Origin: Owenia fusiformis
Taxonomy: Eukaryota
Assembly (NCBI GenBank): GCA_903813345.2
Contig: CAIIXF020000001.1
Span: forward strand, 22,754,001-22,818,000
Reading direction: 5' to 3'
DNA length: 64,000 bases
The notes under the pieces are model-generated. The model saw only the letters and a list, made by a program, of their open reading frames with translations, had not been told where the DNA came from and made no database searches. A program made the position numbers and the translations under genes. This document shows, piece after piece, positions 1 through 64,000 of the stretch (positions within the stretch are counted from its first letter, which is position 1; each line of letters begins with the position of its first letter).

Positions 1-1455
1 GGCGGGCGAAGCAAGCAGGGGGGGAACAGGGCGGGGAAAACGAGTGAGCAGGGGGGAGCGCCATGCAATTAGATTCTGGGGAGAACCCAGCATGCTGCTG
101 TGAATTTAGTAGCCTGTGTCTTTACAGATATTGGTATATGGTCTTCTCCAATCCAACTTAAAGGAGCATTTCAAGTCTGGTGTTAACTGCTTTAGTCTTG
201 CCTATGGGATAAAGACTAGATGTTTTGTCACAGTCTTTCAGGCTGCGGGCAGCAAGAAGTTGTGAGGTGACATTTTTGTTGGAAGTTGACACAGACTCCA
301 TCATAACATAAGCAATTCTATGGTGTTTTTCATAGTAGTGAAGCAATAGGATTAAGACACTAGTGTCGTCATATACTTCATTGATATTTTTTCTTCCAGT
401 TTTTGTGTTCATAACATATTTGTTTGTTGGTGTTTTCAGGTTACCAGATTCATCAAACATAGAGGTGTGGATGGGTGCCATTGGCCTAGCTCAAATGACT
501 TGATAGTTTTCATATCAACATTGGCTTTGGAAGGGGGAGGGCGCTGGGAATGACCGCCTCCTCCCTTTCCCAGATTTATTTTAGGCTAGAATTTGAAAGC
601 TCTTGAGAGCTAATTAAAGTCAAATGATACTATGCCATTATTTAGTGTATATCAAGCATAGAAGATCTCATTTATCATTACTATATTTACATATGTTATT
701 CTGTACCATTGTTTCTTAAGAACCTATACAGTATGTAAATACTTTGGAGAATAAGAGCAAAATGTATATTTTAGTAAAATTCAAAGAATTTTAGTCAAAG
801 TCAAGCTAGTTTTCTTTAAACACAATTTTCTCTTGTGTTTATTATTGGGAATATTGTGCTGAGATGTTCATAATGCATCAGAGAGGATCTAAATCTGAAC
901 ATTTTCTGAGGGCATGCCCCCCCCAATCCACGCTTCACGCACGATCCATCCATGTCCAAAAGTCAACCCCCTCCCTTGCGAAATCCTTCTGACACCCCTG
1001 TATCAAGTTGCCAGTTTATTACCAGGCTCAAACTCTAGAGTACGAGGCCCGATCAGAAAGCAAGTAACCAACTGCTCTTTTTTCTTCATACTTTATTCAA
1101 TTTCATTGAAATTTTCACAGATAATGTAGAAAATATTAACCTATTAAACAAGACCAAGGACAATGGGTTAGCATCAGTTCCGTTGTTATTGCTGTTGCTA
1201 TGGTGACAATTGTTTTGGGTAGGTGGGGCACCCTGTTTTAAGTCGCGTTTGAAGGCAATTTATTGAGTTTTTCTACATGATGTCATACCTCCAAATATAT
1301 CAAATTTACATGTAAGACTACATTTTAACTCATAGTCCTTCAAATTAATCCGACCAAAGTCAATGCAGTTGAGGCAATGTTTCACTGTTTCACTCTGTCC
1401 TTAAACATGTCATCATTCAAAGACTGCAAACTTATTGACTTGTTGAGATTATTGA

Positions 1456-1609
1456 GTTCTTCTGAGAAATTGAGGATTTCAGCAAGGGTGCATCGACTTA
1501 ACATGGGGACATACCTGATGCTATCCCCACTATAAGTCAATGGTCAATGGCGTTTTCCCCATGTTCAGTCAATGCACCCTTGCTAAAATCCTTATTTTCT
1601 CAGAAGAAC
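1456..1609. repeat. Short imperfect inverted repeat (hairpin or tiny MITE)
   Basis: gttcttctgagaaattgaggatttcagcaagggtgcatcgacttaacatgggg pairs with ccccatgttcagtcaatgcacccttgctaaaatccttattttctcagaagaac; arms ~52 bp. No clear TSD. Confidence 0.7.
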
Positions 1610-1868
1610 AGTTGATTGAGTCTAAACAAGTAGATTCATGTGGGATAGTATTGCTATAATCCATTTTCAAAGGTAAGAATAGGGGTTCTTAAACAGGACA
1701 TTTGACTTGCTTTGCAGAACATTTTGTTGGTACTAATAAGTGGTCTCTATCATCATATCTAACCAGATTCCATTCCAAATAGGATGACGGGTGATATGCT
1801 GTCCTTGGAGAAACAACATTCATCAACAACATTCTGTGGAAGTCTCTCCATGTCTCGGAGACTATCAG

Positions 1869-2337
1869 TTATCACACGTTTCAGCATGTGATACAGGAAA
1901 TATTCCACGAAAGGTAATACTGTATCATCCACGAAAGCGAAGCTTGAGTGGTGATACATTGTTACCCGAGTGGAATATTTCCTGTATCACATAAGCTGAA
2001 ACGTGTGATGACGATTTTATCACATGTCTAGGAATTTTGAAGCATTTTGATTTGGTCAGTTATGATTGTGTTCAGTACTTCTGGTAACTACTATAATTTT
2101 TGATTTCGCTTTGAAACAATATGACGTCATACCGTTGTATTCGTACTTGTTTGTGAAATATTATGACGTCATATTGTTTTCCTTATCTAGAAGTGATATA
2201 ATCAGTGACGTCACATCGTTGCTATTGATCATCACTGGTTGCCTCTAGTAACGTGTGAGACGGCCGTGTGAGACGGGAAAACTCACACGGTAATCAACCA
2301 ATCAGATTACTGGAATTTTACAGAGCATGTGATAAAT
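1869..2337. mobile_element. Non-autonomous element: 5' long hairpin followed by a short inverted-repeat pair (family uncertain)
   Basis: Hairpin 1869-2011 (ttatcacacgtttcagc...gctgaaacgtgtgatga), then tttatcacatg (~2016) pairing with catgtgataaa (2326). Same layout as 20759-21186. Confidence 0.55.
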
Positions 2338-2739
2338 AACAGTCCTTACTAGTTATATTGTCATGCAGCAAAGAAATATGGAAGCATAGATGGGTCAACA
2401 GCAGCCAAATGGAGCAGCCAGTTGCCTTCCCTTTACGCCCTAACAAGTTGCACCGTGATAAATACTGGCATTTGTAGTTTTTCTTTCTGACAATTTAGAG
2501 TTAAGAACATCTATGAGTTCCTGGTAGCTGTTTTCCTGATGAATTACTTGCCTCGAAAGTTCTTCAACAAGGAGTCTCAATGCTTGTCATGAACATTGTT
2601 AGGGTAATTCTTGCCTGTTAATCTTGGATACCCCAGCAAATTGGTTATCTCTACTTTTCAACTGTCTGACATTAGGATGCCGACACAACCAACAAAACTC
2701 ATGAGCATGTACATGTCCCAGAGCCTGTTGATGAATGTA

Positions 2740-3308
2740 CAGGGTGGTCAAAAAATGGAAACCCTATATTTTCCTTATATCTTTGTCATTCTCGGAAATT
2801 ACTCCCTGACATTTCACACATTTGTACATCATTCAATTTCCTACCACTCTACCATATTTCATGACCATCAGACTGATAGTCACAATCTCACAGCACTTAG
2901 AATAACATGCCTCAGGTTTGGCCATCATCATGCTGTAGACAAAACAGCACAGTTATCAATGACCCGAATGCATTCCTCAGCAGGTATGGCCTGAATGACA
3001 CGGATGGTCTCAGTTTTGAGGTTTGCAATTGTCCTGAGGTCATTCTCATATACTCTATCTCTGCCATATCCCCACAGGTAGGGACATTTTAGACTACGAG
3101 AACAGGTTTCCCGACAGCCCAAAAGTGGCCACTGGGGTATGTTCTTTAATAAGCTGTAAAAGTGTGACTATCAATCTGATGGTCATGAAATTCAGTAGGC
3201 TTGTAGCAAATTGAATGATGTACAAATACAAAATATCAGGGAGTTATTTTTTAAAATGACAAAGATATGAGGAAAATGGTGTAAGGGTTTCCATTTTTGA
3301 CCACCCTG
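2740..3308 (-). mobile_element. Internally deleted Tc1/mariner element with a transposase C-terminal remnant
   Basis: TA|cagggtggtcaaaaaatggaaaccc ... gggtttccatttttgaccaccctg|TA, TIR ~140 bp. Minus-strand peptide YLWGYGRDRVYENDLRTIANLKTETIRVIQAIP resembles the post-catalytic end of Tc1/mariner transposases. Confidence 0.85.
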
Positions 3309-4709
3309 TATAAAAAAGGTTGTTGGGGTCCAGAAAATGACATCAGTGGCTACTTTGTACAACTGCTGGTGCATTCTAAAAATTGTGTAATCTTGCTTAT
3401 ATGTTTAGGTCAACTCCTTTGCCTGATGCATGATGGTTAACATTGTGCTTGGGTCCACTGGCTTAACATCAAGAAGTGGGCTGTAGGCAAGTTTTATTGC
3501 AGGTTTAATGATGGCGCCACTAGTCCTAGCTAACCTAGTATTGTAGCCCCCGAATGATGGTGTCCCTGGTACAGATGTAACACTTCCAATAAATGGTCTA
3601 AGATTTAACCCTTATACAACAGGGATGACCTACTTACACTGTCAACAATGAGTTTCTTTCACATTTTAAACGTGTCATCTACCCCCCCCCCTCTTCCCCC
3701 TATAAAAGGGTATACATTATAATTTTCTGAAATATTTTAATTTAAAGAACCTATGTATCTTACATAAATAGCTTAGTTTGATAGATAGACTCACAGAATC
3801 TGCTGATATTATATTTTTCAATGTTTCACAGTAATAACAGTGATATTTTTCATACATATTAATATTGCTGAATACAAGGAAGTCTATATTAATATATTTT
3901 TTTTCTCTTCAAATAAATAAAGTACAAGTCTCATATTTTCACACTATCTCTGACATGGGTTAATTTAAAGTCATGAATAATTTCAGATCACAACTTTGTT
4001 TAGTTTGCAAAATATGCTTATTAAACATAGTGACCCCTTAAAAATAGGTGGCGCTAGGGTAAAAAATCAAGCATATCTCATTAAATTTGTGATTCTATGT
4101 AATGAAACAAAGTTGACTTGTTGTTTAGACTAAATACAGTTTATCTGAATTGGTTAAAGTTTTCAACTCTACCAACAGCCCTTTAAAAAAATGTTTTTGT
4201 GAAATGGGCATTTTACAAGGGGCGCCACCTATACAATGCTGTAAAAAAATTTGCCCACCAGTGCCAGTCCGGCACAGTTCTGATTTTAAAGGTAATTAAC
4301 TTATAGATAAAGAAAATACAAAGATATAGCATACATCCTAGAAGGCAACCAAAAGTTTCAATATGCCATTATTCCGCTGGACTATGATCTCAGGGCTTTG
4401 TGCATTTTATAGAAACATTATTATAGAGCTTTTTTTATTTCATCTTAGTATCAATTGCTTTTTCATTCTATTATGACTTGTAAAACAACAAAAAATGACA
4501 TTAGACATGGCTATATGAAAATTGGGAGGATTTGTATGTCTATTAAACAAACAAAGTGTGCCAGGTCTTGTTCATACTATGACATTGAAAAATGCTCCCT
4601 TCTGTCTGAAATGCACTCTGGTCACTTTTTCACGATCTGTTGTGGCTTGAGAATGAGAAAGAGAAGGGGCGTGGCTTACCATGAAACTTTAAATGTGGTT
4701 TGATTTCAG

Positions 4710-4792
4710 CCTCAAGTGAAGGTGCTGACAAGTGACAACTTTGACGACTCTGTTTCATCTGGCTTGTCATTCGTCAAGTTTTATGCACCTTG
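4710..4792 (+). CDS. TXNDC5: TXNDC5/ERp46-like protein disulfide isomerase, internal exon
   Basis: ttcag| [28 protein letters not shown] |gtaagt; its phase-2 end joins the next exon to give WCGHC. Confidence 0.85.
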
Positions 4793-4864
4793 GTAAGTAT
4801 CGTTACTTTTGTTTTCTTGTAGGTTGCATCTAGTGTAGGGTTGAAAAAACTGCTATGCGACGTT

Positions 4865-5100
4865 TGTCAGGGAAGTGTCATGAAAAAAGAATATTCATGA
4901 TTGACAAAGGAAATGTCAGGGGAAATGAGATTTGTCATGTAAATATCAGGGAAAGTGAGATTTGTCTGAAAAATGTTAGGAAAAAATTAGATTGGTCAGG
5001 GAAATGTCAGGGAAATTAGATTGGTCAGGGAAATGTCAGGGAAATGAGATTGGTCAGGGATATAACAGGCAAAAGTGAGATGGGTCATGGAAATGTTGAG
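4865..5100. repeat. ~29 bp minisatellite (gtcagggaaatgtcagggaaatgagattg) in a TXNDC5 intron, probably MITE-internal
   Basis: About 6-7 degenerate tandem units. Confidence 0.7.
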
Positions 5101-5270
5101 AAAATATCATAAGTAATCTGTAAGAATCCTGTGTTTTGTTTGTTATCCACAATGATCCCATTTTTAAAGATAAACTAATGACAAGTTAAAAACATGGTAA
5201 ATACATATTTTATGACCAAAAGTGTACCTATATTTTCTCCCAATTGATCTTGTGTGATTTGTGTTGGTAG

Positions 5271-5397
5271 GTGTGGTCACTGTAAGAGACTTGCTCCAAC
5301 ATGGGATGAGTTGTCCAAGAAGTTTAGCAATAACAACAATGTGAATGTTGCCAAAGTTGACTGCACAGAACACAAACAACTCTGCAAAAAATATGAT
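5271..5397 (+). CDS. TXNDC5: TXNDC5/ERp46-like exon with the CGHC active site
   Basis: ggtag| (W)[42 protein letters not shown] |gtaagt. Confidence 0.9.
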
Positions 5398-7001
5398 GTA
5401 AGTAAATGTAAATGAATAATAGTACAATAACGTCATTTCTGCGGGCAATATAGTGAAGTATTGGACCTTGGGCCGATATTGACCGCCACTGTGACGTCAC
5501 ATATTGCTCAGGTCGATATAGTAAAATTAATGCCTTCTAAACTAGCACTAAAACCCCTAGAACTGGCCCAGCAAGGTGGTCATAATGTCCATTTGCCCTT
5601 CCACAAAGCAATAATTTTGGAGTGCGGCGATTGGTTGAATACAAATGCTGGACCAATTTTACCAAGTATTATGTATGTTGAATCAAATAACTGAACAGAA
5701 TTTCTAGTTTGTTATTCTTACATGATCAAATTATTTAAAAGAATTGAGTGTTCTCGACCTAGAGAGTGTCATATAGGTTGGGTAGGATGGGAGTTCAGAT
5801 GTGGTAACATGCCCTTATATTTGCTTAAAGAGGCACCCCTCTGGACTTTTTTGCATATTGAGTTTCACTACATATATACCCATCTACTTACCAAAGAAGA
5901 AATCCCAAATCCCCCTCTTTCAGTGTTAATTTTGCGATTGTGCTGATGATCTAATTATTTTCGAAGAAATTAATTCAATCTGAAGTTTGAATATACCGGG
6001 AAAGTTCTCCTTCATCTGATTGGTCGTTGAATTTGTTTATCATAAACCTGATTGGCTGCCTGGTTCAAAGCGCTTGTGGGTGCTTGTGTGACTCAATGGG
6101 GATTCCCCTCTCTAGCCGAGGAATCGATTGTGTTTAATTCTGGAGTTTGGTTGTTATGTTGATTATTTCCGATAATTCGGCAATAATATACCCAAAAGTT
6201 ATTCTCTAGGTATATCCATGGTATGTGAGATATTATATGAGCAATAACAATAAGACATTGATTGTCTGGAGGAGAAACCTATGGCATAATGCATCTTTAA
6301 TATGCACGTCATTACACTATTTACTTAGTTGACAGGATATAAGCAGCCATTTGCTCTTGTTCATGCTATTTATATGTTCAATAATACAGGTTATATTTCC
6401 TGTTTTTGTTTTCTGAGCATTCTCGCTAAGACAAACTAAATAGATAATAATGTCTCCTGTATTCAGTTTCAAGTTGTATACTAGGTATAGTATATAGAAT
6501 ATCAAATCATTTTGAAGGATATCATTTTTATTTACCAGTTAATATCTAATGTCAACCCGAGTGAAGGAAGCAATGAATGTTGATCTTTGGTCAACAAAGG
6601 GATAAAATGATATCCCAAGAATGGATCTGATATTGGGTTTTATACATGATAAATTAAAAGAATAATATGTTTAAAATAAAAACTCATTTATCATACAGCT
6701 TTGTGGCTGATAAATGATATCAGCCATATATACATGTACTGTATAAAACTGATAAAAGATATCAGCCACATATGGTGCTCCTATGGATCGCCATAATATC
6801 AGAAATATCACTGGGTGTTATTGTAGAGATAACTAGATTATTGTGGTTTAAATAGGCTTAGAATGCTAACGACTGGACTGTTATAATACTTCTGTTTATG
6901 AGTGGATATTTAGTTGTGAAATGTTAAATATTTAATTGTGACAATTACTAACTTATGGCTTAATCTTACTCAATAAACTTGATCTGAATCAATACTGCTA
7001 T

Positions 7002-8173
7002 TAGTGGAGTCAGAATGTGGTTTTAGGCTTGCGTATAGGGCATTATATGGGACATAATTTTTAATGTACTATAGTAAAACCTGTCTAATCCGAACACCCA
7101 TGGGACCAGCCAAAAGCGTTCAAATTGGCAGGTGTTCAAATTTCAAGGTTTTAGTTGGTCAGGCGGGGAGGGGGGGATTTTCATAGTTCAGTACACTATA
7201 TTGAACACTTAATACTAAGTCAGAAAACAATACATGTTGTTGATGTGTTTATTCTACAGTAGCCTATATCCTATGTTTTATTTACATTTTGAACAATTTC
7301 ATTATTTTAGTAAAAATATTTTGGCAAAAACTTTGTAATACACTGTAGAAGTATATGATAGTCTCGTCCGAAATCTTATGCTAATCAAATGACTTATCAG
7401 ATATTATGGTTGAATTTTTTCTTTTTCTCGTCTGGAAATGCGTCTGTGTTGTCTTTGTGATTATAAAACATTTACTGATTGAATCTTAGCTATCATAACA
7501 GACCCATGGAATATGAAACAGTTAGGACCTGTTCATAATCCAAATCAAAAACATCCAGTTCATTTACAATAAGGATAAACCAATTATCTCCCAGATTCTC
7601 ACCTTTCTCTTAATCCAAATCAAAAACATCCAGGTAATTTCTAATAATGATAAACCAATTATCTCTTTTGATTAACACCTTTCTCTTAATCAAAACATAA
7701 AACATTCAGTTCTTTTTTAATACGATAAACTAATTAACTCCTCTACCTTTCCAAAAAATCCTGTTGTTTTCACAAATTAGGGATGTCACTGAGACTAAAT
7801 AAGTTAATTAGGACAATATTGGTGCTTTGATTACATTGTATATGTAAAGATAAATAACAACTATAACACTGACTCAATATGTGGCTATTGTTGAAATGTC
7901 CAGACATTTGATTTCTGATAAAAATGTTCAGATTAGATAGGTCACTTTTTCAAATCCGGTTGTTCACTGTTCAGATTAGGAGGTGTTTAGATTTTAAGGT
8001 TTATTTAACATGGGAGGGAAAAATGGGACCGAAAAAAGTGTTCAAATTGGAAGGTGTTTGGATTAGCCAGGTGTTCAGATATACAGGTTTTACTGTACTA
8101 TGATTTTGCATATTTGTATGTATTATTAGATCTTAGTTTTTCAGCTTTTTAAACCCACATTCTGACTCCACTA
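7002..8173. mobile_element. Miniature (~146 bp) relative of the 10009-14143 foldback, split by a nested MITE
   Basis: TAT|tagtggagtcagaatgtgg ... ccacattctgactccacta|TAT. Body matches the first ~130 bp of the 10009 element. Confidence 0.8.
7072..8095. mobile_element. pogo/Tigger-like MITE
   Basis: TA|tagtaaaacctgtctaatccgaacac ... gtgttcagatatacaggttttactg|TA. (C)AGT..ACTG termini with the left C mutated; subterminal ggtgttc repeats. Confidence 0.8.
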
Positions 8174-8473
8174 TATGTAGCCATGTCAATTTGAATTGTA
8201 CATGTTGTACTCTGGAGTCAAATGTGTCCTGGGGCCCCACTGCCTTTATTGACTTATTATTGCTCATTTGAGGACAATTGTGAGCACTCACATTTGTATT
8301 TATCCCATTACTTTATTGAATGCATTTACTTTCAGTGTGAACTCCCAATGCCCAGAGCCTAGTATATGAATCTCTCTTTCAAACTTGGGAACAATTGTCA
8401 GTTGATTACATTTTGCATGTTAATGCCTTATATGAATTACATTGTATTTCAGAATTTCAAACTGTAATTTCAG

Positions 8474-8599
8474 GTGGGAGGCTACCCTACACTGCTTCTC
8501 TTCAAGGCTGGTGTGAAGATAGATGAATACCACGGGAGTAGAGACTTGGAGGCCCTCGATACATTTGTTAGGGACAATTTACCTCATGATGAGCTATAA
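8474..8599 (+). CDS. TXNDC5: TXNDC5/ERp46-like terminal exon ending in HDEL
   Basis: tttcag| VGGYPTLLLFKAGVKIDEYHGSRDLEALDTFVRDNLPHDEL*. A redox-active thioredoxin domain directly followed by an ER-retention signal is the TXNDC5 arrangement. Upstream exons not identified. Confidence 0.88.
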   Translation: MGGYPTLLLFKAGVKIDEYHGSRDLEALDTFVRDNLPHDEL

Positions 8600-9124
8600 A
8601 GATCAAGCCTTAGTGTTGAATACTCCAACTTCATGACATCACCACAATATCAATGCCCTCCAATGGTTACAAACATAAAGTGCCCTATTCAAAGGTGAAA
8701 TGCCCTCATACTTACTTGGAGAGGGATGTTACATCCTTCTAAGCAGGTGTCCAGAATCCGTACCTCCTTCTTCCCCCCTGCTATACCCAAGTTGGAAGCG
8801 CCCGATTAAATTGAATCATGTGATCTAACGTGTACATGATTTCTGTCACAGTGTTGCGACAGCCAATCAGATTGCGAAAATGCTAACTGCTTATTGCAGG
8901 GGGTAAAAAGAAAGAAGATATTCTGGATTTTGAAGCCCTGTGATCGGAGGATGGGGATGATGCAATTGCTCATTTTGCTATTTTGTTGTTGTAAGGTTTT
9001 GTAAGGCACTTTTTGTGGAAAATTAAAGTTTATTTCATTTGGTGGAAGCTGTCATCATTTTGACACACTCCCTAAAGATGAATACACAGTATTGATATTT
9101 TGGTGATGTCATTACATATGTGCT

Positions 9125-9185
9125 CATAATGCACATGATATGTGAATAATGCACATGATGTGTGAATAATGCACATGATGTATAA
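9125..9185. repeat. 20 bp tandem repeat (ataatgcacatgatgtgtga)
   Basis: Three near-perfect units with degenerate flanks. Confidence 0.7.
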
Positions 9186-10008
9186 ACAATGCACTTCCAC
9201 TTACGATGTGCATTATATGCAAATGGATGCACTCATGTGCAAATATGAGATAATCATAACAACTTTATAAAAATCCATAACACTCTTACAGTGTACTTAA
9301 GAATTCCATTTTGTAACAGTGTTGTGTAATATAAGGCTATTTTATAGTACAGAGGGTTAAAGTAGATTTATTTCTAAAGGTAAAGGCATTATAAGCTAGG
9401 TATCTATCACCAATCACATTATCACCTTCTTGACCATAGATCTCTAAAAATGTTTTAAAATATTATTCATTGCTGATTCTAAGTGAATGGTTGCTTTTTA
9501 GTGTTTCTCTTTCTTCTTCAGGAGATTGTTAGTGCACTCGTAATCAACATCATTTTTTTGAAAATCTGAAAATTTTTATTCCAACTTATTTGTTCAAAAG
9601 AAAAAAATGACACTAGTCTTAATCTGCAGTGCAGTCATAATGTTTACTTTATAAAAGAAGCACATAAAAATAGCTGACTACGTAATTTATCAAGTTTTTT
9701 TTAATTTTTTTATTAAAATCAATGTTACATATTTACAGATTGTAGTGGCTATGATCCCCAAGAAGGAGTATTAGGTGCCACATAATGGTATTTACAATGA
9801 TTTCTGTTTAAATGGTGCTGCCATGCATTGATATATACATTGGCAAAAAAGCATTGGCACTACTTTCTGAACCGAATTACTCTTCATCCTTGTCCTACTT
9901 ACACTATTAAGAGCCATTATACCTGACGTTGCTCTAGTCTATAGACATGAATGTTTAATCCACAAACTGAGATTAAATTGGAATACTTGATTGATTTTTT
10001 AATACAGT

Positions 10009-13000
10009 TAGTGCAGTCAGAATGTGGGTTTCGGCGTGCGTTCAGAGGGATTTTATGGGACATAATTTTTCATGTTACTACTATGATTATACATATTTGT
10101 ATGGATTATTAGATCTTAGTTTTTCAGCTTTTAGATTTTGTGGCCATTTTACCCCCCATGGGCTAAAATTTGGACCCCTACTATATAATTGGGCAAGAAC
10201 TCAAAAAATACTCAGTGGAATGTTTCCAAATTACTAAGTTGCATTGGTATAGGCTAATTGAATATATGATAAAAATTTCATGTCACATGGTTAACTGGTT
10301 GCCATGGAAATGGATAAAACATGCCCTTCAGGTGTCAATTTTCAGGCCAATTTTTCAGGACTGACAGAGTCATTTCATGCATATTTTGTCACCAATGTGT
10401 TAGGAAGGGTTAAAATGTCAATAGAAAACTTCTATAATATATAAGCAACAATTGTATGTAAAGATCAGTCCACAAAACCTCAGATTTTGGCCTTGTATTG
10501 GTCCATGACTTATACAGGGGTCTATTTCATAGACTCGAGCTCCCACATTGGATGGATGCTATAACTTTTGAAATAATGGAGATACAGGTCTCATTTTTTC
10601 AGATCTTCATAAATGGTTAGTGTTAAGTATTTTATTTTACTTTGGGAGCTGACATGTGATTGGTTGCCATGGTAACCAGGGTTTTAGGGAAATTCCGACC
10701 CCCACATTGGATGGATGCTATAACTTTTGAAATAAGGGAGATACAGGTCTCATTTCTTCAGATCTTCATAAATGGTTGGTTTTAAGTATTTTAATATACA
10801 TTTGGAGCTTGTATATGATTGGTTGCCATGGTAACCAGGGTTTTAAGGAAATCCTGACCCCGACATTGGATGGATGTTATAACTTTTGAAATAAGGGAGA
10901 TTCATGTCTCATTTTTTCAGATTTTTGACAATGATTGATTTAAAGTATTGATTTAGACTTTGGGAGCTGAAATTGGATTGGTTACCATGGAAATCAGGGT
11001 TTTGTTGAAATTCAGACCTCCACAACTGATGAACACTATAACTCTTAAATACAGCCAGATAAGATAATCTTTTCAGATGTAAGATAATAATAATATGTGT
11101 GTATTGTATTAGCCTTTGGAAGCTAGGATTTATTTGTCTGCCATGGTAACCATGTTTCATTGCCATGGTAACTGCTGTTTTCGTTTTCAGATTCACCTTT
11201 ATTCTAGATAGGTCAATACATGACATAAAATACCAAATTGCTCAAAGTTACCATTTTATTCTTAAATTTTTTTTTTCTATTTTATATGATTTACATGCTC
11301 ATGACTCAATAATACTAGAGATGCAAACATTGTTTGGCTCATAAAATATCAAATACTAGAAAAGTAAACAATACATGTATGTCTGACAATATTGCCTTAT
11401 TCCATACGACTAGTTCTTACAAAAGTTCTGACTCCTAATTTGTTCATTTGAACTCATCATTACTGTTTTCATTTAGCACAATTTCCTCTTAACATCAATT
11501 TCTGTTGGAATGAAGGATTGTTTTGACCATTCTGGAGATAAGGATCCTCAGGGGATATAGTCCATTCATGCAGTATTGGACTTGGCAGAATGGGGTAAGA
11601 CTGGTCCCTGTGGTTTCACTGTATATAAAATTGGCTGGGGTCCAAGGCTGAACCCTCAGATATCAATATGTTCCCATCCAATCTGTCAAATTTGAATGTG
11701 TTCTGATATCAACCAAAATAATGCCCAAAAGCCATACCAAATGCCCAAATATATGACCAGTGCCATACCAAATATCCAGATATGAAAACATGGCCATTCA
11801 AAATTTCTAATGCCTCGAGAAGAAGACATGTCATTGAGGAAAACAACCAAAAACAACCTCACATTAAGGATATACTAGATCAATGCCATACATGTGCAAC
11901 AAGTGAGGGGCAACATATTTTTCACAACCATTCCCAAATCCGACCATTGCTATACTCTCAAGTCATAATTTGGAGAGCATTCTCATACCAGATCCTAAAA
12001 TTTGGGTCCATTGCCATATCAAATGTCAAAAGTAACCCACCTGAGCTGAGGATCCCCTCAAGGTTTATATACAGTGAACTTCTGGGAAACGGGGGGTAAT
12101 GTTTCCACTTCCAAATATAAGTTTTATCATCCATCCTCTTCAAATGTTACAATGAGCAATCATTACAAGATGGAAGAGTTCATCATTTAATTCATTGCAT
12201 TATATTAGCTGCTATGAAAGCAGTCAAGGACCAATCTTGAAAGATGGGAAGAGTAGAAATGTCAACACCTCCATAAGTGAGGGCAGGACTGTTCTGTTTT
12301 GGAGAATATCTTATGTGAAACAGCTCATATTGTTATCTATTGATGTAAGTTACAAATATATTTTTGTTAATCTGCTGTACTTTTACTGGTGAACAAATCA
12401 ACTTTGGATTTTATTGTGTCAGGAATTTCTATATTGATTCCTATTATGAAGAAAATAACCTTAAGAACCTCAACTGATATGAACTCTGTCCCATTAGATG
12501 TCAGAAGCTCAACCCAACCCCTGTAGCTGCAAACCTAGGACCAAGTCCTGTGTGAAGCTATATTAGCCTTCAATGCGTTTACTGGATCAGATTCCTCCAG
12601 TGCAGAAATACAACAAAACAGCAGAAATAGAAAAATAACTGCCACTAATAGATTACGAGATGAGCTGTTTCCCATGAGATACAGAAAAAACAGAACAGTG
12701 CTGCCCTCACTTATGAAGGTGTTGACATTTTCTTTCACATTTGAAGAGGGTAAATTATCCAACCTATGTATGGACACATTCCCACCAGCCTAAACCCAGC
12801 TCTACCATTATGCCCAACACTGCATGAATGAACTGTGAATTCCCTGACGAATCTTTAACACAAGAATGGTCAAAAGAATCCTTCTTTCCAATAGAAATTG
12901 TTGATATTTTTAATTAAGAGGCAATTGTGGAAGATGAAAACGATAATGATGAGTAAAAACAAGTTGGGAGTCTGAATATGTGTGAGAACTAGTAGAATGG

Positions 13001-14143
13001 AATGAGGCTATACTGTCAGACATACAGGATAAATTGCTGAAATAAAGAGCAAAATGATAATTTTGAGCATTTTGGTATAACATGTTGTGAATTGACCATT
13101 CTCAAATGAAGGTAAGACTGAAATAAAAAATTAGGGATACCATGACGACGAAACATGGTTACCATGGCAATCAAGTAAATGCTAAGCTACAAAGTCTAAT
13201 TCAATACACAAATCTAATTAATTTTTAAGATCTGAAATGATGATATCTGTATCTGCTTGAATTCAAACATTAAAGCATTTATCAATTGAGGAGGTCCAAA
13301 TTTCAATAAAACTCTAGTTACCATGGTAACCAATCAAATTTCAGCCCCCAAAGTCTAATTTAATATTTATAATCAATCATTGTCTAAGATCTGAAATAAT
13401 GAGACATGTATCTCCCTTATTTCAAAAGTTATAGCATCCATCCAATGTGGGGGTCGGAATTTCCCTAAAACCCTGGTTACCATGGCAACCAATCACATGT
13501 CAGCTCCCAAAGTAAAATAGAATACTTAAAACTAACCATTTAAGAAGATCTGAAAAAATGAGACCTGTATCTCCATTATTTCAAAAGTTATAGCATCCAT
13601 CCAATGTGGGAGCTCGAGTCTATGAAATAGACCCCTGTATAAGTCATGGACCAATACAAGGCCAAAATCTGAGGTTTTGTGGACTGATCTTTACATACAA
13701 TTGTTGCTTATATATTATAGAAGTTTTCTATTGACATTTTAACCCTTCCTAGCACATTGGTGACAAAATATGCATGAAATGACTCTGTCAGTCCTGAAAA
13801 ATTGGCCTGAAAATTGACACCCGAAGGGCATGTTTTATCCATTTCCATGGCAACCAGTTAACCATGTGACATGAAATTTTTATCATATATTAAATTAGCC
13901 TATACCAATATAACTTAGTAATTTGGAAACATTCCACTGAGTATTTTTTGAGTTCTTGCCCAATTATATAGTAGGGGTCCAAATTTTAGCCCATGGGGGG
14001 TAAAATGGCCACAAAATCTAAAAGCTGAAAAACTAAGATCTAATAATCCATACAAATATGTATAATCATAGTAGTAACATGAAAAATTATGTCCCATAAA
14101 ATCCCTCTGAACGCACGCCGAAACCCACATTCTGACTGCACTA
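10009..14143. mobile_element. 4.1 kb non-coding foldback DNA element, Academ-like
   Basis: AGT|tagtgcagtcagaatgtggg ... cccacattctgactgcacta|AGT. Arms are near-identical for >700 bp and recognisable for ~1.4-1.6 kb, with ~160 bp subterminal tandem units. TAG..CTA termini and a 3 bp TSD fit Academ (inference). Confidence 0.85.
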
Positions 14144-15512
14144 AGTGTATTATTGAACGCCAATTTTGTACATTATCTGAATGTGAAAGACTAGTTCTAT
14201 AATATCTTGTTAGAAGCACAGATAAATTTAATGGCTCAACAGCTTTTTGTTTGCTGAATCTCCCTTTGAGAAAATAAGAAAAGTAATGTTATCAAGCCAA
14301 AGCTGAAACTTAGAAGTGATGACATATTGTTATAGTCTCCAACGTTTTTGTGAACGCCGTTCGGTGGTTGGTGTTTGGCGTCTGTAACAAATGGCAGGTA
14401 GTAACATTTTTGTGTATGCGTGTCCTTCACTCCCTTGTCTGTGTTTTCTACTACAAAATAAAAGCGGATGTCATATTTCGTTACAGTAACACAGTGTCAT
14501 ACATAGAGGTTATTTTATTAGATATTACTTATCTTTTATAAAGGCCCACAGTGTTTGACCATGATCATGCCTTTAATCAAGCAATAACTGGTCAGCCAAT
14601 CAATGTTGTCTACTTTTGTAAAACCTGTAAAAAATCGTAAATGTAGAACGTCCAAGTAAGGACGTAATACATCACAAGTAGAGGTTTAGACTAGATGTTA
14701 CTTGTTATGGTATGTGTATTCATCAAACACATTTTCATGATAATTGTAAATATTTATTATACACTGAAACCTCTCTAAAGTGAACACCATTCTAGACTCG
14801 TCGCATATGATATATTCACTTTGGGGGATTGGGCTTATACGAGATACACGAATACTTACACCCAGTGGATATGATGATTACTTCATGGAGGTTTTGGTGT
14901 ACTTATATTTTACAAGAGATTTATCCATCTAATGTTGCCAAGAGAACAAAGTGTAATATTACAATGTAAAATAAGTAAATTTTTATAATATATGTATCCA
15001 TGATAATGAATTTTGAGAAATATACAATAATAACAAAAATTAGTTTATATTATTGGTTTGTTGATGGTTGAAATGTGACGGCTATCCCATAAATTAATTT
15101 TATCCATTTTTCATTTTGTGAGCGGTGCCATGTTAATTCTTACCTGAAGATACACAAACTACACTCCTTGATAAAAATATAAAATGACCCATTGTAATGA
15201 TCTGATAGATCGGTGGGTATTGATTGGTTATTGATGTGAGTCTATAGAATATAATAATGACAAGCACAAGCTATAGTGTGTATATTTGTATAACTGATGA
15301 ACCAGGATGTCTCCTGGTAAGATGATACATATGGGTACATGTGGTCAATTAGTACAACATATATGAGGTCATTACACCCATTTTAAAATTGACGCTAAAT
15401 TGACGATCTTGTTAACAGTTAATTGATGAAGGCTCCGAGGAAGCATTTTTACATGGGGTAAAATACGGACATACGGAAACATTTATTTTCTGCAAAGTAG
15501 ATGTATTGATAA

Positions 15513-15960
15513 TTATCCCATCGAACGAAGTTCCGAGGGATAAAGGGAACGCCTCCGTCCTTCCGTCCGGGCAATAACTCAAATACCGTTTGCCCGATTT
15601 TGTTCATATTTTGTACACATATACCCTATGGAGGTAGATGTTCTGCTGGAAAGCAGATTTTCAAAATGGTCGCTCATTTAAAAATGACGGCCATTTTAGT
15701 GCCGATTTTACAATTATTTAGGTGCAATACGTAAAACTGTAATAGCAATATATTTTAAATGTAAAAAATTAAATTGGACATTAATAAAGCTAGAAGTGTA
15801 GATATTAAAGAAGCACATGGCAGCCATCTTGAAAAATGGCGGCCTTTACTTGTTATTTTACGATTTTTACTATAACTCGAAAAGTAGTGGAGCGATTTTG
15901 TTCATATTTGGTATGTGAATACTATACACCTTTCCATAAAGTCGGCGAAAAATCGATAAA
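15513..15960 (+). mobile_element. Helentron/HINE (DINE-1-like) element, 5' portion
   Basis: ttatcccatcgaac subTIR, short ccgtcc microsatellite, aaaatggc core. Reverse-complement homolog at ~63190-63460. Confidence 0.65.
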
Positions 15961-18944
15961 TGGGCGGGGCAACCTGTCAATCATTATAGCAGTGACGTCA
16001 CTCGCGGACTTTTTTGAATGATTTACTCATCTAATTTGGCACTTGACAGTGATCATTGAGGTACGCACGGGGATAAATCTTGTTAACTATACAAAATGGA
16101 GAGTTACATTTTATACTTATCTTTTCTTTATAATATCAAGGGTCTCACCTGTATTGTTTTATTTCAAAACAATCCATTCAGATCACCTATCAGACGCAAA
16201 TAAGTCCTGATTGATTGAAATTTTCCTCTCCGAGATTTCAGTCTTTCAAAACTGCCATCCAGTCTAAGCTTAGGCTAGACTACTGATGATAGAAGTGTAC
16301 ATCAACAAACAACTATTCCTGTTGTATTTTCACTACCTTTCATAAGCAAACAGCATCAAATACTAGCCAATATCTTTGAATGAGAATATTGCACATCTTG
16401 TGTCAGTGTGTTGTATTTAGGTTAGAGGTCGTTCAAAGCGGGGTTCAAAGTTCAACTTTAGTTCACCGGCAAGCTGGCTAACAAGTCATGCTGACATACA
16501 AGATTTACTGTAATCCCTTTTACTTTTCTCAATGTTTATTTTAGCAATTTAAAATTTTTATCGATCTAATTGGAATTCATTTATTGTGGCAGTCAACATT
16601 AGGCCTATTAGGATATAAATCTGTCATACAAAACATCGTTCCACGGATGTTGAAAACAAAGAAATATAAAGCTTTATATCTGTTTTCTAGGATTCTATGA
16701 AAGAACAAACGGTATATGACTGTGAAAAACTGACCATCTCAGATGTGGATGGGTCCACATTTGATGGGCCCATCAATAAACTGAAAAAGACAGAATGATT
16801 ACGTTAGCGTCGCTTCGTGTTAAAGTGTGCGCCCGACCTGGCCTGTATATAACAGAGTTTATACTGGCGGATTAGACTAGTTCATTTTTTATATGTGTGT
16901 GAAAGCTTTCTCTTATTTGCGTTTTTTTCGTTTAGTACGGTCTTGTTATAATTGCCGAGGTCATATAACCGGGATAAAACAATGATTATCGTTGACTGCG
17001 CACACACAAAACATTTACGTCGAATGAACAGTGTTATTAAAAATAACAAGCTTTAGAATACAAAGCCCAGTAGTGTGATAATAAGCTGTACACTTACCAC
17101 TGCTGCATGTACATATTAGGGCTCACAAAGAGTGGATAGGGAGGTTGTGTTTGTCACTTTTAAATTTTACATTTCAAAATTGCCATTTTACATGTCATAA
17201 TTTCTTGGTTTCATTCGTTTAGCCGATCATAACATTGTAAAACAATAAATCGTCTGTTTACGTATAATCAATTTTGTTCAGTTTTGATTAGTTGTCAGAA
17301 TGAAGTTACAGTTAGTTCATCTGAATCCATGTTTCAAAACAAAAATCATATTTTCTTCACTTCAAAATACTTCAGTGAGATGAATGCTCGGAATTGTCGT
17401 TTGCAATAACTTATTGTCGTATTCGTTCTTTTATCTACTCGATAGAAGCATTTAGTGGTACATTTGATGCCAGGTCACCTTCTCGCGTACCTATTGGGGA
17501 GCCCCACATTTGTGTCTGTACTCATGGAAGTAAATTCTCCGGTGTAGCCGAGAGCCACAAACTTTCAACAGGTTCGAAATGGCCAATTTCTCTCATATAT
17601 ACTCATATTTTATTTATAATTATCACCTACAAAGTATTGAACTATATGTAATTTCAATAAGGAAACTTATCTGGCTACATGTAAATTCAATATCAACACT
17701 AGATGTTCGCTCAACACGTCCTGGCTTACCTTGTGATGACAAACCCTGGGTTTTCGCTATTTATAGTTTATCAACACCTAAACGCATGCGCATTTTATAG
17801 TTTATCAGGCACTTTAAACTGCAACAGACCAAGGAAAAACAAACCATCCCAGACTGTAACTAGCCACTTTTGTTTCATCCCCTCTGGAATTTGGACATAT
17901 GTTACATATTTGCCCATAGCGACAGTGTTACCATGGCTGTTGCACTTTGGAACTATGCAATGTGTGTGGATAATTTTTTTAGAGTCCCGACTCTTATTTT
18001 GAAATCTAGTGACATGGTACCTGTGGTAAGCTTGTGGGCCAAATCCAATCTCAGCCTGGAAAAATAAATCATTTTTCATCGTTTATATTCATTGATAAAA
18101 ATCCAACAAACATAAACACGATTTACAGTAGATGTTTTCGGTTTGGGCAAAGAAAAATAAAACTAGATGCCGGAGCCATAATAAACGGATCATCATATTC
18201 ATTGATAAAATATGGTTCAATAAAAATAGCAAGATTTACAGTAGTAGGTTTATGAGTAAGAGCGAAGACCCCATAAACTCATAGGCTTTGGCTAGGATGA
18301 AGATGGCTTTGATGATCAATAAACATGCATAAGTGTCAAATTGTAGATAGTATTTGAGCTTATTATTAATCACAGCTTTTAATAATACTTGTAAAAACGT
18401 ACGACAACTAGACAAAATGGAATTGTATTTCAAAATATTACAATAAACATTGCACAATCTCTGCAGGATATTCGGATCTGTCATAAGGGGTCTTATGAGC
18501 AAAGGCAAAATGGCTTAACATTTTTGAGAATTGCCGGTATAATGGACATATAAATGAGAACTCTGTTTGAATATTTAGTTGGAATATACCTATTAAATGA
18601 CATTGGTACATGGGAGTTTGATTATTCATAGAATATAATGATAACTTACCATGATCAGCAGAATATAATTGACACTGAAACCGGCACTGAAAAAGGTAAG
18701 TCTGTTATGTACTATCAGATTTTGATTTTCCCGCTGTACTATGCAGGACAAGACTCCGCGAGTGACGTCACTGCTGTATTCAGCGGCCTTATGAATATTC
18801 ATGACGTGACTTTATGGAAAGGTGTATAAGCATGTCACACTGTCTAAATGACACTTTTGGTAGAAGGTGGCCATTTTGAAAAATGGCTGCCATTTTTTGC
18901 TATATACTTTGTTGGGGGGGGGGGTGTATAGGGGGTCTTGGAAA

Positions 18945-19062
18945 TCCATATACAATATTTTCCAGCTCTCTTATACCATATACAATATTTTTCACCACTT
19001 TTATACCATATACAATATTTTTCACAGCTCTTATATGTTATACCATATACAATATTTTACAA
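18945..19062. repeat. ~31 bp tandem repeat (ataccatatacaatatttttcacagctctt)
   Basis: Four units; related ccatata motifs recur at 21600-21650. Confidence 0.7.
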
Positions 19063-20020
19063 AAGTTTAGGTGAATACAATATACGATAATTTTGAAACT
19101 GCTGTTGATCGAATATTTGATATTTATAAGGAAATAATATGAGGAGAGAATCCATGTACTACAGAAAATGTGTTATTATAAGGCAATTAGACTCCACATA
19201 CTTACCACAATGATTTCATTTATTACATTATGACTGACACACCATTCAGGTACATCTGCATGACTTGTTCAGAAATTCTGTGACCACTTTTTTATTTCAG
19301 GTAAACAAGTTGATTTAAAACATATTTATAGTATAAGATTCTTGACTTCTCTTTAGTGATTGTACAATCTACTTTGACCAAAACATTAGCTTAACATTTC
19401 TGCTAAAGCCAGTATCTGTAAAAGTGCCATAAAGATATTCAAAATTAGCACTAAAATCGCATCATTGGAATGGGTGGAACTCAGTGTACCGCTTTCTTGT
19501 GACCTACTTTCCCATGACTTATTTTAATGTCAATGGAATCCTTCATAGGGAGTCAGGGAATTTCTTGAAACATAATTGATGCAAAATTGAGAATGTGGAA
19601 TAAAAGATTCATCATATGTTCTCTGAAAATAAAGTTTGCTGAGGTAAATATGTACATTATATAACACTATTAGGAATATAGTGAAGATTCACAATGCACA
19701 ATAATTAAGACAGTCACCTGGAAAATATTAAGTATTGAAAACAGTTTCGGAAACAATTATTAAAGGACTTCACAAACTTCCATGTAGATAATTCATTTTT
19801 GATTGGACTCGAGTCTGGACTAGAGTTTGAAATAAAGGCAAGATGAGACTTGATTGTTTGATCATTTGACTCGGAGACACTTCGGTGTTTTAGATAAGGC
19901 AGCCTTAAAAACAGTATAAGTCAAACAAAAGTGTGTCAAAATTAAGCAATGATTTCAAGGCAAAGATGTGTTGATGAGAAGGAAAACTACTCTATGTAAC
20001 TCAAAATAACTTTCTTTTAA

Positions 20021-20710
20021 AGGACCACGGACGGTATTGCTACAGATTTCAGTCATATGTTGGATTTTGGCTATTTTCTGAGGATTTGAACAGATGCATG
20101 TGTTAGGCCAGGATTAACTCCAGGACAAGCAGTCAAAGAGATGATAAAATGATTTAGACTTTAAGACAGGGAGGGTGCAAACACCCAATCAACATGTTTT
20201 TTCTGTAATGTTGTCCTGATTTCCAGTCTTAAATATCTTTTTTTCAATATTTGTTGTATTAACATGTTGTGTTTTGAGACACGGTCAACATCTTTAAAAG
20301 AAGATATGATTCATGCCGGTGTTTTAAAGATATCAATTCTGGGTGACTAAAATTAAGCTGAAAACAATATATCACATGAGTTTTCCCTATGTGAAAATAA
20401 CATAAGGAATATTGTTTTCCACTCCAAATGAATCATATTTCCTTTAAATAGGTTGGCTATGTCTACAAATGCGACATATTGATGCACCAAACATTGAAAA
20501 AACATGTGTGAAACGGGCAACATTTCAGAATAACGTTCATGGGGTGTTTGCCCCTTCCCTGTCTCAAAGTCCAAATAATTTTATCACCTCTATGAGTGCT
20601 TGATTTGGAGTTAATGCATTGGCCTAACATATGCACCTGTTCAAATCCCAATCAATAGCCGAAATCCAACGTGACAGTTTGAAATCAGTTGTGATACCTT
20701 CCGTGGTCCT
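20021..20710. mobile_element. Diverged foldback MITE, Kolobok-like
   Basis: TTAA|aggaccacgga ... tccgtggtcct|TTCT. Arms complementary over ~300 bp with many mismatches; the right TSD is degenerate. Confidence 0.65.
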
Positions 20711-20758
20711 TTCTTTGATTAGCTTTAAGACCACATAAATACCTTTTGCAATAAAGAG

Positions 20759-21186
20759 GTTATTTAATGTGAGGTTTTTGATACAGGGAATATCTTAGGG
20801 AAATACAATTTATCTACCCGAGGGGCCGAGGGTTGATAAATTGTATTTACCGAGGGATATACCCTTTATCAAAAATCGAGCATTCAATAACTGATTTATC
20901 CTATACTTAGTAGATTATGAGAATTGAATATGCATTGAATGATAGGGAACCCTAATGTAGTAATTACAAATGATAATTACAATAAAAACATGAATATTTA
21001 TCTCAATTTAAAGTCCTCAGCAATTTTTTTTCTAAACTCAACAGGTTTTAACATTTAAAAATGTATGAAATTCATTTATGTTTATCAAATAGAGCCAACG
21101 TATATCCCGGGAATTCAAAAAAGCACCAAAGAAATTCACGGGGATTGCTGTTATTTAACTGTAACACTACTTAGTATGGGATAAAT
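20759..21186. mobile_element. Second hairpin-plus-short-inverted-repeat element
   Basis: Hairpin 20759-20891 centred on cccgaggggccgaggg, then atttatcctatact (20894) pairing with agtatgggataaat (21173). Confidence 0.55.
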
Positions 21187-21688
21187 AAGAATATCTAATG
21201 ATGCTTGAATAAAAATATACGCTGTATGAACACTTTATACTCAAATATTTTAATGATTTATCCCACATACCCGAAACACAAGTAGCTATAGTGACCATAT
21301 TTTTCATCAAAGTTGAGAAGAGTCAATGACATTTGGCATTATTATCCGACACTTTATTAACACCTCCTGAGAAAATTTGAATGAAAATGGCAAAACCAGT
21401 TGAAAGTAATTTTCTCAAAACTTATTGATCGACCTGGAATGTGGAACCAATTAGAGAGACTACTCTCCCATGTTTTCCAACACGATTACAGTAAAAGAGT
21501 CAGCACAATAGAGATTTTCAAGGCACAATTTCTTCAAAATTAGCCTTCCGAGCGTCCAAATTCTTTTTAAAACATATAATTAACCTTCTGGTGCCTTGAG
21601 ATACCATATACCATATATTTTCTCTTATTCCATATACCATATTTTTTACACCTCTTCCCCTTTGTTTGTACAAGTGCCAACCATGGCT

Positions 21689-21732
21689 GTTCGATGGGAT
21701 TTGCTACGCTTTGGCGTTGCTGTTGTCTAGTT
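21689..21732 (+). mobile_element. Helentron/HINE 3' terminus (subTIR plus stem-loop)
   Basis: gttcgatgggat is the exact reverse complement of atcccatcgaac at 15515. It is followed by the gctacgctttggcgttgc hairpin and ctagtt. Confidence 0.65.
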
Positions 21733-22098
21733 AATACCTCCATATATCAAGCGATAAATATGATTATATGTTACCTCTAGGAATAGTGACAAGGTTCGGC
21801 ACTCCTTGCAATGACTGATGAATAGTCCCTAATTGGTTACTTCGCTATGATATCGAGGAATAAGTTCGCCGTTTGACCGAGTCAATGGGGCATTCAATTA
21901 TATGGATAAGATGAGAAAAAATCAAATTCTCGGGATTGGAGAGAACATCAGAGCCTATGAAAAGTGAATCGTTTGCTTTGGACAACAGGGAATCTACGGT
22001 CATGAATTAATTATGAAATATTATGATATTATGGAAAGTGTGCGTTTATTCTAGTATTTTATAAGAATGACGTTAATGTAAATGAGGACCTGTAGGTG

Positions 22099-23143
22099 AT
22101 GGTTAGGGTTATAAACGGAACTTGCGAGGAGTTTATCTCTGGAAGCGGCTATAGTAGAACAATATCGAACATATATGCAACTATAGAGTTTTTAATAATT
22201 ATACTAATATGGTTTGGAAACGGATTAGTTTTAGTTGCCATAGCAACCACGCCAAAGCTTAGAAATAAAACAAATCTTTTGGTTTTCAGTTTATCAATAT
22301 GTGATATGTTTTCGGGGATTGTGTTTACCCAATGCACATTTGTGAGTTTTATATATTCTCGGGGATTCGATGATGTTAAGCCGCTGTGTCTGAGCTGTCT
22401 TGGATTAATGGCCTTCACGCTTACCGTTTCCTTGGAGACACTTTTGGCTATCGCCGTAGAGCGATACATCAAAATTGTACACGCTCTCTCCTACCCACAG
22501 ATTATTACCAAGTTGAGAGTTATCATTGCCGTCATCATGGTTTGGATCAGCAATGTGCTCCTACACTGCAGTACGTTCTTTTGGAACAATTACACTTCGA
22601 CCAAGCGTTGTCATATAATAGACATTCAGACAGTTACATATCTTATCGTTGGCATGTCAATCTTAGTCGTTGCTATGGTTATCATAAATATTCTGTAAGA
22701 TATTCATGATTGCATGGAAACAGAGGAATGAAATCATATCCATGGAGAGAAGTGCGGGGGTCTCGTCCAGTATGGCCAAGGAAAACAAATTAGCAAAAAC
22801 AATGGCTCTCGTGAACGGGCTACTCTACCTCTCATGGACACCCTTTGTAATGTTAACATTTGTGCAATTAGGGATGGACGACGAAACTTTAAACACACAA
22901 TGGATGGGGCACATTTATTATAATTTCACACACGTTCTAGTTGCGAATTCTTTACTTAATCCGCTCATCTATGCAGCGAGAGACAAAGATTTCAAAAATG
23001 CCTTTAAACGACTCCTTCGATTGAAAGCTCACGGGAATGGAGTGACGAACTTAAACTCCAATTCTCAGCCCACTGCATCCTCTGAACGCAATGCTCCAGA
23101 ACTCGTTCCTCCATTTTCCAGTAAAAAAGAAGCTTGGAAATGA
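22099..23143 (+). pseudogene. Single-exon class A (rhodopsin-like) GPCR, copy 1, frameshifted
   Basis: GN (TM1), LSICD (TM2), AIAVERY (TM3), SWTPF (TM6), NSLLNPLIY (TM7). A 5 nt deletion at ~22696 relative to copy 2 (ctgtaagata vs ctgtatactaagata) creates TAA in TM5. Confidence 0.88.
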
Positions 23144-23748
23144 GACACGGAGGATTAGCCAAACAGTGCGTCAAGTGGTAACTAGAGCCGAAAATCTGGA
23201 GATGTTATAGACATTTTATATTAAATTGAAATTGAAATAATGTATGTACAAATATATAATTTTTGTACTCGCAATCGAGATCGAAAATAAATCACTATAG
23301 TCTAGATACAAGCCCTTGTGCCCTTTTCCAACTACTCATCCCAGCATCACTGTGTGAGAAGGTGAGTAGTCAAGTAGAAGGGGGGGGGGGTCACATGGTC
23401 TTGTAGCTAGACTAGAATCACTACACCCTGTCCTGTTTACTTTTTATGGTTCCATTTCTAATTTCATACACATAGTGAATTGATTTGCTGCGTAGGGAGA
23501 GGTCGATCGTGAGTGCAGCTAGTGCACCTGATCTCTTGGGAACCTTTAGTATTACCATACCCAAGCTTCAAAAGGTATCGTTTATATCAATTGTAATGGT
23601 TAATGTGGAGATGCTAATTGAAATTATCTACATTGTGATTATTGTACACTGTTCTATCACTCCTCGATTAATAAAAATAAAATGTAGTACAAATTATATA
23701 ATATCATACTCTCCTTGAAACGGAGGAAATACTATATCTAGTAATCAT

Positions 23749-24179
23749 CACTGCTACTCACCTAGTTACGCTGACGGTGCGTCAGCGTAACAAGATGGAA
23801 GAACTTCCGGGCTTCGTTTTCGGTAAGATATTTTTATTTCTCGATTCTACACCACTTATAAGTTAAGTTTTGGACAATACTTTGGCTCAAAGTTAAGGAA
23901 GATCACACATTGGCAATATGCATGAAGATCGTCAACGTAACAAAAGCGTGGAACTAAATATGTGAATTGCATCTTCGTTGATATACCAAACATAGAACCG
24001 CCTGCATATTCTCAAACAAGACTATCTTCCTTAAACTTTGAGCCAAATTATTGTCCACAACTTGACTTATAAGTGGTGTAGAATCGAGAAATAAAAATAT
24101 CTTACCGAAAACGAAGCCCGGAAGTTCTTCCATCTTGTTACGCTGACGTATCGTCGGCGTAACTAGGTGAGTACCAGTG
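23749..24179. mobile_element. Palindromic MITE with CAC..GTG termini (Transib-like), copy 1
   Basis: cactgctactcacctagttacg ... cgtaactaggtgagtaccagtg|GTAAT. The left GTAAT is displaced by 3 extra nt. Confidence 0.75.
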
Positions 24180-24533
24180 GTAATGAAACATGAACATTCT
24201 GGACCAATGTATCGTCATACTTTTGAACTCCATACGTGTGATACGCGTTAAGAGGTATTTCAAACATCGTCAAACATTTTGAACGTTGTCAAGAATAATT
24301 TGAAGGGCGAAAAATAACTCTGAACACTACAAGGTAACAGTCGATCAAAGTAATCGTAAAATCAATGAAACTTTATTTTCGTTAGAATTTGACTCCAAGA
24401 AAAACTGCAGTTGTTACTTTAAGATATAATATATTACTTTTAGTCAAATGCAAATAATGCCTGGTATTCTTGCTATATGAATAACGTTGGATGTGATCTA
24501 GAGCCACACATACACAAAAATGGCATGTTACAT

Positions 24534-25526
24534 CACACCCGGTGATCGTACAAATGGGATGGAGGGGGGGGGATTAGGCGATTTCTGCAAGAAAACACAA
24601 CAAATTTGCAAGATTTCTTTTTTCAAGAGAAAATTTACAACTGAATTGCCAAATTAATAGACGCAGTGCATGGCAAAATATGTTAGGTCATCTAGTATTT
24701 TTTGAACTGATACCCTTCTAAGATATGAGAGATTTATTAAAAAAGGTGCATCATCACCAACGTGCAAAAGTCAATGTTTTTGCTATAAATCGGGCAACAA
24801 TGGTCTACACGACCTGTTATAAATAGGTATAAGGGACATTATTATCACAATACTAATGACATTGCTCACTTTTTAAAGTTAGCTTCCATGCGTTATACAA
24901 AAAATAATCGAAATAAATCAATATGGGATGGAGGGGGGGGGGGGATAACGTGTATATAAGACATGATAAGACATGCTTCTTGAATTTATTCTTAAGACTC
25001 CAAATTTTCCCATTTTTCATTCTCCAGAGATATAATATCCAGTTTCTTACTGGGGTACTGAGTCTAATTTTTTCAAATACAATAGTTCTTGTGAATTTGT
25101 TCCATCGTAAAGACATATAACCCCCCCCCCCTCCATCCCATATTAATTTATTTCGATTATTTTTTGTATAACGCATGGAAGCTAACTTTAGAAAGTGAGC
25201 AATGTCATTAGTCTTGTGATAATAACGTCCCTTTTACCTATTTATGACAGGTCGTGTAGACCATTGTTGCCCGATTTATAGCAAAAACATTGACTTTTGC
25301 ACGTTGGTGATGATGCGCCTTTTTTAATAGATCTCATATCTTAGAAGGGTATCAGTTCAAAAAAAACTAGATGACCTAACATATTTTGCCATGCACTGCG
25401 CCTATTTATCTGGCAATTCAATTGTAAATTTTCTCTTGAAAATATAAATCTTCCAAATTTGTTGTGTTTTCTTGCAGAAATCGCCTAATCCCCCCCTCCA
25501 TTCCAATTGTACGATCACCGGGCGTG
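24534..25526. mobile_element. 993 bp foldback element with CAC..GTG termini and a 5 bp TSD (Transib-like)
   Basis: TACAT|cacacccggtgatcgtacaa ... ttgtacgatcaccgggcgtg|TACAT; arms ~420 bp. The empty site (gttacatatataattg) is present in the duplicate at ~30085. Confidence 0.88.
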
Positions 25527-26229
25527 TACATGTATAATTGAAATATAAACATGAACTAGATCTAAATCAAACCAAAATCTTAATTAATCAACACAATTAT
25601 CAAAGGCTATGAATACGCTTACGTTCGTTCCAACACTAAACGTTTGCTTGCAATGTTTAGGATCTCCCGTTCTTATAATAAGCTATACCCAAGATAAACT
25701 AAATGGTCTTAATTAATACATGTATAATTAGTTGAGGTATGATTTCTGTCATGACTAGATTGTCTTGTCTTAATTCGGATATGCAAATTACCACAAATTA
25801 ATCGAGAGCAGAGGTTTCCAAGAAAGATATTGAATTTTTGAAAGGGTTAAGTCTTATTTGGAAAAGGTGTAATTGTCATTCGGAAAAGTTTTAATCAAAG
25901 TTTATTTTGGAGAATCTTACGTTTGATTACTTAGGGTTCCATTTAATAATCTAACCCATCTCAACAAACTAAATTGATAATTGACAAACTCTTGATAATT
26001 TCGCCATGTTCGAGTCAGTGTGGCATTCAATCATACCATGGAGGTTCTGATTTGTAAGCAAATCAATTTCACCGGATCATAGGGTAAATCAAAGGCTTTC
26101 AGAAGTAAATCGTACGTTTTGGACTATCAGAATTCTGCGTCATGAATTAATTATGAAATCGATATTATGGAAAGCGTTTATTATAGTATTAGATAAAATG
26201 ACATTAACGTGGATGAGGATCTGTAGGTG

Positions 26230-28187
26230 ATGGTAAGGCTAAACGGAACTAATGAAGAGTTCATCTCAGGAAGTGGTTTTAACAGAACAACATCGAGCTT
26301 ATATGCAACTATAGAGTTTTTAATGGCCATACTAATATGGTTTGGAAACGGATTAGTTTTAGTTGCCATAGCAACCACGCCAAAACTAAGAAATAAAACA
26401 AATCTTTTGGTTTTCAGTTTATCAATATGTGATATGTTTTCGGGGATTGTGTTTACCCAATGCGCATTTGTGAGCTTTATATATTCTCGGGGATTCGATG
26501 ATGTTGAGCCGCTGTGTCTGAGCTGTCTTGGATTAATGGCCTTCACGCTTACCGTTTCCTTGGAGACACTTTTGGCTATCGCCGTAGAGCGATACATCAA
26601 AATTGTACACGCTCTCTCCTACCCACAGATTATTACCAAGTTTAGAGTTATCATTGCCGTCATCATGATTTGGATCAGCAATGTGCTCCTACACTGCAGT
26701 TACACGTCGCACGAAACTGGGGACAATTAGAGTAACATTATGGCGTCAAAATGCCAAAACAATACAATGGGCAGTATAGGGCGCAATCAGCATTATAACG
26801 TCAAAAACGACAAGCGTTACATTTTGTCAAGTTTAGTCAACCTAAAAATAAGATGCTTTATTCTTATTCAATCCTGGTAAAATTCACAGAGCAACAAGAT
26901 CTCGAGGACAATATTTCTAAAATGTTTTTGATTTTTGAAAAACGGTCAGGAAATCCACTCGGGGCGTTAGTAAAAATTGATGTGTATTGGATTTGTGGTA
27001 AAAAATCGATGTGTTACATTTTTTCAAGTCTCTAAAAGCAACTCTTATTCTCTTATTATTTGAAAAATAAAGAAATCTGTTATTGTTTTGTAAATTTCGC
27101 CATGACAATATTGTGCAGTAACATTTTTTTTGAAATCAGACCTAAATTAGAAGGTTAAATAAAGGTAAACTTATTGCTTGTCTCCTTCGCCTTCAAAACC
27201 TTACACAATTTTGAAAATCTTAAAAGCGTTCATATAAGACGATTTGAACTGTAGCCGCTAGGCAATTGTGACGTCATAAAAGCACATGTTTCAATGAATA
27301 AAATGTGAAATTTTAGTAAAATCCTGATCAGTATTTCAAAAGTTATCCCGATTTCAACGAACCATGTAAGCGTGAAATGTTACGCCTTACAGCGTATTTG
27401 ACGATGTCGGAGTACATTTAACTTCAAAAATATGGTAGATCCCATCACACTTTTCGAGGAAAAATAATTTCAGTCAAATGCGAATAAAAAATACTTCAAA
27501 ATGATATATAATGCACATAGTTAGCTTTTTAAATAAGCCAGATATTAACGCTTAAAGCTGAGATTAGCCCGTATTTCTCGAATTGTCCCCAGGTCCGTGC
27601 ACGTCATAAGTACGTTCTTTTGGAACAATTACACTTCGACCAAGCGTTGTCATATAATAGACATTCAGACAGTTACATATCTTATCGTTGCCATGTCAAT
27701 CTTAGTCGTTGCTATGGTAATCATAAATGTACTGTATACTAAGATATTCACGATTGCATGGAAACAGAGGAATGAAATCATATCCATGGAGAAAAGTGCG
27801 GGGGTCTCGTCCAGTATGGCCAAGGAAAACAAATTAGCAAAAACAATGGCTCTCGTGAACGGGCTACTCTATCTCTCATGGACACCCTTTGTAATGTTAA
27901 CGTTTGTACAATTAGGGATGGACGACGAAACGTTAAACACACAATGGATGGGGCACATTTATTATAATTTCACACACGTTCTAGTTGCGAATTCTTTACT
28001 TAATCCGCTCATCTATGCAGCGAGAGACAAAGATTTTAAGAATGCCTTTAAACGACTCCTTCGATTGAAAGCTCACGGTAATGTGGTGACGAACTTAAAC
28101 TCCAATTCTCAGCCCACTGCATCCTCCGAACGCAATGCTTCAGAACTCGTTCCTCCATTTTCCAATAAAATAGAAGCTTGGAAATGA
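26230..28187 (+). pseudogene. Class A GPCR, copy 2, interrupted by a transposon after TM4
   Basis: Near-identical to copy 1. The frame is open if 26701-27611 is removed (LHCS|TFFWNN). N-terminal NGT/NRT sequons. Confidence 0.88.
26701..27608. mobile_element. 908 bp non-autonomous DNA element with imperfect TIRs and an AGT TSD
   Basis: AGT|tacacgtcgcacgaaactggggacaatt ... aattgtccccaggtccgtgcacgtcata|AGT. Empty site ctgcAGTacg in GPCR copy 1 (~22570). Confidence 0.88.
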
Positions 28188-29329
28188 GACAATGAGCGTT
28201 TGGAGGATCAGCCAAATAGTGCGTCAAGTGGTAACTATAGCCGAAAATCTGGAGATGTTGTAGACATATATAATTCAAATTGAAATAATGTATGTACAAA
28301 GATATAATTTTGGTACTTGCAATCGAGATAGAAAATAAATCACTGAAGTCTAGATACAAGCCCTTCTGCCCCTTTCCCACTACTCATCCCAGCATCACTG
28401 TGAGAAGGTGAGTAGTCAAGTAGAAGGGGGGGGGGGGTCACAGGGTCTTGTAGCTAGACTAGAATCACTACACCCTGTCCTGTTTACTTTTTATGGTTTC
28501 ATATCTAGTTTCATACACACAGTGAATTGATTTGCTGCGTAGGGAGAGGCATCTGATCTCTTGGGAACCATTAGTATTAACATACCCACTTCAAAAAGTA
28601 TCGTTTATATCAATTGTAATAGTTTTGTGGAAATGCTAATGGAAATCATCTATATTGTGATTATTGTACACTTCATTGGAATATTTTCACATGTTAGTCA
28701 ATATCCTAGATGCGAGTAGAAATAATCTTGATTTACGTCATTAAAGATTCACAATTCAGTCAAACTGATGTCATATTTGGAATCTACATGTAAAATTACA
28801 TCTAGAAATGTGGTTTTGCAAAGAGTTTATCAACTATAAAAATTGTTTTTTCTTTGAAAATGTGACTTCTAGGTCGGGGAGATTCCCCATAGACCCCATG
28901 TTGTAAAACCACAAAAAGTGAAATATCTTTTCTTGTGTTGGGCAAATAATATTTTCTTTTCCTGGACATATTTTAATTTGCAACTATCAAATACATAAAG
29001 GTAATATGAAAAGTGAACCACTAAAACTGATGAATATTCAAGTTTTAAGGAATTATGTGATGCATGCACACGAGTTACACATGAAATACACCTTTTACGA
29101 GGAATTCATAATCCTATGTACAGATGTAACATACGTCTATATGACACAAGAAGCTTCTTTAAGGACACTCTACATTACAAGAATGTAGTATTAGATATTT
29201 TCATTTTTTGAAATACGTTTTGTTATTCTGTTCTATCACTCCTCGATTAATAGAAATAAAATGTAGTACAAATTATATAATATCATACTCTCCTTGAAAC
29301 GGAGGAAATACTACAGTATATCTAGTAAT

Positions 29330-29751
29330 CACTGCTACTCACCTAGTTACAAGTAACAAGATGGAAGAACTGGGCTTTGTTTTCGGTAAGATATTTTTAT
29401 TTCTCGATTCTACACCACTTATAAGTGATCAAGTTGTGGACAATACTTTGGCTCAAAGTTAAGGAAGATCACACATTGGCAATATGCATGAAGACCGTCA
29501 ACGTAACAAAAGCGAGGTATTTAATATGTGAATTGTGTCTCCGTTAATATACCAAACATAGAACCGCCAGCATATTCTCAAACTAGACTATCTTCCTTAA
29601 CTTTGAGCCAAATTATTGTCCACAACTTGACTTATAAGTGTTGTAGAATCGAGAAATAAAAATATCTTACCGAAAACGAAGCCTGGAAGTTCTTCCATCT
29701 TGTTACGCTAACGTATGACGTATCGTCAGTGTAACTAGGTGAGTACCAGTG
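29330..29751. mobile_element. Palindromic Transib-like MITE, copy 2 (duplicated along with the GPCR unit)
   Basis: GTAAT|cactgctactc ... gagtaccagtg|GTAAT. Confidence 0.8.
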
Positions 29752-31571
29752 GTAATGAAACATGAACATTCTGGACCAATGTATCGTCATACTTTGAACT
29801 CCATACGTGTGATATTTCAAACATCGTCAAACATTTTGAACGTTGTCAAAAATGATTTGAAGGGCGAAAAATAACTCTGAACACCACAAAGTAACAGTCG
29901 ATCAGAGTAATCGTAAAATCAATAAAACTTTATTTTCGTTTGAATTTGACCCCAAGAAAACTGCAGTTGTTACTTTAAGATCTAATATATAACTTTTAGT
30001 CAAATGCGAATAATGCCTGCTATTCTTGCTATATGAATAACGTTTGATGTGATCGAGAGCCACACATACACAAAAATGATGTGTTACATATATAATTGAA
30101 ATATAAAGATGAACTAGATCTAAATCAAACCAAAATCTTAATCAATTAACACAATTATCAAAGGCTATGAATACGTTTAGCCTACGTTCGTTCCAACAAT
30201 AAACGTTTGCTTGCAATGTTTAGGATCTCCTGTTCTTATAATAAGCTATACCCAAGATAAACTAAATGGTCTTAATTAATGCATGCATAATTAGTTCAGG
30301 AATGATTTCTGTCATGACTGGATTATCTTAATTCGGATATGCAAATTAACACAAATCATTCGAGAGCAGAGGTTTCCAAGAAACGATATTGAATTTTTGA
30401 AAAGGTTAAGTGTAATTTGGAAAAGGTGTACTGTCATTAAAAGTTTTAATCAAAGTTAATTTTGGATAATCTTACGTGATTACTGAGTGTTCCATTTAAT
30501 AATCTAACCCATCTCAACAAACTAAATTATTGTAGACCTTGTCAGGTATGTATTTAAACACCATTTCGAATTCCATATTCATCATGGACATTCATGATAT
30601 TCATCCCTAATCGAGTTTATTTTCAAGGGTATTTCAATGATTAGTCGTCATTGTCTTATCATACGGAAGAAATTTTATTTTCATTGTTGGAATTTCAATA
30701 GCTAGGATAGCAGAACTAATATTGACAACCAAAATATATGATATTGATTCAATTATCTTTTATTTTAACAGAAAATGAATAGGCTAAAGCAAATACGATG
30801 TGTAAATAGCTGGCTGTAGTAAGATATGTGGAATCCGCGCATGTTTAGAAACTGACCCAAATGTACCAAGACTACTACGTGACAAGACTAATCATATGGG
30901 CAATGCTCTTGGAACTTGATATTGATTTGCCGAACCTTCAATCAAAGTTATTTGCTTCATGTTGTATCTAATGGACTGTTATTTATTCATTTGTTTCAAT
31001 CACTAATTATTGATGTGTATTGATTTCTGCAAGTGTCTCATCAACACTCAACTGTAACATGGATCCTCGTAGTAATGGATCTTTAGTAAATCACACAATA
31101 AATCAATGTAACAATATCTTATTTATATTACTTTTTTTGTGACCACACCAAGATATGGTGACGTCATTGTTACACTGGCCATCTTTCTGCCCGGCATTCG
31201 ACAGTCGCCGTCCAAAATCCTCCAAGGATATTGTATACCACGAATCATTCATTTGTATTTACATAATATGAATCAATAGCAGTCCATTAGATACTGTAGC
31301 CTACATCTACTAGGGTTGAATACCGTTGAAAGTACCTCTTTGTTTGATAGTATTTGATTATATTATCAAAATAACATACAACTCAGATACTGAGATAGGA
31401 TACCTTGTGTGGGCGTAATCATTCACGAGGCGGGCATGTGATGTTACAGTTGACGCAACTTACAGTACCACGGTATAAGCTTTTCCGATTGGCAGTTGAA
31501 TATGAGATTTATTCTCGATCGCTTAATCCATTCGGTCCCACGAGAAATATTATATTGACTAAATTGATATA

Positions 31572-32443
31572 CACTCCCCTCCATAAGTTTGGCAACCTTT
31601 TTCCCCCATTGAACTACGTGTTAAAGCCTCTTTACATTTGAATTTTTATTTACTTAACCTGCGATGAAAATACTTATACTATTGATGGAAACGTAATTTG
31701 ACTAAAATTCCAACACCTCCAAATTTTCTCAATTTTTTTCCTCAATTACAATAGGTCGAAAATTCATGATGAATTTGATAAATTTTTGAAAATCGACATT
31801 CCCATGTTAACCAATGGGAAATGGTAGGTTTGCCGCAAGTCATATGACAGAATATCCATCTATCCGAGTCCTTGCAAAAATACGAGTTAGGCAGGGAATT
31901 GAATTGGCTAACTTTATTTAACAAAAAATTGATATGTTTCTTCAGGTTCAACAAAGTTATAGGGCTTTAAAGTCAAAATTGCTTTTCAAAAAACCTCTCC
32001 CATTGAAATAACACAGGAGGCGAAAAATTATTTTCAAAAATGACTTTCAAGCGCTGTAACTTTAATAATCACCAATAAACTTAACACTTAGTGTTCAAAA
32101 AAGTTAGACAATTCAATTTTCTATATAAAAATATTTTTTGCTGAATCTTTTACTGAAAATATATCCTGGTTTCTGATTTGCCCCGAACCCTCCATTTCCC
32201 ATTGGATTACATGGGAATGACGATTTTCAAAAATTCATCAAATTTATCATCAATTTTCGACCTATTGTAATTGAGGAAAAAAATTGAGAAAATTTGGAGG
32301 TAATGGAAATAAAGTCAAATTACGTTTCCATCAATATTATAAGTTATTTCATCGCCGGTTAAGTAAATAAAAATTCAAACGTATAGAGGCTTTAACACGC
32401 AGTTCAAGGGGGGAAACGGTTGCCAAACTTATGGAGGGGAGTG
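31572..32443. mobile_element. Tc1-like MITE
   Basis: TA|cactcccctccataagtttggcaacc ... ggttgccaaacttatggaggggagtg|TA; TIR ~245 bp. Confidence 0.88.
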
Positions 32444-33094
32444 TAAATCCTTATTCAATGTATGCAGATACCATGCGTAAATGTTTATTGTGATATTTCA
32501 ATTTCAGAAATCTATGAGTTAAATTGTGAAAGGTTGATCTATTTTAGTATAAGTTTTAAAAAAATAACTTTTCTGTATCGCAAGTTGAATTAGACATATC
32601 GATTCAGCAAACCTTTTTGCCAACGCCAAAAGTTAAAAGCTCCAATTTATGCCTGGATCCATCGGCTGGCGCCGATGTTTTGTTCAATATTGTATTCAAT
32701 TTTGAACAAAATACTCAATCGGCCGGGCGCCGTAGTGAAAATCGGAGCAAATGTGACCAAGGCTAGTAAAGAAATGACCATCTGAATCGGCAACAATATC
32801 ACAGACCAGTATCAATATAATATCAATATATCATGACCGTTACCATATCATACATTTCCTTTTGTATTTTGATGCTTCTTTGGATATATTCTTTTCAAAA
32901 ATAAAGTCTTGACTTGTTAAATCAGAAGAAACCACATGTTTCCTGCACTTAAAACTAATTTATCTGAAAGTTTGTATCCATAATATGAATCTTTTTTTGC
33001 ATATATTATTGCAATGTTGTCCTTTGATTGCTTTTTTATTCAGGTTTGGCCGACCAACACTTTCACAGGTTCGCACTGTAGAGTCCCTCTTTAA

Positions 33095-33497
33095 GGTTCA
33101 GCTGGAAAATAACATTTTGGGAAAAAATTACAACACCTACACCTGGTGCAAAAGTAAGTATGAAGGCATTTGTATTTTATTTCCTTGCTTTTTTCAGGAA
33201 AGTATCATTACATTGTCTACTTTAATTTAGTAAACCTGGAAGCAGGTCAATGGTACAGTAGCTTCTATGTTGTGTGGAAACGTTAAAAGAAAATTTGGGA
33301 AAATAGAAAGCGTGAAATATCAGAATTTCCTGGAGTTCCCATTGACCTGCTTCCAGATTTACTAAAAGTAGAAAATGTAATGATACTTTCCTGAAAAAAA
33401 GGAAGGAAATACACACATGCCTTCATACTTCTTTAGTACCAGAAAATAACATGTTCAGGTATAGCAATTTTCCAAAATGTTATTTTCCAACTGTACC
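33095..33497. mobile_element. Palindromic MITE with TTAA TSD (Kolobok-like)
   Basis: TTAA|ggttcagctggaaaataacatttt ... aaaatgttattttccaactgtacc|TTAA. Confidence 0.75.
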
Positions 33498-33874
33498 TTA
33501 ATATCTTGTTATCTTCCACGAGGTAGTAGTATATACTACAGAGATTGTGAAAGCTTTGTAGTCTATCGTAGTTTCCCAGTGTTGATTACCACTCTTTGAG
33601 AACCACTGACCATTTACCGTGGTGCTTCAAAAAGTGCCAAATAACACCGAAATTGAAAATGATAATATAAGAAACAATATCTCTATCGGATTTCCATGTG
33701 TTATTTGCAGTTTTTAAGTCCAGCCCAAACTGCCTATAAACAGTGTCAACCTTTCATTTATACCACGTAAACAATTCAGAAATCACACACCAGTGAGCAC
33801 ATTCAACCACAACGTACTTGTACCCAGGACCATTTAGAGCAGATCACGCTATGCCTCAAAGGGGCAATACTCTG

Positions 33875-34530
33875 TCAATAGGATTTTTGTTCAACATCAA
33901 TAAAGAAAAAACCCCAATGACTCCTAGTTCAAAAGCTCGCCTATTTTCAAAATGGCCGCCATTTATGTCTCGCGAAATTTACTTTTGGACCATTTGCTTT
34001 AAAACCTGTGTCGATAGGATTCTCGTTTTAAGTTATTTTTGTTCAACATCGATACAGAAAACTCCCTTATGGCTCCTGGTTCAAAAGCTCGCCTAATTTC
34101 AAAATGGCCGCCATTTATGTCTCGCGAAATTTACTTTTGGACCATTTGCTTTAAAACCTGTGTCGATAGGATTCTCGTTTTAAGTTATTTTTGTTCAACA
34201 TCGATACAGAAAACTCCCTTATGGCTCCTGGTTCAAAAGCTCGCCTATTTTCAAAATGGTTGCCATTTTTGTCTCGCAGAATTTACTTTTGGCCCATTTC
34301 CTAGCTTTACAAAAAATCGGCAAAAAAATTTATCCATTTTTGAAATCCACTTTTTGACCGTTTGCCTAAAAACCTCTGTCGATAGGATTCCCGTTTTAAG
34401 TTACTTTTGTTCAACATCATTGTAGAAAACTCCTCTATGACTCCTGGTTCAAAAGCTCGCCTATTTTCAAAATGGTCACCATTTTTGTCTTACGAAACTC
34501 ACTTGTGGCCAATTTCCTAGCTTTACAAAT
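33875..34530. repeat. ~152 bp tandem repeat (aaaatggccgcc core), ~4 units
   Basis: tcgataggat recurs at 34011 and 34163; further variant units near 33878 and 34380. Confidence 0.8.
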
Positions 34531-37500
34531 AATTTCAGGTGTCCTGCATTGTAAAAAGCCATGTCACTGTAAAGAGTAGTTATATGAAATAATTTTGTTA
34601 CAAAAAATAGGCAAAAATTACATCCATTTTTTTTTATTTTCTGCCATTTTAGCAGAAAACTTTTGAATAACACCATGTTAGCCCAGTACCCATGGTACTA
34701 TTTTTTATTTTTTGTGTAGAAAGTAGCACGATTGTCACCATCGCTTGTGACCAATAGAGCGATATCCTATTCGGAGCTGTATAACGAAGGTCAATGAAAG
34801 ATATCATTCTATTGAGGATTTTTTGTAGAAAATCAAACTTAAACACATTTAACGCACTACATGCATGCATACTTTATTTTTTGATAAAATACAATAATTA
34901 TAGGTATATCAAGTTACACCTTCGTATAGTTTTTTAATAACCAATGTTTCAAGTAATTCCTCTTTTTTAACTTACATTTCCAATCTTTTGATAATTTAAT
35001 TTGTAATATTCACACCATTCCAAATCACCCCAACAAAGGATGAACCCAATATGATAGTGATCTTTTTTCCAAGATCAGCTGTCCACTAGGATTTAAGCAC
35101 CAGACTTAATGGTTTGTTTGTGATATATTTCCCAAGTTAATGATTGCTTGCTTTGAACCAAGACCAAATGTAGATGTTTATAGCTAGAATACAATTAATG
35201 ATTCACGTAAAGCACAAACAAAGCACCCATATTGTCATAGACTATCACACATTGCAAAACAGTTCCATAAAACGAAATAGAATTAATCATGGCCTCCTAT
35301 TAGCTTCTTTCTAGTTGAAGACAGAAAGGTAATTGAGTATTAGAATTGTAATCTTGACATCTGGCCAATTTCCAGCCGTTTTCTAGATGAGTATTCCAAA
35401 GTGCCAAAACGTCATTAATTCGCCAGTATTGACAAAATACGTGTATGAATAGTAAGTTTTGATTTTACAATGACATTGAAGATGTTGTCTTTTTATCGAA
35501 GAAGTGCGCAATAGATGGTCTCTTTAAAATAAATAAATAGTTGTTCCACTCATTTTCGACACGCTCATGGTTGGCTTCGGGTATAAATTACAAAGATTTA
35601 TTCTTTGTACTGCTGTGACTTTTTGCGACCCATGATTAGGAACTGAGGTCAATGTCATTGCTTATGGGTCAAGGTTATCTCAAGGTCAAAGTTTAATATA
35701 TTTGGCGTTTTAAGGCACTCAAGGATACTGTGACCCTCGGCGATTCATAATTAGGTGGCCTGAGGTAAAAGTCAATGTTTGTGAGGCAAGGTCATCTCAA
35801 GGTCATATCTAGGTATTTGACGTTGTAAGGCTTTTGGAAAAATTCTAAATACAAGACGCGGTCAAGGTCAACGGATCAATATACAGGTATTAGCATTTTA
35901 TAGGGGCTGCTGCCATGTTGAGGCTGTTGTGACCTTTGGTGACCAATTCGAACGGGAAAATTGCAAGTACATGTAACATGCAAATGTAAAATATAACAAG
36001 GAACAACAAATTGGAGTATTTTTTAATTATATTTGTTTTAAAATATGTGATTAGCTGGAATGTAATATATCATGTCCAGGTCTCTGTGTCAATTACAATC
36101 AAAATGAAAAAATAATGGATGTCTCTATTAACAAGCTGCTAAAGGCTAATAGCCTGAGTAAAGTCCATTTAAGGCAAGATACGGGTTTAAAACAATCATG
36201 TTTACATAATCTTTCATCAAAGCACTTAAAGACAGAATCAGATTTATAGTATTAGATGTAACAAAATTACAAGCAACATGCATAACTGACCTACCAATCC
36301 ATTCCTTACAATCTCAAATACAACATCTCCCAAAAGAATCACAATATGTTATAAATTGGTAAAGTTATTAATGATTCAGAGTGCAAAAATGGGTGGAAAA
36401 TGTTTAAATTCTCCCAAATAATAAGAATGGTAACCATTCTTATAGAAATATATTGTAAAAATCTTTAGGTTTCCTGGAATAAACTACATGTATGCACCTT
36501 GACATGACAAGGAATAACACGAGCCAAAAATATTCTAAAATAGAAATAATTTTTGTTTAGCATGCTTGCTATATCTGATTCTCTCTTTAATTTATACACC
36601 TAGTATCATAGTTATCATGGTAACAACGTAACCGAATGTAATTTGAAGAACGTAGTCTTATTTTCTCTTATTGTAATTTTTTATTGTTGGATGTACGTTT
36701 GGCCCTTTTCGATTTGATTAGGGCATCAGTACAAATAAATCCTATTCTATATGGTAAATATCTCATATCTTCGTTAAAATATAGATGTCAGTATGTTTCA
36801 TGGCATCAATAATTCGATGAGGTGATTATATTATTGTTGTGTATACATGCGGTCCGTTAGTTTCACCGCCACGTTAAAATTTGCCTCGTTTTGACATTAA
36901 TATGGTGGCTTGTAAGGTAAAAGGTAAGAACGGGCTAAAACTAGTCAGTTTGAGTGAATCTAACCATGCACATCGTATCAAATGTGTACCCGGGTAAAAA
37001 CCGTTACATTGTGCGTCTATATGCGGTCATAGCCTTGCTTGACTTCAAGTGTAGCAGAAAATAATGAAGATGTAAACAAGACGTTGTGAAAGTAAATGCA
37101 ACTCGGTGTTTGAATGTAAATTCTACATGTACTGACATCTATTTTTTGACTCAAACTTTTTTTTATTTCAATCGATTATGATCAATTTACTAAAGTGGAC
37201 TGAACTTTATTTACAACTGTCATTTATTGATCATAAGCTTCTAAAGTGTCATATACGCTAGCCCACTACTTTAAAACCAAAATGGGCATTCCACAATGGA
37301 CGGTAATATAGATAAAAAGCTCTGACTTTTATGAATATTAGTGGCTGATTTACCCCATGATTAAAGCTTTTATATACACATAAGAACGAGGGCTAGCATA
37401 GTATAAAGAAAAGTATACAAAAACCTATGGCCTCTTGCATTGATCTATATTCCAAACACGCAGGGATTGTATTTCACATACATTTTTAGCATCTTTGTAA

Positions 37501-37782
37501 GTTTCCCGACCATTACTTGTGGGATTGTGATAACAAGCATCACGGCACAGGCGCTGAGATATCTTCAACTCTGATTTGGTACATTTTTAGATAAGGAGTA
37601 CCTAATACCTATTTACCTTGTTAATGACCTTCATTGTTATCATTGTAGGGCAACTATAGAGACACATGACTTGAGAGTACAATTGAAGTTACAAATATAC
37701 TAAACAGGCCTTTGCATCATCATTTTTACTCTGAAGTAAATCATTTGTGCGTGGATAGCATTTGTGCCTACAATTCTTCATC

Positions 37783-38817
37783 ATGAGTCTTAAGGTTGTT
37801 ATCTTAGGAGCTGGTGGCCTAGTAGGGACGCGTTTATGTCTAAAGATCGTTCAGCTACAGGAGATGCATATTAACCCTACGGAGAGTCTACCATTGAAGA
37901 AAATCGTAATGTTCGATGCGATGGAGTTGAAAACAATCCCCGATAGCATCAAGGGTGACGCTAGAGTCTCAGTAATGATTGGTGACTTGTGCGACAAGAC
38001 GATCATGGCTAAAGCGGTAGAGCCGGACGGTTGTACGAGAGTGACTGTAATACACCTCGCTGCTGTCCTCAGTGGTTACGCTGAAGAGAACTTCGACCTT
38101 GGTATGAAGGTGAACTTGCATGGCACGCTGAACGTTATGGAGTGCATGAGAGGTTTGGTTACGGAGCTGGGTCAACCTCAGATTTATGTCTACGTAAGCA
38201 CAGATTACGTTTGCTGTTTCAACGACTATAATAAGAACAACCCAGTGAACGAAGAATCATTCCGTCTTTCACCCGTGTCATATGGTATCCAGAAGTCTTG
38301 TATAGAACTGTTGATGTGTGATTATACCCGGAAGGGGTTCTTAGATGGTCGAGTAGCTCGTCTTTCAGCCGTGATCGGACGTCCAGGATGGTCGAACTCA
38401 ATCTCTTACCCATATACAGGTATTTTCACACAGCCACTCGAAGGGAAGGATTACGTGGTTCCTCTACCAATGGACATCCCCTTCCCATGTTCTAGTCTTA
38501 ATAACAACATCGATTGCCTGTTGTTTACCGCTAGCAACCTAGATGGAACCAAACTTGGGCACAACCGTATTATTCAGCTTCCAGCAAAAAGTTGGACACT
38601 AAATGATATATGGGCAGCTACCAAAGAAGTTGCATCTGAGGAAGGTGTCCAACTTGGTAAGATTACCAACCAATCAAATGGAGGTGATACCACAATTAAG
38701 GAGATCAATGTGTGTCCATATGTAGACTGTGGAAAAGCCGAACGGCTTGGTTATCCCATGGAAGTCGATCTAAAGGACATTATAAGAGACTACATCAATG
38801 TATATATAAAGAAATAG
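37783..38817 (+). CDS. Intronless NAD-dependent epimerase/dehydratase (extended SDR), D-erythronate dehydrogenase DenD-like
   Basis: 344 aa from ATG 37783. GAGGLVG Rossmann motif, HLAAVLSGYAEENFDLGMKVNLHGT, catalytic SYGIQK, ELLMCDYTRKGFLDGR, RPG. Confidence 0.88.
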   Translation: MSLKVVILGAGGLVGTRLCLKIVQLQEMHINPTESLPLKKIVMFDAMELKTIPDSIKGDARVSVMIGDLCDKTIMAKAVEPDGCTRVTVIHLAAVLSGYAEENFDLGMKVNLHGTLNVMECMRGLVTELGQPQIYVYVSTDYVCCFNDYNKNNPVNEESFRLSPVSYGIQKSCIELLMCDYTRKGFLDGRVARLSAVIGRPGWSNSISYPYTGIFTQPLEGKDYVVPLPMDIPFPCSSLNNNIDCLLFTASNLDGTKLGHNRIIQLPAKSWTLNDIWAATKEVASEEGVQLGKITNQSNGGDTTIKEINVCPYVDCGKAERLGYPMEVDLKDIIRDYINVYIKK

Positions 38818-38929
38818 AATCAGTCGAGGACCAGATGTAAAAAATATGATAACAATGTATGATATTAATTGAAAGTAATAAATTGTTATTCATATCATCA
38901 ATAAAAAGCATTTGGAAAGCAATTGTATA

Positions 38930-39378
38930 TCTTCAACTGAACGGCATTGGTCTTGTATTTCTTCAACCAAACGACATTGACCTTGTGTATCTTCAACATA
39001 ACGACATCCGATCGGCATTGTATATTTTCAAACGAACGACATTGGCATTGCATAACGTCAACAGAACGACATTGGCCTTCAACCAAACGACATTGGCATT
39101 GTACAACTTCAACCGAACGACATTGGCATTGTATATCTTCAACCGAACGACATCGGCATTGTACAACTTCAACCGAACGACATTGGCATTGTATATCTTC
39201 TACGAACGACATCGGCATTGTACAACTTCAACCGAACGACAATGGAATTGTATATCTTCTACCGAACGACTTTGGCATTGTATAACTTCAGCTGAATGGC
39301 CCTGGCATTGTATAAGTCTTATCGAACGACATTGACCTTGACATTGTCTCACTTCAACTGAACGACATTGGCCTTGAA
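38930..39378. repeat. 30 bp minisatellite (cttcaaccgaacgacattggcattgtatat), ~14 units
   Basis: Tandem units seen directly; they explain the repetitive ORFs on both strands. Confidence 0.9.
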
Positions 39379-40234
39379 ACACTGACCTTGTTCGACCTCA
39401 GTAAAACGTACGTTTAGCCTAGTTTTACATTGCAGTTCGACCAATACAAGTATTGGCAGCCATAGCCATTTATTATCAATTGGAAAACCTACAACGTAGT
39501 GCTCAAAAATAAAGTGAATTGAATATCCTTTGTCGTATGATTCGTCGTATGATTTATTCAGATGCACATCCATCTCCATGTACAAGGTGACAAAAAATGT
39601 TCACCTTTAAAGGAATACTAACTTTCTCAATTTTGATACAATCTTTCGTATATGATAGCATAGGGACTGACCTGAACCTAAATTGCCCAATTTATGAGGG
39701 GAACAGATTTTGGGCCCTAAATCAGTTTTTAGGTCCCTTTGCTTTTCCACAGAATGTTTTGTGCAACCTATTCGCCGAAAGATGTCAGTCAGATATTGTC
39801 ATTGAATCCATGCACTTTGTACACCGATTTACCGATTCTTCAAAACTGCACACTAGGCATCGATCAAGCTTCATCAAGCCACGAAAGATCGTTAAGCTAA
39901 ATAATTACATGTATTTTACAATGTCATCAAAATTGCTTTTTAATCCTACTTGTGGCAAATCATAAGAAATGTGCGCCCTTTAGTAATTAAATATTGCACC
40001 TTTCAGCTCATTAGCTGTAATTGTTTTAACACTAGCGGAGGTGACTCACATCGACAAAAAATGATGTGCCAAGTTCATCCGTCAGTTTCTGCTACGCTGA
40101 TTTATGTCAGGGGGTAATGAGACAGAGTTTGTTGAGGCAGACTAGGGATCTACTCTCGGGGAACAGTGTTACTATATATTATTATTCATACGTGTCAGGT
40201 CATAAAAATGTTGATTACGTTTTCTAATTCTAAT

Positions 40235-40347
40235 AAAGTAGTCTAATTCGATGAAAACTAAAAATACCGAAATCGACTTTTCCCACCCGCCACCTTTGAT
40301 GCGAAGGTGACGGCCGTTACCTTCGATTGATACTGACCAATGAATCA
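40235..40347 (+). repeat. Dispersed repeat with a gcgaaggtgacggccgttaccttcg hairpin
   Basis: Homologs at 46262-46375 (inverted) and 59848-59958 (direct). Confidence 0.75.
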
Positions 40348-41418
40348 TATATAGCAACTTACGAAATGACTTATTTTTGTCTACAAAAACAAGAACTTAT
40401 TATAGATTAGTTGGAGAACTTTGAAGCTCGTTTTACATGATTTATTACATACTTGGACAATTCGCCAGTGCGCAGCATTGAGTGTCCATGGTATAAACAA
40501 TACGAGGCACTATGACAAATACATACATTATATAACAGGGGACCTACTCTCAGGGCTGATTATCATTTACTTTTACCGGACCAGTTACACTTTACATACC
40601 CTGCGTGCAGAGTCTAGTTAAACTACAAGACGAAGACGAAGCTCTCTTTTAAGAAGTGAAGTCAAACGAATGCAAAGGGTACACTTTACATGCATTAGGT
40701 CACTTTTTGAAAATCCCCGCAATGATCAATTGTCCTTCCGTTGAAATTATGTTCGTGGCAGATACAAATGTACTTATCTATTTAGATTATATTCACTATT
40801 GCATTACCTAGCATTACCAGGGTCCTTTCTAGACAATCATTGGTTCAAATGTAATATTGTAATATAATGAATAGTTCATGGCCAGAATAGTTCCAATATA
40901 TTCCACAATAGTCCAATTAGCAAGGTAAGGTTATCACTATGAGATGAGCTAAAATACAATCTTCAATACACCACTGACCTTTCGGGAACAGGAACAGGAA
41001 CTATATGGACATATACATTTTATATTGACCACCCATGGCCTAGGCATGACTTGAATAAAGCTACACGGAGAAAAGAGTCTTGTGATAGTAGATGAATTTG
41101 ACCTTTAGAAACGTCTTGACCTATAAATCTTATCTCACCTTGACCTTGACCTACCATGGCTCCAAGGCTCAATCTGTGATACCATGGGCTTTCAATTCGA
41201 TTACCATGGTGAAGAAGCCTTAAAATACAAATTCGTATTTTGGCCATTCGGGTGCTGGACCTAAAATTTAAACTTCAGAGCTTCAGCATTTATCTTATAC
41301 GATGATGATGATGAGGTTTCAATGCGTCAAATTACCGAACGATTTATTGTCGCTGTGAATGCATCTACTGCTCCGCATATTTGTAGATGCATGTTGAACA
41401 GTGGCTCTGTGTACCAGG

Positions 41419-41848
41419 TAGTGTTGTCGCGATGTGCCATAATCGTACATCGATGCATCGGCAATTTTCAGTAGTAAACATCGATGAGAAAAAGTCCGAG
41501 AAAAGTGCACTGAAATACCGAACGCTAATGCACTAAAATACCGAACATCCGGTACATCTGGGAACTTCTACTTACGGTGAAATGAAAGTAAAGTATTTTT
41601 TTTAGATTAATGGTTCATTTCGACTGGCTAAAACAGTTTTAAAGCGAAAGAATATCAGAAAACATTGGAAAATGAAATAAGACATGAGAAAGGTAAGCGA
41701 TTTGCGTCAAAATAAGATAAGAAAGGGTGATTTTTAGCAAATTTCTTTTTTTAAAAAACATCGATGTTTTGTTTCAGACACCGATGCATCACCAGAATCA
41801 GCTTTGGCGATGTATATCGCGATGTATCGATTAATCGCGACAACACTA
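41419..41848. mobile_element. hAT-type MITE
   Basis: GTACCAGG|tagtgttgtcgcgat ... atcgcgacaacacta|GTACCAGG: 8 bp TSD, 15 bp TIR. Confidence 0.9.
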
Positions 41849-42906
41849 GTACCAGGTCGTTCAATATGGCATTTGCTGTGTTCATGTACGACGTATGACA
41901 ATCTCAAATAGTTTTCGGCCAGTCTAGTTTAGAAGTAGAGATAGGAATTGAGGAATTTTGAGGAATTAAGGGTTCAATTCCCGGATTATATGATTCAAGA
42001 TGGTGATATAATAGTGAATTCGAAGACTTTTCATGCGGCAGTCTCATTCCAAGATATGCAACAGTGAATTACGTGTAATGTTATTCATTTATTATATTTA
42101 AGCTAATTCAAATCCCGATATTTTGTTTAACCATATTGACTTATTTCATGTTTGTTAAAAAGTAAAGGAGGCAATTTCTATATCAAATTAGCATATCTGG
42201 CCATTTAAGGAACATTTGAATTGGGAGGGTATTTTATTATTTGCTGATCCCCCCCCATTCTTGTCAATGGCACAAATGCTATGTATGTACTCAATCAAAT
42301 ATTTATCAAATGATATTCATTAAGCTTCTCGAAATTCCATCTGCCACGAATTAGGCCTACTAGTTGGAATATAGTATGCGTGCTACATGTTACGACGGAT
42401 GAATGGATATTTTTATATTCAGTGAAATGAATTAATCCAAAGTATTTCATAATTTCAAGTTCATTTCGGTAGAACTCTTCAAACTGTTTATAACATATCC
42501 ATTTCGATAACAAAATGTCGCAGCCTCGAGGGTACTTTTAAAACGCCCCTGTTTTTTCTATTTTACCCTAGTTTCTCTATATATACATTATACAAGAGAT
42601 CTACCAGTTCTTTAAAGGAAGGATATTGTTTTCTTTATTGTATAGTTTATATTGGAAAGTAACACAGGATATGTTGTTTTCAACTTTTCGCATTTCAATG
42701 CCCTTCATTCCCCTTTAATGACAAAGTGTCACTGACGGTGCAGAAAATTTTTTCATATGTTAAAGTTGTAGCCAGGACAAGTTCCATTGGCGATTTGTAT
42801 AGGGTTTGTACATGCTCTCACTCGGGACTTGATCCCACCCCCGCATAATAATATACCGAACACGGCGAATATTCACTGAAGTCCCCCCAGCCCCCAGGTG
42901 TTGAAA

Positions 42907-43090
42907 TTACGTAATCCAATCTACATTTAATTTAGGGACCTTAGTATAGACACCCGATGCATTCTCACATGAATTTACAGGACCCCAACTTACAATACCA
43001 TACTGATACCACTTTACCCTCTTTATTAAAGATACCACTTTACCCCCTTTATTAAAGGCCTGACAGAATCTCCAAAACAGGAATCCAGTC
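42907..43090 (-). pseudogene. Trypsin-like (S1) serine protease terminal-exon relic
   Basis: Minus strand: acceptor ttcaaacag, then DSCFGDSVRPL (degenerate GDSGGPL), a 26 nt tandem duplication causing a frameshift, then WYQYGIVSWG..C..GVYTKV..DWI*. Confidence 0.75.
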
Positions 43091-44504
43091 TGTTTGAAGT
43101 ATGTTTTCAGACGATCTGATAACAGAACGCCCATGTCGCCATCCAATTCAAAATTCACAATCACCTTCAGCGTCCGGGCAAGTCCATGAAGTTCTTAAAT
43201 AGACCATAGAACGTTGTAGCTACTTTCATCCAGTTCGCATACAGTTTAAAATCAGTTCGGCCCGTTTAAAAGAACACAGTGACAACTTGTTTGGAGTGAT
43301 ATGCTATTTTTGTTAATTCATTCATAAGCTTCAAACTGTGTACTCACTACTGCAATTTACGCTTGACTGCACAACGTCGTAATACGTCCCTAGTAGGATT
43401 GGAATACGACAGTTCATCAGTTCGTAATGTGTCCCCAGTGCGTCCAGGCCGTCTTAAGTACGTTGTCACTCGTTCTGACAGCAGAACGTGACGTCACCAG
43501 AAAATTTTGAGCATGCTCTAAGTTCTGGATGACCTATTCGTTCGGGTAGTTTGATAAAGTTTGTAAACAGACCCCAAACGGTTATTAGTACGTCAAACTA
43601 GTACTAGTTTGGTGTGATAGTAGGGTTAGTGTGGTTTAAAAAGGAATCACGGTTCATTGGTCGACACACATGAGTATGTTCTGGTTTACATGTAGATCCA
43701 ATTTATAAATTTATGTCATCATCTTGTATATGGCTTTTTATTCGTTCTAAACGTATAACAACTGTGAAATAATTCACTCGTCCGTGTGATGGATCACGTT
43801 AAAGGGTCTTGTGTGTATCTAACACAATGCCATTAGAGCTAGGTATTGAGTTGATAATGTATAGATTACAACGATGCTACAGATATAGCATTCACAGTCA
43901 CTGATTGATAAATGAGGTTTACAATTCAGAAGGTATTCATATCAACTGGGTACAATTCAGGAAAATCAATTTCAAATTGATTTTAGTGTGACAAGACCCT
44001 TTAAAGTGCAAGTTTATAGACGTTTTCGAAACAGCTGTTATCGAAAGCTCTCTATTATTAGAAATAAAGCTCATAATGGCATTGTTGCAAGGTGTGCACC
44101 CACATTCAATATTCTTAACGAAAGCATATAATCGCATAAGATAGTAATATAGGGTCTTAAAACGTGATTTAGCGGTATAAAGCCAGCATCAGAAACGTTC
44201 ACATGTGTGTGAAACTCTATTATGTACAACTACTCACGTATACCTGCATCCATTTCCATGCCACGAACAAAGTAGCAGTTCAATACGGCACGTTCAACTT
44301 TGAAAGAAAAAGATAATTTGCTATTCTAACTGCGCACATACACTGATAAAATGGCTCAGCTTCGCCTCTGTTGGGTATAAAATAATGGTCGAATTTGTCC
44401 ATAATAGTTAATACGACTTCTTGTTTTCACCCTCGGCATATACGAATGTATGTCTTATAAATAGTCTCTACATTACTCCACATACAGTATATTAGCTTGT
44501 CAAT

Positions 44505-45617
44505 AGGTGGAATTACACCTACGATGTAAAAGCGCTTTTTAAAATCCTATCGGGTTTCGACCCGCCTTTAGAGTCAGGTGTAATCACGATCGCGGATTTA
44601 GAAAAGCGCTTTTGTAATCCTCCCAGACCCCTAGTCATTAAAAACCGCTTTCACACCCAAAGGCGGTTTAACATGTAGGTGTAATACCGATTGGTTTTCA
44701 AGGCGCTTTAACTCGATTTTACACTGAACGAAAACTATATTTGCGCATGAGCATCAAGCATGTTATTGATTTCCGGTGTGGAGGAAACTTCAAAAAACAA
44801 AATTCAAATATTGTGCAAAACTCAATCAAATCACCAAAATGTCGAAACAAAGTAGAATTTATATTATTATGATAATAGCTCTTCTCGATCACTTTGACGC
44901 TCACTGGGCCAAAAATCTAAAGTCTTATATTTATACGCCCATGGGCGTATAAAAAATGATAAAATAACGGACGAAATTACCCCTTCTTTCAGTTATACGC
45001 CCAGGGCTTATATACGAGAAATTCCGGTACTATTGTAGATTGGGGAAGGCGAGGGGAGGGGATGATTGAATAGTTGAAATAACCTCTCTACAATAAAGTC
45101 AAAAAAATGACGAGATCTTTGTCTTGTCCACATCGTTCGTTCCTGTCCCATATTACCAAGGATGCCAAACAGCCCCAACAAAAGTACCATCTTCACTTTT
45201 ACTGGATCTCTCTTGGATCTCTCCTAACGACCGAGCTTCTCTTTTTGCGCGCTTGTGCATTGTTTTCCATGCTTTCTTTAGCACATATTTGTTAACGCCA
45301 GAGGTAGATTGAATACGATTTAAGAAAAAAAGGAACATACAGTATCGGATCATTTTGAATCTCCAGAGATGGCGCTACGGTCTGACGGTTGAAAGTGTAT
45401 ATCTAAATAGCAGATTTTGATGCAAATGCGATGGTTGATGGCAATTTTTTGTCATAAATCAGTCTAAAAGCGCTTTAGAAAAATCAAGTGTAATCACGAA
45501 AAGTTGTCTTCAAGGCGTTTTTAAAATTCTGGTGTAATCAGGATTGCGGTTTTCTAGCCTACGTTACCCAAAACGCCTTGAAAACGCCTTTAGCCATGAA
45601 ATAGGTGTAATTCCACT
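44505..45617. mobile_element. PIF/Harbinger-like non-autonomous element
   Basis: gtggaattacaccta ... taggtgtaattccac termini; AAT on both flanks (one indel in the terminus); repeated subterminal ggtgtaat motifs. Confidence 0.6.
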
Positions 45618-46492
45618 AATTGACATTAGAATCATCTCCAACACCGCCTTCGTTTTGACCGCCATCTTGACCGGGGGTCAAATGGCCCCGATTTGTTTGT
45701 AGAATGAATTTGGGGAGATTTTCGTGCATTTTGCTTATGTTTTTCATCTTAAAAACAGGAATACACTTTAAAACGTTTTATTGACTATATGATTTCACCA
45801 TAAAATCAAAAAATTATTTTCATTTTCGAGGATATAAGTACCCATATTGGGATTCATATTAAGATTCAAATTATCATTCAAACAGAATGTTATGAATCCC
45901 AATATGAGATCATATTTGTATTGGTATTGGCATTCAAGCTCACATTTTCCTGGTGAGTTTAAATTCCAATACCAATATGCAGCCAACTTTACTCACTTCA
46001 TTTTAGGCATGAAAAGCTTATATTGTGACAAAGATGAACGTTCCATATAGAAATTGGACAACAAAAGGTAGTCGTAGAATGCTACATTTTCTAATACAAT
46101 ATTTCAAGATACACTAGTCTCAGGATGCCGATTTTGACAATTGGATATTCACAATTTCCGCCGTTAAAGAAGAAACAATTGATTTTTTCAATATTATTTT
46201 TCTTTTGTATCTTTCATAAGACAGAAAAATATAGAGGCCTGTACATTTGAAACATTCTATATTCACTGGTCGGCATTAAGCGAAGGTAACGGCCGTCACC
46301 TTCGCATCAAAGATGGCGAACGGAAAGTGTCGATTTCAATATTTTTTAGTTTTCATCGAATTACGAACTACTTTATAGCTGACGCTTTGCTTTGATATTT
46401 GAACCAACTCAAGCTTATATAACATGTGAACTATGGAGTATCATGATTTGCTCATATATCATGCGTGAAGACCACATTTCAACGATATCTTC

Positions 46493-46671
46493 CACCTCTT
46501 AAGGGAAGGTAACTGGAAATGTAAGATACGGTAACGGTCATGTTAGTTTTCAATACGCGGTAACTGGACATCTTAGCTCTCCATTATAAACTCTCATAAC
46601 GTTACCGCATCACCGCATATAAATTATCATCTGTAAAACCGAAATCCCAGTTACCTTCCCTCAAGCGGTGG
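46493..46671. mobile_element. Small MITE, possible 2 bp TT TSD
   Basis: TT|ccacctcttaagggaaggtaactgg ... ccagttaccttccctcaagcggtgg|TT. Confidence 0.6.
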
Positions 46672-46672
46672 T

Positions 46673-46866
46673 TGTAGCACTTTATAGCACTTGTATTTCC
46701 ATGTATGTACATGCTGTCTGCTTACGTCATTGCTTTAGTGGCTAAAAGTGTGTCTAAATATATTCTACTTTAGTTCTCTGCTGTGCGTCTGAGGTTCAAC
46801 ACCTCAGACGCATAGTATAGATTTCACAAATATATATCATTAAAGCAATAGCAAAAATAGACTACA
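46673..46866 (+). mobile_element. LTR-like repeat, copy 1
   Basis: TGTAG...CTACA termini, attaaa signal near the 3' end; near-identical to 59468-59642. Confidence 0.7.
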
Positions 46867-47098
46867 TTATTCTGTTTAATTTGGAACATATGATTACAAC
46901 CATGATTTACAATTGCAAAACAACAATTAACTTTTCTACTTTTGACAACACTGGAGGCCCGTCAAAGAAAGAACCTTGGATTTACTGTTTATCATACAGT
47001 TTGCTGTATTAACGATAATTATTACAAGCTGGAATCGTCTGCTTCACTTTTCATATACAGGATATTTGTATTCTTTTATCAACAATTTTGGCTGTATC

Positions 47099-47609
47099 AT
47101 GCTGATCAATTATGGGACAAGCTGAGCACTACCAAGGACTGCACGTCTCTTTTAAGCTGAGCGCTGCTAAGGACTACATGTCTCATTTAAAGAGCTACAT
47201 CTCCCCACGGGTGTGGGACAAATACAAGAACTCAGAGACAAAATTGAACGGAATACTTGCTGATTGTATAAGATCAGGAGTGGAGAACCTTGATTCTAGG
47301 ACTGGTATTCACGCCGGTGACCCTCGAGACCTACGATGTATTCCGATACGCCTTCGACCCCATCATCGCTGGCTACCACAAGAGTGAAGTGAAGCACCAT
47401 ACTGAGAGACATTTGCATTAAGACATCACCCCTTCAGACATTTGTTGATATGGCGGAACTGGTATTCACGCGTGTGACCCTGATGCCTATGATTTATCCC
47501 AAGACGCCTTCGACCCCATCATCTCTGACTACCACAAGAGTGAAGTGAAGCACCATCCTGAGAGATTTGCATTAAGACATCAACCCTTAAGACATTTGCT
47601 GATATGGCG
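47099..47609 (+). pseudogene. Arginine (phosphagen) kinase N-terminal exon pseudogene
   Basis: ADQLWDKLSTTKDCTSLL / LADCIRSGVENLDSRTGIHAGDP / GIHACDPDAYD..AFDPIISDYHK. Contains frameshifts and internal duplications; no catalytic domain follows. Confidence 0.85.
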
Positions 47610-49817
47610 GGTAATATGATTTTTGATTTTGTCTGGGCATACATCAATTTTGGTTTTGAAATTTGCATAATGTTTTTTTTTTAATCAATCATTCAATTTA
47701 TGGTTTTATGCATATATGTAAACATTTAAAGCACAAAGAGATGGCGTCACAATGATATAATGCATTAATTTTTTCTATGGGTCTGGTTGCCAAATTTGTT
47801 GTGTGAGGGGTGGATACACTTTTGCGCAGTTGCAGTTATTTTCAAAGACAATCAGTTCTTTGGTTTTTCAATAATGCCCAGAGCACGTTCAGATTGCAGA
47901 TGTCATATTAATTGTTTTGTTGGTTACTCTGTTGATAAGATATTTGGATATGTTAGGTCAGCACTTTTTTGATACAATGGTAATATATATGTAAAGGTCA
48001 ATGAAATTCAGTCATTTGAAGTTATTGTAGTTTTTTATTGCTTTACAGATTTATGTCTATTAATGTTGTTTTAGAAATTAATCAATCATGACTCTTTCAA
48101 AGTTCTACATATCGCTTTGGTTTGGTGAATTGCCAATGAAACATGTCAGAGATATTATACTTTATTGGACCAGAAATAGCCCGCTTTTTACATGTTCATG
48201 GGCGTGTTTGACCATAAATGCTCCTATTTTCTTTTGGATATTTGAAACATTGAGATCTATTGCAAGCTATTCGGAAAGGTCTACTCGTTATAATGATAAC
48301 GTTATAATGATATTTTGCTAGTTGTTACCGAAGTATTATAGCTAGTATTTGCAAGATTTAATAATAAGTTGAATAATCCAATCAAGCAAGGGCTTGTTGC
48401 TAGACACAAATATTTCCAGACAAGTGTGAATAACAGTTTTGGTATTTCTACACTAAAGCTCAAAATGCAGCAAACAGCTTGGAATGCAGTAGTTTGAAGT
48501 GGGTGTGAAAACTTGAGATTGTTAATGTTCTTCTCTGCATAATGGGAAAACAGATAGTTGAGAGAGTTATTTATTACTTGTTTTCTTATTTTTAGTCTTT
48601 TAATAGTGCTCGTTTCTATCATTTGAGCTTACAGCAAGAGATTATTGCCTATACTTTGGCATACTTGAAGACTGACTTATATTTAGTTCTGTTGCAGCCT
48701 GGATGGTTAGCTATTCGTTAAAGGTTAGCTATGTTGGCATTTCTCAGATATCTTTGGAGCTATAACTTATCTTTATTTTGGAGATACACATGTATTTCTT
48801 TGATTAATTTTGATCAGTGTCTTATACATTTTTAATATCTAAATTACTTTGAATTACACATGTTGTTGAATTGCAATGCATTTGATTATTACTTTTCTTG
48901 GATGTCAGGGGATGGATTCAAAAGTTCTTGATCAAATGGCATCAATATTTGCAAAATAAAGCCAGGCAATGTATAACTAGTGTTCCATGAATAAGAGTGT
49001 AGATCTCTATATTATTTTCATATGAAATGAAAATTGTGCATATAATTTTATTTGTAATTCAGTCATTTTAAGTAATTTGTTTTAATTGCTTTACAGATTT
49101 ATACTTAGAAATGAATCAATTTGAAGGCTTTCAAAGAAAAGTTTTCTCTTCATAAGGAAATATTTTGTTAAGTTGTTGTAGAAGTATTAGTATATGCGAA
49201 ACTGAATCTTTGAATATTGAATTTGAAAATGCAGAGTCAATGCGCGAATTAGAATCTGTGAATGACAATGAAGTAACTGATGTTGATGCGTCAATATACA
49301 TTTATGAGTCCGTGACTTTAGAATATGACATTAAATTGAAAAATGATATTGAACAGTCAAATGAGTTGACAATTGATAGAGTCAATAAATTGTATGTCAC
49401 TGCACAGTGAAACTGTGGGTATTGAATCTTTCTTTGATGAGTGTACTTTATGCTCTTATGACAGTGAACTTGATAATGATGAGTATGATAAAATGTTTGA
49501 AGATTACTGCTTTGATGATTTAATTAGTGATGATGCAGATGATGAATATGTCATGTGCAATGATAATTCAATTCTCCCTTTCGCGATTCGCTCTTTGAAT
49601 CAGAACGTTCGCAAATATGCACTGAAAAAGCACTCAAAAAGGACAAAATTTGATTGGTTATATTTTCTCACTATGCATTTCGCGTAGCTATTTGCGTGAC
49701 CCGAAAGTTCTAATTCAAACTAATTACGCAATTTTGTTTTTACACCCGCACGCTAAATAAAACAATGACAACATCGAAAGTATTCTTCTTTGTCATTGCT
49801 TTAATAGTCTGTATACC

Positions 49818-52800
49818 GATTTTACTACGCAAACCTTAACTACTTACACTAATATTGCCACTATGTGCTAACATCCACCATTGAATCTATCTATGGCCAA
49901 CTTCCCGGGAATTTCTTGAGCATATTACACTGTGCACCCCCGCACAAATGCCCGGATATTCCTCAATTATTCCGCCATTTTCCTTCTGTAAAGACGGAAA
50001 TTTTAGAATCGCAATAAATTTACAAATAACTTGTGACTATGGACACGGAACTGGGAAGTTAGTTGTTCTACAGGTTCATCAGTTACATATGAAAGTAAGA
50101 GGACGAGGAAAATAGATCATATGGAACTATAAGACAAGTTTGCAAGGTTTTTTCTTTGGGTTGTTAGTCCACAAAGAAAACATCTGATCCAAAAATGTCG
50201 AAGATCTTACCTCGTTCGTTTTATCTTTGCTTGGTCCATATAGGGTCTTCAGTCCCGACATGAGATTATAGTAAGCATATGGAAAAGGTCTCTAGTGTCA
50301 ATTGACCTTTTTTCCAGACAATTTGTCATATTAAATGACAATTTCTCGGGTCATTAGACCATCAGAAGACATCATGTACAGAGAACGAAATAGTACAGGT
50401 TCTTCTATGTGTTATGTTACATGTGAGAGGTTTTCAATCCAGATAAGAAAGTAAGGAAGCCCGAAGAAGGTAGACACTGTGTTTATGCCTTGCAGTACCT
50501 TGCCTTACACTGAGGTGTTTCTTTTGGTTGTCAGTCCATAAGAAAACATTATCTGTTCAAGTTTACACAGCTCTCAATTTTTCGTCTCTGTATTCATCAC
50601 ATAAACGTGTTCAGTTCCAGATGAATATGAGAAATTTGAAAAATATCTATATCTGAAGATGGCTTCAGACAGTCAGAGGTGTTTTTGGTTGTCAGTCCAC
50701 AATGAAAACACATACGTGTTCAGGAGAACGCAGACGAAATGGCTTCTTTACTGCTCATGTGTTTTTTGGTTGTAAGTCCACAATGAAAACACATACGTGT
50801 TCATAAGAAGTTATCACCTCTTTTCTTCATGCACAGTTTATAAAAGGACTCCAGTCCCGATATGAATTATGTAATGGTACGTTCACACCAACGGCGCTTT
50901 GATGGCGCTTTAAAGCGGCTTGTAAAGCGGCACCAAAGCGTAACAAAGCTTAATTAAAGCGCCGGGGTCGTAATAGGTCGTAGAAAAGCTCGGGAGTAAA
51001 GCGGGATATTCGGCAAGAGCGCTAAAAAATTTAAACTGTTTAAGCGTTCGCACCAACGGCGCTTTGATGGCGCTTTAAAGCGGATTGTAAAGCGGCACCA
51101 AAGCGTAACAAAGCTTGATTAAAGCGTCGGGATCGTAATAGGTCGTAGAAAAGTTCGGAGTAAAGCGGGATATTCGGCAAGAGCGCCAAAAAAGGTTAAA
51201 CTGTTTAAAAATTTTGGGCGCTCTGTTACGAATTGATTGAAGCGCCGAGAGCGTATCAAAGCTTAACAAACCGTAACAAAGCTCAACAAAGCTTGACTCA
51301 AAGCGTAGGAAAGCTTAACACAGCTTGGTTCAAAGCGGGGACCCCAGTCTATTCACGGTCTGTTACCACTTGACACGCTTCGTTAAGATGTCTCAAGATT
51401 TGCTACGATCTGGCATGAAGATCTGACACGAGGTCAGACGCTTTCATCAATATCTGACACTCTTTGTTACACTTTCCCGAGGGACTCTCAAGCTTTCCAA
51501 CGAATTGAGACGCTTTAATCAAGGATTGCAACGCTTTGCTAGGCTTTGTTACGCTTGAAAGTTTTCACACGCTATATCACGCCGTGCGACAAACGTCATG
51601 TCTTCTTCAGATAGGTCATGCTCTGGTCCATCTGGAATTTCTGGATCTCGTTGTTCTGCCATCGTGTTCTCGAGTCAAAGATGCAATGGTTTTATGGATC
51701 TACTGCATCTTTATATAGTCATTGGATCAAAAGCGGCATGGAATCGGCGATCTCGACATTTTCCAATGCGTGACAGAGCTTAACAGAGCGTAACAATGCA
51801 CAACAGAGTTTTGCAATCGTATCAGAGCCTGATTTAAAGCGTCATAATCGCATCAAAGCGTAATAATGCTTATCAAAGCTTTTCAAAGCGTGATTTCAAG
51901 CGTAACAAAGCCTGATCAAAGCGTGATCAAAGCGTGAGGAACCTTTTAGAGCTATGTTAAGCTTTCCTACGCTTTGGATCAAGTTTTTCTGAGCTTTGTT
52001 ACGGTTTGTTAAGCTTTGATACGCTCTCGGCGCTTAATCGATTCGTAACAGAGCGCCCAAAACTTTTTAAGAGTTTAAAATTTTTTGGCGCTCTTGCCGA
52101 ATATCCCGTTTTACTCTGAGCTTTTCTACGACCTATTACGACCCCGACGCTTTAATCAAACTTTGTTACGCTTTGGTGCCGCTTTACAAGCCGCTTTAAA
52201 GCGCCATCAAAGCGCCGTTGGTATGAAGAAAAATGACAAAAATGACGGCGCTTTGCTCGCCGATTTAAAGCGTGGCATTCGCCGTTGGTGTGAACGTACC
52301 TTAATAAACATGGAGAAATAACTACACCAGTAAATTTGTCTTCCAGGATTTGACATGTGTCGAGCATGGACTGCATGATCCTAGGATGAAGAAGATGTTT
52401 CTTCATCTTACAGTAGCGTGATCACAATAAGATGTTCAGATGAAGACACTTGGTTCACATACATTTAAATGTATTTAGAAAATAACACCGTATGTTGTAA
52501 AATCTGGTGTAGTATTCATGTAATGTTGCATACATAGAACACGTATGCTGACCACAGCTGTATAATTGGTTTATTTAGTCCATTCAGTTTTATACTAGTT
52601 CTGCGCAGCAGGATAGGTTTGTCACTTATCCATTTGGTTCAGTTATTTTTGGACTGAGTTGTTTGTCTACTGTTCAGAAAGAGGATAGGCTAAAGATTAA
52701 CAAGAGTAACTGTAAGATTAACAGTAGGTCTACTGTGAAGTCGTCATCTTCTTCACAGAAAAGACCAATATAGCATTTTTAGCCTACTCATCTTCCAAGT

Positions 52801-55800
52801 AGATGTAAAATCTTTTCGAATCAGAGACCTATAAGTTATGGTCTCTGATTGAGCGTTTCTGTTTTCTCCAAGTAATTGTACATGTTGCTATTAATATATG
52901 CTGAAGAAAACGATTCATGGATGCTCACAATCATCCTGTTATTGGTTGATTCAGTCTCTTCAACAAAGAAGTAGAAGGTGACTTAGATTGTTTTTGAGTC
53001 TCTAGACTAGGCCTATCCTTCTAGCCATATTAGCCAACAACTGAACAACACAAGTACTTATTCATATAAGAAGTGTTGTAAGCGTTGACAAATGACAATG
53101 TCATGAACTTGTCATTTCTGACTGAAATCTTTTTTTCTCAGGAATCATTTCTGAATACTCCTATTTATACTCTATTCCTGGAATATTAACATTCAGAATT
53201 GAGTTGGCGGAAGTACCTTCGACATAGGTTACTTTCTCCAGATGCTTCTCATAAAGCATTCAACTCAGAGTTAATTGTTTGAGGAATTAAGATTACAGTC
53301 GAGGTTTTTTGAAAACTTAAACATTTGGCGGTTTTCAGTTTACCAGATAAAGTAAGGTTATGTCTAAAACATCACCTCCGTGAAGGTTTTGTTTCCTTTA
53401 TTTTACTTGGCCTTGGCAGCTTTTGAAGTCAAAAGTTGATTTTTGAAGTCTAAGATTACTTTTCAGATCTCTTGTAAGTCAGTTCAAGAGACTGTAAATC
53501 AAATTCTGTGCTTTCCCCTACAACCTTGGGTGTTATTCCAAAGGTTTTATTTTGTGATGAGGGGAAGTAGTTATACTTACTTATAACAAGTCCCTATATC
53601 TGTATTCCAGACCATGGGCCTGTTTGCTACCACATCACACACAGAATGAATATTTGTTTATTTTGACCTTGTTCAGGTTGCTCAGAGTATAGTCAAAGTG
53701 ACTTTTAAACACGGTGTTTTACTCAGTGTTTTACTGAGCCAGTCTCAGTCGTGACAGTATCATCTTCAACAGGTTCACAGTCGTGCCGTGCTTCTGTGTA
53801 AACTTTTGTGTCTTAAATAGCCACACCTTCACTTTAAGTCATGGTATCATCAGTGTTCAGTTCAATCACTATTTGAGAGATCTTACATGTTGTTTAGAGG
53901 TTTATGTTTTTTCACCATGGAATCATTGTTACCATGTTTCCTTGGTGGTAGAACCTCAACACATCATTTAGTGGTACTGAAGTACTATATACTCGAGAGC
54001 TAGTGTACTCTTTGTTATAGACATGGTTTCGTTTGTCTTGACATGAGCTCTTCCAAACAAGAGATTCAGACTTACCTTTTTACGCATTGGTCAATTAATA
54101 TTAACAGTGGCAATTTTTTCACACATATGTCTTGTCGTGATCAAATTTTGAACAAGTTATTTTTGTAACAGTCTCATGATTTTAAGAATCACAGACATCC
54201 TCTGCTGACTGTTATACATATGATCTTTAACGGAAATCTCAGTTTTCCGTGTGGTTTTGGAGATATTTCTATACGAATTATCTTCAACTCCATCTATACT
54301 TTATCAAATAGTTTCATTTTTGAGACAGTACATTTTTTAAGATGTTGTTCTGAGTAGAACACTGAGTTAAGGAATCGTTCTGCCCTGAGACTAGTAATGT
54401 CACTACCCCCTTAATAGGACAAATATACATCTAAGGTTTATGATGTCAAGATTCCAAGTAATTAACAAGGCATTTTGGTGCCCTGTCACAGGAATGTTAT
54501 TCTCAGGAACCACATAGTCATCGGTTCGATCCCTATTAGCTACTGTAGTTTAGTGCTGTTTGCCTATTCTATTTGGCAATTGAATAAGGCTTTTAACGTT
54601 GCTTTATTTTCCTCTGTACCATTCCCATTTGAGGCAGATGGTGGTCAACCTCTTGAGGTGTTTAACAGAGGATTTCAATGCGAGAATAATTCTCGTTATA
54701 TTTATACATGTTATATGGGAACGGTTCTTGAACACTTACTAGGTAGATGAAAGTTGCCCAAGAACATTTTTGTGTTCAAAGATGCAAATCATAACGTAGT
54801 TGTCATATCCACGTTGCTTGACAGCTAGACTTCCTTCAAAATCAGGGTTCATTTTCAACAAGAGAATGTGAAACACCTGTAGATTTTAAGGATGAGAAGC
54901 GTGATGGGGTTTTTAACACCTATATTGCAAGAAAGCAATATTGTGACATCTGACACTACAGTTCAATTGATGTGTAATACTATTAACTATTAGACATCAA
55001 GACGTCTCACTTGAATTGTTTGTTGTTTCTGATTCAAAGATTATTGATGTTTAGAACATCATTGTCTTATTAATGTGAGTTTGCATTCTAATGAGTTTAT
55101 TTACTCATATTTTAGTGATAGTATACATGTTTGTTTATGACTAAACAGCAATATTAGAAGATACATGAAACGTATATCTTCCCCAGCAACTTTGTGGATA
55201 AATTGCAGGTGTTTCTTACCAAGAGACGCAGAGTTTTTATCACACTATATATACGATAAGACTAGAATGCTACTGAATTACTTGGTAGTCGTCTTATTTA
55301 CCTGTAATTGTTGTAAATCGAACTCTCTAATGATATTTCTATCATGATATCGTACAAGATTATGCTTTACTAGTCTAGTAAATTTTCTGATGTCAGCATA
55401 TATCAGAGGAGGGTTTTCAGAACCAGTTCCTAAATGATCTTGTCCTGATAACTTCTTCTAGAGTCGAATGATTCTTTAAGGTTTTGAGTTAGTGTTGTGA
55501 ATCAGTTGAACTTATTCACTCTTAACCATTATAATCCCTTTCTTGGGTTTGTACCAAGATCTAGGATTGTATTCAGCAGGTATCATTTAGACATGTTTGG
55601 ATACATGACTTTCTAATTAACCGATTTTTTCAGAAAGTGTTCGGTAATATGCAAGTTTTATTGTTGAATTGTAAACAACCAAGCATACTCGACTAATAAG
55701 GAGGGTGTACATGGGTTCTTCAATGATTGAACATGTGATCCTAATGGCAATGAGTAAATGATGAATCTCTACGTAGTTTATCATTCAGACACAGCTTAGC

Positions 55801-57025
55801 CTTTAAGGGTTACAATGCTTTGCAGAAGCACTTATACCAGATGTTTAATATTTAAAAATGTAATTTGGGATTTCGGAGTTATCACAATCCCAAGAATATT
55901 TAAACAACTGGTGTTCAAAGTTCGAATATCATAAAGAGTCCAACATATGGTAACCGATGTAGTACTTTGTCTCACCTTTACTCAAAAGAGAGAACGAAAA
56001 GTTTGCATTGATTTGAAGAACCAGATACATTTAAGGAACTTCAATAAAATTCCTTTAGATCTTTGGATCAAGCAATTATTAGCTGTTATCTATACATGTA
56101 CAAGGTATACAGAAGTATACACATGTAGCTGTTAAAGAAGGGTCGAAAACGTTATGTCAAGACCAGTAACTACTTCTTCAATCTTTGTTTCTAGAAGTCG
56201 AGTGGAAGATATGTTTAAAGCAGGCACAATGGGCAGCTTTATTTACTTCCAAGTCATGTATGTAAGTCTAGGACTATGCAAGAAGATATTCTGACATTTT
56301 TCTTAACTTTATGGCCAATCAGAATGTCAGAATTTGTACTGTGGTATAAGTTCGTTGTTGACCTTTGGTGGTTGAATTACCCCGCCATAGATAGACGTCC
56401 GTTTTTTATCATAGTGGCCAATTGAGTCATATATGAATTAATACTCAGTAGTTTTTAGCATAGTGAATCTGAATAATTAGTTTTGTTAAGTGTTTAACAC
56501 AGTTTAAACATTTCACCCCAGAACTTGTATTTGGTTACTAAGTTCCTTAGTCCCGAAGGCTTTAGGATGTAAAGTTGGGTTACCTAAAGTTGTAGGGTTG
56601 ATCAATTTGTAGTTTGTTGCAAATTTATTCTATTCCCGTGGTCTTTCTGCTGTTTAACCCACCGCCTACTTGGCTGGGATTCAGCACATAGTGGCAATAT
56701 TAGTGTAAGTAGTTAAGGTTTGCGTAGTAAAATCTTAAAATTTAAAGTAATTTTAGTTTTTATTAGTAAACCATACTTACCTAATATTGCCACTACAAAT
56801 ATGTCCCTCCCTCCTCCTCCGCTTACAGCAGAATGTTCATAATTGTTATAGCGGAATAATTGAGGAATATCCGGGCATTTGTGCGGGGGTGCACAGTGTA
56901 ATATGCTCAAGAAATTCCCGGGAAGTTGGCCATAGATAGATTCAATGGTGGATGTTAGCACATAGTGGCAATATTAGGTAAGCATGGTTTACTAATAAAA
57001 ACTAAAATTACTTTAAATTTTAAGA
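49818..57025 (+). mobile_element. DIRS1-type tyrosine-recombinase retrotransposon with decayed coding region
   Basis: Left ITR 49818-49976, ICR 56683-56793, right ITR 56851-57025. Relics: RT-like LRDL..FTMESL (~53870-53930); YR-like LWIKQLLAVIY (~56060) and RPVTTSSIFVSRSRVEDMFKAGT (~56160). Confidence 0.88.
50875..52301. mobile_element. PIF/Harbinger-like MITE nested in the DIRS
   Basis: TAA|tggtacgttcacaccaacggcg ... cgccgttggtgtgaacgtacct|TAA. Long internal inverted arms; ~165 bp tandem duplication in the left arm. Confidence 0.85.
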
Positions 57026-58857
57026 GTTTAATCAATAAAACATTGTACAATGAACAACAAAATTCGGAAACGAGTACTATAGATTGGCTTTCGGACCACT
57101 GAACAGAGTGACCTAGATAATAGCGACGCTTCTTCTTTGGTCTACTGCTCAGTTATTTGTTGGTTTTCAACGTAACTCTATGATGTAATTTGATGATGAA
57201 TACTTTTTTTCCGTTGTTGCATCGATGATGCAGTTTGTAGTGCGGTAAGATTGGCATGAAAGTATTGAAAGTCGAATGGAATTGTTTTTTCCAATATGGC
57301 GAATAGTCAACTGATCATGTGACCTTCTCTTCCGGAATATTTTCTCACTTTTCAATCATCGTTTTCACCACGCTATGAATCAATACAATGAAAAAAATAG
57401 CTGTTATATTAAGATTAATAAGAGATCAATCGTTTCTAATAATTTTTTCTGTACCCCCGTACGGGAATATGAACGAATATATCGTTTGAAAAATAGGTGT
57501 TAAAATCCCCATGTTAAACCTATGAGGGAAAACAAGGAAGTATAAATTTGTTCCTCCGCGAACTGCATCATGGGAAATATTTTGACCTTATAAGGAAAGA
57601 TTTTCGCGTCTCCTCTTTTGAAGAGGGAACAGCGATTTCGAGAATTAGTGACAATTCCGATGATGATGAATATGTCACTTGTAATGATACAAATGATGAC
57701 GAGACTTGTAGTATCCATTTCGTAAGAAAGGCGGATGGAGCTAGGCTGGCAACCTCTCTTGACCTTGATGTGACAAACGAGTTCCATGTCAAGGACAATG
57801 CTACAGAGTCAAATGATATATTGTATAACAAGTGTGATCTGCAGAGTGATTCAGATTCCAATATGATATACGTTTCAGCTAAAGGTTGAATACTCAAAAC
57901 AAACTAGTGTTATTTATTACATATTTTTACAGTCTTTCAACAGTGCTAAATGATGTTGGCTAGCTATTTGTTAAAGGTTAAAAATGTTGGAAAATTATCT
58001 TTACATGGATAAAGAACATATGGTTCATTTTTAAACAACTATAACTTATTCTTATTTTTGACCTGGACTAAAGTCTAAAAGCCTACATGTAGTCAAGGCT
58101 TTACCAGAAACTCTCATAGCTGAAATTGGAAGATATTTTGGAATTCCTGTCTAGTTATTTATTCGATAATATATGACTTTTTTTGGCAAAACATTTTAGA
58201 GGAATCATTTTAATTGGAGCACCTAGCTGACGAATTAGCGGGTCCACATTACAGAATTTTTCTAAAATGATATATTTGGGTCTAGAGCTTTATAATATTT
58301 ATGGGTGTGTGAAATATTTGTTGAGGAATGAACTTGAATGCTTGATGATGGTGGGGGAGAAAGTAAACAGATAAGGGAGAACGAAACAATTTTAATTATA
58401 TAGCCAGGTAAAGTCCGGAATGGTAGGGGCTGGCTGACCCTTGGGGCCATGATGATCTGGCCGGAAGTAAGTCCACGACGTCATGTGCTACCCTTTACCT
58501 GGGCTAGTATGTAAGACCATGGCAATGAATGAGATATGATATTAGTGCGTATATGATATAAGGTGCGTAGTGCACTCATTTGTGGGGCTCTAGACTTGAC
58601 TATTTAAAATTCAATGACTTTCTTGACTAAACTGATCACTTGGTCAAGGGATCATTTGACATCCTTTGAAGTAAAAATGTTATGTTTATCTGAGAGTAGG
58701 AACAATATTTTCTTTTAAACCTTTCTTTATCTTGGCTACAAGTATTGTTTTATAACACTTTGGCTAGAAGGCGGCCATTTTGAAAAGTGAGTAACCATTT
58801 TTGAATGGTATAATGGTGAACTTTGAATTTTGATTTTGTAAAATTGCAGTCATGTTA

Positions 58858-58903
58858 GTTCGATAGGATTTGCTACGCTTTTGGCGTTGCTGTTGTTTAG
58901 TTT
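58858..58903 (+). mobile_element. Second Helentron/HINE 3' terminus
   Basis: gttcgataggatttgctacgcttttggcgttgctgttgtttagttt, nearly the same as 21689-21732. Confidence 0.6.
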
Positions 58904-59467
58904 ATTAAAACAAATGAGATACAAACACAACTGATATTAAAATTTAATTGAGACTGAAAGAAGTAATGTAATATAAGTGATTATAAGTAAGCAGAAAATA
59001 ATAGAAATGAAGTTGTTGAAATTAAGTTAAGTGAAGAAAATGCTTCTTTGAACTAGGCAGGAAGTAGGTTAATTGGTATTTTGGTAATTTATGATGAACT
59101 AGCATTTCATTTTGGAACCTTGAACTGTTGTAGGTTTTGAGGCTTGTGTCGTTGTAAGAGTTATGTTTAGTGGAAGGAAGGGATTTCTGAATATATTACT
59201 AGTAGTGGCTGTTTATGTGTGATATTGATGTGACATACCACGTTACAATCCTATTATGACGCATGTGTTATGAAAAAATACAAAATTATGATTAAAACAG
59301 TATGCCCAGATAAATAAGATCATATTATCTACCATAGATGGCACTATATGTGTTAAAATATCGATTACCTATCTTTTCGGCGAAAGCCATTGTTTTTTTA
59401 ATTTTCATGGATAAATGTTCTATGTATTGTTATATGTGGGATTTTGTTTGTCTTTGAGGGGGGTGAG

Positions 59468-59642
59468 TGTAGCACTTTATAGCACTTGTATTTCCATGTA
59501 TGTACATGCTGTCTGCTTACGTCATTGCTTTAGTGGCTAAAAGTGTGTCTAAATATATTCTACTTTAGTTCTCTGCTATGCGTCTTAGGTTCAACACCTC
59601 AGACGCATAGTACAGATTTCATAAATATATATCATCATTAAA
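59468..59642 (+). mobile_element. LTR-like repeat, copy 2 (3' truncated), preceded by a polypurine tract
   Basis: gaggggggtgag|TGTAGcac...; matches copy 1 up to attaaa. Confidence 0.7.
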
Positions 59643-60368
59643 TATAAGTCTGGGATTCAGAATTAATAATTACCATGATGACAATTAATAATAGAACTTA
59701 TAAACTTCTTCTACAATTGACAACAGTGGTAGATATCGTTATGAACTGTTGTGCCCACGTATAATATATGAACAAATGATCATATCCAAGAGTTTCAATG
59801 CCATACAAGTCGGATTAAGTTCAAATATCATAGCATTACGTCAACTGTAAGTAGTTTAATTCGATGAAAACAAAAACTATCGAAATCGACACTTCCCGTC
59901 CGCCATCTTTGATGCGAAGCTGACGGCCGTTACCTTCGCTTGATAGTGGCCGGTGATATTACGTCGTGTCAAATCGTAGAAATTAATACGCCGCGGAAGG
60001 ATGTATGAGTTGTTCGACGTTCTAATCGTATATAAACCACATGAATTCCTTAGTTTGAACAAGGGCAAAAGACTAGAGTTCTTGGCATCAACTGTCAACT
60101 TGCATTTTGCTCTATCGCTAAGGAACGAGGTAAGTAATCATTTTGGTTTGATTCGTATCAGTTATTGAATGTTTATATAGATTGATCATTTTGGTTACAT
60201 TGGCATTCATAATATAAATAGTTGTCACAATCTGTGTATATGATACACGTATTTTATTAGTATTGCATAATACTACCAAGTGGACTGAATGGTGGACTAA
60301 TTAAAGCAAACTTTTGATTTTTTTAGAAAATATTTTAAATGAAAGATCTTTCAATTTCCTAACAAATA

Positions 60369-61013
60369 GGTAGAGATTAAAAGGTGGATTGGATCGAGTG
60401 GATTGGATTCATGTAAAAAGTGGATTGGATCGGGAATCTTCAAAATGTGGAATTTCTTATAAAAAAATTTCTGTTGATCTCCCTCTAAACAATTTCCCTC
60501 TACAGTATTACAGGTCCCTTTTGAGAAATCAGAACAAAGCAATGACAAATACATACTCCAATTAGTTCATGGACACTCTTAAATATTTAACCGCTTTCCC
60601 TTGTAAATCAACTTTTGTAAGACATAGATCTTTAGAAAAAGAAAACCTGTCATTCAAATTAATGTGTGAATGTTCACAAAATATTTCTGGTATGCTCAGT
60701 TTGGATTGAAAACAGATGATATGGATCTTCAAATCATTCTGCCTTATGATTTATGAAGTGTGTCAAATTACACTTGGAATGAATAAGATCGTGTATCAGA
60801 AAGCGGGTACCAGAGGTCATCCTTCTAGCCCACCCAAGCAAAATAATATTACATCTATTATTTGACATTGTGCAAGTGAAGAGAGCACCAATCTTCCTAA
60901 AGGGAGATCAATATAATTTTTAAAGGAAAATCCATATTTTGAAGATAACCAATCCAATCCACCTTTTACATGAATCCAATCCACTCGATCCAATCCACCT
61001 TTTAATCTTTACC
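60369..61013. mobile_element. Merlin-like MITE
   Basis: AACAAATA|ggtagagattaaaaggtggattgg ... ccaatccaccttttaatctttacc|AACAAATA: 8 bp TSD, GG..CC termini, internally repetitive TIR. Confidence 0.8.
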
Positions 61014-62408
61014 AACAAATAAGACCAGAAAAACAAAAAAAGCAAAAGTACCTCCATATAACACCTTATTTCGGACATTTTTATGGTGCAAAATTACCAT
61101 TCGTAATCAATGATTCCCGGCCCTCTGAAGTTTGACAAATAAAAATACCTGGTCGTTAATCCATAAATAATCCTTGAAAATTAGTAATATTTGGGGGGAT
61201 TATATGGTGCAATCTTATGGTCAATAAAATGTTTTAAAGTGTATTGATGTTTTTTGGATGAGAAACACAAGCGAAATGCATGAAAAAACTCCCCAGATTC
61301 ATTTCACAAACAACTTGCGGTCCTTTCAACAAATTTTAGAGAATATCACATAGATTCAGAAAAAAGAATAATAAATGGGGTCGCCGCCTTGGTCTTTTTG
61401 CTAGAACCATTCTTGTGGAGCTTTCTAAAGTTTTTTTTCTGATATAGGTCCATGCTATAGTCACATGTACATCTGAAATATGGATGCTATGGTAACGGGC
61501 TCTCGAATCTCTTCTGGCCCATTTTTATGAGTTATGTTAGTACAGTATGTTCTCTCATTGGTAAAATGTATAGATTTTGAACCAGTGAAAGAGCAAGTTG
61601 ATTATAACATAGGCGAAGTCATTAAATGCAGAACTGTCAAACTTCTTTTGTTTCCATGGTTATATGTTAAATTGCACCATATAATCCCAAAACTATTTCT
61701 ATTCTTCCTCTTGTGACCTGTGAAATACACTATGGTACTTTTGATCACATGGTACCGAATGAGCCAATCAAATCACACGATTTCTAATAATAATATAATG
61801 AAATAATTTTTTACTAACTTACGAGAAATAAATATTTTGAATTCTGTCGTCACATTGTTCGGCTTATTTCATATTCAAGTATGGCTCGGTCACTCATCTT
61901 AGAGTCAGTGCATAAGGCTTTGCATCGAACTTAAAATGACTACTGTATCCAGTGATCGATGCTGTTTATTAAGAAACACACAATCTCAGTGTGCATGCAC
62001 CATTTATCAAAAATTACCTATATTTTGACAATATTAAGCCATAACCTATAGCGGGAGATTGAAAGAATCTGTCTGTCACTATAAGTGTCACTATAAATAA
62101 GGTATGAATCCAATGTATGAACATGTGTTAAACTCTTATGAAATAATAAAGGGAATAGTGTTATTTCACTGTTCCCATACTTATTTTGAAATTAAATCAA
62201 CCCAAGAATATGTTTTCAGGTAATTCCAAGAGTGTACCATTTCTTTGCCAAAATTGTGTACTTTTCTTGTAATTATCATTTTTCTGAGGTTTAAGAATAT
62301 ATTCACATTCAATATTCTAACAAAACACACTTACCAAATCAAATATGTGTTGGTTTATTGTTCAAGCCTAGCCATCGATAACGTACAGTGACAAAATATA
62401 CCGTCGTA

Positions 62409-63710
62409 CACTTTAGATGAACTGTGTCACCATTAACTGATTTGAAACAAAAACTTTGATAAAGGTTTGTTGTACGTCTTAAAAATATAATATAAGGAAT
62501 ATATAAAGGATTTCATTTTTAATTTCTTGTGTATTTGCGACCTTTATCTTTCTGATTATGTTTAAAGATTCTCTTTTTTCGTTACTTAAATCTACTCACA
62601 AAATATATCGGTTGGAAAAGGTTGGTTTTTTCACATTACCTTCCCCTGACGCATTGAGTCTTACTTAAGGTAAATGGTGCATGGTGTGTTCCTATTTTGG
62701 GTAAAAAATCACTAGGAAAGAATATAAATTGCAAAAATAGATAATAAAGCCAAAGGTCATGATCACCCTTCGCACACGTCAATGGCAGCCATTTTTCAAA
62801 ATGGCCGTCTACTTGCCAATATGTCAGAAGAGAGTGTGCTATACTTATGAGTATTCACGTATCAAATATGAACAAAATCGCCCTATTTCTTTTTGAGTTA
62901 TAGTGAAAAAGGTAAAAAAACACACGTAAAAAATGGTGGTCATTTTTCAAAGTGGCCGCCTACTCCCAAAATGTAAATAGACAGTTAGCCATGCTTATTG
63001 TATTCACATATCAAATGTGAAAAAAAATTGTTCCACTAATTTTCGAGTGATAGTGAAAAACGTTAAAATGTCTACAAAAATTGTCTTTAGACAATCTACA
63101 TCGCTTAGAGTATTCACATACCAAATATGAAAAAATCACTCCACTACTTTTCAAGTTTCAGCAAGAATCATAAAATAGCGTATAAAGGCCGCCATTTTTC
63201 GAGATGGCTGCAATATGCTTCCTCGATATCTACATTTCTATTTTTATTAATATCCTTTATATTTAATTAATTTCTAAAACATATTGCTATTACAGTTTTA
63301 CATGTTGTGCCTAAATTACTGTAAAATCGGCACTAAAATGGCCGCCGTTTTAAATGAGCGGCCATTTTAAAAATTAGCTTTCGAGCAGAATTTCTACCCC
63401 CATATTGTATATGTGTACAAAATATCAACAAAATCGGGCCAACGGTATTTGGGTTATTGCACTTTAGATGTACGGTGTCACTATTAACTGATTTGAAGCA
63501 AATCCTATGATGTAGGTTTGATGTGCGTTTTAAGAATAATCTGAGGAAAACAAAAGGTTTTTATTTTTAATTTCGTGCGTATTCGCTTCGATAGACTTTT
63601 AGCTTGCTGATTACGTTGAAAGATTTTCGAGCAGTAATTTTTTTTCCGAGTAAATCTACCCAAAAAACCTATCGGTTAAAAAATGTTTGTTTTTCACATT
63701 TCCTTTGATA
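62409..63710. repeat. Diverged ~240 bp direct repeats (62409-62645 and 63460-63710)
   Basis: cactttagatgaactgtgtcaccattaactgatttgaa vs cactttagatgtacggtgtcactattaactgatttgaa. Confidence 0.65.
62780..63460 (-). mobile_element. Helentron/HINE-like element with ~150 bp internal tandem units
   Basis: 63190-63460 is the reverse complement of ~15570-15850; repeated aaaatggccg / gtattcacatatcaaatatga units. Confidence 0.65.
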
Positions 63711-64000
63711 ATTTTTTCCCGTGTCGCCTGAAAGTGTAGATTATTTTGATGAGAATATGTTTGTCTCAAATACAATTTTTAAAATCTAAATTAATTTATG
63801 TACTCATCTTAAAGGTGGAAATAAAGAACCATAAACATAAACATAAAACTACACAATTCAGGATGGTCGAAGATTTGATAAATATTATGTATCGGGTATA
63901 ATTAAAAAATCTGATATGTACGTTGTCTATCCCACTGTACGGTGTCAGTGTTATTGAAATTCATGAGATGTAATATTAAACAATGCAATAATTTTATTAT

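Follow-up and report, generated by a model that had tools for sequence, protein, structure and literature searches.

TOC1, an element of the green alga Chlamydomonas reinhardtii, has split direct repeats, and by the usual convention an N in repeat-library names stands for non-autonomous. TOC1 is termed a non-autonomous DIRS retrotransposon, and its copy number varies among strains (PMC9940879, in excerpt). The zebrafish family DIRS-N1 (PMC5400779, in excerpt) is known here by name alone; going by that name, this animal would have a curated family of non-autonomous DIRS elements. Among LTR elements, plant LARDs such as Sukkula have intact termini that enclose a long (>4 kb) stretch of non-coding sequence; their mobilisation in trans is assumed, and they are said to specify conserved RNA secondary structure (excerpts of PMC7215508 and PMC9033089). 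The model for the DIRS mechanism is the autonomous DIRS-1 of Dictyostelium: the opposite ITR and the ICR serve to restore its ends, its cDNA is single-stranded, its RT works in trans, and it cannot do without its ICR (PMC7192593, in excerpt).

Here we describe an element at positions 49818..57025 of a 64,000-nucleotide stretch of the Owenia fusiformis genome (contig CAIIXF020000001.1), referred to as a whole as the window. With a probability of roughly 0.8, it is a young, low-copy, non-autonomous DIRS1-type tyrosine-recombinase retrotransposon with no encoded proteins, and our verdict is that it represents the DIRS counterpart of plant LARDs. Without a later MITE it measures 5,778 bp. It resembles the DIRS1-like elements, as described in the excerpted text of PMC3266345, in its divergent and conserved ITR parts, right extension, lack of a target-site duplication (TSD), two ICR halves that have a 3-nt circle junction in common, core of at least 10 nt present in both ITRs and both halves of the ICR, and length within their range. 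Unlike them, it has no gag, RT/RNase H/methyltransferase (RT/RH/MT) or tyrosine recombinase (YR), and it begins with GAT and ends with GAG, whereas NTT is usual in that group. From TOC1 it differs by its ITR and ICR layout, and from LARDs, which are LTR elements with integrase and TSDs in the excerpts cited above, by its DIRS ends and recombinase-type junction.

Termini, ICR and insertion site

The element, whose features are all given on the plus strand, opens with an outer left terminus (49818..49848), the divergent ITR part, which begins with the junction trinucleotide GAT, is an exact complement of the left ICR and only partly resembles the right terminus. The conserved left ITR (127 bp, 49849..49975) follows and is, as the initial annotation had reported, the exact reverse complement of the conserved right ITR (127 bp, 56851..56977, placed by repeat alignment), without a single mismatch; 30 shuffles yielded perfect inverted repeats of at most 12-18 nt. 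Beyond it, the outer right terminus (56978..57025) comprises the divergent ITR part and the right extension and ends in GA, followed by the G of the target. The ITRs thus combine 127 bp of exact identity with divergent outer 31 bp. The ICR lies near the 3′ end and is complementary to both outer ends. Its left half (52 nt, 56683..56734) matches the left end (49818-49869) with 0 mismatches in 52, and its right half (63 nt, 56733..56795) matches the right end (56963-57025) with 1 mismatch in 63, forming a long stem with it. The halves overlap at the trinucleotide ATC (56732-56734), the circle junction, and the other strand reads …TTTTAA-GAT-TTTACT…, bearing out the proposal that the ICR is a join of both ends. 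Each ITR and each ICR half contains the same 14-nt core, which thus occurs 4 times, against an expectation of 0.07. Taken together, the three repeat pairs differ at 1 of 242 paired bases. The sizes of the parts fall within those of Table 3 of PMC3266345 (in excerpt). The terminal repeats are inverted, not split direct repeats as in PAT/Ngaro-type elements, and neither the direct LTRs nor the TSD of LARDs are present. The termini match none of those of 119 DIRS-like loci, and a 24-mer of the ITR gave 0 matches in metagenome contigs. No reads crossing the circle junction were seen among the 15 joints listed; the ICR has the sequence of such a junction and would imitate one.

The element sits inside a very high-copy, unclassified host repeat of about 0.85 kb, whose left part spans 49570..49817 and right part 57026..57636, the outer boundaries being approximate and placed by depth and loose ends. 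Contig depth, which gives no copy number, is 1e4-1e5 in the left part versus a few hundred in the unique flanks, and about 1e5 in the right part. Loose ends with mixed sequence mark the left edge at 49569-49570, and others lie at 57608 and 57636. Empty paralogous targets join 49817 directly to 57024 in all four runs, with two letters (GA) fitting either side. GA is present at both host junctions, as first noted, and the predicted integration without a TSD is borne out by these targets, which show a precise insertion at the shared GA with no duplication. Compared with an empty paralogue, 19/180 and 14/149 letters of the host repeat are changed, about 10% (X11 record 1).

A non-coding, hairpin-rich interior

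Over the whole element (49818-57025), stop-to-stop frames reach 94 aa at most, in agreement with the earlier statement that no ORF reaches 100 aa; in 300 shuffled versions of the interior, the longest frame averages the same length, and stop density in all six frames is that of the shuffles. The 5′ interior (49976..50871) contains four copies of a 28-nt repeat (50155, 50522, 50683 and 50764; family D7), no Pfam family in its three plus-strand frames and no significant match to 26 gag-region ORFs. The main interior (52302..56682) is CpG-poor, T-rich on the plus strand, hairpin-rich and covered by RNA. Profiles of DIRS pol and YR that tolerate frameshifts and stops gave background scores over the whole interior. 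Held-out controls remained recognisable to about 0.5 substitutions per site and vanished only above about 0.5-0.7 substitutions per site plus 4-5% indels; the Forward scores are compressed by a long-deletion path and are meaningful only beside these controls. Pfam searches of 15 frames read through stops gave no match in the element's own sequence, hmmsearch --max in six frames found nothing, and Rfam at E 0.1 gave 0 matches. With tblastn, 25 of 166 weak matches to 300 ORFs from the 119 DIRS-like loci fall inside the element, none better than E 0.02. A 49-sequence DNA profile of coding loci (nhmmer) found none in the window at a cutoff of E 10 and none in the interior even at E 1000, compared with 141 matches in its own loci, and a DIRS RT motif had 0 matches in viral contigs. 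One of six frames, the 1000-residue frame 53421-56420, was compared by phmmer with 1.84 billion representatives; its single match, a repetitive bacterial-type protein with no back-alignment, was rejected. Period-3 power in the interior is 1.8 times background, which we do not count as evidence.

The initial annotation had recognised faint RT and YR relics. The RT-like words (PFGL-like and YxDD-like, 53504..53700) were seen by eye and lack statistical support; the RT core, tested in 53200-54700, does not rise above chance (p 0.28-0.86), and the claim is not confirmed. Compared with coding loci, these words fall about 250 nt beyond the observed range of positions, and the gap between them is too large by about 50 nt. 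The YR relic survives as a marginal match to the C-terminus of a tyrosine recombinase (56160..56261; 14.8 bits, ungapped), with R and Y at the profile's catalytic positions, located where YR ends in coding elements. Of 1500 shuffles, 29 score as high (an uncorrected p of about 0.02), as does 1 of 166 other windows; this was one of five regions tested and had been spotted by eye beforehand. Since gag, RT/RNase H/methyltransferase and YR are not encoded, the element is not an autonomous DIRS1-like member. The annotation had also stated that an absence of RT/YR similarity would count against its reading; such similarity is nearly absent, which casts doubt on the origin of the interior and not on how the element moves.

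This doubt bears on the possibility that DIRS ends captured unrelated DNA, so that the interior never was gag, pol or YR; movement would be as in the preferred reading, with which this one overlaps. The missing matches to pol, YR, gag-region proteins and the DNA profile of 49 coding loci, to Pfam outside the MITE and to Rfam, together with the misplaced and overly spaced RT-like words, speak for capture. We nevertheless consider it unlikely, though worth keeping in view, given the full DIRS-like length, the ungapped YR-tail match in its expected position, and a dinucleotide profile (CpG 0.46, GpC 0.69, CpA 1.39, ApG 1.25) nearer to several coding DIRS loci than to the flanks. From size and the marginal YR tail, we suppose that the interior probably goes back to a full-length DIRS that was copied many times over while free of coding constraint. 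A coding element masked by another genetic code, introns or editing is scarcely credible, as is an assembly error. Profile searches through stops and frameshifts find nothing, host ORFs in the same window are intact, and no GT..AG joint falls inside the interior among the 15 joints listed (142 further joints exist). Of the 13 interior differences listed, at least 9 recur in every contig from three DNA runs, which means that the window contains some private or erroneous letters; the independent runs nonetheless match at about 99%, and both forms of this explanation are already largely refuted.

The interior folds better than its shuffles, with a mean z of -1.3, compared with -0.2 for the flanks, -0.9 for coding DIRS and +0.2 for simulated decay; simulated neutral decay thus removes the bias. 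The bias is equal on both strands and stronger without G-U pairs or with DNA parameters, which would fit selection on the DIRS-specific single-stranded cDNA stage. The local hairpins were probably kept or gained during copying without coding constraint. The annotation had taken the interior to be long dead; its non-coding state stands, but it is richer in small hairpins than neutral decay yields and is thus more than random debris. Like LARDs, the element has a large non-coding interior, of about 5.3 kb; for LARDs, a conserved structure is claimed in the excerpts cited above, versus a folding bias only here. We tentatively propose, as a possibility somewhat below even, a long-lived lineage of full-length, gene-free DIRS parasites, in which the coding interior was replaced, over many cycles of mobilisation in trans, by sequence selected for folding of the single-stranded RNA or cDNA and for near-autonomous length. 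Such a lineage would live off the DIRS machinery as a satellite-like replicon and stand to DIRS elements as LARDs stand to LTR elements.

Copies, transcription and a secondary MITE

The annotation had set 50875-52301 apart from the element, correctly, as this segment is a real secondary insertion. It is a MITE-like DNA transposon (50875..52301), high-copy and non-coding, with a perfect inner TIR of 21 bp and a target duplication of TAA (or TAAT) at 50872-50874 and 52302-52304. By its TSD, we take it to be PIF/Harbinger-like. Pfam searches of its frames read through stops gave two weak matches only, below the cutoff. Its depth is 2e5-4e5 in X12/X14. The joint 50871->52302 that lacks the MITE is present in all four runs, and this form accounts for most of the interior depth (574, 982 and 10.1).

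Contigs of the interior from three DNA runs differ from the window at 52 of 7230 positions (0.72%), compared with 53 of 1830 (2.9%) for contigs of the unique flanks, among the contigs listed. These are the 21 longest of about 22,900 pieces, and both divergence figures are biased downward. A common non-coding interior younger than its surroundings is thus found among the contigs listed, as expected for a non-autonomous DIRS derivative. In X12 and X14, the interior is about 2-4 times as deep as the unique flanks, and in X11 it is less deep than they are, a pattern expected for a few polymorphic copies. No near-identical copy with its own flanks at a second site was found among the contigs and loose ends listed; one diverged right end with another flank was observed (an X11 loose end at 56751, one contig). 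This loose end and another at 56798 may belong to relatives from older subfamilies, and 995 loose ends exist beyond those listed. RNA reads, from about 6% of one raw-read run, fall in all 15 interior bins, with values of 0-2.3 in the unique flank bins. Summed depth on the two strands is 79 vs 23; under the common stranded library protocol, most of these reads would be antisense to the element. These reads show an excess of T>C (71 vs 41; p 0.08 vs the DNA runs) that would fit A-to-I editing of minus-strand RNA and is not used as evidence.

These observations bear on whether an old autonomous DIRS simply decayed in place while local gene conversion between its inverted repeats kept the ends identical. 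The single locus in view, a total length that fits full-size DIRS1 (3974-6283 bp; PMC3266345, in excerpt) and the marginal YR tail in its expected position would agree with this. It would however require three separate repeat pairs to convert to 241/242 identity and an interior beyond detection inside a host repeat only about 10% from its empty paralogue; the interior moreover varies less between samples than the unique flanks, and simulated neutral decay erases the folding bias seen here. The host-repeat divergence, together with 0.72% in the interior versus 2.9% in the flanks, therefore makes decay in place unlikely, and we regard it as highly improbable. The best explanation is that the interior was already non-coding when the present copy inserted.

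The location inside a very high-copy repeat, and the lack of a second flank for a near-identical copy among the contigs listed, also raise the question of whether the copies arose by segmental duplication or travelled inside the host repeat, outside a DIRS cycle. Such passive copying would not reset the ends over a non-coding interior, and at least one recent ICR-templated cycle would still be required. Host-repeat depth is about 100 times that of the interior, so almost all host copies are empty. We judge this explanation improbable.

Probable copying in trans and its significance

Freshly rebuilt DIRS-type ends on an element without genes point to copying by enzymes from a relative. The initial annotation had proposed a non-autonomous DIRS1-type element copied in trans, and this core is strengthened by the precise junction versus empty paralogous targets, by near-identical non-coding copies in three DNA runs, and by the poor fit of decay in place with a host repeat only about 10% diverged. 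Its premise of a decayed pol/YR body is not upheld, as homology is undetectable apart from the marginal YR tail.

We postulate that transcription starts in the ITRs, where a promoter is presumed; RNA covering the entire interior is observed. The RT of a helper DIRS would then make single-stranded cDNA. Under the published model, the right ITR serves to restore the left one and the ICR to restore the two outer ends, by which the three repeat pairs are reset to identity in each cycle. The ends then join at GAT, as the ICR shows. A helper YR may recombine this junction with a GAG target, the crossover falling within the common GA and leaving no duplication; the junction and empty target are observed, and the enzyme is presumed.

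Non-autonomous retrotransposons are common, and TOC1 and DIRS-N1 already stand within the DIRS order, so the surprise is limited. The element would nevertheless show, in nature, an ITR/ICR-type DIRS cycle completed in trans; in the Dictyostelium helper assay, as excerpted, truncated DIRS-1 was reverse-transcribed in trans, and the assay reached cDNA only, with the full cycle not observed (PMC7192593). Being without coding constraint, the element reduces DIRS replication to its requirements in cis (ends, ICR, and perhaps length and folding), which become testable by deletion in a helper/donor assay. The screen of Piednoel et al. 2011 required RT, MT and YR and was therefore blind to such an element (PMC3266345, in excerpt), which suggests that surveys demanding these domains undercount young DIRS-derived DNA in animals. 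If the gene-free lineage is real, a whole class would have been missed by domain-based surveys.

Termini and insertion junction

The candidate DIRS1-type element spans positions 49818-57025 and has three nearly perfect repeat pairs. The conserved pair of inverted terminal repeats (ITRs) aligns with 0/127 mismatches, in agreement with the initial annotation, which had described about 125 nt of the left ITR as an exact reverse complement of the right ITR. The left end matches the left half of the internal complementary region (ICR, 56683-56795) with 0/52 mismatches, and the right end matches the right half with 1/63. The longest inverted repeats in 30 shuffles measure 12-18 nt, and a 14-nt core shared by both ITRs and both ICR halves yields four matches against 0.07 expected. 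PMC3266345 (section 10 and Table 3) names each of these parts among those of DIRS1-like elements, and its text gives a length range of 3974-6283 bp, within which the element falls at 5,778 bp when the nested MITE and one TSD copy are removed.

In the ICR the joined ends read TTTTAA-GAT-TTTACT, and it is thus, as had been proposed, a junction of the two ends; GA is likewise present at both host junctions (left cc/GAT, right GA/g). The insertion target is an unclassified, very high-copy host repeat of ~0.85 kb (~49570-49817 and 57026-57636), represented on both strands in RNA reads. Empty copies of this repeat, which are paralogues rather than the orthologous allele, join 49817 to 57024 in 4/4 runs compared, and exactly two letters at the joint can be assigned to one side or the other; a version reading AGA at the insertion site is also present among them. 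When a GAT junction crosses over with a GAG target, just such a joint results, with no duplication.

Many host-repeat paralogues diverge from the window's copy beyond 57608. The host repeat is flanked on both sides by a 45-bp Asp-rich coding-like motif (49522-49565 and 57643-57689, 79% identity), grouped with a further pair of segments at 48704-48737 and 57957-57990. An adjoining 123-codon acidic frame (57518-57889) has no Pfam or NCBIfam match. The motif pair and frame are possibly an old tandem duplication or a broken gene.

Coding content and folding of the interior

As first noted, no open reading frame reaches 100 aa: the longest frame in the element has 94 codons, the same as the average maximum over 300 shuffles of the interior, and stop density over six frames is 0.056-0.072 compared with 0.066-0.077 after shuffling. 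To examine the reported relics, 119 DIRS-like loci were gathered by a reverse transcriptase (RT) motif; the ORFs of two loci checked were RT and integrase-family. Loci L008, L012, L025, L053, L058 and L065, in metagenome contigs, look like complete coding DIRS1-like elements carrying ITRs and an ICR. Profiles were built from 82 pol and 41 tyrosine recombinase (YR) sequences.

Searches of the interior against DIRS proteins and profiles by tblastn, hmmsearch, nhmmer and a frameshift-aware aligner returned nothing. The frameshift-aware comparison, envisaged from the outset for RT, RNase H, methyltransferase and YR, gave no whole-interior match: pol and YR profile alignments scored 15.6-18.7 bits, and shuffles averaged 15.8-18.7. 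After in silico degradation to 0.5 substitutions per site with 4% indels, three held-out coding loci still scored 24-66 bits with pol (8/9 above 28); they became marginal at 0.7 substitutions per site and were lost at 1.0. In five interior regions delimited from the arrangement of coding loci, RT, RNase H, methyltransferase and the wider YR region lay at chance level, and the faint RT relic initially reported was not recovered. The proposed YR relic fared differently in its parts: the wider region gave no signal, and the C-terminus alone stood above the rest at 14.8 bits, a score reached in 29/1500 shuffles and 1/166 other windows, which is a hint only, given that it was one of five regions compared and had been noticed by eye beforehand. 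The interior has either diverged very far from a coding ancestor or never derived from one.

Folding was expressed as the z-score of each window against its own dinucleotide shuffles. In 120-nt windows the interior averaged -1.46 (n=43), compared with -0.16 in flanks (n=91, p 6e-8) and -0.52 in coding DIRS elements (n=80, p 2e-4). In 150-nt windows, the two strands gave -1.34 and -1.31 against -0.23, or -1.70 and -1.54 against -0.21 with DNA parameters; controls of 50 windows each gave -0.87 for coding DIRS, a gap from the interior of less than two standard errors, and +0.24 for simulated decay. Perfect hairpins with arms of at least 7 number 25 in the interior, 9.7 in shuffles and 15-17 in four flank segments. 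Similar z-scores occur in the MITE (-1.5, n=9 windows) and the host repeat (-1.2, n=6 windows), and a mild folding bias is seen even in coding DIRS windows. The interior is not explained by passive decay; the hairpin bias could reflect either selection on single-stranded structure or a palindrome-making mutation process.

Copies, transcription and neighbouring features

Twenty runs, drawn from six studies of a single organism, contain 55-84% of the sampled words of 52302-57025. Four of the 24 runs listed (three sets of DNA contigs and one of RNA reads) were compared over 48301-58500. The interior differs from the window at 52/7230 letters (0.72%, 15 listed contig pieces) and the unique flanks at 53/1830 (2.9%, five pieces), both percentages being biased low because the pieces are the longest of ~22,900. 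Of the 13 interior differences listed, at least 9 occur in every contig of the three DNA runs; such differences would be confined to the window's copy, as fits an insertion of very recent date. Interior depth bins exceed those of unique flanks in DNA runs X12 and X14 (656-3196 vs 209-790), with the reverse in X11 (9-31 vs 27-44), a pattern compatible with a few, polymorphic copies, contig depth not being equal to copy number. One X11 contig carries a diverged right end with a different flank, and in two the ICR runs into different sequence; older relatives therefore exist. Among the loose ends listed, none marks a near-identical copy inserted elsewhere.

The MITE-less joint 50871 to 52302 occurs in 4/4 runs with most of the interior depth, and the MITE is therefore a later addition to the window's copy or a subset. 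The MITE itself (50875-52301) comprises nested inverted arms of ~270 bp, a 165-bp internal duplication and 10-11-nt subrepeats, and many internally deleted forms are present in the runs.

In ~6% of the RNA run (X22), each of the 15 interior bins has coverage, about 2-13-fold, compared with 0-2.3 in unique flanks. Orientation is biased 79 to 23, the dominant RNA being antisense to the element under the usual stranded protocol. The right ITR of DIRS-1 is an inward promoter; here, antisense RNA could arise from the right ITR acting in this way, or from copies within host transcripts. Over 48301-58500, T>C exceeds A>G in RNA (71 vs 41) and is balanced in the DNA runs, which may reflect A-to-I editing of minus-strand transcripts from inverted-repeat elements.

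Elsewhere in the window, an intronless plus-strand ORF of 344 codons (37783-38817) encodes an NAD-dependent epimerase/dehydrogenase; the top-scoring NCBIfam family is bacterial D-erythronate dehydrogenase, at 188 bits (cutoff 325), and the ORF may be a gene of bacterial type within an animal genome. A duplicate pair of rhodopsin-type GPCR genes (87-91% alike) lies at 21860-23650, in two frames split near 22690, and at 25995-28672, with an interruption of ~0.9 kb. Inverted repeats of ~1 kb (10000-10996 and 13156-14152, 92%) with internal tandem units bracket ~2 kb and are probably a foldback-type DNA transposon.

Probable mobilisation in trans and relation to known elements

Decay of the interior at its insertion site appears unlikely. 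The host repeat predates the insertion, and its copy differs from an empty paralogue, in one contig record, at only 19/180 and 14/149 letters; the lost interior homology needs several-fold more divergence, so that the interior was already non-coding on arrival. In the Cappello model, as outlined in PMC7192593, the right ITR templates the left ITR in each cycle and the ICR templates both outer ends; perfect ends, being rebuilt each cycle, thus tell when the most recent cycle took place, not how old the interior is. The same source shows the DIRS-1 ICR to be essential and the RT to work in trans, but a truncated DIRS-1 copy completed no cycle in its assay.

The element works in the manner of DIRS1-like elements and shares all their structural features, but it lacks their coding feature and is therefore a non-autonomous derivative rather than an autonomous member. 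TOC1 is a known non-autonomous DIRS-order element (PMC9940879); DIRS-N1 is a zebrafish family known here by name alone (PMC5400779), and LARDs are the LTR-order analogue. Full-text searches of the main texts of largely open-access articles turned up no gene-free element of the ITR/ICR type, and neither did passages of PMC9210276, PMC8969392, PMC8498967, PMC12477816, PMC5718144, PMC4350176 and bioRxiv 10.64898/2026.02.25.703748. With young ends around an interior that was non-coding before arrival, the original proposal of a trans-mobilised non-autonomous DIRS is favoured: we consider it likely, at a probability of roughly 0.8, that the DIRS1-type element is genuine, young and non-autonomous, with mobilisation in trans as its most likely means of copying.
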